Below are positions 1 through 26,577 of a stretch of 26,577 bases of DNA, one piece after another. This DNA comes from a virus (Duplodnaviria > Caudoviricetes). The translations under genes and the position numbers were made by a program. Each line of letters opens with the position of its first letter. Within the stretch, counting starts at the first letter, position 1. The stretch lies in IMG/VR virus record IMGVR_UViG_3300002180_000056, positions 1-26,577 of that record; one strand, given 5' to 3'. The notes beneath the pieces were generated by a model that saw only the letters and a program-made list of their open reading frames with translations, had not been told where the DNA came from and did not search any database.

Positions 1-517
1 ATGGTTATCCGATCAACCACTAGCAAGCAATGTTGGATTGGCCGCTGGTGATGACGAGCAGGTATTGGCCGAAATGAATGGGCTGTATGCAATCAGCCAA
101 GAGCTAAAAGCCCAAGGCTCGTTACTTACCGATGATAAGAAGATCTACAATATACTCAAAAAAGTGGTTCGGGCCTCTAATCAGCCAGACGTTTCGGAAT
201 ACTTTAACGACCCTGAAATACCGGAAGAAACATTGCGTGCGGCATTCGAGCAGCTAATGATACAGAATCAGCAATTGCAGCAAATGGCACAAGAAAACCC
301 GCTAGCCGAAGCGGAGGAAGTGAAAGCGCAGGCAGACTTGATCAAAGCCCAAGCAACCCAAGATCTAAACATAGCCAAACTACGTGAAGAGTCTAGGAGA
401 TTTAATGAAGAGCTTACCGCCAAGGCAAATAAGACAATCGCAGATCTTGAGGCGAAGTACGTGGAGCTTGAGCTTAAATACCAAACCGACATCACAGGCA
501 AAGGACAAGGCCAATGA
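1..517 (+). CDS. Portal protein, C-terminal part (5'-truncated by window edge)
   Basis: Frame is open from base 2 (WLSDQPLASNVGLAAGDDEQ...). 'NVGL' followed by a Q-rich coiled-coil tail and a position ahead of scaffold and capsid resemble P22-like portals. Confidence 0.75.
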   Translation, partial: WLSDQPLASNVGLAAGDDEQVLAEMNGLYAISQELKAQGSLLTDDKKIYNILKKVVRASNQPDVSEYFNDPEIPEETLRAAFEQLMIQNQQLQQMAQENPLAEAEEVKAQADLIKAQATQDLNIAKLREESRRFNEELTAKANKTIADLEAKYVELELKYQTDITGKGQGQ

Positions 518-831
518 GTCAAAAGCCAATGAGCGACCAAGAAGAAAATAAAGCTCTATCAGCTACCGCGATGTTTGGAGCAGAGGCAGAGAAAGTTTTA
601 AACAATGACGCTTATGTGTTTGCAACTACATCGATCAAGGGCCGAATAATCGCAGAATTGGCAACTATTCCTATTTTAGGGGATAATGATAAGCCATTAG
701 AGCTGGTTAGATCATTGCAGAGCATTACCAAAATTCAAGATGAGCTTGAAGAGATTATGCAAGAGGGCAAGGTGGCTGAAAGATCGCTACTTGACCGGAT
801 TAAAAATCCAAACAGATACAAACGAGTTTAA
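514..831 (+). CDS. Small conserved head-module protein
   Basis: 105 aa, ATGA overlap with portal stop, lies between portal and scaffold. Confidence 0.7.
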   Translation: MSQKPMSDQEENKALSATAMFGAEAEKVLNNDAYVFATTSIKGRIIAELATIPILGDNDKPLELVRSLQSITKIQDELEEIMQEGKVAERSLLDRIKNPNRYKRV

Positions 832-842
832 AAGGTAATTTA

Positions 843-1646
843 ATGGATAACGAAAACCCGTTTTTTTATATCTCAGAAGATGATGAGGCCGTGGAAGATA
901 CGGACAACCAAATCATTGATGAGGACTCCGATGAAATTATCATCGATGAATCAGTTGATCTTGACGCTGATGAGGATACAGAGGACGAACTAGACGATGG
1001 AGCTATTGACGTATTTGGTCGGTCGCTAACCAAAGAAGAGTTCGAAACCATGGAGTCTCAACAGCTAAAGGATGCTGATTACAGGAAAAAGACAATGGCC
1101 CTGGCTAGTGAAAGGAAAGGAGTTGCTGATCTCAACTCTGATCTAACGTCGCTTGTTTCAGAGCTTGAGGCTTTATTTTTGTCCGAAGTTAGCAGTGATG
1201 AAATGGAAGAGCTGAAACAGGATGATTATGTTGGGTATTTACGACGCAAAGAATCCATAGATGCGAAACGCGAAACACTGACCAAGGCGAAAGCCAAAAG
1301 CCAAGAGGCGTTATCTTCCACTATCTCCAGCGAGAACCAAAAGCTTATTGATGTAATGACCGAATGGAAAGATCCCAAAAAAGGACAAACTACCCAGAAG
1401 TCAGACCTCGACGGAGCTTACAAGTACGCTGTGAATTTAGGGTTCAGCAATGATGACATCGGCAAGCTTTCTGATCACCGGATCACGAGAGCATTAATTG
1501 ATGCTGGCAAGTATCGCAAGCTGAAGGACTCGAGCGTTTCGCAATTGAAGCGCAAGACCAAAGCAGGCAAGAAAACAGCCAGTGAAAGCGCCAAGGGGTC
1601 AAAACAGACCACTATGGCCGAACGATTTTACGGAGTGAATAAATAA
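843..1646 (+). CDS. Capsid scaffolding protein
   Basis: Very acidic N-terminus, 'DYRKKTMALA' motif, coiled coil, basic C-terminus, directly upstream of major capsid. Confidence 0.8.
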   Translation: MDNENPFFYISEDDEAVEDTDNQIIDEDSDEIIIDESVDLDADEDTEDELDDGAIDVFGRSLTKEEFETMESQQLKDADYRKKTMALASERKGVADLNSDLTSLVSELEALFLSEVSSDEMEELKQDDYVGYLRRKESIDAKRETLTKAKAKSQEALSSTISSENQKLIDVMTEWKDPKKGQTTQKSDLDGAYKYAVNLGFSNDDIGKLSDHRITRALIDAGKYRKLKDSSVSQLKRKTKAGKKTASESAKGSKQTTMAERFYGVNK

Positions 1647-2662
1647 TGGCTACACTATCAACAACAATGCCCACCATGTTGGATTGGGCTAAAACACGCG
1701 ACCCAAGCGGCAATACGGCTGATATAGTCGAAATGCTGGCGCAGGTAAACTCAGCCGCACAAGATCAGGTAATGGTTGAGGGCAATCTGCCAACGGGTCA
1801 TCAAACAACAATCAGAACCGGACTACCTACCGCTTACTATCGGATGGTTAACGCTGGTACTCCACCTTCAAAAGCAACGCAAGTTCAAGTAACAGAAAAC
1901 TGTGCAATGCTTGAAAGCCGATCTCATGTTGATTTTAAGCAGGCTAATTTGCAGAATGATTCGGTAGCGTATCGCTTGCAGCAAGCTAGAGCGCACGTTG
2001 AAGGCATGTCTCAGACCGATGCCACTACAATGTTCTACGGTTCTGCGGCAAACCCAGAAGAGTACGTGGGATTGTCTAACCGTTACAATGATCTATCAGC
2101 CGCTAATGCAGATAATATTATCGACGCTGGCGGTACTAGCACTGATAATATGTCGGTATGGCTAATTGGTTGGGGTGATAATGCTATTCACGGCATATTC
2201 CCTAAAGGCTCTAACGTCGGTATTGATCATCAAGATCTTGGCGTTGATGACGTTGATGACGCAGACGGTAATCCTTTCCGCGCATACAAAGACCTTTTCC
2301 AGTTGGATAAAGGTTTAGTTGTGGCAAACTGGCAGTATGGTGTACGGATTGCCAATATTGACAATTCTGATCTTATCGGCGCTACAGGCACGCAGGCGGC
2401 TTCTGCGGCTACAGCAGTAATTAAGCTGATGTCACGCGCAATTGATCACATACCATCGATTGATTCCGTTAACGCTGCGTTTTATGTTAACCGCACCCTT
2501 GCTTCTCACTTGCGCGTTGCTGCGCTAGATAAGAGCAATAGCGCGGTGACTATCGAGCCAGCTATCAATCAGTTTGGGCGTTCAATTCATCAAATGATGT
2601 TTTTGGGTATTCCTGTTCGTCTTCAAGACGTTCTAACCGTTGCCGAAGCCCGAGTGGTTTAA
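1646..2662 (+). CDS. Major capsid protein (HK97 fold, BPP-1 Bbp17-like)
   Basis: 338 aa; 'IVEMLAQVN', 'EGNLPTGHQTTIRTGLP', C-terminal 'FLGIPVRLQDVLTVAEARVV' recalled from this capsid family. Confidence 0.9.
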   Translation: MATLSTTMPTMLDWAKTRDPSGNTADIVEMLAQVNSAAQDQVMVEGNLPTGHQTTIRTGLPTAYYRMVNAGTPPSKATQVQVTENCAMLESRSHVDFKQANLQNDSVAYRLQQARAHVEGMSQTDATTMFYGSAANPEEYVGLSNRYNDLSAANADNIIDAGGTSTDNMSVWLIGWGDNAIHGIFPKGSNVGIDHQDLGVDDVDDADGNPFRAYKDLFQLDKGLVVANWQYGVRIANIDNSDLIGATGTQAASAATAVIKLMSRAIDHIPSIDSVNAAFYVNRTLASHLRVAALDKSNSAVTIEPAINQFGRSIHQMMFLGIPVRLQDVLTVAEARVV

Positions 2663-2673
2663 GGAGAAGCAAT

Positions 2674-3147
2674 ATGTATATTGATAAGCTTTTAAAACTG
2701 TCAGACGCGCAAGCGCTAACCGCTACAGCGGTCGGCACTAACGTAGTCGATCTTGAAGTAGTTGCTGGGATTGGTAACGGTACGCCTATGGCTGTAGTGT
2801 TCTCGGTAGGTGTTACGGCGGATCAAACCACAGGTGATGAGGATTACACCTTTGATGTTGAGTACGCAACCAACGCCGCGCAGTCTACCGGCGCTCAGTT
2901 GATGGGGCGGCGAATATTTGAATCAGGCACACCAGGAGCGCCCGCACAGGATGCTGATTTACTGGTTGCTGGGTTCGTGTTCGCTATTCCTATCCCGCCA
3001 ACTACTACAGGCGAGGCCGGTGATTTTATCGGCGTTCGTTACACCTTGGCTGGAACTACCCCGACTATTACGGTTGACGCTTGGATAGCGCCGCTGAGTG
3101 ATGTTTCTCAGTATGTTTCTTATGCTGATAACGTAACCATCGGGTAA
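2674..3147 (+). CDS. Capsid cement/decoration protein (Bbp16-like)
   Basis: 'MYIDKLLKLSDAQALTATAVGTNVVDL' N-terminus, beta-rich, follows capsid gene, RBS AAGGAG. Confidence 0.75.
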   Translation: MYIDKLLKLSDAQALTATAVGTNVVDLEVVAGIGNGTPMAVVFSVGVTADQTTGDEDYTFDVEYATNAAQSTGAQLMGRRIFESGTPGAPAQDADLLVAGFVFAIPIPPTTTGEAGDFIGVRYTLAGTTPTITVDAWIAPLSDVSQYVSYADNVTIG

Positions 3148-3152
3148 CTGAA

Positions 3153-3350
3153 ATGAAGGTTAGAGCAATTAAGCGGGGATTCTTTGGCGGTGAGTATAGA
3201 AAGCCAGGGGGAGAGCCGTTTGATTGCTCTAAATCTGAATTTAGTTCTAACTGGATGGAAGTAGTCAGGAAGAACTCAAAGCCTTTGGATTTAGGCGGGT
3301 ATGTTCCTTTGGAGATACCTGGCTTGATGTATAAGGATAAAAAGGATTAA
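3153..3350 (+). CDS. Small hypothetical head-module protein
   Basis: 65 aa 'MKVRAIKRGFFGG..R.PG..F', fills the operon gap. Confidence 0.65.
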   Translation: MKVRAIKRGFFGGEYRKPGGEPFDCSKSEFSSNWMEVVRKNSKPLDLGGYVPLEIPGLMYKDKKD

Positions 3351-3352
3351 TT

Positions 3353-3988
3353 GTGGCCCTTGATACCTACAGCAACCTGAAAGCGTCTATTGTCGAATGG
3401 TCGCACCGTGAAGATGTAGCCGACAAGCTGGATGATTTCATAGCGTTAGCTGAACAGGAAATGTTTAACAATAGGGTTGAGGCGCTGATAGTCCGTGAGC
3501 AAGAAACCCGATCCACAGCTTCAATGACGATTGACTCAAGATTTGTACCTCTGCCAGATGGGTTCACATCGATGCGGCGGCTACTGATAGATGACACCAC
3601 AACAAACGCTATTCAATATCCGTTATCTTATAAAACCCCTGAGGCATTGGGAGTATCGCCATTTAGCGGCTGCCCTTCAATGTTTACGGTAACAAGTCAG
3701 CTAGAATTTAATTGCCCCGCTGATATTGAATACAATCTATCCATGCAGTACATGGCTACACCAACAGCGCTATCATCATCAAACACGACAAACGATATAT
3801 TAACCAATTACCCGTCTATTTACCTTGCGGGGAGTTTGTGGGCGCTATACCGATGGGCCAAGGACACAGAAAGCGCGTCAGGTGCTTATGATGATTTTAT
3901 CAGCGCTATAATTGGCGCAAACCAAGCAGCAAGAGAAGGCAGGTATGGCCCTTCGCCAGTAATTAGAAACCAAGGCTATACCGTTTAG
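3353..3988 (+). CDS. Head-tail adaptor protein
   Basis: 'TYSNLKASIVEW..R.D....DFIALAE' and 'YPSIYLAGSL' motifs; position after capsid genes. Confidence 0.7.
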   Translation: MALDTYSNLKASIVEWSHREDVADKLDDFIALAEQEMFNNRVEALIVREQETRSTASMTIDSRFVPLPDGFTSMRRLLIDDTTTNAIQYPLSYKTPEALGVSPFSGCPSMFTVTSQLEFNCPADIEYNLSMQYMATPTALSSSNTTNDILTNYPSIYLAGSLWALYRWAKDTESASGAYDDFISAIIGANQAAREGRYGPSPVIRNQGYTV

Positions 3989-4000
3989 CAGGGTGGAATA

Positions 4001-5398
4001 ATGCCTTTCAAACAAGTCCCAGTCAATTTTACAGGGGCATCCTATACCCACAGGTCTAGATCATTGTCGGCACAAAAGACAATGAATCTGATCCCCGAGT
4101 TTGTACCCAGCGGAAAATCCCAAAGCGCAATAACGTCATGGTATGGATCAAAAGCATGGTCTGTTGATGATACGCGCAGATTGGATAGAGGGCTGCACGT
4201 ATTCGCCGGTACGTTGTATAAGGTAACAGACCAAACCCTCTACGGCATCACAGGGCAAGGCGTACAGACATCACTCGGAACCATTGACGGCATAAATCCT
4301 TGCATATTCGCTGATGACGGTTACACCATGCGAATTGCTACAGGGTCAAAAGACTATCTCGTTACCGGCGGGGTATTATCAGAGCTAACCGACGTTGATC
4401 TAAAACCTGGTAATTCTGTAGCATACCTAAACCAGCAAATGATCAACGATTCAACAGCCGGACAGTTTCAGACCTCCGATGTTGGAGTGCCTGGATCGAT
4501 AGCATCTAATAATTTTGCGACAGCAGAAAGCGCTCCAGACGACACAATTAGAGTATTCACGTTCAACGAAAGGCTGTATCTGTTTGGTGACAGAAGTAGC
4601 GTAGAGACTTGGTATAATTCAGATACAGGAAACCCGCCATTCGATCGCGTTCAAGGCGGCACGATGAATATAGGTATGGATTCTCCATACTCTGTAGCCA
4701 GCACGCCAGAATACGTTTATTTCCTTGGCATTGACTCAGTAGTGTATAAATTCAGCGCAACCCAACCAGACCCGATAACACCACCTGCAATATCGGCAGA
4801 GTTTGCAACCTACACCACTACAGATGCCAGAGCCTTTATCGTTAGGATTGAAGGGATGGAGTTCTATGTCCTTGCATTCCCTACCGATGGCAAGACATGG
4901 GCCTATAACGAGGAGGCCAGTGCGTGGTTTGAGCTATCAACCGGGGCCAATGAAGGTCAATATATTGGCACGTCATACGCAGAGGCATACGGCAAAAAGC
5001 TGATAGCGGCGGGGGGTAGCGTCTTAGAGCTGGACGCAGACACCTACACCGACAACGGCGACGTGATAATTAACGAAAGGGTCAGCCCTCCGATCATTAG
5101 CGGAGTTGGAAACAGAATAGAAATGTCCTCGTTTACCCTAGTAATGGAAACGGGCGTTGGATTAATAACAGGGCAAGGGGTGAATCCTGTAGCGATGTTC
5201 TCCGCGTCATTAGATGGTGGTAAATCATTTGGGCCTGAATCAGCGGTGGAGATCGGTAGAACAGGCCAAAGCCGCGAGAAGGTAACATGGTACAACATGG
5301 CATCGGCTTATGAGATCGTTATCAAAGTAAGGATTAGTGATCCGGTGTTTGTATCGATCCATAACGCATCTATTGAAATTAGGGAGGCAGGCTACTGA
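4001..5398 (+). CDS. Tail hub / packaged-DNA stabilisation protein (P22 gp10-like)
   Basis: 465 aa beta-propeller-like; 'FATAESAPD', 'SVETWYN', 'FYVLAFPT..KTWAY', 'METGVG', 'SLDGGKSFG'. Confidence 0.85.
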   Translation: MPFKQVPVNFTGASYTHRSRSLSAQKTMNLIPEFVPSGKSQSAITSWYGSKAWSVDDTRRLDRGLHVFAGTLYKVTDQTLYGITGQGVQTSLGTIDGINPCIFADDGYTMRIATGSKDYLVTGGVLSELTDVDLKPGNSVAYLNQQMINDSTAGQFQTSDVGVPGSIASNNFATAESAPDDTIRVFTFNERLYLFGDRSSVETWYNSDTGNPPFDRVQGGTMNIGMDSPYSVASTPEYVYFLGIDSVVYKFSATQPDPITPPAISAEFATYTTTDARAFIVRIEGMEFYVLAFPTDGKTWAYNEEASAWFELSTGANEGQYIGTSYAEAYGKKLIAAGGSVLELDADTYTDNGDVIINERVSPPIISGVGNRIEMSSFTLVMETGVGLITGQGVNPVAMFSASLDGGKSFGPESAVEIGRTGQSREKVTWYNMASAYEIVIKVRISDPVFVSIHNASIEIREAGY

Positions 5399-5901
5399 TG
5401 GCTGTAAGAGTTGACCCGTTTCTACACCCTATCCCGCCAGAATTAAGAAAGGACAAAGAAACCCGAGCATTCTTCGAGTATTTCACCCGCTGGGCGCATG
5501 ATATGTGGGTTAGGTCAGGCGGTGGTAATGATGAGATCGCAGCCGAGGCAACCCGCGAACTATTCCCATGGGACATTACAGAACAAGATCTCGACAATGT
5601 ATCAAACCTATTCCAGTGGCAACCAAGCACCACTGGACAATTCAGGGCAACCACAGAGTCGACAGACTATACCGCACTACCTTTTGACTTCGTTAACGCT
5701 ACAACCGGCGCAACCATAACCTTTCCGGAATACCCGCAGGAAAATGATATAATAATGATCAGGAACGGTGACGGGTCAAGGATTAAGTTGAACGGAAACG
5801 GTAAGACTATTAACGGATCATCGACTGGAGAGTTAAGCCGCGAAGGAACGGCGATAGAGTTCTACTATTTTATAGATTCTGATGAGTGGGTGGCAAAATG
5901 A
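5398..5901 (+). CDS. Tail-associated virion protein
   Basis: Directly follows the gp10-like gene; C-terminal 'TITFP...GKTING...W' beta module seen in tail proteins. Confidence 0.55.
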   Translation: MAVRVDPFLHPIPPELRKDKETRAFFEYFTRWAHDMWVRSGGGNDEIAAEATRELFPWDITEQDLDNVSNLFQWQPSTTGQFRATTESTDYTALPFDFVNATTGATITFPEYPQENDIIMIRNGDGSRIKLNGNGKTINGSSTGELSREGTAIEFYYFIDSDEWVAK

Positions 5902-6053
5902 GTTTCAAGCCTGATGACACGACCCACGAATCATACATTGAAGATCTGCTAGAAGAGCAAAACACACTATTAAAATCATTGATCATACTCATTAGTGAGG
6001 CGGCAAATGAAGATCCATTATCAGTCATTGATTCAGCGGAGAAATTGACATGA
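5898..6053 (+). CDS. Small hypothetical protein, 51 aa (not in ORF track)
   Basis: MSFKPDDTTHESYIEDLLEEQNTLLKSLIILISEAANEDPLSVIDSAEKLT; ATGA overlaps at both ends. Confidence 0.7.
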   Translation: MSFKPDDTTHESYIEDLLEEQNTLLKSLIILISEAANEDPLSVIDSAEKLT

Positions 6054-6613
6054 CACAAGTACGCGGCATTAACAACAATCCAATGGATGTTACTTCTGAG
6101 CATCGAGGCAAAGTATCATCCATAGGTCAGCCTGTCGATCAGCATGTAAATCACCACACTGGCAAGGTATGGAGCGTATCGTTTTTTGACGTTAACCCAA
6201 TTGGTGCGGGCGATTATGTTTTTTACTTTAACAACACAGGAAGCGCTGAGATAGCTGTTTCTGATTTTAGAATGGCGGTATCTACAACGGCAAGCCGGAT
6301 ATTTATAGATGCGGTATCAGGAACGCCGTCATTTACAGCGGGGGCAGATCTTGCCCCAGTATCAAGGAATATTGGAACATCGCCAACAATTGACGCAATC
6401 ATAAAAAGCGATACCGATACCACAGGGCTAACCAATGACGGTGTGCTGTTTTTTATGGATTTGGATACAGTTGATAAAATGTTCCATCTATCTACATCAT
6501 CTAAAATTGTAATCCCACAAGGTAAATCAATTGCTATCAGGTTTGAAGCTGCAACAGGTGAGTTGAGCGGAGTGGTTTCGTTTATTGAGCTACCGCCTGC
6601 GGATGACCTGTAG
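6050..6613 (+). CDS. Putative virion structural protein
   Basis: 187 aa, beta-rich, within structural operon. Confidence 0.55.
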   Translation: MTQVRGINNNPMDVTSEHRGKVSSIGQPVDQHVNHHTGKVWSVSFFDVNPIGAGDYVFYFNNTGSAEIAVSDFRMAVSTTASRIFIDAVSGTPSFTAGADLAPVSRNIGTSPTIDAIIKSDTDTTGLTNDGVLFFMDLDTVDKMFHLSTSSKIVIPQGKSIAIRFEAATGELSGVVSFIELPPADDL

Positions 6614-7674
6614 TGTTCCAGTTTTTGTTAGCTGGGCGCAAAGGCGGAACCGCTGATGTAGTTGATGGCAGGCTACAGGTAGGCACGTCTCCAGCTACTA
6701 AGTATGAGCCACAAAGCAGGTTTATGGTGGACTCTAACGGTTCGCCGTTGATGAATATCAATGGGGCGGCTTCTGGAGCAACCGAAGGCATCCACGATGG
6801 TACAGACTCAGTATTGTGGACGGCAACGGCATTATCTGGAACGTGGGACTTTGCAAGCACAGCACAGGCAGCAAGCGGGACAAAATCAATTGACGCAACC
6901 GCTGTTAGTAATGGCGATCAGGCGGTTATAACAAGATCAACCCCGTTAACTGCTACAAACTACACCATTATGACGGGGAAAGTTTATTTAACTACATACA
7001 ACTCAACAAAAAACACAATTGATTTCAGTGGTAGGCTTGCTGGAGTTCAGTCAGGGATTTCTATAAATATTGGCGATTATATTGACCCAAGTCTTCTAAA
7101 TGTCTGGCAGTCGTTCCAGATCCCCGTCTCAGTTTTTGAGGCAACAAGTGCAATTGATGAACTACTGATTACTATAACCGCAACCGGAACTCCTCCTGCT
7201 TTTTATTTAGATGAAATTGATCTTCGAGAGGGCGGCGGGATAATTTACAGCACAAACCTAAGCTTGGGTGAAGTGTTCGAGTACAACCGATTAGACATAC
7301 TGATGGTTGATGCTTACACAGGCATTACGACCGTAGCAGGCGCGACAGAAAACGCCACTATGACCAATCTATCCTATGATCAGTTTTTGGGAGTTCCGCA
7401 GCTAACCACAGGCATTACATTCCAGCGACAAGTGTTTGGCGAGGTTCTAACCTCAGGCAACGTCAAAGGGTTGGGCGATACAGTTTTGGGCGGTGCCAGG
7501 ATTATGTCGGTGGCAAGCGATGGAACAAATACTATGCTACACCTCAGGTTAGAGTTTGCGGATTGGGTAAGGCTTAGTGAGCCGGATGGCGATGAACTGG
7601 TTGTTATAATCAACGATGATCTAACCGGACTAATAGATTTTAAAACAGTATTAGTTGGCAGAGAGGTCAAGTAA
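6613..7674 (+). CDS. Putative virion protein with a possible carbohydrate-binding-like domain
   Basis: 353 aa T/G/S-rich; 'WQSFQIPVSVF' and 'FYLDEIDL' resemble CBM jelly-roll strands. Confidence 0.5.
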   Translation: MFQFLLAGRKGGTADVVDGRLQVGTSPATKYEPQSRFMVDSNGSPLMNINGAASGATEGIHDGTDSVLWTATALSGTWDFASTAQAASGTKSIDATAVSNGDQAVITRSTPLTATNYTIMTGKVYLTTYNSTKNTIDFSGRLAGVQSGISINIGDYIDPSLLNVWQSFQIPVSVFEATSAIDELLITITATGTPPAFYLDEIDLREGGGIIYSTNLSLGEVFEYNRLDILMVDAYTGITTVAGATENATMTNLSYDQFLGVPQLTTGITFQRQVFGEVLTSGNVKGLGDTVLGGARIMSVASDGTNTMLHLRLEFADWVRLSEPDGDELVVIINDDLTGLIDFKTVLVGREVK

Positions 7675-7676
7675 TA

Positions 7677-8021
7677 ATGCCTACCAAGTTATCCAATTTC
7701 ACGATTGAAGATCAGCTTAATAGCTCAGAAGAAACGCTCATTTCTGCTGGATCAAGTGAGAAAAAGTTTATCGGATCAATGCTTTTGTTTAATACATCGT
7801 CGAGTGCAGTAGAGGTCACGCTATGGCTTGTTCTGACTGCGACCACAGGCACCACAGGATCAGGCGGCAATCATGCCTTCGTTAAAACTATCCCGGCTAA
7901 CTCAGGGCTAAGACCCTCAGATCTGATTGGACAGGTTATCGATAACAGCATGAAGTTAAGCGGCAAGGCTGGCACAGCCGATGTAATTAACGTGATTGTA
8001 TCAGGCACCACAGAGACATGA
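7677..8021 (+). CDS. Small virion protein
   Basis: 114 aa beta-rich, ends 'INVIVSGTTET'. Confidence 0.55.
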   Translation: MPTKLSNFTIEDQLNSSEETLISAGSSEKKFIGSMLLFNTSSSAVEVTLWLVLTATTGTTGSGGNHAFVKTIPANSGLRPSDLIGQVIDNSMKLSGKAGTADVINVIVSGTTET

Positions 8022-8491
8022 TGCAAAGCATTCAACCAGAGCGCAGCGAAGAGTATATTCGAGAGTTTATGAACAAGCCCGAGATATATCGATACGCGGC
8101 TGAGTATGGCGCTGGCCCTATAGAGCCGGAGGTATGCGGTAGAGAGCTTTGGTTATCCTATATCGTAGATGGCGCTAAAGTCGGCCTAGCAAGCTTGCAC
8201 GTAGTTACAGGCACAATGGTTCAGTGTCACCCGTACATTCTACGAGAGCACAAAGAACACTACGTCAGCATGATAAAATCTATCTTTAAATGGTTTGTGG
8301 GCAATATGCCGCCTTATGCTGTAAAATTGAACGCATTAATACCAACGATATTCAAAGCCACCATTGAATCAGTGATAGAAGCAGGCGGGAAAGTGGAAGG
8401 AATAGACCGGCAAAGCTTTAGATATTCAGAAACTAGGGTCTATGATCGTGTTTTGATGGGTATCACGCGGGAGGAGATGGCTAATGGCTAA
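8018..8491 (+). CDS. GNAT-fold acetyltransferase-like protein (P22 gp14-like position)
   Basis: 'G.KVEGIDRQSF......YDRVLMGITREE' C-terminal motif; immediately before ejection genes. Confidence 0.7.
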   Translation: MMQSIQPERSEEYIREFMNKPEIYRYAAEYGAGPIEPEVCGRELWLSYIVDGAKVGLASLHVVTGTMVQCHPYILREHKEHYVSMIKSIFKWFVGNMPPYAVKLNALIPTIFKATIESVIEAGGKVEGIDRQSFRYSETRVYDRVLMGITREEMANG

Positions 8492-9101
8492 AGCAGCAAG
8501 CAAGGTTATTGAGGTTGGATCTCTTGGTATCATCAAAGATCCGCTAGGCATTGAGGCTGGAGAACAGGCGGCGCAACAAGCTGCAAACATCCAAGCGCAG
8601 GCCGGAACAGAGGCTATCGCGTTTCAGGAAAGAGCTTTAGAGACTACCAGAGGCGATCTACAGACCTTCCGTGAAGCTGGCACAGAGTCTATACCGTTAT
8701 TGCAGCAAGCCATTAACGATCCCTCAGAGCGAGTATTAAACAATCCTTTTTATACTGCCTTGGCAGAACAACAGGAGCAACGCCTACTAAACTCGGCTGC
8801 TGCGCGGGGCAAAGTTGGTTCAGGCGGTACAGATGACGCATTAACCCGTAACATGCTGTTATTGGGTAATCAGTTCGCGCAACAGGACATCGGCAACCTT
8901 CAAAGCCTTTCTACCATCGGTGCTAATGCAGCGGCCAGAACCGGAACAGCTACACAAAACACAGCTACAAGCGTATCCGACCTTATGACCCAAATAGCCA
9001 ATGCAGAATCAGCGGGCGTGGTTGGTTCGGCTAATGCTGGCGCAGCGGCGACCAGAGATCTTCTACAGGTTGCTGGAATGACCGCTGGCGCGATTCTATA
9101 G
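8484..9101 (+). CDS. DNA ejection protein (P22 gp7-like)
   Basis: A/Q/G-rich; 'LLNSAAARGKVGSG', 'IGANAAA'. Confidence 0.75.
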   Translation: MAKAASKVIEVGSLGIIKDPLGIEAGEQAAQQAANIQAQAGTEAIAFQERALETTRGDLQTFREAGTESIPLLQQAINDPSERVLNNPFYTALAEQQEQRLLNSAAARGKVGSGGTDDALTRNMLLLGNQFAQQDIGNLQSLSTIGANAAARTGTATQNTATSVSDLMTQIANAESAGVVGSANAGAAATRDLLQVAGMTAGAIL

Positions 9102-9109
9102 GAGCTATC

Positions 9110-10294
9110 ATGGCGCTAAACGAAAACATCATATTATCAGGCCAAACAACAGGCCAATTGTCTGCGCTGGCTGAAGGCGGCGTTCAAGGACTCCAAGTTC
9201 GTTCTATGCTCGACCAGATGAACCAGGAGCGCGAATTTAAACCTATCCGCAAAAGCCTTCTTGAATCACAAGCCCAACAACAAGTAGAGCTAGGCGATCA
9301 AGCCGCAATTGATGCAGAGCGCAAGCGTGAAGCTATATCTATGGCAACCGGAGCGATGGAGGTTTTGCCATTCCTGACCGGAGACAATATCGATATTCAA
9401 GGCGCTGTCGAAGCCGTGGATAGACGCTCACAAAGATTAGTATCAGAGGGTCGCACAGACCTATCCGACACCGTAGCAGTAGCAGAGGCTTTGGAATCAG
9501 GCGATCCACAAAGAATTCATCAAGTCACCAAGCAGATGCAATCTATTGTGGATATTGCTGAGAAGCAGGGGTTGTTTGGTGTAGGTAAAAGCGCTTCCCA
9601 GCGAGATTTTGAATCGAAGATAGCTAATTTATCGGAAGAGGAAAAAGAAGAAGCAAGGCGTATAAATCTAGGATTAGACCCTAGGGCTGTAGGATCAGCA
9701 GCACAGACAATAGCGGAAGAAGGTACGACAGAAGAGGTTGCAGAATCAGAGGCGGTTATTGCTGCACGAAAAGCCGCAGAGGTAGAGACTGCCAAACTAT
9801 CATCCCAGCTTGAGTTAAAGCCAGAGGTAGAGGCCGCTGTTGTTGCGTCGGTCGCTGAGGCTAAACGAGCCGGCGATCTTATTGGGGAGCAAAGAAACAA
9901 CAAGGCGGCTTTAAGGATATATGAAACAGCAATTACCGGACTGACTGAGGCGCTCGGAGGCACAATAACTGGCCCTGGAGCTGGCTGGATTCCAGCGTTA
10001 ACGTCAAACGCTCAAATAGCAAATGGAGCAATTGCTTCTATGGCTCCGATACTGAAACAAATATTCAGAGCAGTCGGTGAAGGTGTTTTTACCGACAAAG
10101 ACCAAGAGCTATTGTTAGGTATGATTCCAAGTCGACACACCACGCCAAAAGCGAGAGTTTCTCAGCTTTCTAATATTGACGCGATTGTTAGAGCTAAATT
10201 AAATGTTCCTGCTGTAGAAGGCAGCAACAACGAAGCTGATCCTGCGAAACCTCCTATTATGTCGCAAGCAGCTATAGACCTACTGACGGAATAG
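9110..10294 (+). CDS. DNA ejection protein (gp20-like position)
   Basis: 394 aa helical; 'FRAVGEGVFTDKDQELL' motif; second of three internal virion genes. Confidence 0.65.
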   Translation: MALNENIILSGQTTGQLSALAEGGVQGLQVRSMLDQMNQEREFKPIRKSLLESQAQQQVELGDQAAIDAERKREAISMATGAMEVLPFLTGDNIDIQGAVEAVDRRSQRLVSEGRTDLSDTVAVAEALESGDPQRIHQVTKQMQSIVDIAEKQGLFGVGKSASQRDFESKIANLSEEEKEEARRINLGLDPRAVGSAAQTIAEEGTTEEVAESEAVIAARKAAEVETAKLSSQLELKPEVEAAVVASVAEAKRAGDLIGEQRNNKAALRIYETAITGLTEALGGTITGPGAGWIPALTSNAQIANGAIASMAPILKQIFRAVGEGVFTDKDQELLLGMIPSRHTTPKARVSQLSNIDAIVRAKLNVPAVEGSNNEADPAKPPIMSQAAIDLLTE

Positions 10295-10298
10295 GCTG

Positions 10299-12395
10299 AT
10301 GCCAACCCCACAAGAAAAGCTGGCAGCATTCCAAGAAATAGCAGACGCTAATCGACAAGGCGAGCTGCCGGCCAAGAATATGGCTATATTCAATGCGCTG
10401 GTAGAGAGCGGGGATATAGCTCTACCCAAAACAGCCGGAAGCCCAAGAGCTGCGAGAGCGCAACAAGCCCAACAGCAGCGGATAAGTGATCGCGACCAGT
10501 TTATAGCGTCATTACCAGCCGCCCAGAGAGAACAGATCGAGAATATGAGTCCGCTAGATGCGGCGTTTATAGCGGCGGGTGGTGGCCTTACTAATGTGAT
10601 GCGCGGCGTAGGCGTGATGGATCAGCCGGATGCTCGCGAGATTGAAGCAAAGCAACAGTTAGAGACTGCTTTCCCGACAGCTACTACAGTCGGAGAGGTC
10701 GCAGGCGAAGCAGCGCCGTTTATAGCGCCTGGACTGGGGGTGGCTGGCATAGTATCGACCCCGCTAAGGGTTGCTGGTACGGCGCTTCTAGGCGGCGCAG
10801 AAGGCCAAATAATAACAAGAGGAGCAGGCGGTAGTGTTGAGAATCAAATTATTGCGGCAGGTATCGGAAGCACTATCGCGGGTGCTATGGAGCTGGGTGT
10901 CCCTGTGCTTGGTCGCGTGGGCGGTAAAGTCTTTCGTAGGATAACAGGCAAATCGCCGAAAGGAGCCGTGATTGATGCGGCTGGCAATCCTTCTGATGAA
11001 TTTCTTGCAGCGCTTAGATCAGAAGGGTTAGAGTTTCAGGACGTTGTAGATGATTCTATCAAAGATCTCCGTAGGCAGGCGGTCGATCCAGAGGCAGCAG
11101 CGCGAAAATCGTTTTTAGAATCACAGGGACTGGTAGGAGACGCAGGGCCAACAAGGGCGCAAATAACCAGATCAGTAGATGATTTTGCCTTGCAGCAAGA
11201 GGCTCTCAAAAGCTCAGGACGGGTCGAGAAGCGACTAGCTGCTCAGGACAGGGTATTAACATCAAGATTTGATAATGCCATTGAGGAAACCGCCGGAAAC
11301 CCTTTTGCTCCTGTATCAAGCGTAAACGAATCGCTATTGAACAAAGCTAACGTCTTGGATGCTGAAATCGGCAGACTATACAAAGAGGCCCGTGAGTTAG
11401 CCCCTGGCGACAAGGTGGTTAGGTTTGACAACCTATCTAAAAAGATCAAAGAACTAGCTCCATTGAACGATAGGGCCGGTGGCAATATCCGCGCTGTATT
11501 CGGAACGATGCAAGAGAAAGGACTGTTGGATGATAATATAATCCCTACAGGACGGATAAGCATAGAGCAAACTGAGACGCAAATCAGGCAGTTAATGAAT
11601 GAACTGTACGATCAAAATATATCTGGTGGGGATATTAAAAACGCAGTTCTTAGGCAGATGAAAGACGCATTAGACGATGACGTTTTCGCTGCTGTTGGCG
11701 ATGATATGTTTGATCAAGCCAGATCAGCAAAGCATAGCTTTGAAACAGAATTAACCAGGGCCAAAATATCAAAATTCGATTCACGAAAAAAGAATATTGT
11801 TCGTGACATGCTAGAAAATAAAGACTCAGTGAATCCTGAAGTATTTACAAATAATGTGGTATTTACCAAGAACTGGAAATCAACCGACCTTCAGCAACTA
11901 AAAGACTATATAACCACAGAAGGGCATGGAAAGGCGGCATGGAATGATCTGCGCGCTGATGTATTGCAGAAAATTAAAGAGCGGTCGTTCATTGGGCCGG
12001 AAGATGGTAGCGGATTTCAGTCATTAAGCAGGGATAAGATAGGCAAAGCAATCTCAGCGGTTGGGGATCTTAAACTTGAGATTCTATTTTCTCCAGATGA
12101 AATTAAATTCCTAAAAAACATGGAGCGAGTAGCGAAGTTCAGAGAGCCTAGAAAAATGGTTGGCCAAGGCTTTGGGCCTTCGGCTAAAGCGGTTCTAGAG
12201 CTAGAAAAACAGATGACAGGCTTTCCGGTAGCTGGTGGGGTTTTCGGAGTTCTAAAGACCGACAGAGCAGGCCGACTAGCTACTAGGGCCAAGCCGTCAC
12301 GGTTATCGGTTCCTTTTGAAGGGTCGGTAGTAAGGCAGGCAATAGGGCTTGGTACAGCAGGCGCAGCAATTGACGCAACAGCAGGGGAAGAGTAG
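10299..12395 (+). CDS. DNA ejection protein (gp16-like position)
   Basis: 698 aa with a G/A-rich hydrophobic segment followed by a helical body; precedes tailspike. Confidence 0.65.
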   Translation: MPTPQEKLAAFQEIADANRQGELPAKNMAIFNALVESGDIALPKTAGSPRAARAQQAQQQRISDRDQFIASLPAAQREQIENMSPLDAAFIAAGGGLTNVMRGVGVMDQPDAREIEAKQQLETAFPTATTVGEVAGEAAPFIAPGLGVAGIVSTPLRVAGTALLGGAEGQIITRGAGGSVENQIIAAGIGSTIAGAMELGVPVLGRVGGKVFRRITGKSPKGAVIDAAGNPSDEFLAALRSEGLEFQDVVDDSIKDLRRQAVDPEAAARKSFLESQGLVGDAGPTRAQITRSVDDFALQQEALKSSGRVEKRLAAQDRVLTSRFDNAIEETAGNPFAPVSSVNESLLNKANVLDAEIGRLYKEARELAPGDKVVRFDNLSKKIKELAPLNDRAGGNIRAVFGTMQEKGLLDDNIIPTGRISIEQTETQIRQLMNELYDQNISGGDIKNAVLRQMKDALDDDVFAAVGDDMFDQARSAKHSFETELTRAKISKFDSRKKNIVRDMLENKDSVNPEVFTNNVVFTKNWKSTDLQQLKDYITTEGHGKAAWNDLRADVLQKIKERSFIGPEDGSGFQSLSRDKIGKAISAVGDLKLEILFSPDEIKFLKNMERVAKFREPRKMVGQGFGPSAKAVLELEKQMTGFPVAGGVFGVLKTDRAGRLATRAKPSRLSVPFEGSVVRQAIGLGTAGAAIDATAGEE

Positions 12396-12397
12396 GC

Positions 12398-14431
12398 ATG
12401 GCATGGTCACCGATCAGCGGAACATTTATACAATACAGCGAAGATGACGTAGACGCGAGTAGCTACTACCTGAAGTTTTACGCCGCTGGAACTACTACGC
12501 CAATTGTAATGGCTACTGATAGCACGGGCGGCACCACACTTGATAAGTGCCAGCTAGACACCGACGGGATGCCGATAAACGGCTCAGGTGGTTATTTAAT
12601 ACCGTACATTGACCAAAAATATAAATTAGTAATCTATCGCAACTCAACCGATGCCGATGCAAATACATTTGCAAATGCGTATAAAGAGATTGACGATATT
12701 GATCCGTTTATTACCTCGGTATCGGCAACGCCTATCCTGGTTGCCACAGTTGCAGTTATGACAGCAGATACAACGGCCACTATCGGGGATTATTACCAGT
12801 GTGCTGATTACGATACAGGTAATGATGCAGGGGTTCTTATATTTGAAATGGTGGCCGTTGGTGGTACGGCGGATAATCTGGGAGCTTTGTTTGATCACGA
12901 CACACTAGCTTTGCAATGCAAGCGTATTTTTAATTCAGTTGTAAACATCAAAGAATTCGGCTACCCCGGTGATGGAACAGATGCAGCAGCAGCGATTACA
13001 GCAGCAATAGCAGCTAAAAACGAGCTTACAGCGGAAGGGTGCGATCAGATAGGACTTAGCTCAACAGTAACCGTAACAAAGCACACTACACTTGATTTGA
13101 CTAACGTGGGCGTAATTCCATTAGTTGACGTTGATATGTTCCACGTAAACGAAGGCGGTCAATTGAAAAACCTAGATGCGCTGACTAGTGGCATTACCTA
13201 CACAAGCGTGGTTTCAACTTTAAAGCCTGTTGCAAATATCAGAGGGGGGCAGTACCGAACGTGGTTGAAAAGCGCAGTTATAGAGCACGCATCGGGCGGA
13301 GCTGGAGACAGTGTGCTATTTGACGCTACGCTGTTCTATATTCAAGAATGCAACGCTACAGATGTCAGTGTGTACTGGGGCAATAAAGCCGTAGCTATGA
13401 CTGCGGGGGCCGGTAAGTATTGTAATGGTAATGTTGTGAATGGGCTAATCACTCACGACCCTGTTTACTCGATCTATGAAGCAGATACCACCGAGACCAT
13501 CCAGGGGAACGTCTACTCTAGTGTAATCCTAGAAGATAATCTTAATGGCGCAACAGTACAGCTTAATACGGGAGCAAAAGTTGACGGGCAATTGTGGGAT
13601 AGAGTTGCTGTTATATTTAAAGGCGACTTCAACGAAGTAACCTCGCCTATTGGACTATTTAATGATGAGCTTATTGATGAGGGCTATAACAACCGGATTC
13701 GCGGGCAAGACGTTGCTGCCTACGAGAACAAACGAACAATACTGAAGTTTAATGATTACCGGAATAATCTTGTTGGGCTACGTGGTCGCGGTGAGTACCG
13801 TGATGATTTCATGGCAGGTAAGCTGGGTAACGAGACATTAGTCAATGGAACTGGGACTACAGCTTTTCAAGCTATTGAGTACGGATCATCCGCAAAGGCT
13901 TACGCAGGAATGAGGTGTATACTCACTACCCTTACTACTGCTACAGATAGCATGGATATGAGATGGCAGGATACAGCACTGCGTACAGGCCATGACCCGA
14001 TATACCACTGCACTGCATATCTAAGTGAAACGGCGGATACAAAATACCAGTTTGGGTTCTATAGGGACTCAAACAACTATATTCTGTTTGAGTCAGACGT
14101 AACTGCCGGAACCATCACTCCGCGAGTAAAAGCTGGCGGGGTAGAGACGGCGGGCACAGCCGTATCGGTGACATTTGGTCGTGTTTTTTGGATGAGCATT
14201 GTGGTTACTAATGATGAGGTTATTTTCAACATCGGAGAGGCCGCTATCTCTAGTAATAATATGGGGGACGGTATTTATAATTTCTCCGATGAGCAGACAA
14301 TAACAACAAACATCCCGACCGCTGAGGTGTTGCAGCCAAGGACGTACGTTGAGACAGAAACAGCCGCAGCTAAACAGCTATCTGTGCTAGATGTTCATGT
14401 ATCTTGGTGTCATGGGTATCTAGTTCCGTAA
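12398..14431 (+). CDS. Tailspike / tail fibre (receptor-binding protein)
   Basis: N-terminal 'LKFYAAGTTTP' virion-binding domain, then 'VNIKEFG..GDGTD...AI.AAI' entry to a beta-helix; last gene of operon. Confidence 0.8.
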   Translation: MAWSPISGTFIQYSEDDVDASSYYLKFYAAGTTTPIVMATDSTGGTTLDKCQLDTDGMPINGSGGYLIPYIDQKYKLVIYRNSTDADANTFANAYKEIDDIDPFITSVSATPILVATVAVMTADTTATIGDYYQCADYDTGNDAGVLIFEMVAVGGTADNLGALFDHDTLALQCKRIFNSVVNIKEFGYPGDGTDAAAAITAAIAAKNELTAEGCDQIGLSSTVTVTKHTTLDLTNVGVIPLVDVDMFHVNEGGQLKNLDALTSGITYTSVVSTLKPVANIRGGQYRTWLKSAVIEHASGGAGDSVLFDATLFYIQECNATDVSVYWGNKAVAMTAGAGKYCNGNVVNGLITHDPVYSIYEADTTETIQGNVYSSVILEDNLNGATVQLNTGAKVDGQLWDRVAVIFKGDFNEVTSPIGLFNDELIDEGYNNRIRGQDVAAYENKRTILKFNDYRNNLVGLRGRGEYRDDFMAGKLGNETLVNGTGTTAFQAIEYGSSAKAYAGMRCILTTLTTATDSMDMRWQDTALRTGHDPIYHCTAYLSETADTKYQFGFYRDSNNYILFESDVTAGTITPRVKAGGVETAGTAVSVTFGRVFWMSIVVTNDEVIFNIGEAAISSNNMGDGIYNFSDEQTITTNIPTAEVLQPRTYVETETAAAKQLSVLDVHVSWCHGYLVP

Positions 14432-14532
14432 GCTGCCGCGCATTTAACAAAATTCAGCATTAGCGCAATAGCGGGATAGCGGGATATTCCGGCCTGATCT
14501 ATTTCCTCGTTAATAGTGATGGCCGGTCTTAT

Positions 14533-15132
14533 TTAACAGTATGGCTTTAATCCAGCATCCCTTAGAATCTTTCTAAATCGGACGATCTCGTTTTTAATGT
14601 CGGTGTAGTGCGGTAATTGCTCTTTTAATGGTTTATGCGGCCCGTTCAGCCAGTCTAAGTGATCCTGGCCGTACTTATCTATGATGAATAGCTCGTACTC
14701 CTTACGCTTGCCAGAGCCGTGCTGATTGCATTCAACTGAGCATTGCTTGTGAATATTGGTAAGTTCAAACCTTAGTTCGGGGCTACTGCCCCTGCTAATC
14801 ATGTGGCCAGCATCATACTTAACGGACTGGCTAGTTTTCCCGCAAGTGCAACACCCAAGATTCTTATCTCGGACATGTACTACCCACTGATTCACAAGCT
14901 TTTGATATTGGTTTAGCCAGTCCTGCCTGCGCTTAACCCGCTCCTTATCGTCCCTCTGCTTTGATCTCAGGGCTTTTGCGTTCCTCATGGCGTCATTGGC
15001 AGCCTTTTTGCGTGAAAGCCTCTGGCCGTACTGAGAGGCGCATTCAAAGCTATGAAACCAGTTAAGCTGAACCTTAATCATAACGTCACGATCAAAGCGG
15101 TCAGGGCAACCTTTGCACTTTAGTTTTGGCAT
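14533..15132 (-). CDS. ninG: NinG/Rap recombination endonuclease
   Basis: N-terminal CxxC, 'VRD...CCTCG...YDAGH..SRGSSPELRF...NIHKQC..CN..GSG'. Confidence 0.9.
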   Translation of the reverse strand: MPKLKCKGCPDRFDRDVMIKVQLNWFHSFECASQYGQRLSRKKAANDAMRNAKALRSKQRDDKERVKRRQDWLNQYQKLVNQWVVHVRDKNLGCCTCGKTSQSVKYDAGHMISRGSSPELRFELTNIHKQCSVECNQHGSGKRKEYELFIIDKYGQDHLDWLNGPHKPLKEQLPHYTDIKNEIVRFRKILRDAGLKPYC

Positions 15133-15141
15133 TATTTGTTT

Positions 15142-15366
15142 CTACAGTCCAGGGACCATTTGTTTATATGTCCACTTTCTCAAGTTGAGCGCATTATTGA
15201 TAAAGTTATCTGAAGGTTTGTATTTCTCGTCTAGCTCTCTCCAATTTTCTTGGCTAAATATATAATAAAGCGCCCTTTCAGAATGTTTTTCAGTTACACG
15301 GCCTCTTATTGATAGAAGAATAGATAGCACAAATATTGTTTGGCTTATCTCATAAAGCATTTCCAT
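15142..15366 (-). CDS. Hypothetical protein
   Basis: 74 aa, upstream GAGG RBS. Confidence 0.6.
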   Translation of the reverse strand: MEMLYEISQTIFVLSILLSIRGRVTEKHSERALYYIFSQENWRELDEKYKPSDNFINNALNLRKWTYKQMVPGL

Positions 15367-15433
15367 TTCAATATCCTCTTAGTTAATTAATTGGCTACAT
15401 TCACGGACGAGGGTAGCCGTCCCCGTTTAATGC

Positions 15434-15520
15434 TTATTGTCCATGTTTACCCTTTAATATCCTAATATGCGGAAAGTGCGGAAAGTGCGGAATGTGTGCC
15501 GCTTATTACCGCTGTTATAG
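15434..15520 (+). other. Array-proximal attI-like / degenerate attC site, copy 1
   Basis: Near-identical to 22975-23052; ends in core GTTATAG (15514-15520); three TGCGGAA(A/T)G direct repeats; inverted repeat TAATATGCGG/CCGCTTATTA. Confidence 0.65.
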
Positions 15521-15739
15521 GTCAGCGCTCATATAAAACGTGTGTTTCATCGCTGCGCCGTACCCTATGTGAGCCATAATGTCGCCAGGCATAAACCACT
15601 CACAAATCCATCCCTTATATTGATACTGGTAAGAAGGCGAGTAGTATATGTATTTAGGTTCTTGATGGTGTTCTTCACAGTATTTATCCCACGCTTTTTG
15701 CGCAGATCCGTTCTTTCTTGGTCTTTCAAAATACTCCAT
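15515..15739 (-). CDS. Cassette A1 ORF, hypothetical
   Basis: 74 aa; TAA stop lies in the core site GTTA. Confidence 0.75.
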   Translation of the reverse strand: MEYFERPRKNGSAQKAWDKYCEEHHQEPKYIYYSPSYQYQYKGWICEWFMPGDIMAHIGYGAAMKHTFYMSADL

Positions 15740-15746
15740 AAGTCAC

Positions 15747-15808
15747 CTATAACAAGGGCGCTGAAATTCGACTCCGCTACGCTGCGCGATTTAGCTGAAG
15801 CGTTAGCT
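15747..15808 (+). repeat. attC site A1 (62 bp)
   Basis: CTATAAC...GTTAGCT imperfect palindrome; three differences from 23859-23919 between the cores. Confidence 0.9.
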
Positions 15809-16003
15809 GTCTAAAAGCGCCTTCAAGTAATAGATAGGAACCATATCAATCATGCCGTCACTTATACGAACAAATATTGCACATGTTCTTGAATCCCCTC
15901 CTTTCGTGTAGCCATCAATATATCCGGCATCAAACTCCTTCAGCTCAGTTTGATGTATATCCCTAGTTAATTGCGCTATGGTTTTTCCTTTTGGTATTTT
16001 CAT
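15803..16003 (-). CDS. Cassette A2 ORF, hypothetical (66 aa, start revised)
   Basis: ATG at 16003 preceded by GGAGG; stop in core site. Confidence 0.7.
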   Translation of the reverse strand: MKIPKGKTIAQLTRDIHQTELKEFDAGYIDGYTKGGDSRTCAIFVRISDGMIDMVPIYYLKALLDS

Positions 16004-16018
16004 TATCGTAGCCTCCAC

Positions 16019-16077
16019 AGCTAACAAGAAATTCAAGCCGACCTCGTACCTCGGCGGTTTAATATTGGGCGTTATAA
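16019..16077 (+). repeat. attC site A2 (59 bp)
   Basis: AGCTAAC AAGAA ATTCAAGCCGAC...GCGGTTTAAT ATTGGGC GTTATAA; aadA-type 59-base-element layout with unpaired C and A on the + strand. Confidence 0.95.
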
Positions 16078-16236
16078 ATCATCATGCGCCCTATACTTCT
16101 TGGCAATAAACGCCCGTTCTACATGTATCATCACCGCCGCCCGATCCTTTGCCGGAACCTGCGTTTCGATATAGTTCCGGCGCTCTTCTCTTGATTTTAG
16201 TTTAAGGCACTGTAGCGCGTAGTGCCTCGGCCACAT
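16072..16236 (-). CDS. Small phage protein, 54 aa (not in ORF track)
   Basis: MWPRHYALQCLKLKSREERRNYIETQVPAKDRAAVMIHVERAFIAKKYRAHDDL; GGAG RBS; stop lies in the last core site of array A. Confidence 0.75.
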   Translation of the reverse strand: MWPRHYALQCLKLKSREERRNYIETQVPAKDRAAVMIHVERAFIAKKYRAHDDL

Positions 16237-16244
16237 TATCTCCA

Positions 16245-16580
16245 TCAGAATGCAATGTCGTCATCAAATTGATTTGGTGCTTGGTTTTGTTGATAGCTGC
16301 CCTGCTGCTGACCTTGCGCCGGTTGATTCTTGGTATTTTCCGAGTTCCAAAAAACATACATTTTTACAGGGCCGGTATGACCTAATGGCATAACGTCAAT
16401 TTCAACCTCTACATTTGGTGCGCTTGATCCCTGTCGAGCAGGCCATAGCGTAGCTCTGCCAACGGTCGCATATCGATTTTTCATTGCTGGCTGTCCGTTT
16501 TGCCCTGTCTGGCTGGTCTGGTACTTTTCAGCAATTACCGCTACACGGCCTTTGTCTAATGGTGCGTTGTTGTTTTGCAT
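16245..16580 (-). CDS. Putative single-stranded DNA-binding protein
   Basis: Short beta domain, Q-rich linker, acidic tail 'FDDDIAF'; near the Sak recombinase. Confidence 0.65.
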   Translation of the reverse strand: MQNNNAPLDKGRVAVIAEKYQTSQTGQNGQPAMKNRYATVGRATLWPARQGSSAPNVEVEIDVMPLGHTGPVKMYVFWNSENTKNQPAQGQQQGSYQQNQAPNQFDDDIAF

Positions 16581-16597
16581 GTTATTTCCCTCGTTAT

Positions 16598-16837
16598 TTA
16601 TGATTTGCTTTGTCGTTTTGAGTCTCTGGCTGCGCGACCACCGCGAGATCGTGACTTTTCAGCCATCTTCTTTTTCTCTTCGGCAGATATAGGGCCACCG
16701 TTCATTTTATCTAGCCTACGCTGAACATCAGGTGGTAGTACCTCTTTGATCTCTGTACTGCCTACCTTTTCAATCTTGCCGCCTTTGGCTTCAAACTCTG
16801 CTGTTTGTTTTTTAATCTCTTCACTGTCTACTGCCAT
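16598..16837 (-). CDS. Hypothetical protein
   Basis: 79 aa, 'AEFEAKGGKIEKV' motif, GAGG RBS. Confidence 0.65.
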   Translation of the reverse strand: MAVDSEEIKKQTAEFEAKGGKIEKVGSTEIKEVLPPDVQRRLDKMNGGPISAEEKKKMAEKSRSRGGRAARDSKRQSKS

Positions 16838-16848
16838 TACTATTCCTC

Positions 16849-17061
16849 CTAGTTACTCGTTGATCCACCGCGCACTAGAATAAGAAAAATAACCGCAACC
16901 CAGTAACTCCACAAGCTATGATCAATATAAAATTTAGAGCCTCCTAATTCTGCAAGGCTATTAATTGACCATAATAGCAATACAGGGCCAATCAAAAACA
17001 GCAAGCAAAAAAGCCATATAAGTGATCCAGCGCCTAAAACCATAGTGATAAATTCTTTCAT
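16849..17061 (-). CDS. Small membrane protein
   Basis: 70 aa, two hydrophobic segments, GAGGAG RBS. Confidence 0.7.
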   Translation of the reverse strand: MKEFITMVLGAGSLIWLFCLLFLIGPVLLLWSINSLAELGGSKFYIDHSLWSYWVAVIFLILVRGGSTSN

Positions 17062-17080
17062 TGCTGATACTCCTCGTTAT

Positions 17081-17362
17081 TTAATATTCTTTATCACAAA
17101 TAGAGCAAAATGTATAACTATTGCCCATGCTTGTTTTTGTAATCATATCGTGTGGGTATCCGTTAAGCTCACAACAGGGTGCCGTGTGATATGCGCCGCT
17201 GGTATGCTCTGTCCTTACCCCTCGCTTACCGTAGAACTTGTGACCACACTCCCCGCATTCAAGCTCATGCCGTCTATTTGGGGTCATTGGGCCTGGTGTA
17301 TGCACTCGCCTGCAATAAGGGCAAACTGGCTTATCAATATTAAATACGTCGGTATAGGTCAT
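17081..17362 (-). CDS. Cys-rich (zinc-ribbon-like) protein
   Basis: CPYC, CGEC and CSIC motifs. Confidence 0.65.
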   Translation of the reverse strand: MTYTDVFNIDKPVCPYCRRVHTPGPMTPNRRHELECGECGHKFYGKRGVRTEHTSGAYHTAPCCELNGYPHDMITKTSMGNSYTFCSICDKEY

Positions 17363-17841
17363 TACTTAATCCTTAAGCTAGGTTTACTTACACCAAGTTC
17401 CGCCCCGTCTACACTGCCAGCCTTTAACGCTTCAAGCAATGCGCGCTTATCGATAGATTTAACTATTTTTTCGTTAGTGAATTTACCTAGTTTCTTTTCG
17501 TCTGTGATCGTCACAACCTGTCGGCCTTTCACCCTAGAAACTTTGAATAAATCAAATTCGTGCTTTTCTCCATCCTCCATATTCATCACAAGCCATTCCT
17601 TAGTTCTTAGCACGGCTTTTTCTTTAGAGTCTGATAGCTCTTTAAGCCTGTCAATTTCAGCTTTGATTACTACAGAGTCAGATTCAAGGCAGTTGATCAC
17701 AAAAGCACATGATTCGATCTTCTTATCACGAGCCTCTGATATACCACTCAAATGATCATCAACATCCTGCATGGTTAGATCGGTGTTTTCGACCAGCTCC
17801 AATATGCCCTGCTGCTCTTGTGTTAGTTCGCGTAAATTCAT
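17362..17841 (-). CDS. Siphovirus Gp157-family protein (start revised to 17841)
   Basis: 'KIESCAFVI..LE....IKAEIDRL', 'IDK..L..ALKAG.VDGAEL....LRIK'; ATGA overlap with the Sak gene. Confidence 0.8.
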   Translation of the reverse strand: MNLRELTQEQQGILELVENTDLTMQDVDDHLSGISEARDKKIESCAFVINCLESDSVVIKAEIDRLKELSDSKEKAVLRTKEWLVMNMEDGEKHEFDLFKVSRVKGRQVVTITDEKKLGKFTNEKIVKSIDKRALLEALKAGSVDGAELGVSKPSLRIK

Positions 17842-18389
17842 TTTACTTCTTCCCCTTTTGGTTTTCGCTGCCCCCACTGAAACCGAACCATCCCAGTAGT
17901 ATCTTTTGCGGCCAGCCAGTTTAATTTGTTTTCTGTGAACTCTGAATACCAGTGCCATTCCTTCAACTTTAGGTCGTATGACTGCTTAGGCTTCTTATTG
18001 CCGTCCATGTACCATTCGTTGTCTTTTAGCTTCAACTCTATAACTGGGTAGTCGTAAAGCTCCCTACCTATACCCCAATTAAAGCAAGCCCGCTTGAATG
18101 AGTCACTAGCCAGCCCTTTAGCTGCCTCGGTATTTGATTCTGTGCCAGTATCTTCTTTCTGCACCCACTCTTTTTTTTCATCGCACCATATCGATACCAC
18201 GCAATTATGGTTGCCGTTTGTGTGCCTGCGCTGCCAGTTTGTCGGCCCTACAGCCTCATCTAAGCGTTGCTGGTCAACCCTAGCGTCTTTGTAAGCCAGT
18301 ATAACTGCGTACCCGCTCTTCTTAATCCGCTGAACTCTAAAGTCTATCTGGTTGGCTGATAGCGGATCAGTTAAGTTTTCTATTGCCAT
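17838..18389 (-). CDS. Rad52/22-family (Sak-like) single-strand annealing protein
   Basis: 'LAYKDARVDQQRLD..VGP.NWQ', 'KGLASDSFKRACFNWGIGRELYDYP'. Confidence 0.9.
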   Translation of the reverse strand: MAIENLTDPLSANQIDFRVQRIKKSGYAVILAYKDARVDQQRLDEAVGPTNWQRRHTNGNHNCVVSIWCDEKKEWVQKEDTGTESNTEAAKGLASDSFKRACFNWGIGRELYDYPVIELKLKDNEWYMDGNKKPKQSYDLKLKEWHWYSEFTENKLNWLAAKDTTGMVRFQWGQRKPKGEEVK

Positions 18390-19191
18390 TGTAAAGTTCC
18401 GTTATTGTCTTTTGCGTTTTTCTTTGTTCGGCCTCGTACTGGTGGCTGTATCCATCGTTGTACGGTTTAGATTTTTCGGTATGCGGTATCCCGTCTTTGC
18501 AATCCCTTATGCCTTGTAGATAATCCTCTAGATCGCTCATTTGTAATGCCCTTTTTTCGTCTTTTTTGATTAAACCGTTGGTGGTGTGCTCTAAATTATT
18601 ATCAATCACATATTGATCGTAGGCTTTTGCTGCTTCTAGCTTATCTTTATGCCGACCAAGATAGATGGTCTTGCTATTTACAGTGATTTCTGCTTTCCAC
18701 TTGCTGCTTGACTTGTCAAAAAAAACCCCGCGATATCCGCTGGTGTTGGTTGCAATCAATATCCTTTTGTTTCGCTGTTGAACAGATTGCGTTGTAAACC
18801 TGCAATTATCAGGATCGTAATTTCCGTCATTGTTGATTCGATCAATTGTTAGGTCGTCGTTGTAGCCGTTAGATTCAGCCCATCCACGAAACGCTGCGAA
18901 ATCATACCATTCATCACAAATCTTGATTCCACGCCCTCCGTGGCTTTTATAAGACCGATGGTTTTCATTGTTGCAGCGCTGCTTAATGTTACTCCATGTT
19001 TTATACAGTCGTGTTCCGACCCCGCCGTGGGTGATGTTGACACACGACTTACATGATTCCGATATAAGCCCGCTATGAATCCTAACCTCGCAGCTTGTCG
19101 TGCAAACCGGACAGAGGAAAAGGCCATACCTAGACTTTTGCTTAGATGTCGCGGTTGCATATCGCATGTCTAGCTTTTTGATTAGTTGCAT
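18367..19191 (-). CDS. HNH-AP2 homing endonuclease, in frame with a 57 aa downstream ORF
   Basis: 'GGRGIKICDEW', 'LTIDRINNDGNY.P.NCR', AP2-type 'NTSGYRGV...W.A.I....YLG.....EAAKAYD'. Confidence 0.88.
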   Translation of the reverse strand: MQLIKKLDMRYATATSKQKSRYGLFLCPVCTTSCEVRIHSGLISESCKSCVNITHGGVGTRLYKTWSNIKQRCNNENHRSYKSHGGRGIKICDEWYDFAAFRGWAESNGYNDDLTIDRINNDGNYDPDNCRFTTQSVQQRNKRILIATNTSGYRGVFFDKSSSKWKAEITVNSKTIYLGRHKDKLEAAKAYDQYVIDNNLEHTTNGLIKKDEKRALQMSDLEDYLQGIRDCKDGIPHTEKSKPYNDGYSHQYEAEQRKTQKTITELYNGNRKLN

Positions 19192-19222
19192 CTTAGAACC
19201 CTATCCCTCTATCGGATGAACA

Positions 19223-19588
19223 TTAGCTAAACCGCCACTGATTCGCTTCAACCCCTTTTTTGACTTCATGCTGTATCGATTCAACAAGCCGCTTTGCTGC
19301 CAAAGCCAATGTAATAATTTCTCTTTCGGTCATATCTGCAATAGTTTTATCTGTCTCGCATTCGCACAAAAGAGATAAGAGTTTCACGCACCATGGGGTT
19401 TCATTAAGTACCTCAGCCAGCAGATCTGAATCATCCCCGCCCATTAGCCGGTCGGTTATTTCATCAATACGTTCCTGTTCCGCCTGCTCTCGCTCTTCAT
19501 CGCTCATAAGGCTCCTTTGCTTTGCTTCAGACTCTTCTAGTTGGCTATAGTAGTCGTTGGTGTCTCGGTTTACTCGGTCAATTTCCAT
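19223..19588 (-). CDS. Hypothetical protein
   Basis: 121 aa acidic, in the minus-strand gene train. Confidence 0.65.
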   Translation of the reverse strand: MEIDRVNRDTNDYYSQLEESEAKQRSLMSDEEREQAEQERIDEITDRLMGGDDSDLLAEVLNETPWCVKLLSLLCECETDKTIADMTEREIITLALAAKRLVESIQHEVKKGVEANQWRFS

Positions 19589-19590
19589 AG

Positions 19591-19956
19591 CTAATCAACC
19601 TCTAAAGGAAATACGTTGGTTAGCCCTGCATCAGATTGATTGCGCCTTGCTTCGTACATGCGCTTACGGGCACCATTGCTAAGGTCTACCCTTTCCATGC
19701 TTGATAGGTAGAGTGGGCTTTCAGATGGCTCTACGTCGTTCTCAGATTGGATTTGATCCTCCCAGCGTCTTGGGCCAACTATAGCCCTTGCTTCGTGTGT
19801 CTCGCGGCATTCAGCTTGAGATCGGATCAGGTTTTCTAGTGAGTTAACTTTTAGGGTTAGCTTGTGAACTTGACGATCTCGATCTGCCAATTGCTGCTCT
19901 AACTTGCGGATGGTTGCTTTCATTTTCTCTTGCCTCGTTAGTTCCTCTTGATACAT
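19591..19956 (-). CDS. Hypothetical coiled-coil protein
   Basis: 121 aa, heptad-like N-terminus. Confidence 0.65.
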   Translation of the reverse strand: MYQEELTRQEKMKATIRKLEQQLADRDRQVHKLTLKVNSLENLIRSQAECRETHEARAIVGPRRWEDQIQSENDVEPSESPLYLSSMERVDLSNGARKRMYEARRNQSDAGLTNVFPLEVD

Positions 19957-20117
19957 CTTGCGCTAGTTATAGTGTCAATTTCGTTTGACTGGATGCGGTA
20001 TTTTGTCTCTTGCTCGTGCTTAAATCCGTAATTCTCCAGAACTTCTTTTATAGCTCCCTCAAAAAGGCCGCCAGGAAGCTCGACCATAACAACATCACCC
20101 GCCTTGTAAGGCTTCAT
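19938..20117 (-). CDS. Hypothetical protein (59 aa, start revised)
   Basis: MKPYKAGDVVMV...; ATGA overlap with upstream ORF. Confidence 0.6.
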   Translation of the reverse strand: MKPYKAGDVVMVELPGGLFEGAIKEVLENYGFKHEQETKYRIQSNEIDTITSARCIKRN

Positions 20118-20287
20118 TTCTGAAGCCTCATCTCTGCCAGCGTTGCGTCTATGCACTCTTTAACCATCACTCTGACTTTCTTGCTGTGCGTATCATAATG
20201 AAGGCCCATTGTGCTATTGAACGCTTCTTCAACAAGCTCTGGAGTTGCGTTATCTTCTGTAAGAATGATGAATTTGTCGTTTTTCAT
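20114..20287 (-). CDS. Hypothetical protein, 57 aa (not in ORF track)
   Basis: MKNDKFIILTEDNATPELVEEAFNSTMGLHYDTHSKKVRVMVKECIDATLAEMRLQK. Confidence 0.65.
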   Translation of the reverse strand: MKNDKFIILTEDNATPELVEEAFNSTMGLHYDTHSKKVRVMVKECIDATLAEMRLQK

Positions 20288-20330
20288 TTTCTAGTTTCTC
20301 TTTAGTTAGTGTCTTTGTGTGTATGGGTTT

Positions 20331-20374
20331 AGTATACACGCATATATAGAGAGCGGTAGCTTTTTATGTGTCTA
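20331..20374 (-). promoter_or_regulatory. Leftward promoter/operator, copy 1
   Basis: -10 TATACT (20331-20336); 13 bp TATACACGCATAT shared with 26508-26520; weak -35. Confidence 0.5.
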
Positions 20375-20567
20375 TGTTAGATCGGATTGGTATATCGTTA
20401 TACTTAAAATAACTAGACCTCATGTAATAGTCACACGTAACCACGCCTTTGATAGTGACTGGCTTGAATATAGAATATGACTGCACGCAACCTGGCGTAG
20501 CGTTAAACCGATAGCAGGTTTTGGATAGCTCGCAGTCTTTGTTTTCGCACATTGAAATATCAGGCAT
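20364..20567 (-). CDS. Small Cys-rich phage protein
   Basis: 'MPDISMC...C.L...CYRF.A.P...QSY'; AAGGAG RBS. Confidence 0.7.
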   Translation of the reverse strand: MPDISMCENKDCELSKTCYRFNATPGCVQSYSIFKPVTIKGVVTCDYYMRSSYFKYNDIPIRSNIDT

Positions 20568-20759
20568 GGTTTGGCTCCTTAGTGATTATTACCGCCCTTT
20601 CATTTGATCCCCGTAGGTAGTCAAATTACTAAGCTCCCCTAGTCCTGTAAACAGGCTTCAAATAGATAACGGACAGTTTGGCGGTGTTGTCCCGTCTAGT
20701 GTTATCAGCTTTTTGTCAGCTTTTTTGAACGGCGGCCACTAACTAGGGCTATGTTTGCT

Positions 20760-20788
20760 TTGATCTTTTACGATTGGCGCATTATACT
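20760..20788 (+). promoter_or_regulatory. Sigma70-like promoter, antisense to the early arm
   Basis: TTGATC-17 bp-TATACT. Confidence 0.6.
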
Positions 20789-20794
20789 AACGGC

Positions 20795-20931
20795 CATTGA
20801 CGCTAGGAGGTTCGGTCCTTCGTCAAACAGGTTGTCTTGTAAACAACCGAGATAGAAGTTTAACCCAACCGGCTGAGATATGCCAATTAGACTTTTATCG
20901 CATCTAAGCCAGTTTAATCGCTGGCTTTTTT
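20795..20931 (+). ncRNA. Putative antisense small RNA of about 135 nt
   Basis: Bounded by promoter and terminator; hairpins at 20797-20826 and 20830-20848; no ORF. Confidence 0.5.
20906..20931 (+). terminator. Rho-independent terminator
   Basis: AAGCCAG-TTTAATCG-CTGGCTT followed by a T run. Confidence 0.7.
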
Positions 20932-21035
20932 GTGTCTCGTTATTATGGTTTGCCCCTCCAGCCCTTCCCTGGATACGTTTTCGACGCTATTGTAGCCAAT
21001 AGACTTACGCGCTATTCGGGCCTTAATCTTTGCTT

Positions 21036-21236
21036 CTATATGTTCGGCTCATGGAACAGATTGTTGTTTTTAAGTTTAATGATTTCGTCCGGCGTAACCC
21101 CAAGCTTTATAAGCTCAAGAACTGGGATACCTTCGCTTCCTTTATCAAACCCCTCCATGCCGCTAAAATAGCTTACTAGGCCGTTTTTGTCAGTTATAGC
21201 GCCCGTTTCTTTATCGTATTCAAATATTGTTTTCAT
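21036..21236 (-). CDS. Hypothetical protein, paralogue of cassette ORF 25419-25619
   Basis: Both 66 aa; share Y...TGAITD.NG and G.T...II.LK. Confidence 0.75.
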   Translation of the reverse strand: MKTIFEYDKETGAITDKNGLVSYFSGMEGFDKGSEGIPVLELIKLGVTPDEIIKLKNNNLFHEPNI

Positions 21237-21385
21237 TCAGTTATATCCTCTATTTTGTCAGCCAACGGCTTATCTGGCCTATCCGCACAAAACTCACAGC
21301 CTGGATTACCGCACTGCGGCTCAGTCCACTCATTAGTATCATCATCATAATAAGCATCGTACTTTTCACTTCGTTTGATTGTCAT
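21233..21385 (-). CDS. Small Cys-containing protein, 50 aa (not in ORF track)
   Basis: MTIKRSEKYDAYYDDDTNEWTEPQCGNPGCEFCADRPDKPLADKIEDITE; ATGA overlap. Confidence 0.7.
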   Translation of the reverse strand: MTIKRSEKYDAYYDDDTNEWTEPQCGNPGCEFCADRPDKPLADKIEDITE

Positions 21386-21553
21386 TTAACTATCCCTCTC
21401 TTCAAGTAGCTCTACAATCCGCGCTAAGTGGTAAAACAAAATACAAGCACCAGTAACAGCGAGTAGAACTAAAGATTCTAGTTGTCCATCAACAAATATA
21501 TTTAACGCTGAAACGGCAACAGCCAAAATAATCCATAATGCTTTAGTTTTCAT
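21386..21553 (-). CDS. Small membrane protein, 55 aa (not in ORF track)
   Basis: MKTKALWIILAVAVSALNIFVDGQLESLVLLAVTGACILFYHLARIVELLEERDS; GGAGG RBS. Confidence 0.7.
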   Translation of the reverse strand: MKTKALWIILAVAVSALNIFVDGQLESLVLLAVTGACILFYHLARIVELLEERDS

Positions 21554-21713
21554 TAATCACCTCCACATCGTCCTTAAAGATGATATTGATATGTCCCGCT
21601 GGCTCCCTAGCCCAAAAAAACTCACTGCATTCCCTTTCTACTTCAACGGTTTTACCAAGCATCTTGGCGTACCACGTATGATTGTACTTGCTCTTTTTTA
21701 TTCGTACTTTCAC
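21543..21713 (-). CDS. Hypothetical protein, 56 aa (not in ORF track)
   Basis: GTG start overlapping the HNH stop; MKVRIKKSKYNHTWYAKMLGK...WAREPAGHINIIFKDD. Confidence 0.65.
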   Translation of the reverse strand: MKVRIKKSKYNHTWYAKMLGKTVEVERECSEFFWAREPAGHINIIFKDDVEVINEN

Positions 21714-22375
21714 AGTCTATCCAAAGAATTAATTAATCCGTTTGTAGTGTGCTCTAGGTTATTGTCGATGACGTAAGCGTCATAGGTTTTGGCGGCTTCT
21801 AGGGCTTTCTCAAAATAGCCGATATGGATCACCTTGCTATCAACACTGATTTGAACGCGCCATTTATTTTGTGGCTTGTCAAAGCTTACTCCGCGATAAC
21901 CGCTTGTATTATTAGCCCTTAATCGCCTAGTGTTTCTGGATTGAACCGACTGCGTGGTAAGCCTGCAATTGCCTGGGCAGTAGTCACCATCGTTATCAAT
22001 ACGATCAATTTTAAGGTTGTCTAAATAACCATTAGCTAAAGACCAGTCACGGAACAGGTCGAAATTGATCCATTCATCACAAACTTTTATTCCACGACCG
22101 CCATAACAACTATAATCAGAGTTGTTTACGTTGTTGCATCGTTGATTCATACCCTTCCATATTTTATATAACCTAGTGCCAGTTCCTCCGTGTTTTGAGA
22201 AACGCTTACCAGTAGCAATCGCAGCGCACGGCTTGCATGATTTCGCTCTAAGCCCACTATGAATAACAACTTCCACGCTTGTCGTGCAATCTGAGCAAAG
22301 AAATAAACCATAACGACGCTTTTGCGCGCTTAATTCTGTCGGGAAACGCATGTCGAGCTTTTTGATTAATTGCAT
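21710..22375 (-). CDS. HNH-AP2 homing endonuclease
   Basis: 'YGGRGIKVCDEW', 'IDRIDNDGDY.PGNCR', 'NNTSGYRGV'; paralogue of 18367-19191. Confidence 0.9.
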   Translation of the reverse strand: MQLIKKLDMRFPTELSAQKRRYGLFLCSDCTTSVEVVIHSGLRAKSCKPCAAIATGKRFSKHGGTGTRLYKIWKGMNQRCNNVNNSDYSCYGGRGIKVCDEWINFDLFRDWSLANGYLDNLKIDRIDNDGDYCPGNCRLTTQSVQSRNTRRLRANNTSGYRGVSFDKPQNKWRVQISVDSKVIHIGYFEKALEAAKTYDAYVIDNNLEHTTNGLINSLDRL

Positions 22376-22384
22376 TTGAATAAT

Positions 22385-22481
22385 CTCCAGTCACGGATTA
22401 ATCAGTCGAAGTGTTGCGCCAATGGGTGACTGAATTCCCATGTTTCGGCCTGCATTGCCTAGGCGCACAACCATTATAGCA
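22385..22481 (-). ncRNA. Structured leader with extended -10 promoter (c4-antisense-like)
   Basis: TGCTATAAT; closing stem TGCGCC/GGCGCA; hairpin loop TCAGTCA(C) complementary to two downstream sites, one overlapping the GGAG RBS. Confidence 0.55.
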
Positions 22482-22483
22482 GC

Positions 22484-22960
22484 CTATTCAGCATCAGAAA
22501 ACGCTCGAAGCGCGATTCTCACCCCTTTGCTGCGATTCCCTTTGCCAATCTCTGTCGCTAGTTTAGCGTCACTATCCGCCATGATGATGTTGTGGGGGAA
22601 CATTGCATCACCCCTATTCAATACCGGCTTGTGCTTCTTGGCTGTTACTTTACGCTGGAAAACTTCCGTAATGTAATTTTCTATATATTCTTTAAGCGTA
22701 CCATGCTTTAGCTTTTTCATCTCAACTCTAGGCTTAAATACAAAGCCATCGAAGTCAGGGTATTGATGCTTGTTGGCTTCAATGTAATTGTTTAGATACC
22801 CCTCAAGAAACTCAATTACCTCTACAGCAGTGGCCCTGTCGTAAATAGGATATTTACCTTCTGTATTGGCTAGGTACGCCATCACTCTATAATCCAGCTT
22901 GATGCCGGTCTCTTTCTCAAACTGCCTTTTGAAGTCAGGCATTGCTTCATGTTTCATCAT
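22484..22960 (-). CDS. Hypothetical protein, possible C-terminal DNA-binding module
   Basis: 158 aa; basic stretch followed by 'LATEIGKGNRSKGVRIAL' (ribbon-helix-helix-like, inference). Confidence 0.55.
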   Translation of the reverse strand: MMKHEAMPDFKRQFEKETGIKLDYRVMAYLANTEGKYPIYDRATAVEVIEFLEGYLNNYIEANKHQYPDFDGFVFKPRVEMKKLKHGTLKEYIENYITEVFQRKVTAKKHKPVLNRGDAMFPHNIIMADSDAKLATEIGKGNRSKGVRIALRAFSDAE

Positions 22961-22974
22961 TCTGTATTACCTCG

Positions 22975-23052
22975 TTATTTTCCATGTTTTGGCTTTAATA
23001 TCCTAATATGCGGAAAGTGCGGAATGTGTGCCGCTTATTACCGCTGTTATAT
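22975..23052 (+). other. Array-proximal attI-like / degenerate attC site, copy 2
   Basis: Matches 15434-15520 apart from 4 substitutions at the left end, one fewer 9 bp repeat and the last core base; ends GTTATAT (23046-23052). Confidence 0.65.
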
Positions 23053-23463
23053 GGCTGCCACTCCTAATAATCCAGCGCCTAAACTACCGAAACCTTGACG
23101 CATCGTTGTGTTCATTGTTGCCGCCTGTCTTTGCAATTCTACTAGCCTCCTTTGCTCTGAAAAAACATCATAATTAACAGCTGGGCCATCCTTTATTATG
23201 CCAACCCCTTTCATGGCATTTACTAGTAAATCGGCCTCGGTCTGCTCTCTAACCATATTCTTTAATTTGTTGCGTTCTGTTTCTATTTTGCAAGCCGCTT
23301 CTTTTATCCTGTCCACCTCTTTGTCTAAAACGGCTACGCGATCAAGTAAATCAGCATTATTGCCATTAGCATCGTTTATTTGTTCACTTAGCTCATCGTT
23401 ACTTTTTGTTAGCCGTTTTACCTCAGCTTTAATCTCTCTCTTTCCTTTAAAATACATAATCAT
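23047..23463 (-). CDS. Cassette B1 ORF, coiled-coil protein
   Basis: 138 aa; stop in core site. Confidence 0.75.
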   Translation of the reverse strand: MIMYFKGKREIKAEVKRLTKSNDELSEQINDANGNNADLLDRVAVLDKEVDRIKEAACKIETERNKLKNMVREQTEADLLVNAMKGVGIIKDGPAVNYDVFSEQRRLVELQRQAATMNTTMRQGFGSLGAGLLGVAAI

Positions 23464-23471
23464 ATCCCGCC

Positions 23472-23534
23472 ATATAACAAGGTGTTGAAAAATGGACGGG
23501 CAAAAGCGCCCGCCTTTTAACTTAAGCGTTATAC
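23472..23534 (+). repeat. attC site B1 (63 bp)
   Basis: ATATAAC...GGACGGGCAAAAGCGCCCGCC...GTTATAC. Confidence 0.9.
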
Positions 23535-23834
23535 GGCTTCGCCGCAGTATGAAACAGAAAGCCCACTACTACCCTCAACCTTGCATTGTGCATCATTGAA
23601 TAGTGTTGTTATGTCTGTGCTTTTTGGTACTGCGTCATACCAGTAAGGGCTGAACGGTGGTCGCCATCGATCCCGATCGATAACAATTGGACAAGAGGGG
23701 ATATGAGTTTCTTTAACACCAAACAGCGAATCAAGCTGCTCGTACAGCTCCCTGGCTTCGGTAATGGTCAGCTCAACCTCATTGCCGCTTTTGGTTTCCA
23801 GTGCGATCTTTGTTAGTTTAAGTTTCTTGCTCAT
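23529..23834 (-). CDS. Cassette B2 ORF, hypothetical (101 aa, start revised)
   Basis: MSKKLKLTK... with GGAG RBS; the longer ORF-track start runs through the attC into the next cassette. Confidence 0.75.
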   Translation of the reverse strand: MSKKLKLTKIALETKSGNEVELTITEARELYEQLDSLFGVKETHIPSCPIVIDRDRWRPPFSPYWYDAVPKSTDITTLFNDAQCKVEGSSGLSVSYCGEAV

Positions 23835-23858
23835 TTTCGTGTCTCCAAGTTTTGCGCC

Positions 23859-23919
23859 GTATAACAAGGCGCTAAAATTCGACTCCGCTACGCTGCGCGA
23901 TTTAGCTAAAGCGTTATAT
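23859..23919 (+). repeat. attC site B2 (61 bp)
   Basis: GTATAAC...GTTATAT; near-duplicate of attC A1. Confidence 0.9.
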
Positions 23920-24135
23920 GGCTTCAATTTGCACATTTTTAGCCCATGATGTACCGTCAATAGCCATTGAAGTTATGAAATATAAATTACTATCTACGTG
24001 TAAAATTATCTCTTCTTTATCGGTTCCTGCATTAAGTATTTGCTCTGCGTTATAAGAAATGCGTTCGCCTTCGTAAGTGACTTTCAGCTTGTCGCCTTCT
24101 TTAATCTGTCCTGCATATAACAAGTCATTCAACAT
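23914..24135 (-). CDS. Cassette B3 ORF, hypothetical
   Basis: 73 aa; ATG and GAGG RBS lie inside attC B3. Confidence 0.75.
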   Translation of the reverse strand: MLNDLLYAGQIKEGDKLKVTYEGERISYNAEQILNAGTDKEEIILHVDSNLYFITSMAIDGTSWAKNVQIEAI

Positions 24136-24187
24136 CGCTCGTTCCTCGCTTGGACGGCTTCGCCGCCAGTTAATTAAGGCGTTATAT
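24115..24187 (+). repeat. attC site B3 (73 bp)
   Basis: ATATAAC AAGTC ATTCAAC...GTTAAT TAAGGC GTTATAT. Confidence 0.9.
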
Positions 24188-24412
24188 TGCCTTGCTGCCT
24201 AGCCAGTTATTTTTTAGCCCCAAGTACCAGCTATACGTATAAAATATTGTTAACATTAAAATACCCCACTGCTCTGCGGTATACGCTGAATAAAACCAAA
24301 ACGGCTGGCCCGCCAACCCAAACAAGCAGGCATATTTTTTCCACGCCTCCTTGCTTTGCTGTGTAAGCCAAATTGCCAAACCTCCGGTTATTGCTATTGC
24401 TAGTTGCTCCAA
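24182..24412 (-). CDS. Cassette B4 ORF, small 3-TM membrane protein (PnuC/SemiSWEET-like half transporter, tentative)
   Basis: 'FGLAGQPFWFY......QWGI', three hydrophobic segments; TTG start with AAGGAG. Confidence 0.6.
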   Translation of the reverse strand: MEQLAIAITGGLAIWLTQQSKEAWKKYACLFGLAGQPFWFYSAYTAEQWGILMLTIFYTYSWYLGLKNNWLGSKAI

Positions 24413-24430
24413 AACCTTCTCCTTAATTTA

Positions 24431-24490
24431 ATATAACAAGGTTCATCAAGCCGATTCGCTACACTCACGGCTTATTAACGGGCGTTAGGC
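24431..24490 (+). repeat. attC site B4 (60 bp)
   Basis: ATATAAC...ATCAAGCCG...CGGCTTAT...GTTAGGC. Confidence 0.9.
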
Positions 24491-24616
24491 GCCTAAAAAT
24501 AGGCCGATATTCAATCCAGCAATAATCCCGTTAATAGCGTCAATGGGGCTGCCACCAAAACCGGCTAATGCTAAATAGGCAAAAACAACACCAACACCCA
24601 AGTTTAAAAACTTCAT
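24485..24616 (-). CDS. Cassette B5 ORF, 43 aa hydrophobic peptide (not in ORF track)
   Basis: MKFLNLGVGVVFAYLALAGFGGSPIDAINGIIAGLNIGLFLGA; GAGG RBS; stop in core site. Confidence 0.75.
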   Translation of the reverse strand: MKFLNLGVGVVFAYLALAGFGGSPIDAINGIIAGLNIGLFLGA

Positions 24617-24638
24617 TTTTTACCTCATGCGCCGTAGC

Positions 24639-24698
24639 GCCTAACAAGAAATTCAAGCCGACCTCGCAAGCTCGGCGGTTTAATATTGGGCGTTATGT
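24639..24698 (+). repeat. attC site B5 (60 bp)
   Basis: GCCTAAC...GTTATGT; identical to attC A2 between the cores except at the apical loop. Confidence 0.95.
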
Positions 24699-25028
24699 TG
24701 CTTTAATCATAAAGCGCGGCTTTTCACATAAAGCGTTTATATTCACTAGCTGCTTCAATAGGTGCGCTCTCACCGGATCTTCGTGGTATTGCCTTTCCGC
24801 CTTTCTAATCTCGTTAGGGCTTGGTTCAATATTCCACCCACACTCAAATAATTCAGCCTTAATTTTTTTCAGCAAAAAAGCCTCATACTCACGTAGCATT
24901 GCTTCTGCTTGTTCAATTAATAGTCTATGCTCCGGTTCAACGTATGGTGGCAACATAACAAGGCGTTCGTTCAGACCTGCTACTGCGTCGGTTTTTTCTG
25001 GTTCGGCGGTTTGCTTATCTTCTTTCAT
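24693..25028 (-). CDS. Cassette B6 ORF, hypothetical
   Basis: 111 aa; start and GAGG RBS inside long attC B6. Confidence 0.7.
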   Translation of the reverse strand: MKEDKQTAEPEKTDAVAGLNERLVMLPPYVEPEHRLLIEQAEAMLREYEAFLLKKIKAELFECGWNIEPSPNEIRKAERQYHEDPVRAHLLKQLVNINALCEKPRFMIKAT

Positions 25029-25080
25029 TTTCCAAAATCCTCATGTAATTTCCGCAGGCTGCACAACTAAAGCGTTATGC
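24953..25080 (+). repeat. attC site B6 (128 bp, long variable terminal region)
   Basis: ACATAAC AAGGC GTT(C)GTTCAG(A)CCTGC...GCAGGCTGCACAAC TAAAGC GTTATGC. Confidence 0.85.
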
Positions 25081-25383
25081 GCCAATAGCGCCAATTTTAT
25101 CAATGTAATATTGGACTCTTTCAGTTGTTAAATAACCAACAACAGAATCACCGCTATCTTCTTCATCAATAAATTTTTCATCACTAGGCATTATTTCAAA
25201 CAACCCCTCATCACCACCATAGGAATATTGTCCTCTTATAATACTTAATGAATGCCCGTTTTTAAAATACACTCTGGCTCTAGCCATGCCATTAATTGGG
25301 TCGCTGACATCATCCACATGGTCAATAGTGTCTACGCATAACAATGCGTTTAACTCGGATTCGTCACTCTTCGCTTCGCTCAT
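25075..25383 (-). CDS. Cassette B7 ORF, conserved phage-type hypothetical protein
   Basis: 'F.NG..LSII.G.YSYGGDEGLFEI....V.GYLT'; start inside attC B7. Confidence 0.75.
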   Translation of the reverse strand: MSEAKSDESELNALLCVDTIDHVDDVSDPINGMARARVYFKNGHSLSIIRGQYSYGGDEGLFEIMPSDEKFIDEEDSGDSVVGYLTTERVQYYIDKIGAIGA

Positions 25384-25416
25384 TATTCCTCTCCGGTTAA
25401 CTAAATTGCGTTATAT
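25336..25416 (+). repeat. attC site B7 (81 bp)
   Basis: GCATAAC AATGC GTTTAACTCGG...CCGGTTAAC TAAATTGC GTTATAT. Confidence 0.85.
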
Positions 25417-25418
25417 GG

Positions 25419-25619
25419 CTAAATTATTTCCCTACTCTTCAGCGCAATAATATCTTCAGTTGTAAAACCTGCATCCTTCAGCTTTACAATTCCTTCCACT
25501 CCTTTGCCGTTTTGTGCTTTTGTTTCGTGTTGCTCTAGTCCAGGCCAGATGCAAATCATAATGCCGTTGTTGTCTGTAATAGCCCCTGTAGATTGCTCAT
25601 AATTTAGTTCAATTTTCAT
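25419..25619 (-). CDS. Cassette B8 ORF, paralogue of 21036-21236
   Basis: 66 aa; AAGGAG RBS. Confidence 0.75.
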   Translation of the reverse strand: MKIELNYEQSTGAITDNNGIMICIWPGLEQHETKAQNGKGVEGIVKLKDAGFTTEDIIALKSREII

Positions 25620-25640
25620 TCCTGTTTCTCCTTAATCGCC

Positions 25641-25702
25641 TTATAACAAGGCGTTCAAAATCCGACCGCAAAAAGCGCGACGGTTTAACTAAAGCGTTAA
25701 AC
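25641..25702 (+). repeat. attC site B8 (62 bp)
   Basis: TTATAAC AAGGC GTTCAAA...GGTTTAAC TAAAGC GTTAAAC. Confidence 0.9.
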
Positions 25703-26203
25703 ATTACGTTCTAAATAAACTCCGCGATCGCTCATCCGCCCCAAAGCTTCCGAGCATTCATTTCCGAATGCGAACATCACGGTACCGGCAGCACTTCGGC
25801 TTTGTTTGTGCTGGTTTTCTTTGCCTGGTATGAACTGGATCCGCCCTCCTAGAAATAGCATAGATGCGCATGATTTCATTGCCTCCTGGCACCAGGCTGC
25901 GTCTGTCCGGCTAAATACGAGAGCTACCCCGTTACCATGCGCTATCATTCTGCGGATCCAAAAAGGCGTCTCTTTGCCATACGGCGGATTAAGCCATACC
26001 CGACCGAGCCACTCTTTGCTAAGCCCATCATCAAACACAGTGAGCTTGGTTTTAGCTGGTACCGCCGTCTCCATATCGTGTGGTGATGATGGATCCAGAT
26101 CGAAAGTTATCGCCAACTCTTCAAAAATCCATGCAGGCGTGTACCACTCCGCGCTCTTGTGAGTATTTTTAGCTGCTGATTTATTTGTAAAAAGTCCGTC
26201 CAT
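25697..26203 (-). CDS. Cassette B9 ORF, phage-type DNA N6-adenine methyltransferase
   Basis: 'EWYTP', 'FDLDP', 'DDGL...W.GRVWLNPPYG', 'SRTD..W', 'GRIQF'. Confidence 0.9.
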   Translation of the reverse strand: MDGLFTNKSAAKNTHKSAEWYTPAWIFEELAITFDLDPSSPHDMETAVPAKTKLTVFDDGLSKEWLGRVWLNPPYGKETPFWIRRMIAHGNGVALVFSRTDAAWCQEAMKSCASMLFLGGRIQFIPGKENQHKQSRSAAGTVMFAFGNECSEALGRMSDRGVYLERNV

Positions 26204-26215
26204 TCGTCACCAAAT

Positions 26216-26270
26216 GTTTAACAAGTCGTCAATCGGACGGCTACGCCGCCGCTTACTTTAGGCGTTACTC
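26216..26270 (+). repeat. attC site B9 (55 bp), last of array
   Basis: GTTTAAC AAGTC GT(C)AATCGG(A)CGGC TAC GCCGCCGCTTAC TTTAGGC GTTACTC. Confidence 0.9.
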
Positions 26271-26468
26271 AAACAACCCTCTAGCCTTACCGCACTCATT
26301 ACACTGCTTTGATGCTGAGTGACTCATAGCCACCAGAATCCAGATAGGAACCCAAATACCTACCGTAATAACGGATAGGATAAGGTGTAGGATATGGCTG
26401 GTGCTTTATGCCACATGTGCAGTGATTTTATTGCAGTGTCGGCACTTTTTCATAATCATGTTAGACAT
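26265..26468 (-). pseudogene. Zinc-ribbon plus transmembrane small protein with an internal stop
   Basis: MSNMIMKKCRHCNKITAHVA*STSHILHLILSVITVGIWVPIWILVAMSHSASKQCNECGKARGLFE; in-frame TAA at 26406-26408; GAGG RBS. Confidence 0.7.
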
Positions 26469-26505
26469 GGGTGTATCCTCGTTGTTTTCGTTTGTCTTGC
26501 TATTC

Positions 26506-26550
26506 AATATACACGCATATTTATACAATACAACCATTTTGCGTGTTTAT
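26506..26550 (-). promoter_or_regulatory. Leftward sigma70-like promoter/operator reading into array B
   Basis: TTGTAT (26528-26533)-16 bp-TATATT (26506-26511); overlapped by inverted ACACGCA/TGCGTGT. Confidence 0.55.
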
Positions 26551-26577
26551 TTTATATTCCTTCGCTTTCGCGTTGGT

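Follow-up and report, generated by a model that had tools for sequence, protein, structure and literature searches.

Does a tailed-virus genome carry genuine attC cassettes whose genes all run against the attC top strand? Integron models place the gene of a cassette on the attC top strand, where it is read from Pc. In the window (the whole stretch of 26,577 nucleotides analyzed here), a preliminary description had assigned the attC top strand to the + strand and all 11 cassette ORFs to the minus strand. Both assignments were borne out, the first by a bulge that lies in the AAC arm of the + strand at 11 of 11 sites and the second by longest-ORF calls, which fall on the minus strand in 11 of 11 cassettes. 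The top strand is the + strand because the extrahelical base sits on its AAC arm, a position that marks the attC top strand (Nivina 2016, PMC5027507). The observed layout is confirmed: the window carries 11 cassettes with main ORFs antisense to the attC top strand. The region from 15514 to 26270, originally given as one span, consists of two arrays (A and B) that are separated by ordinary early genes over about 7 kb. The features are as follows.

15434..15521, + strand, A0, attI-like left site with core G/TTATAGG at 15514; it is not an attC, as it lacks a bulge and has AAT in place of AAC
15515..15739, minus strand, cassette A1 ORF, 74 aa; stop is the core TTA; no family match
15746..15809, + strand, attC A1; body 94% like that of B2
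15803..16003, minus strand, cassette A2 ORF, 66 aa from an ATG with SD; stop at core
16018..16078, + strand, attC A2, the last site of array A, with an aadA7-like start
16072..16245, minus strand, native early gene ahead of array A; stop is the TTA of the last core; without an attC of its own; weak match to phrog_3648
17838..18389, minus strand, Erf-like ssDNA annealing protein (phrog_1097, E 4.7e-26)
22975..23053, + strand, B0, the attI-like left site of array B (core G, 23046)
23047..23463, minus strand, cassette B1 ORF, 138 aa; stop at core
23471..23535, + strand, attC B1
23529..23834, minus strand, cassette B2 ORF; ATG with SD; stop at core
23858..23920, + strand, attC B2
23914..24135, minus strand, cassette B3 ORF; SD and ATG within the bottom strand of its attC; stop at core
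24114..24188, + strand, attC B3; C2, with an unrelated gene, has an identical body
24182..24412, minus strand, cassette B4 ORF, small membrane protein (phrog_22312), of a family of ordinary non-cassette phage genes
24430..24491, + strand, attC B4
24485..24616, minus strand, cassette B5 ORF, 43 aa; SD; stop at core
24638..24699, + strand, attC B5; body 93% like that of A2
24693..25028, minus strand, cassette B6 ORF; first ~25 codons from its long attC; stop at core
24952..25081, + strand, attC B6, 130 nt
25075..25383, minus strand, cassette B7 ORF; SD and ATG within its attC; stop at core; weak match to phrog_4074
25335..25417, + strand, attC B7
25419..25619, minus strand, cassette B8 ORF; TAG 8 nt before the core; paralogue of the non-cassette gene at 21036-21236
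25640..25703, + strand, attC B8
25697..26203, minus strand, cassette B9 ORF, DNA adenine methyltransferase of the phage Dam type (phrog_111; PF05869 with E 9e-17, above cut-off); stop at core
26215..26271, + strand, attC B9; last site of array B
26265..26468, minus strand, gene preceding array B, terminating on the last core and with an in-frame TAA at 26406-26408

The left-site core G of array A is at 15514 and its attC core G positions are 15802 and 16071, while in array B the left-site core G is at 23046 and those of the attC sites are at 23528, 23913, 24181, 24484, 24692, 25074, 25410, 25696 and 26264. Cassettes are small (208-568 bp), and the main ORF terminates on the TTA of the G/TTA core in 10 of 11, the exception being B8, which stops 8 nt short. 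The canonical arrangement, in which the ORF occupies the top strand and terminates near R'', is found in none of the 14 cassettes of the genome, which include a third array (see below). Ten + strand ORFs in the window gave no match in a PHROG search, and the minus-strand ORFs with a PHROG match are B4, B7 (weak) and B9. The attC supplies both the SD and the start codon of its gene in three of the 11 window cassettes. A detector run over 14501-26577 returned 11 sites on the + strand and one on the minus strand, against 0.27 per shuffle (30 shuffles, both strands), and no site found in the shuffles had an 8-nt start match. The geometry proposed at the outset is also supported: the attI-like left site lies at the transcriptional downstream end, and the attC bottom strand is the coding (non-template) strand. 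Cassette ORFs face the opposite way to a Pc reading from attI, and promoter-like matches were at chance level (23, versus 24.6 in shuffles).

R'' (..TAAC) and R' (GTT..) cores flanking an imperfect L''/L' inverted repeat are present in all 14 sites, the R' core of attC B9 (GTTACTC) departing from GTTRRRY. At each of the 14 sites (11 of them in the window) the best score is obtained with the bulge placed in the AAC arm of the strand that does not carry the ORFs, and the spacers are kept along with it. An unpaired C on the + strand, as first reported, is true of the majority of window sites (8 of 11) but is not universal, the base being G in A1 and B1 and A in B2; with the third array included it is C in 10 of 14. 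The match of R'' to the start of its own cassette extends over 6-10 nt (mean 8.8), against 4-7 nt (mean 4.9) to the next core, and is the longer of the two at all 11 window sites, as expected of circular cassettes. Folds of the minus (bottom) strand are more stable at 9 of 11 sites, mostly by about 1 kcal/mol or less, and the GC and AT skews of attC bodies have no consistent sign. In 47 cassette pairs the attC bodies are at least 85% alike, and in none of them is the interior common to both. Phages have attC bodies of 85-100% identity in common with one another. The sites of A2 and B5, earlier likened to aadA-type sites, do both begin like the attC-aadA7 top strand (Qi 2023, Table S3), and those of A2, B5 and B9 resemble an aadA7-type site present in bacterial loci. 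When the window sites were compared with 123 bacterial sites none was close (best alignment score 0.61 per base), and an Rfam search gave nothing above the gathering score. BLAST searches gave no match for attC A2 in plasmids, short chance matches only for attC B2 in cultured phages, and for array B in cultured phages one gene match and no attC.

The complete record (G001, 39.6 kb) has a third array, C, on the divergent arm outside the window, where it is flipped along with transcription and is again antisense. The arrays have 2, 9 and 3 attC sites (A, B and C), and no match to TIGR02249 or PF00589 was found in the 39.6 kb at E<=10, that is, neither an IntI nor any other PF00589 recombinase. 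They are CALINs, defined by at least two attC sites within 3 kb in the absence of an IntI (PMC9892861). A non-attC left site with G/TTA heads all three arrays as well as arrays of other phages. A0 and B0 are 91-94% identical, and L003 has a further copy, C0; some 80 nt of the left site, start codon included, is thus present three times in the genome. Reversed arrays in other phages carry the last ~20 nt of A0 at their head. One such phage, G008, has seven left-site copies, split four to three between the two arms. In none of 30 metagenome loci did the left site adjoin an IntI. A replication initiator lies between arrays B and C, a location that, with the lagging-template effect (Loot 2017, PMC5371416), speaks for the integrase reading favored below; the lagging-strand argument does not fit the G008 left site at 6766, which falls on the stretch separating the divergence point from the replication genes.

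A single classifier called 23 viral cassettes bottom-strand, seven top-strand and six ambiguous (n = 36), compared with 72 top, three bottom, three ambiguous and three without a call among 81 bacterial cassettes, and eight top and one ambiguous in the published M16-3 integron (n = 9). Of the 36 viral cassettes, 16 have a longest ORF that stops on the core, as against 1 of the 81 bacterial ones. The pattern used in an initial viral scan was too loose, giving 120 loci and two cassette calls. PH101, a published lytic phage, has sites with their top strand on the + strand of the record and annotated genes on the minus strand, and hence a reversed array, although ORF calls slightly favored the top strand in one of its three cassettes; TJE1, also lytic, has ordinary polarity. 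The matches of a sequence-only model (R1) lie opposite the genes in PH101 and on the gene strand in two bacterial loci; the model missed M16-3 and TJE1, and its + strand match in the window is by construction. Two viral genomes, G007 and G010, share a cassette at 100% identity along 339 nt, and in each it has different neighbors. The identity runs core to core, ending within four bases of both cores, and takes in the right-hand attC body, which lies ahead of the gene, thereby fixing the polarity. In another phage, G017, an intact intI (TIGR02249, 372 bits, cut-off 265) is found ~30 nt from a left site ending CT/GTTA; this site occupies the same position as that of the window phage, with little sequence likeness, and the first cassette is a homologue of C1. 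An intact IntI was present in one of 27 records tested, most of them fragments. Independent support for the geometry comes from the shared cassette, from the intact intI next to the G017 left site and from the third array with its flipped orientation, and the reversed layout is a recurring phage class that extends beyond this genome. Contigs from a DNA sequencing run (X1), possibly the source of the window itself, confirm the array sequence, and other sequence joins it at cores and R'' boxes; a clean core-to-core excision joint was absent from these contigs. A variant contig of the same run differs at 26408, within the in-frame TAA of the gene at 26265..26468.

Judged by sequence similarity, the cassette cargo is ordinary phage genes. 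All 25 relatives of B4 are non-cassette phage genes and none is in a cassette, an example being gene 0075 of Vibrio phage K453, which lacks an attC. C1 in the third array is Tad2-like, i.e., Thoeris-anti-defense-like, and a Gam-like as well as the Erf-like gene lies between the arrays. For the gene at 22484-22960 and for B7, relatives were found only in this genome, apart from two loci matching the first 43 residues of B7, and none of the window cassettes was found whole in another genome. The occurrence of the same gene families in cassette and non-cassette form offers a handle on how cassettes are made, and the identical attC bodies that bear unrelated genes with fitted R'' boxes likewise bear on it.

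We consider it quite probable that these are genuine integron cassettes of mirrored polarity which are excised and inserted by an integron integrase, likely acting in trans because the phage encodes none. An attC hairpin would stand ahead of each gene, with the stop codon of the gene serving as crossover core, and an IntI from the host or a co-infecting phage would recombine the folded bottom strand, here the coding strand. With the short left site in the role of attI, incoming cassettes would be added at the downstream end, and transcription from phage early promoters would read all of them as one operon. Phages would make such cassettes by fitting ordinary phage genes to a few reused attC bodies, and likely trade them by means of an integron enzyme absent from this phage. 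That a normal cassette was simply inserted by its top strand can be dismissed on logical grounds, as the attC body would invert with the gene.

The lack of an IntI in G001, the Erf-like and Gam-like genes between the arrays, the near-identical bodies on unrelated genes, and the threefold copying of the ~80-nt left site, which IntI alone would not produce, would also fit attC bodies that are now just repeated boundaries, across which the Erf-like annealing protein swaps genes by short homology, no integron integrase being needed. This appears improbable, given that complementarity of R'' to its own cassette start (11 of 11) is useless to homologous exchange, that the G007/G010 cassette ends so close to both cores, and that all 14 sites retain the bulge side and the spacers. 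Integrase and homologous exchange may act together.

Two further readings are both very unlikely. On the minus strand each gene is followed by TAAC, hairpin and GTT, like a normal array, and inverting the bulges is known to switch which strand IntI1 binds (PMC5027507); the minus strand could then function as the top strand for a recombinase adapted to phages that chooses the opposite strand, and cassette expression would be ordinary. This is largely refuted by the travelling G007/G010 unit, which includes the body ahead of the gene. Also against it are the non-attC end, which lies downstream of the genes and adjoins intI in G017, and the sites of PH101, of the same layout, whose bottom strands were recombined with attI1 by IntI1 better than their top strands (Qi 2023, PMC9892861). 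Alternatively, the cassettes could be bacterial ones from a host integron, the minus-strand ORFs representing rare reverse-ORF cassettes selected for expression in a phage operon. Three of 81 bacterial cassettes do have reverse ORFs, and A2, B5 and B9 resemble the aadA7-type site of bacterial loci, but the cargo belongs to phage families (B4, the phage Dam of B9 and the Tad2-like C1), B8 has a non-cassette paralogue in the same genome, and the attC bodies are shared among phages rather than with any of the 123 bacterial sites.

CALINs in phage genomes were described by Qi, Rajabal, Ghaly, Tetu and Gillings (Qi 2023, PMC9892861), and the present arrays resemble theirs in having attC clusters without IntI (in lytic phages in their case) and methyltransferase cargo. 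The PH101 array of that study is reversed too, but its text does not state that the ORFs are antisense to attC, nor does it mention a phage attI-like site, several arrays per genome, or stop codons on the core. No description of antisense phage cassettes was found in a literature search of mostly open-access coverage, and Figure 2 or the Dryad annotation of Qi 2023 may show orientation. Features in common with bacterial arrays (PMC5027507, PMC5371416) are the attC boxes, the AAC-arm bulge, own-start complementarity, one attI-like end and the reuse of attC bodies on unrelated genes; the phage differs in its bottom-strand ORFs, in an attC that lies ahead of the gene and often gives it an SD and start codon, in stops on R' rather than R'', and in having no intI, three arrays and small cassettes. 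A GWT target is enough for IntI, and cassettes can insert at secondary sites termed attG (bioRxiv 10.1101/2022.09.11.507474). As in such insertion, the right end of each array is the stop codon of a phage gene read as GTTA; in contrast, the left half is a conserved ~20-nt site, with up to seven per genome, and not a random target. The integron of G017 has similarly reversed cassettes, a left site and a first cassette homologous to C1, but its intact intI is co-directional with and downstream of the cassette genes.

This phage class keeps the recombination polarity and reverses the gene, so attC polarity and expression are separable, and as PH101 is cultured the reversed layout is open to experiment now. 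Bacterial integrons have been described as stores of anti-phage systems (bioRxiv 10.1101/2024.07.02.601686). By integron rules, cassettes of mirrored polarity would be silent if captured in a host integron. It is possible, and we put it forward tentatively as something we lean against rather than toward, that phages run a mirror-image integron economy of their own, with de novo cassettes built on reused attC bodies, a 20-nt attI scattered through early operons, a borrowed IntI shuffling anti-defense genes, and polarity acting as a firewall that would leave host anti-phage cassettes in a phage and phage anti-defense cassettes in a host both silent. With Dam and Tad2-like genes among the cargo, the same recombinase may be used by both parties to the phage-host conflict.

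Arrays of attC sites occur at three places in this phage, two in the window and one elsewhere on the 39,596-bp record G001 (rated 100% complete), of which one part is identical to the window:

Array A: left site with core G at 15514, and two attC sites
Array B: left site with core G at 23046, and nine attC sites
Array C: L003:9388-10317 (G001, outside the window), on the divergent early arm; left site and three attC sites

Each attC site was scored under three alternatives, with a single bulged base on its left arm, with one on its right arm, or with no bulge, and the best score placed the bulge on the AAC arm of the + strand in all 11 window sites. In the available text of Nivina 2016 (PMC5027507) a bulge on the AAC arm defines the attC top strand, and the top strand is therefore +, as the preliminary description had claimed. 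The unpaired C invoked there is found in 8 of the 11 sites, other bases being bulged in the rest, while the likeness of A2 and B5 to aadA-type sites is borne out by their starts, which resemble the attC-aadA7 top strand in Table S3 of Qi 2023 (PMC9892861, available part). The more stable fold was on the minus strand in 9/11 sites, and an attC detector returned 11 sites on + and one on minus (shuffles 0.27 each, n = 30). The longest ORF was on the minus strand in all 11 cassettes, which agrees with the earlier assignment, and ten + strand ORFs gave no PHROG match. The minus ORFs end on the TTA of the G|TTA core in 10 of 11 cassettes and eight follow an SD-like motif; those of B3, B6 and B7 have their start codon within their own attC. 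R'' matched its own cassette start over 6–10 nt (mean 8.8) versus 4–7 nt for the next core (mean 4.9, floor 4), the own match being longer in 11/11, and such complementarity is a mark of cassettes that would once have been circular. By every sequence test the window arrays would class as attC cassettes and a CALIN, and they are neither canonical cassettes nor a complete integron.

Array C is flipped together with its genes, and in it, too, the ORFs run antisense to the attC top strand. Its left site (C0) has 97% identity to those of A and B (A0, B0) over 30 nt, and its first cassette, C1, is Tad2-like (Thoeris anti-defence 2-like; PF11195, E 1e-22). Cassette B9 encodes a Dam methyltransferase (PF05869). 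Each of the three arrays is preceded by a gene whose stop codon likewise falls on the last core. The one ahead of array B (26265-26468, minus) is a small Cys-containing membrane-type gene with an in-frame TAA at 26406-26408, and base 26408 differs in a variant contig of X1, a DNA sequencing run that is possibly the source of the window. Contigs of X1 confirmed the array sequence and had other DNA joined at the cores; a clean excision joint was not found in them.

The window comprises a structural arm on + and one early arm on minus, with genes for major head, head closure, NinG, Gam-like and Erf-like proteins and two HNH genes. These HNH endonuclease paralogues (18367-19191 and 21710-22375, minus) lie 3.2 kb apart, with DNA ~74% alike over the aligned stretches. 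A near-palindromic 14-nt motif, a possible promoter or operator, is common to ~20335-20350 and 26500-26515, upstream of two early gene blocks. Neither PF00589 nor the integron integrase model TIGR02249 had a hit at E ≤ 10 in a profile search of the full G001 record.

Arrays A and B begin on the left with a non-attC site, as first described. A0, B0 and C0 have ~80 nt in common, a stretch that contains a coding-strand start codon and whose last 20 nt are similar to the half of an attC formed by L', spacer and R'; from its position, the left site would be a minimal attI. A GC-rich hairpin at 15400-15430, directly downstream of A0, has an arm resembling the loop of the B9 attC; it is separated from A0 by a 5-codon ORF, and a short ORF resembling that one comes after B0. 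Scanning viral contigs for the left site gave 22 loci, and in the 12 examined (excluding this genome, the own record of phage genome G008 and one duplicate) an ORF stop fell exactly on the core in eight and nearly so in one, three being chance-like. The complete G008 genome (52.8 kb) lacks PF00589 and has seven left-site copies, split four to three between its two arms; the same gene start is found on either side of its divergence point, at 6767-6958 and 7637-7957, in opposite directions. IntI was beside the left site in none of 30 metagenome loci, within the DNA examined. In a P2-like phage (G004, locus L141), the left site of a reversed array is of a different type, a ~24-nt tandem repeat ending ACGCT|GTT, and the recombinase of this phage is not IntI.

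Own-start complementarity cannot distinguish the two possible polarities of the mobile unit, but a shared cassette can. One such cassette (G007 16024-16354 and G010 11025-11355) has 100% identity over 339 nt and neighbors that differ on both sides. The identical stretch opens four bases ahead of the left G|TT, spans the gene and the attC body on its right, and closes at the right GTTA. In this single case from outside the window, the moving unit would therefore consist of a gene together with the attC that precedes its start codon, with the cut at R'. A second anchor for polarity is an integrase gene beside a left site:

Intact intI: L405:4182-5222 (G017), same direction as the reversed cassettes and downstream of them; TIGR02249, 372 bits

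Its start lies ~30 nt to the left of a site that is not an attC and ends in CT|GTTA; reversed cassettes follow this site, the first with 39% identity to C1. G017 also encodes two more tyrosine recombinases. Of 27 records tested, one had an intact IntI, and 6 of the viral records were at least 90% complete. In G016 (L406:4483-4955) a reversed cassette overlaps an integron integrase remnant (last ~45 residues only).

The proposed survey of viral contigs did recover reversed arrays. It used a single attC pattern from this phage on 210 viral loci (93 from the pattern scan and 120 from a looser scan, minus three of this genome) and at least 121 bacterial genome loci, with full flanks for 80 loci per scan. 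Counts from this query are biased to similar sites and are not all-phage frequencies: the 36 viral cassettes (17/210 loci) had 23 ORFs on the attC bottom strand, 7 on top and 6 ambiguous, versus 3 bottom, 72 top, 3 ambiguous and 3 none in 81 bacterial cassettes (36/121 loci, among the matches listed). Shadow frames account for some of the viral top calls, and on inspection G014 looks reversed throughout. The longest ORF stopped on the core in 16/36 viral and 1/81 bacterial cassettes (among the matches listed). With the same classifier, eight of the nine cassettes in the published phage integron M16-3 were top and one was ambiguous.

The available part of Qi 2023 (PMC9892861) reports CALINs in phages and a bottom-strand preference with IntI1. 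At its PH101 sites the top strand is the record + strand and the four annotated genes are on minus, the same reversed layout, with which the ORF call agrees in 2/3 cassettes; the reversal is unremarked in the available text, to which the comparison was confined. P12002L has attC1, but not attC2, opposite to its genes, and TJE1 has ordinary polarity, unlike the window arrays. The antisense layout is unmentioned in the available parts of 10.1101/2022.09.11.507474, 10.1101/2022.02.06.479319, PMC8946536 and PMC8876359, and our literature search found no description of antisense phage cassettes. The reversed-cassette layout appears to be new; attC cassettes and CALINs in phages were already known.

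We think it likely that these are mirrored-polarity cassettes recombined by IntI in trans. That enzyme most likely comes from the host or from a co-infecting phage, and its substrate would be the folded bottom strand, which in these arrays is the coding strand. Insertion of new cassettes would take place at the left site, toward the downstream end of the transcript; phage early promoters would serve all cassettes, and a crossover at the stop codon would leave reading frames intact. A replication initiator gene lies between arrays B and C. Phage replication can be bidirectional, as in lambda. If it is so from this initiator, all three bottom strands would be lagging-strand templates and the genes co-directional with the fork, and that template position favors attC recombination (Loot 2017, PMC5371416, available text). 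The direction of transcription is a confounder of this argument, and one of the left sites in G008 departs from it.

None of 25 viral relatives of B4 (37–80% identity) is in a cassette, and its homologue in Vibrio phage K453 is likewise outside any cassette; B8 has a non-cassette paralogue in the same genome. A set of 99 reversed cassettes was drawn from 31 records (selected as reversed, exact duplicates removed); 47 pairs in it had an attC body in common at 85% or more, with a shared interior in none and a shared R'' 4-mer in only 10. The bodies of B3 and C2 are identical and their ends differ; B6 and C2 have 19 nt of start in common and different bodies. Because bodies are shared without interiors and in such mixed combinations, attC body, end pair and gene must reassort, and the evidence points to cassettes having formed within phages. 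A long attC type (window 24956-25028; also G008 and L389) encodes an N-terminal peptide of ~25 residues that is common to at least six cassettes and is joined there to genes unrelated to one another, and such attC-encoded fusions could mislead protein clustering.

Follow-up and report, generated by a model that had tools for sequence, protein, structure and literature searches.

What is the element that stands twice in this stretch at the head of a gene-cassette array, in a phage record with no recognizable integron integrase? The window (the entire 26,577-nucleotide stretch that we analyzed) is part of a circularly permuted virus record of 39,596 bases that is rated 100% complete (hereafter G001), and the only public sequencing run that contains it is a marine metagenome, which is probably the source of the record. 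The early genes of G001 are of lambdoid type (Cro-type HTH, replication protein, Lar, Erf-like, Gam-like and NinG), and the complete record has no match to the PF00589, TIGR02249 or PF00239 profiles. Using a purpose-made scanner rather than IntegronFinder, we called three attC arrays, each confined to one strand, with two sites in array A, nine (including one half site) in array B and three in array C. Having at least two attC sites and no integron integrase nearby, these arrays are CALINs. The initial annotation had proposed that the element at the head of arrays A and B is either a dedicated primary insertion site, equivalent to attI, or a fixed degenerate attC that seeds arrays.

Both arrays in the window lie on the plus strand. 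Array A comprises cassette 1 (15515..15802; 74-aa antisense ORF; attC at 15747-15808, with an inverse core that is complementary to the head core along 9 nt) and cassette 2 (15803..16071; attC at 16019-16077). Array B opens with cassette 1 (23047..23528; 138-aa antisense ORF; attC at 23472-23534; 10-nt footprint with the head core) and continues with cassettes 2-9 (23529..26264), whose attC sites are at 23859-23919, 24115-24187, 24431-24490 and 24639-24698 (cassettes 2-5) and at 24953-25080, a half site ending at 25416, 25641-25702 and 26216-26270 (cassettes 6-9). The downstream attC sites are canonical. Relative to the attC top strand, the cassette genes run antisense, and for 20 of the 26 cassettes listed the stop of the longest antisense ORF falls within the complement of the GTTA upstream. 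Site B7 (25389-25416) is the right half of an attC only, and the 102-aa cassette gene that precedes it may therefore be fixed.

Cassette B9 encodes a Dam-type methyltransferase (25697-26203) whose named homologs are taxonomically mixed, and the first cassette of array C (L003 9388-9771, outside the window) encodes a Tad2-like anti-Thoeris protein (PF11195, E = 1e-22); the remaining cassette proteins mostly lack a Pfam match. Near-identical attC sites recur with different cassette genes, both within and between genomes (15757-15812 with 23868-23923, 16021-16075 with 24641-24696, and 24115-24187 with L003 9982-10054). In five of six arrays, the complement of GTTA also holds the stop of the gene that follows the last attC (16072-16245, 26265 onward and L003 10318 onward in G001), which suggests lost attC sites or insertion into stop codons. 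The window also contains two related HNH endonuclease genes (18367-19191 and 21710-22375, minus), approximately 75% identical in parts.

The head site occupies 15434..15519 on the plus strand (copy 1, 86 nt, three 9-bp repeat units, crossover between G15514 and T15515) and 22975..23051, also on the plus strand (copy 2, 77 nt, two units, crossover between G23046 and T23047). As first reported, the two are near-identical (73 of 77 bases the same and four mismatched, with a single 9-bp indel), and their match breaks off within GTTATA, beyond which, as on the left, the flanks are dissimilar. A 33-nt segment occurs twice in the window, compared with an expectation of 0.00 over 100 shuffles. A third copy lies outside the window (L003 9329-9390), in the opposite orientation and with one repeat unit, where it heads the third array, of three cassettes; the rightmost 24 bases are identical in all three copies, and the left arm of copy 3 has drifted.

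The internal features that had been described from the letters can all be found in the sequence. On the plus strand of copy 1, these are an R''-like box, CTTTAAT, which ends in AAT rather than AAC (15452..15458); the L''-like left arm of an inverted repeat, without an extrahelical base (15463..15472), which is complementary to 15499-15508 at nine of ten positions; the three tandem 9-bp units (15468..15494, starting at 15468, 15477 and 15486, with the two units of copy 2 starting at 23009 and 23018); and a right half like a simple site (15501..15520), composed of an L-like heptamer, a 6-bp spacer and a GTTRRRY-type core, which resembles attC B9 (GCCGCTTA-N8-GTTA).

A scan of metagenome contigs with the left half of the site returned six matches, two in the record itself and four in further contigs (L097-L100), where the copies head attC arrays of six, two, one and at least seven sites, respectively; because the search used the left half, the conserved left arm of these four is given by construction. 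The seven copies thus lie on five contigs, whose names indicate only two assemblies, which limits the independence of the copies, and counts over the seven arrays rest on curated coordinates, as automatic chaining labels some missed attC sites as heads. The copies occupy four gene contexts, across which approximately 60 bp are conserved: L099 matches copy 2 in context and L100 matches copy 3, L097 is close to NinG, as copy 1 is, yet behind a different small gene, and the context of L098 is new. The L-like heptamer is present in all seven heads, separated from the core by 6 bp in four copies and 5 bp in three. In L097, the head context on the NinG side is joined to the context of array C of G001 that contains the tail gene and cro, as if the early region had flipped between two inverted heads or arrays.

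Other collections returned few leads. Four patterns found no copy beyond G001 in the viral contig collection, and a covariance model of the site gave no convincing match beyond its seven training copies in 96 + 21 sources (best, 18 bits; E = 0.26). No match to the site was obtained in the phage and plasmid sets; what they yielded was one short cassette-gene match, to a Vibrio phage. A search of 185,579 genomes found neither the site (one strict exact pattern) nor one phage attC (exact pattern). A search anchored on the neighboring genes returned only the record itself, so no empty site was seen. Two weak hints were left uncounted: one read-assembly contig of depth 2.2 that links a one-unit head variant to the eighth cassette of array B, and several contigs from the sequencing run that carry the left half of the site with other flanks.

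Are cassettes inserted at this site? In G001, it heads three of three arrays, a count that is free of search bias and would be expected in 1 of 680 cases if three sites fell randomly among the 17 site positions. All seven copies head attC arrays, the genes upstream of them are phage backbone genes, and the seven first cassettes differ, with a mean identity of 27% among the copies over the 30 nt after GTTA. The two pairs matched for context (copy 2 and L099; copy 3 and L100) carry different first cassettes. The covariance model of the seven copies, which these match by construction, matched none of 30 downstream sites (1.34 Mb searched), its sole other match being a weak reverse self-match.

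When a cassette is inserted as a circle, its start complements its own inverse core. Over the seven heads, the bases past G|TT complement the inverse core of the first cassette at 35 of 42 informative positions; mismatched pairs average 2.21 of 6, and 0 of 100,000 random pairings reached 35 of 42. Footprint runs at the seven heads measure 9, 10, 11, 8, 4, 6 and 12 nt and are thus weak at two of them (4 and 6 nt). The observations that had been named as contrary to an insertion site, homologues without cassettes or an invariant neighboring gene, were made at none of the seven copies. Cassettes also move: a 99% identical copy of cassette B3 sits in another array, in L100. No array pairs with common distal cassettes were found. 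Together, these comparisons argue that the repeat is a real, reused cassette-insertion site, in agreement with the proposal of a dedicated primary insertion site or an array-seeding attC.

We therefore read the repeat as a fixed array-head site, joined at G|TT, and as probably a phage-owned equivalent of attI that is recombined in double-stranded form by a host IntI, a reading to which we assign a probability of roughly 0.6. With attI it has in common its leading place in the array (seven of seven) and the G|TT crossover (35 of 42 footprint positions). There is no adjacent cognate intI, the complete record being free of PF00589 and TIGR02249 matches, and no Pc promoter in the sense direction: the genes are antisense, and copies 1 and 2 have no sigma-70 consensus match. 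Accessory direct repeats of the attI1 type, which are not universal among attI sites, are also lacking. The site is not an attG either, which would be a GWT alone without common flanks, as approximately 60 bp are conserved here. By definition the site is not an attI, because there is no intI gene beside the site or anywhere in the record.

One part of the initial annotation, the comparison of the 9-bp repeats with the direct repeats of attI1, has to be given up. The two and three units in the window are the product of local slippage and are not DR1 and DR2 of attI1, because five of the seven copies have a single unit. Marine attI sites mostly lack direct repeats of the attI1 type (PMC3146285).

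A fixed degenerate attC that recombines as a folded single strand (attC × attC, in phage replication) would equally anchor the arrays, and both readings make the site the loading site of the arrays; we consider this second reading unlikely. It is favored by the layout, in which the four boxes are spaced as in an attC (left box, 5 bp, arm, short loop, complementary arm, 5-6 bp, core), with complementary L''/L' arms and a right-hand GTTRRRY core, and by a right heptamer-plus-one that is the same as that of attC B4. Three further observations speak for it and against use as double-stranded DNA: the palindrome, which a double-stranded attI would not need, is retained in seven of seven copies (93.8% of cells paired), a spacer of either 5 or 6 bp is more typical of attC, and L098-L100 fold moderately, with a bottom-strand core-pairing probability of 0.22-0.30 (computed with a looser constraint than the published pfold). 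Furthermore, attC sites without extrahelical bases recombine with attI1 at a rate that is reduced just 6.2-fold (PMC2727003), and real attC sites with a very low folding probability exist (PMC5371416).

Two hallmarks of attC are nevertheless missing from all seven heads: the R'' box has AAT where AAC would stand, and the extrahelical base is found in 0 of 7, compared with 27 of 29 intact array attC sites. The site closes no mobile cassette and is never internal to an array (0 of 30 downstream matches) and, by eye, no upstream cassette start complements the left box. Among 14 possible pairs, none has changed at both positions, and such changes as occur break or weaken the pairing, although this absence of covariation is also uninformative in that 11 of the 14 pairs never vary. 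On the same core-pairing measure, the copies of G001 score 0.011, 0.008 and 0.0007 and L097 scores 0.03, compared with a median of 0.78 for array attC sites (n = 29). The G001 copies thus barely fold, yet they bear footprints of 9-11 nt, and the repeat expansions that spoil the fold occur in copies with footprints of 9-10 nt. Overall, the evidence leans toward a double-stranded substrate.

We favor a double-stranded, attI-like right half of attC ancestry because of the loss of AAC and of the extrahelical base, the absence of covariation and the poor folding in G001. The working simple site would be the right half, consisting of the L-like heptamer, 5-6 bp and the core, and the whole site would have been derived from an attC by those two losses. 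When one site lacks extrahelical bases, attC × attC recombination falls 130-490-fold and attC × attI recombination approximately 6-fold (6.2-fold; PMC2727003); because the first loss far exceeds the second, such a site would be a poor excision partner, and an attC disabled in this way would be a stable loading point. A host IntI would be the enzyme, since the sites downstream have the canonical attC hairpin form, extrahelical base included; a Xer-like enzyme of the host may be an alternative partner. Because the cassette genes oppose the attC direction, a loaded cassette would be sense to the phage operon and would need no Pc promoter. Seeding of new arrays would occur when non-site-specific recombination copies the site, together with the first codons of a neighboring gene, to further gene boundaries.

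On its left side, the similarity extends as far as a start codon on the minus strand; in the five copies with a single unit, this codon lies 54-55 nt from the core. An intact phage gene of 73-77 aa, whose product has no Pfam match, begins with it in two of the seven copies (copy 3 and L100); in the other five it opens stubs of 5-22 aa, some of which overlap the start of the next gene. In copy 1, a 5-aa stub (15427..15444, minus strand) would be a gene-start remnant that travels with the site; in copy 2, a 12-aa stub (22947..22985, minus strand) overlaps the start of a 158-aa gene (22484-22960). We infer that the site originally lay ahead of the 73-77-aa gene and that copies of it, with the first codons of this gene attached, ended up at other boundaries between genes.

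This start codon, at a fixed distance in seven of seven copies and with several stubs that overlap the next gene's start, could also belong to a phage regulatory element (an mRNA hairpin or a palindromic operator plus a translation start) beside a GTT that served once as an attG-type target, with the head position arising as a founder effect of copied blocks. An attG requires only GWT (10.1101/2022.09.11.507474), a palindrome conserved without covariation is operator-like, and tail genes that stop in the complement of GTTA, in five of the six arrays checked, are what secondary-site insertion into stop codons would give. We regard this account as quite improbable, however, as seven differing first cassettes with footprints require repeated use of the core, the distance from heptamer to core matches that of att sites, Rfam gives no family at E ≤ 1 over the site, and an unrelated phage repeats a head of its own that contains a textbook simple site. 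Copies 1 and 2 have no match to a sigma-70 promoter or an intrinsic terminator, defined by a GC-rich stem and a U tract after it, and are not among the 16 matches of the scan; a promoter or terminator repeat was rejected for the window.

Least probable is a captured host chromosomal attI that was later duplicated, with the minus-strand start codon marking where intI would begin: prophage M16-3 of Shewanella, in which a host-type attI heads both an integron and a CALIN (PMC9892861), offers a precedent and the start codon faces away from the array as intI does, but the one strict pattern had no exact match in the 185,579 genomes, nor was there one in phages or plasmids, and the intact frame encodes the 73-77-aa phage protein, with no Pfam match, rather than an integrase.

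The unrelated phage is a 34.5-kb record (G002), 81% complete, with four arrays, two per strand, and no integrase match. Each array is headed by a second repeated site, unrelated in sequence to that of G001 (L102 3720-3810, 5510-5600, 11133-11225 and 14650-14740). The simple site within these heads resembles attI; three of the heads also have a direct repeat upstream, and one shows the exact layout of inverse core, 5 bp and core. More broadly, a scan with a single attC motif identified 23 viral loci, 21 of them outside G001. A tyrosine recombinase was present in only 1 of 20 records searched, far from the array and with a score far below the integron-integrase cut-off, and the longer ORF was antisense in 48 of 57 rows from 12 records, duplicates and some false calls included. 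The heads of L118, L111 and L127 have a similar heptamer-N6-GTTA and no left arm that we could see by eye. Head sites are therefore lineage-specific, and the G001 family is one of several.

Several side observations complete this survey. Among L110-L132 are many viral contigs in which attC arrays hold antisense genes and an integron integrase is missing; several of these contigs have half sites at the head, and L111 and L127 have one head in common. L103 (9113-11784) and L059 represent an AT-rich phage group with variant attC-like sites.

Phage CALINs have so far been read as pieces acquired from bacterial integrons (PMC9892861). If a docking site recurs within a phage, serves different cassettes and is missing from the bacterial genomes searched, the arrays would instead be a system that the phage maintains with an enzyme borrowed from the host, and a host reservoir of anti-phage functions would become a tool for exchanging counter-defense genes. 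The attG preprint suggests that attI originated from genomic hotspots (10.1101/2022.09.11.507474), and the G001 site suggests another route, one that starts from a disabled attC. We propose only tentatively, and with less than even confidence, that integrase-less phages have built integron platforms of their own: lineage-specific docking sites (in G001, an attC converted to an attI-equivalent; in the other lineage, a textbook simple site) would have been copied to several operon positions, where a borrowed host IntI would load reversed accessory and counter-defense cassettes, such as the Tad2-like protein and the Dam methylase, into phage transcripts, with inverted copies also flipping the early region. 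A search restricted to the open literature turned up no description of a docking site that is specific to a phage, repeated and unaccompanied by an integrase, and the available text of PMC13676570 and bioRxiv 2022.02.06.479319 contains nothing on phage head sites.

Judged from its sequence, the site lies outside both classes of integron recombination site, lacking the adjacent integrase of attI and two hallmarks of attC, and likely works like attI. With attI sites (attI1, whose anatomy is described in PMC4792948, and the marine families of PMC3146285) it shares its leading place in the array, the G|TT crossover and a variable first cassette, and possibly a degenerate L-like box 5-6 bp from the core. 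It differs from them in that intI is missing both beside it and from the record, in its three copies per genome, its variable spacer, its palindromic, attC-like left arm, and the antisense cassette genes, to which the logic of a Pc promoter does not apply. With attC it shares the spacing of the four boxes, the complementary L arms and the right-hand GTT core, whereas AAT in place of AAC, the missing extrahelical base, poor folding in G001, a near-invariant sequence and a position that is never internal and closes no cassette set it apart.

The closest published parallels are the phage CALINs and prophage M16-3, which likewise combine integrase-less attC arrays in phages with methyltransferase cassettes; the attC sites of phage CALINs recombine with attI1, and in M16-3 an attI heads two arrays (PMC9892861). 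M16-3, unlike G001, is a cryptic prophage; it possesses an intI of its own, and its attI is of host type. For the CALINs of virulent phages, a dedicated head site is not described in the available text of that report (PMC9892861). The G001 site is, by comparison, specific to a phage lineage, and its cassette genes are reversed. Insertion at attG resembles that proposed for G001 in that cassettes enter double-stranded targets far from intI (10.1101/2022.09.11.507474), but attG is a GWT motif only, whereas the site of G001 is a conserved element of approximately 60 bp that is both repeated and reused.

Follow-up and report, generated by a model that had tools for sequence, protein, structure and literature searches.

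The DNA analysed here is a 26,577 nt stretch from a virus of the Caudoviricetes (positions 1–26,577 of IMG/VR record IMGVR_UViG_3300002180_000056), and is referred to as the window. By gene content it is part of a podovirus-like genome of a marine phage, with late genes (portal, scaffold, capsid and ejection) on the plus strand and early genes on the minus strand. The capsid protein shares approximately 50% identity with its counterparts in Pseudomonas phage AF and Limnohabitans phage DC33. Positions 14445–14512, where the late and early operons converge, hold short repeats and a hairpin; this is probably a terminator region. Record G001 has 100% identity to the window over 25572 bases and is probably not independent of it. 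Together the two close a genome of approximately 40.5 kb, and G001 represents a complete phage.

Two arrays of attC hairpins are present in the window. Array A has two sites and is located in the nin region, array B has nine, and a third array of three sites is found in G001 beyond the window. A search of 50,697 phage records for cultured relatives gave one short match to array B and three chance matches to array A. The features are listed below, with attC coordinates counted from TAAC to GTTA on the plus strand.

14533–15132, minus strand: ninG/Rap, downstream of array A
15434–15517, plus strand: docking site T of array A, core CCGCTTATTACCGCT-G|TTA, with the G at 15514
15515–15802, plus strand: cassette A-1, from TTA to the G of attC A1; its ends pair over 9 bases
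15515–15739, minus strand: gene of cassette A-1, 74 aa, no Pfam or PHROG family
15750–15805, top strand on plus: attC A1, twin of B2
15803–16071, plus strand: cassette A-2; its ends pair over 9 bases
15803–16003, minus strand: gene of cassette A-2, 66 aa, no family found
16022–16074, plus strand: attC A2, twin of B5
16072–16245, minus strand: resident early gene, weak match to PHROG 3648
17838–18389, minus strand: Rad52-family (Sak/Erf-like) single-strand annealing protein, PF04098, PHROG 1097
22975–23049, plus strand: docking site T of array B, with the G at 23046
23047–26267, plus strand: array B, nine cassettes with attC B1–B9, all genes on the minus strand
23529–23834, minus strand: gene owned by attC B2, 101 aa, unrelated to the A-1 gene
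23862–23916, plus strand: attC B2, twin of A1
24118–24184, plus strand: attC B3, 67/67 identical to a site in the third array of G001, on another gene
24485–24616, minus strand: gene owned by attC B5, a 43 aa hydrophobic protein, unrelated to the A-2 gene
24642–24695, plus strand: attC B5, twin of A2
25697–26203, minus strand: Dam-family DNA adenine methyltransferase cassette gene, PF05869, own site B9 (26219–26267)

The TTA that follows A2 is the stop codon of the resident gene at 16072–16245, and an upstream partner site was not seen. Relatives of this gene and of the A-1 gene were found, among viral contigs, only in the phage itself, and an empty form of array A was thus not seen. The annealing protein matches PF04098 with 28 bits (cut-off 20.3). 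Two HNH endonuclease paralogues on the minus strand (18367–19191 and 21710–22375) have 66% identity over 654 bases. The first gene before array B (26265–26468, minus strand) lies directly past a promoter-like stretch and has an in-frame TAA after codon 20. The part past the TAA shows a weak match to DUF4234, and the same stop is present in G001.

The two attC sites of array A are near-duplicates of two sites in array B. A1 and B2 have an identity of 0.95 and differ by one 1-base indel and two substitutions, and A2 and B5 (0.94) differ in the apical loop alone; both descriptions had been given in the original prediction and are correct. Over all 55 pairs of the 11 window sites the median identity is 0.63, and the best pair after the twins is at 0.77. 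The lack of similarity claimed for the attached genes is confirmed as well: genes flanking the twins are unrelated on either side, with local alignment scores of 16–20 against shuffled means of 16–18 in 4/4 gene pairs. A third near-duplicate pair, absent from the original prediction, consists of the docking sites at 15434–15517 and 22975–23049 (identity 0.84), the main difference being one 9-base repeat unit. The A1/B2 type is also found twice in another phage contig (L191 plus L192), in two arrays with unrelated genes.

An assembly artefact, the outcome that had been named as fatal to the prediction, is extremely improbable as the origin of the duplicates. The hairpins are high-depth repeats where unitigs break, as an artefact would have it. 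However, the gene-to-hairpin junctions are covered at single-copy depth with zero mismatches: unitigs of run X1 match positions 15490–15786, 15776–16038 and 16047–16300 without mismatch at a depth of 22–26. These unitigs break inside the hairpins and thus give no phasing across them, and X1 may be the window's own sample. The twins also differ at 3 positions, and the pattern is seen again in other contigs. Hairpin depth in X1 is 330–670, which shows that many other molecules of the run carry these hairpins. No RNA data set was among those listed as carrying the sequence.

Inverted cassettes and the docking site T

Sites were located with a profile scanner trained on 30, and then 75, of these phage sites, so that training sites score by construction. 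Unconstrained DNA folding was rejected as a site finder as it was noisy and missed true sites. The 11 window sites score 27–47, and three reversed phage genomes give 0–2 matches with a maximum of 16.6. The window sites carry R'' and R' cores (TAAC..GTTA) with L boxes; the L box of A1 is weakened by an extra G and one substitution. The bottom strand is more stable than the top strand in 9/11 sites. The canonical fold is clear for A2, B1, B2, B4, B5 and B9; in A1, B7 and B8 the minimum-energy fold is not the canonical hairpin. The bottom strand of A2 and the published attCaadA7 bottom strand have a 12-base stretch and both ends in common, and the latter corresponds to the coding strand of the window.

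The two ends of each cassette are complementary to each other over 6–10 bases, for a total of 97 over the 11 cassettes. The permutation mean is 58.6, and 0/100000 permutations are as high as 97. The leader and tail of A-2 are also found in cassettes of other phages that hold different genes.

Every cassette gene in the window is inverted, a point absent from the original prediction; its coding strand is the attC bottom strand. Each hairpin is therefore owned by the gene that comes after it in coding direction: A1 by 15739–15515, A2 by 16003–15803, B2 by 23834–23529 and B5 by 24616–24485. The usual integron rule, which is not universal, of a gene on the top strand followed by its attC is not followed here. 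In 14 records, reading frames of at least 45 codons stop at R' on the bottom strand in 61/80 phage sites and at R'' on the top strand in 11/80. The bacterial control, scored with a cruder longest-frame measure, gave 64 forward and 14 inverted among 78 cassettes, and the scanner orientation agrees with the direction of intI in 6/6 bacterial integrons. Some true bacterial integron cassettes look inverted too, e.g., at 2320 and 3308 in L165 (a Desulfocapsa integron) and in the G706 array.

Sites B6 (24956–25077) and B7 (25339–25413) are long hairpins that hold the ribosome site, the start codon and the first 15–25 codons of their genes. With the coding start inside the hairpin, one hairpin type gives unrelated proteins similar N-termini, and five B6-type ORFs cluster.

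The docking site T is the start, in attC orientation, of all three G001 arrays including the one beyond the window. In array A the core is preceded by 9-base direct repeats, and the stop codon of the A-1 gene is inside the R box of T. The site looks attI-like in position and behaviour and is not a full attC. In an unrelated phage (G002) 6/6 scanned arrays start at T, and a seventh T is present. Over 15 records, the inverted gene stops at offset 1 in 24/28 T sites. At least seven platforms show identity as far as G|TTA, past which their first cassettes differ, e.g., the ninG platform in G002 and L262. These comparative data show an attI-like position and cassette turnover at T, with no adjoining intI found. 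In a wider set of matches, from which 15 of 47 loci were left out as G001, G002, G003 or duplicates, 17/37 matches have an inverted gene of at least 59 aa that stops at offset 1, and the others are mostly chance-like.

Bacterial genomes have 62 exact matches to T. One has an attC array beside it, on a phage-like contig, and an IntI over the cut-off is absent from that genome. The other 61 are without a following cassette array; both matches in Rheinheimera are inside an ordinary gene. T beside intI was not found among the bacterial matches, and the two attI regions compared do not resemble T. Decay of T from a left or a right attC half was also considered and rejected, as both comparisons give scores under the 10th percentile of those for genuine arms and tails.

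The cassette genes face T. A phage promoter at the far end of an array can thus read them, and a Pc promoter reading from attI could not express them.

Several structures related to T were seen in other contigs. At 1811–1894 in L050, an ordinary G002:444-type attC has the T core grafted on its 5' part. L078 (JAHFKK010000006.1), from a Gottesmanbacteria bin, has T and three inverted cassettes by lysis-like genes, and is probably a phage contig. In G004 (450–496, 2320–2366 and 44282–44324) arrays end in one short attC type, head to head with inverted sites. It is possible that these short flipped attC ends represent a precursor state of the docking site.

Hairpin types on unrelated genes

The original prediction proposed clustering attC sequences across related phages and mapping them to cargo. 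The pooled set used for this has 42 sources, i.e., 15 records and the 27 of 116 metagenome loci that are non-duplicate and have detectable attC; many loci share assembly-name prefixes and so are probably derived from few metagenomes. With a hairpin type defined as a cluster at 88% identity, the 149 sites represent 90 types. Twenty recurrent types hold 79 of the sites, and the Chao1 estimate is approximately 435. Among the 136 site pairs with at least 88% identity, the own gene is common to 6 (one of them a terminal duplicate) and the other-side gene to 1. The proposal of a small pool of attC types reattached to new genes is thus correct in that the same types are found on new genes, but the pool is skewed and not small.

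Seven sites in 5 contigs are of the A1/B2 type, and the 7 genes that carry them are unrelated; for the A2/B5 type there are 5 sites, on as many genes, in 3 contigs. Both counts are inflated, as G002 and G004 were retrieved via the A1 and A2 patterns. The B4 type is found on 8 genes. In G001, 8/14 sites have a twin (4 twin pairs) and the remainder are diverse, with 10 hairpin types among the 14 sites. In 17 pairs, two sites of the same type lie in one contig, with an expectation of 7.8 (53/10000 permutations), and one contig has two identical hairpins that share a private variant. Near-identical hairpins are not significantly more alike within a contig (0.938) than between contigs (0.930, p = 0.23). 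This lack of excess likeness counts against strong in-genome homogenisation.

The cargo looks like ordinary phage genes. Among relatives of the Dam cassette gene, 28/30 are without an attC within 700 bases. The closest relative (75%) lies in another frame, and there too the leader mirrors the tail. For the B4 gene, Vibrio phage K453 has a homolog that is bare.

A search of 400 Gammaproteobacteria genomes (G267 unscored) did not find the A1/B2 hairpin. Chromosomal integrons of marine Pseudomonadales have attC of the same build with identities up to 0.83, and no bacterial copy of these hairpins above 0.83 was found in the genomes searched. In the bacterial arrays G706 and G500, near-identical attC on unrelated genes are the rule. 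The array in G500 (L410) is chromosomal and contains many recurring cassettes of approximately 450 bases with little coding capacity.

Near-identical attC on unrelated genes, which is also in print for sedentary chromosomal integrons (PMC5371416 and PMC1382264, as far as the available text goes), would be expected if the cassettes had been built in a host chromosomal integron with few attC families and merely collected by phages, and the 14/78 bacterial cassettes that look inverted, together with the first two in L165, fit such a plain capture. It is nevertheless unlikely. The predominant orientation is opposite in the two settings (bacterial cassettes forward 64 to 14, phage cassettes inverted 61 to 11), the cargo consists of ordinary phage genes as described for the Dam relatives and the B4 gene, and no bacterial copy exceeds an identity of 0.83. 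One phage also has 10 types in 14 sites, unlike the uniform bacterial arrays.

Movement of cassettes and proposed reassignment of hairpins

Five cassettes are common to different phages with identities of 91–100%. In 5/5 the cassette keeps its own hairpin type (0.88–0.98) and both neighbours are changed. The shared cassettes are inserted between unrelated sites, with identities of 0.42–0.73, and homologous cassettes show compensating changes in their paired ends. This comparative evidence points to a mobile unit that runs from TTA to G, is cut at G|TT and comprises the gene with its preceding hairpin. Retention of the own hairpin with a swap of neighbours is the polarity of an integrase and not of crossing-over within repeats.

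The second mechanism in the original prediction, a swap of cargo by Sak-mediated homologous recombination between the repeats, does not agree with this polarity. As the main mover of genes, with an integrase unneeded, it is quite unlikely. An annealing protein is present, mosaic hairpins exist and no integrase is encoded, and crossovers within hairpins would likewise leave the paired ends of a gene intact. Shared cassettes, however, keep one specific hairpin, and the sites between which they are inserted are unrelated. One crossover between A1 and B2 would remove 8.1 kb of early genes; the predicted deletion joints, A1/B2 or A2/B5, were looked for and none is present among the joints listed (15 of 17), in contigs, which drop rare variants. 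The annealing protein is also not among the families found in at least 3 of 9 array-bearing phages.

A tyrosine recombinase (PF00589) was found in 0/14 phage records, 7 of which are at least 90% complete, and no recombinase family is shared by at least 3 of the 9 array-bearing phages. The widest families in these nine are NinG and one very large protein family (6/9 each). A reverse transcriptase (PF00078) was found in 0/5 complete phage records; a group II intron or retroelement route to cassettes has reportedly been proposed, and the enzyme for such a route may come from the host.

A phage recombinase of a kind other than IntI, supplied in trans by co-infecting phages, is a very unlikely alternative source of the activity. 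In four loci (L218, L226, L238 and L324) the position of intI, a few bases from T, is occupied by the start of a gene for a tyrosine recombinase of 214 aa whose catalytic residues are intact. These four loci are one lineage, 92–96% identical. Of 80 family members in viral contigs, only 1 lies downstream of T or an array, two stray single matches were seen elsewhere, and the enzyme is absent from 5 complete array-bearing phages; it was rejected as the missing enzyme. It is without the IntI insertion (TIGR02249 25 bits, cut-off 265) and folds like XerA, and ninG, ssb and further genes also have T ahead of them. Near T there are two more recombinases (L185 and L196), which are of other kinds. The family of approximately 200–214 aa has a catalytic domain only, with 96 matches at E below 1e-44 followed by a gap. 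It is present in many phage contigs of 36–45 kb, and the L226 copy is at 2530–3174.

The integron integrase IntI1 recombines phage attC sites (PMC9892861, available text), and a host IntI that acts in trans would, we infer, be the simplest source of the enzyme.

The hairpins probably also change genes. Hairpin type and leader class are nearly independent (14/124 against 446/7007), which places the join at or inside the hairpin. In three G004 arrays the terminal element is a complete attC that is flipped, with the join at its R'' box. IntI1 is described as cutting top strands at R'' (PMC5027507), and such cutting as approximately 1000 times rarer than cutting at R' (PMC5371416); gene conversion between hairpins was proposed for Vibrio (PMC1382264), each in the text available. 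In the mosaic site G004:5735 the arms are those of one type, and the 18-base centre matches A2 exactly. The hairpin of L226 has a central stem in common with a hairpin on another gene, and the L226 and G009 genes differ at 2/276 bases. These mosaics suggest that conversion or homologous recombination probably also acts on the hairpins themselves. Over the five shared cassettes, 42/426 hairpin positions differ and 60/1396 gene positions. This faster divergence of hairpins could simply reflect selection on the proteins. In a pair of methylase cassettes with 83% protein identity, the hairpins are unrelated.

The duplicates in the window probably represent a pool of integron-type attC hairpins found in many marine phages, with inverted cassettes and an integrase, likely borrowed from the host, that inserts them at a fixed docking site. 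In this model, which is built from comparison of sequences, small ordinary phage genes are carried as inverted cassettes, with each array anchored at T. An integron integrase, likely host IntI in trans, would insert whole cassettes at T, and a promoter at the far end of the array would read the genes that face T. Hairpins may in addition be reassigned between genes, on a slower clock than that of cassette movement and often within one genome; this part is less firm. An occasional cut at R'', by top-strand recombination, would hand a hairpin to a neighbouring gene, or Sak-type conversion would act between similar hairpins, and the two routes seem about equally plausible. With reassignment of this kind, A1 and A2 are most likely copies of the B2 and B5 types on other genes.

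A more far-reaching version can be suggested tentatively, in which phages are a cassette factory where attC are copied onto phage genes. Unrelated marine phages would then share a mirror-image pool, a self-spreading phage-specific dock and a borrowed host integrase; the twins would be snapshots of cassette creation, and T would be an attI evolving from a flipped or half attC.

Significance and comparison with known systems

It has long been asked how genes come to carry an attC in the first place, and no paper that answers this was found in the open-licence literature. Natural material for the question is provided by hairpins that are identical on unrelated genes, by cargo genes with bare relatives, by one gene family in two frames and by cassettes shared whole between phages. 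The 55-base hairpins and the 20-base docking core suit a standard recombination assay. If a host integrase serves the arrays, integrons would be a phage tool for varying early genes, including methylases, and cassette methylases may counter restriction.

By definition the arrays are phage CALINs, i.e., clusters of at least two attC with no integron integrase nearby (there is no PF00589 match in G001). CALINs in phages are already known, as is the occurrence, in chromosomal integrons of bacteria, of the same attC with different genes. No report of inverted phage arrays, of a shared docking site or of attC reuse in phages was found in the open-licence literature. What is added here is counted evidence that hairpins and genes reassort while whole cassettes move.

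The phage CALINs of Qi et al. 2023 (PMC9892861) are similar in having attC clusters without intI, methyltransferase cargo and sites that IntI1 can recombine. The available text of that paper describes divergent attC within one phage, and an attI that heads a CALIN in a cryptic Shewanella prophage with its own intI. They differ from the present arrays in that no systematic inversion, integrase-free shared dock or reuse of attC across phages is found in that text.

Sedentary chromosomal integrons (Loot et al. 2017, PMC5371416; Boucher et al. 2006, PMC1382264) also have near-identical attC on unrelated genes, and in the portions available gene conversion is proposed to keep their attC pools uniform. 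Compared with these, as described there, the phages have several short arrays each, with many types, inverted genes and no intI. The hairpin types are common to unrelated phages, and the setting is podovirus-like and not chromosomal.

In the text available of bioRxiv 10.1101/2022.09.11.507474, attI and attG resemble T, a fixed site, in an L-like box, a 5–6 base spacer, G|TTA and the receipt of cassettes, and the long form of T adds short direct repeats upstream as a further resemblance. Unlike attI, T has no intI next to it, is present in up to 7 copies per phage and is at the promoter-distal end of the genes; unlike attG, its sequence is conserved. Top-strand recombination at R'' (Nivina et al. 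2016, PMC5027507), as far as it is described in the text available, gives R'' junctions like those in G004. Such recombination inverts gene and hairpin together, whereas here the gene is inverted relative to its hairpin.

Follow-up and report, generated by a model that had tools for sequence, protein, structure and literature searches.

The phage genome analysed here carries integron-type gene cassettes that are built back to front: the gene lies opposite the top strand of its attC site and stops at the G/TTA of the crossover, and in three cassettes (B3, B6 and B7) a ribosome binding site (RBS) and ATG inside the attC are likely to be the real start of the gene. We consider this reading, which includes excision and insertion of the cassettes by an integron integrase (IntI) of the host, to be probable. 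The anatomy and orientation of the cassettes, their boundary at the right-hand G/TT and the reuse of start-bearing sites on unrelated genes are directly visible in the DNA, in a phage from which a recombinase gene is absent. A broader proposal, that phages run a reversed cassette pool of their own on host integrases and that new cassettes arise by fusion of a start-bearing attC, through the G/TT of its R'', into the opening codons of a phage gene, is put forward only tentatively.

The window (the whole stretch under study, 26,577 nt) covers 26.6 kb of the phage and includes genes for a major head protein, NinG, an Erf-like annealing protein (17838-18389) and HNH endonucleases. Two of the HNH genes (18367-19191 and 21710-22375, minus strand) are a related pair, 74–93% alike in parts. 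A 39,596 bp record rated 100% complete (G001) is identical to the window across the 7,500 bases compared, and a profile search of this complete genome gave no match to the PF00589 tyrosine recombinase or TIGR02249 integron integrase models. The intI gene by which a complete integron is defined is absent from G001, and the site clusters are CALINs by definition (at least two clustered attC sites without intI). The array is present in a DNA run labelled marine metagenome, and among the runs listed there was no RNA run carrying it. Over positions 14400-26577, the contigs of two runs (X1 and X2) show loose ends and joints at site borders, many of them short-sided and possibly from other organisms; X1 is possibly the source sample, and no argument below draws on these contigs. 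An annotated phage collection held no records for B3 and B6, three partial ones for B7 and one for the array DNA, matches so few that no cultured relative or host can be named from that collection.

Eleven attC-like sites occur in the window, two in array A and nine in array B, all with their top strand on the plus strand, and G001 as a whole has three arrays of nine, two and three sites (B, A and C). Six sites of the window score at least 14 in the attC scan, against 0.1 per shuffled window (20 shuffles); B7, which has a 7-nt spacer and T rather than C as the extra base, scores below 14. Array A (15434-16077) comprises a head repeat, with its G/TT at 15514, and sites A1 (15747-15808) and A2 (16019-16077), with the genes on the minus strand. 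Array B opens with its own head repeat and continues with sites B1 (23472-23534), B2 (23859-23919), B4 (24431-24490), B5 (24639-24698) and B8 (25641-25702), all heading genes that start outside the site, the start-bearing B3, B6 and B7, and B9 (26216-26270), whose cassette gene (25697-26203, minus strand) encodes a Dam-type adenine methyltransferase (PF05869). The three start-bearing sites are the longest, as the earlier note had observed, at 73 (B3), 128 (B6) and 81 bp (B7); the other eight measure 55–63 bp.

In a canonical cassette, the gene lies on the attC top strand and ends at R'', and the site is made up of the boxes R''/L''/L'/R'. None of the 11 window cassettes has this layout, and all 11 genes are on the minus strand, which is the attC bottom strand. 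At 12 of 13 junctions the stop codon is a TAA supplied by the TTA that directly follows the G of G/TT, and the gene at the remaining junction stops 8 nt earlier. In the gene that stops on the last G/TTA (26265-26468, minus strand), codon 20 is followed by an in-frame TAA, likely to be a nonsense mutation, which G001 shares. The R'' and R' boxes (RYYYAAC / GTTRRRY) are complementary within the cassette over 8, 10 and 8 contiguous nt in B3, B6 and B7, and the L''/L' boxes of B3 (ATT(C)AAC/GTTAAT) and B6 (GTT(C)G../..CAAC) fit inverted boxes with an extra C on the top strand. The terminal loops of the three sites have a bottom-strand purine fraction of 0.70 (B3), 0.66 (B6) and 0.73 (B7), compared with 0.39–0.64 in the other eight. 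As regards a Pc promoter reading into the array, no plus-strand sigma-70-like site is listed in 22900-26577, and the genes face the head; on the minus strand of this region there are seven such sites, against 7.9 expected.

Once a cassette has been excised as a circle, the partner of R'' has to be the R' at the opposite end of that cassette. Across 14 cassettes (the 11 of the window and the three of array C, the three head cassettes included), the R'' side always pairs longer with the left-hand R' (6–11 nt) than with its own right-hand R' (4–7 nt), a count that does not depend on where the genes start. Each cassette is therefore bounded by two successive G/TT positions and contains the site that heads its gene, so that the right-hand boundary proposed in the earlier note stands, and on grounds independent of the starts. 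On the plus strand, the extra base and the 5/6-nt spacers match the published top strands of aadA7 and PH101. All three arrays open with one conserved head repeat ending in CCGCTG/TTA (15434-15526; 22975-23058, with the G at 23046; and L037 9330-9395 for array C). Because this repeat precedes each array and pairs with the first cassette, it probably marks an insertion point, and it may have a role like that of attI. It contains the inverted repeat TAATATGCGG ... CCGCTTATTA, and as an exact 22-mer it is found in no other viral contig. It also resembles an attC with AAT instead of AAC as the left core, and is possibly an attI derived from an attC.

An RBS motif and an in-frame ATG inside B3, B6 and B7 had been described in the earlier note, and both were recovered on the minus strand of each site. 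In attC B3 (24115-24187, plus strand), GAGG at 24147-24144 is spaced 8 nt from the ATG at 24135, which opens a gene of 73 aa (23914-24135, minus strand) whose stop, TAA, is complementary to the TTA that follows the G/TT at 23913; seven codons lie inside the site. The B6 gene (24693-25028, minus strand, 111 aa) begins at the ATG at 25028, 10 nt from the GAGG at 25042-25039, within attC B6 (24953-25080, plus strand), and stops on the G/TTA at 24692; the estimate of about 25 codons inside this site proved exact. For B7 (attC 25336-25416, plus strand), GGAGAGG at 25394-25388 precedes the ATG at 25383, 16 codons lie inside the site, and the gene (25075-25383, minus strand, 102 aa) stops on the G/TTA at 25074. 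All three frames cross L''/R'' on their way into the gene. In B3, no in-frame start follows R'' in the early part of the gene, and in B7 there is none with an RBS between R'' and the conserved core.

Relatives of these genes outside cassettes show what the site has added. The check proposed by the earlier note, for non-cassette homologues without the N-terminal extension, gave short natural starts, as in a B3 homologue (L012, 77%) that begins MNKLTLPGQ and has no site near either end; short starts are found in 11 of 16 B3 homologues, database starts being gene-caller calls with a bias towards long ORFs. The short natural B6 homologues begin 4–7 residues ahead of LPP (eight clear cases among 61, judged by eye), and in the predicted model of B6 residues 21–30 form a strand while residues 1–17 are of low confidence; together these suggest that the attC-coded RLVM would occupy the place of the natural first strand. 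Residues 1–17 of B6 and 1–8 of B7 are predicted to be disordered, and most of the leader may be a variable tag of that kind, with the last 5–10 residues (from L''/R'') replacing the natural first strand or helix. Homologues of B7 without sites occur in L004, L024, L026 and L028, and in L022/L023 all that is present of a site is its L''-R'' half, which lies behind a different RBS, at a locus that looks like a decayed cassette. At L022 1983-2282, a repeated RBS module (gcagaaatata..ggag) precedes the B7 homologue and recurs after the stop codon of the gene. A or T as the last residue, which R-box pairing requires, is found in all ten members of the B7 family that have long leaders and in 3 of 13 without the motif; P0031, a member of this family, has the motif although the pattern missed it, and ends in Q. 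A B3-family protein (P0043, 86%) carries a B7-type leader, and in L021 a long leader lies in an attC-like stretch that the attC scan left unscored.

As for function, the B3, B6 and B7 proteins have no Pfam or NCBIfam match, and a single weak PHROG match was found, for B7 (phrog_4074). Foldseek searches against viral models gave one match at E<=0.001 for B7, to an uncharacterised protein, and none for B6. The first cassette of array C (L037 9429-9674, outside the window) encodes a Thoeris anti-defence 2-like (Tad2) protein (PF11195, E 9e-23).

The same start-bearing sites recur at the head of unrelated genes. Site C2 (array C, G001) is identical to B3 at 71 of 73 bases and heads an unrelated gene of 76 aa, MLNDLLCCKQCG. 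A 22-base B3 pattern that required the ATG and GAGG, and in which the conservation of these two elements among B3-type sites is thus built in, but which set no condition on frame or ORF length, retrieved 15 viral and 11 genome stretches. Duplicates (L123 of L120 and L125 of L114), one contig that ends in the gene (L117) and 8 of the 11 genome matches, which are Opitutales repeats without attC arms, were dropped. The B3-type sites then head 15 distinct complete genes (two in this genome, ten in other viral contigs and three in bacterial assemblies), no two of which match each other at blastp E<0.01. From the in-site ATG, all 15 stay open in the same frame for 51–181 codons, 12 stop on a GTTA boundary, and in eight the 75 nt following R'' contain no in-frame ATG or GTG. 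As 12 of 29 genes with outside starts share that frame, the chance of finding it in the 13 foreign genes is about 1e-5. One of the 15 encodes a DUF1643 protein. No sense gene was found ahead of a B3-type site, and the likeness among these sites ends at the TAAC of R'', which is G/TT on the bottom strand. Each of the three bacterial assemblies encodes an IntI above the cut-off; the cassette in L130 sits among phage-like genes and adjoins an integrase-like ORF. The repeat of the Opitutales assemblies (L128-L138), which lacks attC arms, shares AACATCGCTCGTTCCTCGCT with the B3 loop.

Reuse is seen for the other sites as well. Seven B7-type stretches were found: the one in this genome, four from one gene family that have the in-site ATG in the same frame, and two from one gene (L141/L142) with a shorter B7-like site that lacks it. 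The last gene has a GTG with an RBS after R'', so this family of sites does not always provide a start. For B6, the homologue in L002 (57%) likewise has its start within a site, a different one of 124 bp that is read in the same frame, and in L066/L126 an unrelated gene is headed by a site resembling B6 (75% over 59 nt). Within the phage genome, sites are reused almost unchanged (A1/B2, A2/B5, B3/C2 and B8/C3). The last 18 bases of the B6 gene (24693-24710; MIKAT and stop) are also those of the unrelated C2 gene (L037 9772-9789), and tails at the stop end may therefore be reused as the sites are. The portable start module imagined in the earlier note is borne out insofar as starts lie inside sites and one start-bearing site is found on unrelated genes; ordinary excision, however, keeps the site with its own gene, and the module could pass from one gene to another only during the building of a cassette or a swap of its site.

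Two further claims concerned the peptides encoded across the sites and the folding of the hairpin. The ORFs do read through L''/R'' to give LNDLLY, LNERLVM and LNALLC, but the likeness of these peptides is not evidence of translation. B3 and B7 cross R'' as TTG-TTA-TRY (L-L-Y/C) and B6 as GTT-ATG (V-M), in a different frame, and sites without a start give the same peptide when read in the first frame (B8 ILNALL*, B2 FSALLY, B9 IDDLLN), so that it reflects the DNA consensus of attC; the motif was rejected as evidence of translation for this reason. It is usable as a protein marker even though it is a DNA consensus. The suggestion that hairpin folding tunes translation was likewise not supported, and folding was rejected as a translational control: the opening energies of the in-site starts (11.2, 3.9 and 11.4 kcal/mol) overlap those of the eight outside starts (5.8–12.7) without a pattern. 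In the circle form the bottom strand folds better than the top in 10 of 11 sites, and its R box pairing probability (0.76 in B3, 0.95 in B6 and 0.24 in B7) exceeds that of the top strand in all three; as linear DNA the sites fold no better than shuffled ones.

A survey of viral arrays, made from two attC pattern scans of viral contigs together with L002 and L014 and judged by a crude longest-ORF rule, yielded 104 cassettes between adjacent sites at 34 loci. In one record 15 of 16 cassettes are sense, showing that the rule can see ordinary arrays, and 67 of the remaining 88 (31 loci) are antisense. Among the 46 antisense cassettes with a stop at the junction, the start lies inside the site in 6 and outside in 21, is compatible with both options in 3 and is unclear in 16. 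By length, no inside start was found at the eight sites of at most 70 bp, and four (plus three with both options) at the 14 sites above 100 bp. On these counts, in-site starts go with long sites and are in the minority, whereas the reversed layout is general.

Two alternative readings bear on the anatomy of the cassettes and on their starts. An ordinary array read on the minus strand, in which the site belongs to the upstream gene, the crossover is at the left, and shuffling joins leaders to new genes combinatorially, would account for genes that stop in an RYYTAAC motif and are followed by a gene beginning after GTTRRRY, as ordinary cassettes do, and for one leader on many genes. We give it almost no credence, since the extra base and spacers match the top strands of aadA7 and PH101 on the plus strand, the end pairing favours the right-hand G/TT in all 14 cassettes, and the head repeats stand at the left and pair with the first cassette. 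Nor is it at all likely that the real starts lie downstream of or within R'' and that the leaders are frames that happen to be open and into which gene callers have extended the genes. The in-frame ATG at 24956 in B6 would suit such a reading, as would leaders that vary in length and sequence and are predicted to be disordered at their ends. This ATG, which the earlier note had named as a start that would count against its own claim, has no RBS (−2.7 compared with −6.1 kcal/mol), and its Met is replaced by I or T in four of nine homologues bearing the attC-type motif; a start there would also lose the 4–7 residues that short homologues keep before LPP. Ahead of the conserved core, neither B3 nor B7 offers a downstream ATG preceded by an RBS, and the frame is fixed in all 15 B3-type genes.

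A third alternative accepts the in-site starts but regards the sites as homology linkers, with the annealing protein of the phage swapping genes or whole sites via the conserved arms, and IntI having little or no present part. The phage does encode an Erf-like annealing protein and no IntI, its sites are reused almost unchanged, the B7-type leader of P0043 points to sites having been swapped on one gene, and the B6 and C2 genes have a stop-end tail in common. A match between R'' and the left-hand R' in every cassette, however, matters only for a folded circular intermediate, and the placement of stops on G/TT and the better folding of the bottom strand in circle form also argue against linkers, so that we regard this explanation as unlikely. 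For the step in which a site is first joined to a gene, site swapping by the annealing protein is the main alternative.

Under the reading preferred here, an integron integrase of the host, acting in trans, would excise the cassettes and insert them at the three head repeats, the start would travel with its own gene, and the reversed layout would suit a phage in which transcription enters each array from the far end. A new cassette would arise when a site is joined, at the R'' G/TT, to a phage gene within its opening codons. The natural Met would be lost in the process, and a new RBS and ATG would come from the bottom strand of the loop, which is rich in purines. attC sites in general have a purine-rich bottom strand, and top-strand recombination at R'' occurs at a low rate (Nivina 2016, PMC5027507); IntI can also join attC to non-att genomic sequence (attG), inside genes too, as Loot et al. 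describe (bioRxiv 10.1101/2022.09.11.507474). Together with the end of likeness at TAAC, these suggest fusion of the site into first codons. The attG sites are reported there for cassette insertion via the bottom strand, and an attG-like use of R'' may be a candidate for the join made when a new cassette is built. [quoted passage not shown] Capture at a GTT alone does not account for the 8–11 nt pairing of the gene ends; that pairing would need later selection or templating.

In these arrays, one attC is joined at a fixed point to many unrelated phage genes, and non-cassette relatives (up to 77% identical) exist, so that the states before and after can be compared. The formation of new integron cassettes is listed as an outstanding question in the literature (PMC8618304). 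If fusion at R'' is correct, the attC-coded leader would be a visible scar of cassette genesis, the parent genes would be in databases, and the origin of cassettes could be tested directly. The recombination hairpin would be under a second constraint, as RBS and coding sequence. The arrays also suggest that phages lacking an integrase may rely on the IntI of their hosts for shuffling accessory genes, among them those for a methyltransferase and a Tad2-like anti-defence protein. Software built on the assumption that the attC lies at the end of its gene will pair such cassettes with the wrong site.

The sites have the features of canonical attC given in PMC5027507, namely R''/L''/L'/R' boxes, an extra-helical base, unpaired spacers, a variable terminal loop, a purine-rich bottom strand and a G/TT crossover. 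Unlike in canonical cassettes, the genes here are encoded by the bottom strand, with their start at or within the site and their stop at the crossover, and the loop is coding. A search for papers on reversed or translated phage attC sites found none (subscription papers, bioRxiv supplements and the figures of Qi 2023 lay outside its scope). A parallel is provided by ORF-11 in attI1 and the short ORFs inside attC, which lie on the top strand and help the cassette that follows to be translated (PMC8876359). There, as here, a recombination site supplies an RBS and start to a cassette gene lacking its own; those ORFs act mostly by translational coupling and depend on array position, whereas the site here is the gene's own, is joined to it in frame on the bottom strand and would move together with it.

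Phage CALINs have been reported, and five of six phage sites recombined with IntI1 (Qi 2023, PMC9892861). Like the arrays here, these CALINs consist of several attC sites separated by small genes, include a cassette for a DNA methyltransferase and lack intI, and the PH101 sites, which are among those that recombined with IntI1, are of the same style as the present ones. The PH101 array is called typical in that paper, and the words 'antisense', 'opposite' and 'start codon' do not occur in its available text. In the H101 record (L152, 75536-77991), three sites located there are on the plus strand and the annotated gene to the left of each is on the minus strand, so the reversed layout is already present in a published phage. 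The three H101 genes start 56–99 nt outside their sites, whereas B3, B6 and B7 start inside, and unlike PH101 the phage described here has three arrays with a common head repeat, stops on the crossover and starts inside sites.

Follow-up and report, generated by a model that had tools for sequence, protein, structure and literature searches.

The B8 cassette and its phage

The stretch of DNA analysed here (the window) is a viral record of 26,577 bases that matches part of the 39,596-base record G001 with 100% identity. The latter is a marine phage, complete at 39.6 kb according to CheckV, and the window is its reverse complement taken across the record ends. The structural genes of the phage occupy the plus strand up to position 14431, and the minus strand from 14533 to the end carries early, recombination and accessory genes, including those for NinG/Rap, Gam, a single-strand annealing recombination protein (SSAP) of the Erf/Rad52 type, two HNH endonucleases and a Dam methylase. 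The two HNH endonuclease genes (18367-19191 and 21710-22375; PHROG 374) are themselves paralogues, with 64% identity over 215 aa in the proteins and patches of about 75% identity in the DNA. Scans of the window for Rfam families and tRNAs returned no match, and a promoter scan remained at chance level, with 14 found versus 12.9 expected.

The cassette designated B8 is 286 nt long (25411..25696) and is delimited by two G|TT crossover points, one following 25410 and the other 25696. The first is in the R' core of the attC before it and the second belongs to its own attC, and the cassette so defined is the unit that the initial annotation had placed at 25410-25702. Its gene (25419..25619, minus strand) encodes a 66-aa protein belonging to a small-protein family found only in phages. 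A TAG of its own, placed 8 nt within the border of the cassette, terminates the gene, and a ribosome-binding site, also its own, lies between the attC and the start codon; this arrangement fits the uptake of a whole gene together with its signals. The attC of B8 (25644..25699, plus strand; 56 nt, TAACAAG...GCGTTA) lies antisense to the gene, at its 5' side. Two covariance models were used to score such sites, R1 built from phage sites only and R2 built more broadly from 60 sites that include bacterial ones; this attC reaches 67.5 bits with R1 (E 4e-15) and 61.6 bits with R2. The other border of B8 is formed by the attC of the neighbouring cassette B7 (25339..25413, plus strand; 75 nt), which lies outside the R1 training set and scores 29.6 bits with that model (E 2e-5) and 44.9 bits with R2. 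This site also contains the ribosome-binding site and start codon of the gene at 25075-25383.

attC arrays and their antisense cargo

The pattern TAACAAG-N30-60-GCGTTA occurs nine times in the window, always on the plus strand, versus 0 expected, and a looser pattern adds two long attC of 122 and 75 nt, giving 11 sites that all share this strand. Nine of them follow a leader in array B (22975..26274, plus strand), with starts at 23475, 23862, 24118, 24434, 24642, 24956, 25339, 25644 and 26219. Array A (15434..16081, plus strand) has the same leader and two attC, starting at 15750 and 16022, and the cargo of both arrays lies entirely on the minus strand. Three further sites make up array C in the part of G001 outside the window (locus label L027), such that the phage holds 14 attC in three arrays.

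These sites have the features of integron cassette borders. The cores TAAC (R'') and GTTA (R') are invariant in all nine aligned attC, as cassette core sites require, and in a hairpin drawn by hand 84.3% of the cells are paired, with 8 of 15 pairs changed on both sides. The covariation score was reached by none of 500 shuffles, and sliding the partners by 1-3 columns lowered the pairing to 30-45%, in keeping with a genuine imperfect hairpin; by eye, the aligned sites have a longer left than right arm. With filters off, R1 recovered all nine attC on which it was trained and also the two long ones that were new to it (E about 2e-5), and its other eight matches in the window had E values of 2.6 or worse. 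Minimum-free-energy folding did not separate the attC from background (z-scores of -0.04 to -1.5). A generic attC detector based on core complementarity and folding recovered only 2 of the 11 known sites and was dropped.

Each of the three arrays opens with the leader, which measures about 90 nt. The copy in array B (22975..23058, plus strand) is 91-94% identical to 15434-15526 in array A, and the third copy lies at 9338-9397 of L027. It contains short direct repeats (GCGGAAAGT / GCGGAATGT) and is a candidate attI-like site. No match to a tyrosine recombinase (PF00589) was found in complete G001 or in complete G002, an unrelated phage described below, in a search whose control succeeded in 14 of 14 genomes. 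A complete integron, with intI and an adjacent attI, is thus not present, and the arrays of 2, 9 and 3 attC without an integrase are accordingly CALINs.

Cassettes usually, though not universally, have the ORF on the top strand of the attC and the attC on the 3' side of the gene. The window departs from this layout throughout, as all 11 cargo genes lie opposite to the attC strand and have the attC 5' of the gene. Antisense cargo is also the rule in array C, for most ORFs of G002 and for the ORFs at 13 sites in four further phages. The sites moreover provide codons. In 10 of the 11 cassettes the gene stops at a TAA that is complementary to the TTA of the G|TTA core, and this TTA makes up bases 1-3 of the cassette (stops at 15515, 15803, 23047, 23529, 23914, 24182, 24485, 24693, 25075 and 25697), and hence the ORF ends exactly at the cassette border; B8, with its TAG, is the sole exception. 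Three of the 11 attC (24118-24184, 24956-25077 and 25339-25413) contain the start codon of their gene, and an attC of array C (L027 9980-10058) likewise contains a ribosome-binding site and start codon. In the attC of cassette B1, the variable middle (23494-23514) reads on the coding (minus) strand as a GC-rich hairpin followed by a run of T, which looks like an intrinsic terminator within the array.

Within G001, pairs of attC that are 82-91% identical sit on unrelated cargo (A1 and B2, for instance, at 88%). The attC of B3 and C2 are 91-96% identical, and since these near-identical sites contain the start codon, both proteins begin with MLNDLL and are unrelated in the remainder. Near-identical attC on unrelated cargo are a poor fit to simple transfer of whole cassettes in which attC and gene travel together. 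Cassettes B6 and C2 also have in common the first 18 nt past the crossover (24693-24710 and L027 9772-9789), encoding a C-terminal MIKAT and the stop, and the remainder of each gene and the attC differ; this is mosaicism finer than whole cassettes.

Related sites in other phages, in bacteria and in community data

The attC of this phage have close counterparts elsewhere. R1, although trained on phage sites only, finds co-oriented attC arrays at three gammaproteobacterial loci, with 7 sites in a Neptuniibacter chromosome, 4 in a Halioglobus MAG and 5 in a Pleionea genome, which places the phage attC in the bacterial integron attC family. The ORFs of these three arrays share the strand of the attC, and each stops within an attC or shortly before it. 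With R1 the bacterial attC reach 23-49 bits versus 30-78 bits for phage sites, and given these lower scores none of the three bacteria is identified as the host.

Among phages, the complete and unrelated 52.8-kb G002 (L086-L088; G003 is a 100% identical fragment of it) has 16 attC matches, of the type seen in G001, in several arrays. The DNA that it has in common with G001 amounts to 18 matches of 52-133 nt at 76-98% identity, all of them on attC. The leader appears to be absent from G002, as judged by the lack of a BLASTN match between the two genomes. No cargo protein is shared between them and no member of the B8 family occurs in G002, the only real protein match being NinG at 35%. One array of G002 lies just upstream of the NinG homologue, and array A is likewise located upstream of NinG/Rap in G001. 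A survey of phages with a related SSAP (79 loci, 1.07 Mb) returned 13 attC matches in four loci (L157, L159, L161 and L165), with 2-5 matches each, antisense to the ORFs on either side. Within this abundant phage group, attC arrays are hence sporadic. In a phage collection, neither megablast with 20700-26577 nor tblastn with the two 66-aa proteins discussed below found a match, and a search for relatives of the phage by way of the 158-aa gene adjoining array B returned only the phage itself.

One public sequencing run that contains the stretch (X1) was available as contigs only; it may be the source sample and is thus not an independent one. In this run, 13 bins that overlap attC or the leader have depths of 28-226, with 10 of the 13 at 70 or above, and exact contigs over cargo genes have depths of about 20. 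Fourteen joints, mostly from attC to attC, are read as other cassettes in other genomes and not as deletions in this phage. The B8 cassette itself is on a single 895-nt contig with a depth of 19.9, which equals the depth of the phage. No alternative junction was seen at its borders, an absence that proves nothing in a set of contigs, and no event that involves the B8 cassette itself was observed in X1.

These data bear on the possibility that no integrase uses the attC-like sites at all. They might instead be homology linkers for the Erf/Rad52-type protein, or hairpins that act in expression at the RNA or DNA level, such that the word cassette would describe a layout but not a mechanism and B8 would have arrived by ordinary phage mosaicism. 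Such a proposal suits a complete phage that has no integrase but does have an Erf/Rad52-type SSAP and a Gam homologue. It would also account for identical or near-identical attC with unrelated cargo, the 18 nt that B6 and C2 share past the crossover point, the provision of starts for 3 and stops for 10 of the 11 cargo genes, and the terminator-like attC of B1. It is nevertheless unlikely. The stems are kept by compensatory changes around invariant TAAC and GTTA, and a model made from the phage sites finds canonical bacterial integron arrays. Signs that bear on recombination at G|TT are present as well: the likeness of the leader copies ends at GCTG|TTAT, and X1 contigs diverge directly past GCGTTA at 23916 (five contigs) and at 24696 (two contigs). 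Finally, phage attC have been shown to be substrates of IntI1, as Qi et al. (2023; PMC9892861) found five of six attC from virulent phages to recombine with attI1 under this integrase.

The free-standing homologue of B8

A second gene for a 66-aa protein of the same family lies at 21036..21236 on the minus strand. Both ORFs exist as first described, with the lengths and the N- and C-terminal sequences originally quoted. The upstream neighbour of the second gene (21233..21385, minus strand) encodes 50 aa, and its TGA overlaps the ATG of the free-standing copy in a 4-nt ATGA. This overlap indicates translational coupling, as had been proposed. On the 3' side is a spacer of 468 nt (20568..21035) with a hairpin at 20906-20927.

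The absence of an attC from this copy, which the initial annotation had also asserted, is borne out by every scan. R1 with filters off gave nothing at E ≤ 10 between 20710 and 23469, and the match nearest to the free copy (20660-20709, minus strand) reached only 10 bits (E 2.6). R2 gave no match at E ≤ 1 besides the 11 known sites, and none near the free copy. Weight matrices for the left and right halves of the site, applied to 20500-21500, gave a top score of 7.4 bits, compared with 13-28 bits for true sites and a background elsewhere of up to about 12. Neither a site nor a half-site, and thus no degenerate attC, flanks 21036-21236, the 3' spacer included, and no half-made or decaying attC was seen at either copy. 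At its 3' end (…ACATATAG) the free copy loosely resembles the complement of R' (CCATATAAC), a resemblance that was rejected as it is unsupported by both models and by the weight matrices.

The free copy is not a conserved backbone gene, as no family member occurs in any of the 79 loci of phages with a related SSAP. One X1 contig, with a depth of 8.5, joins 20933 to 21382 and skips both the free copy and its upstream gene, and others join 21689 to 22567, skipping the HNH endonuclease gene at 21710-22375. These joins suggest strain variants in which the modules are missing or replaced.

The similarity of the two proteins is significant. BLASTP aligns them with 25 of 68 columns identical (37%; 36.6 bits, E 3e-10), and both match family profiles from which they had been left out: a profile of 12 relatives of the free copy gives B8 38.1 bits (best of 1000 shuffles, 9.9), and one of 11 relatives of B8 gives the free copy 32.9 bits (best shuffle, 6.9). 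The conserved N-terminus MK...Y..(E/S)TGAITD.NG is common to both. Among 15 proteins compared, namely 14 cargo proteins and the free copy, B8 and the free copy are the sole pair below E 0.3.

The two are nonetheless members of different subfamilies. B8-type proteins have a longer middle segment that is absent from the other subfamily, and the nearest relatives of each copy are found elsewhere, P0002 (79%) and P0043 (55%) for B8, and, for the free copy, P0004 and P0005 (67-68%) out of its relatives P0004-P0008. In an unrooted tree of 163 rows, weakly resolved with 5 of 160 inner branches well supported, the free copy ranks 116th by path distance from B8. Composition does not separate the copies, with GC contents of 0.388 versus 0.398, and neither GC nor GC3 distinguishes B8 from the free copy or from the phage backbone.

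The two copies are therefore true but distant homologues of different subfamilies, which we read as either old paralogues or independently acquired relatives. One could suppose instead that this phage duplicated its free gene at 21036-21236 and that the second copy gained its flanking attC and then diverged. The occurrence of both in one genome, their equal length of 66 aa, their shared N-terminus and their standing as the sole similar pair among the 15 proteins are all compatible with such an event. We consider it most improbable, however, as the identity is only 37%, 115 of the 161 other tree rows lie nearer to B8 than its partner does, 22 of the 25 family members with read context score higher against B8 than the partner does, each copy has closer relatives elsewhere (at 79% and 67-68%), and the longer middle segment is restricted to B8-type proteins. 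The low identity, the different subfamilies and the closer relatives elsewhere argue against a recent duplication or an in-place conversion. The initial suggestion that a conversion is in progress here, with the pair as a possible glimpse of cassette genesis, is thus unsupported, given the 37% identity, the split between subfamilies and the lack of any intermediate form.

Distribution, context and function of the family

A profile search of 1.84 billion representatives retrieved 322 proteins, themselves cluster representatives, at E ≤ 0.001, of which 56 reached E ≤ 1e-10. Nearly all members are 58-85 aa in length, and the family was seen only in viral and metagenome contigs. A pattern scan of 185,579 species genomes, a scan of limited reach, found no relative, and the nearest Atlas clusters are 98-100% viral, which serves as a lead only. 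Several long repeat proteins that match the family profile were set aside as low-complexity or repeat sequences from mixed Pfam families and as functionally uninformative.

Genomic context was read for 25 other family genes, encoding 20 distinct proteins; 16 of the loci came from scans with an alignment of the whole family and nine from an alignment of the B8 subfamily. The count covers neither P0002, which is on a contig of 1063 nt, nor P0043 and the other nearest B8-type proteins, which together with P0083, P0050 and P0082 fall at 47-55% identity to B8. R1 was applied with filters off to all 25 loci and R2 to 20, leaving out L013, L017, L032, L036 and L126, which are duplicates or near-copies. 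At 24 of the 25 loci no attC match was found within the 1.8-12 kb around the family gene by these models, which represent one type of attC. The family genes mostly overlap or abut their neighbours, and most loci leave no room for an attC.

The exception is L119, from the complete 43.9-kb phage G004 with terminal repeats. Here a single attC (2645-2717; 43 bits with R2), the solitary one of this genome, lies 275 nt upstream of a B8-type gene and antisense to it, and contains the start codon of an intervening gene for a cysteine-rich protein of 59-64 aa. A second attC beside the L119 gene (2862-2950, minus strand) was picked by eye and rejected, as it scores only about 6 bits with R2.

The function of the protein can only be guessed. 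B8 has no Pfam or PHROG family, and an AlphaFold model (pLDDT 81.3, pTM 0.41) consists of three short strands and two helices and has no PDB fold match at E ≤ 0.001. One match in BFVD, a viral protein of 67 aa with 38% identity, is likely a family member. The first cassette of array C (L027 9429-9695) encodes a Tad2-like protein (Thoeris anti-defence 2; PF11195, E 1e-22), cassette B9 encodes the Dam methylase (PF05869), and a free-standing Lar restriction-alleviation gene (PF14354) is located at L027 13144-13347, in the part of G001 outside the window. From the neighbouring cargo and Lar only, our guess is that the family provides an early accessory or counter-defence / host-takeover factor.

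Origin of the B8 cassette

The free-standing state in 24 of 25 loci makes the attC-borne state of B8 most simply a derived one, and the combination of an ordinarily free-standing family with one member in a cassette means that a phage gene lineage and an attC were joined at some time. As the tree has no root and little resolution, only parsimony gives the direction from gene to cassette. The opposite course would be that the family began as cassette genes and that the free copies, including 21036-21236, arose by loss of attC. The solitary antisense attC 275 nt upstream of the B8-type gene in G004 and the sporadic occurrence of attC among related phages, in 4 of 79 loci, would agree with such a past. 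This course is decidedly unlikely, given that 24 of 25 other loci have no attC match and most of them no room for one, that no half-site remnant persists at the free copy and the second site considered at L119 has only some 6 bits, and that the pattern scan, within its limited reach, detected no family member in bacterial genomes, where cassettes are stored.

The reading that we favour, with a probability of roughly 0.55, is that the two genes are distant homologues from two subfamilies of phage proteins of 60-70 aa, that B8 resides in a genuine attC-bounded cassette, and that this cassette was probably imported ready-made and was not made from its partner in this phage. On this reading the ancestor of B8 would have been a free-standing phage gene that later gained an attC 5' of its start. 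The finished cassette probably entered array B by site-specific recombination at attC, a reaction predicted to be catalysed by an integron integrase of the host. The nearest free-standing relative with read context is 44-50% identical to B8, which is too distant to reconstruct the conversion event. The initial proposal that ordinary phage genes are converted into cassettes is thus supported in part, in that the family of B8 consists of such genes. Together, B8 and the free copy show that phage genes do end up as cassettes, and are not a snapshot of cassette birth.

Comparison with known systems

Sedentary chromosomal integrons have homogeneous attC and small genes mostly of unknown function, and similar attC on unrelated cargo are the classical argument for the local making of cassettes. 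The phage arrays resemble them in having similar attC on unrelated cargo and in that one covariance model recognises both. They differ in that bacterial ORFs lie on the attC strand, whereas those of the phage are on the other strand and begin in or just past the attC. The moron and nin-region modules of tailed phages are classically exchanged at short conserved or random sequences. Both family copies are like these modules as small early accessory genes in variable regions, although one of the two copies is, unlike such modules, bounded by structured attC. The group IIC-attC intron model of cassette formation addresses how a gene acquires an attC, but it places the attC 3' of the gene in the sense orientation, in contrast to the 5' and antisense attC of this phage.

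Phage CALINs, a methylase among their cargo and the recombination of phage attC by IntI1 are already known (Qi et al. 2023; PMC9892861). That study describes CALINs in phage genomes with cargo that includes a DNA methyltransferase, and the arrays discussed here are similar in having several attC in a phage that lacks intI and a methyltransferase as cargo. They are unlike the CALINs of that account in comprising 14 attC in three arrays that each have a conserved leader, in the antisense orientation of all cargo with start and stop codons within the sites, and in the free-standing homologue of one cargo gene in the same phage. Two of the earlier phage CALINs are described there as oriented “in the same direction”, and a term search of the paper found no mention of antisense or opposite orientation, of paralogues or of the origin of cassettes. 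A limited literature search found no paper on free-standing homologues of phage cassette genes.

Implications for cassette formation and phage gene exchange

The way in which integron cassettes come about has long been an open question. The occurrence of a normally free-standing phage family as cargo suggests that phage genomes supply cassettes, or at the least use them, and do not merely carry bacterial ones. The distance between the two copies within this phage is too great for the conversion step to be seen, and the useful comparison is that between B8 and its 55-79% relatives. The antisense attC, the codons within the sites, the attC common to unrelated phages and the counter-defence cargo bear on how accessory and anti-defence genes are exchanged.

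A broader and tentative proposal is that marine phages maintain their own mirror-image pool of cassettes, in which early genes are fitted with host-type attC that stand 5' of the gene and antisense to it. Such a pool might include the B8 family, the Tad2-like anti-Thoeris gene and the Dam methylase, combined with a small set of attC, and each attC would supply the stop of the previous gene and sometimes the start of the next. The near-identical attC on unrelated cargo could then be the footprint of an ongoing birth of cassettes in which an attC is copied and attached. Should this possible view of the pool hold in all its parts, the B8 family, some members of which are free and some attC-borne, would lend itself to reconstructing the birth of a single cassette.
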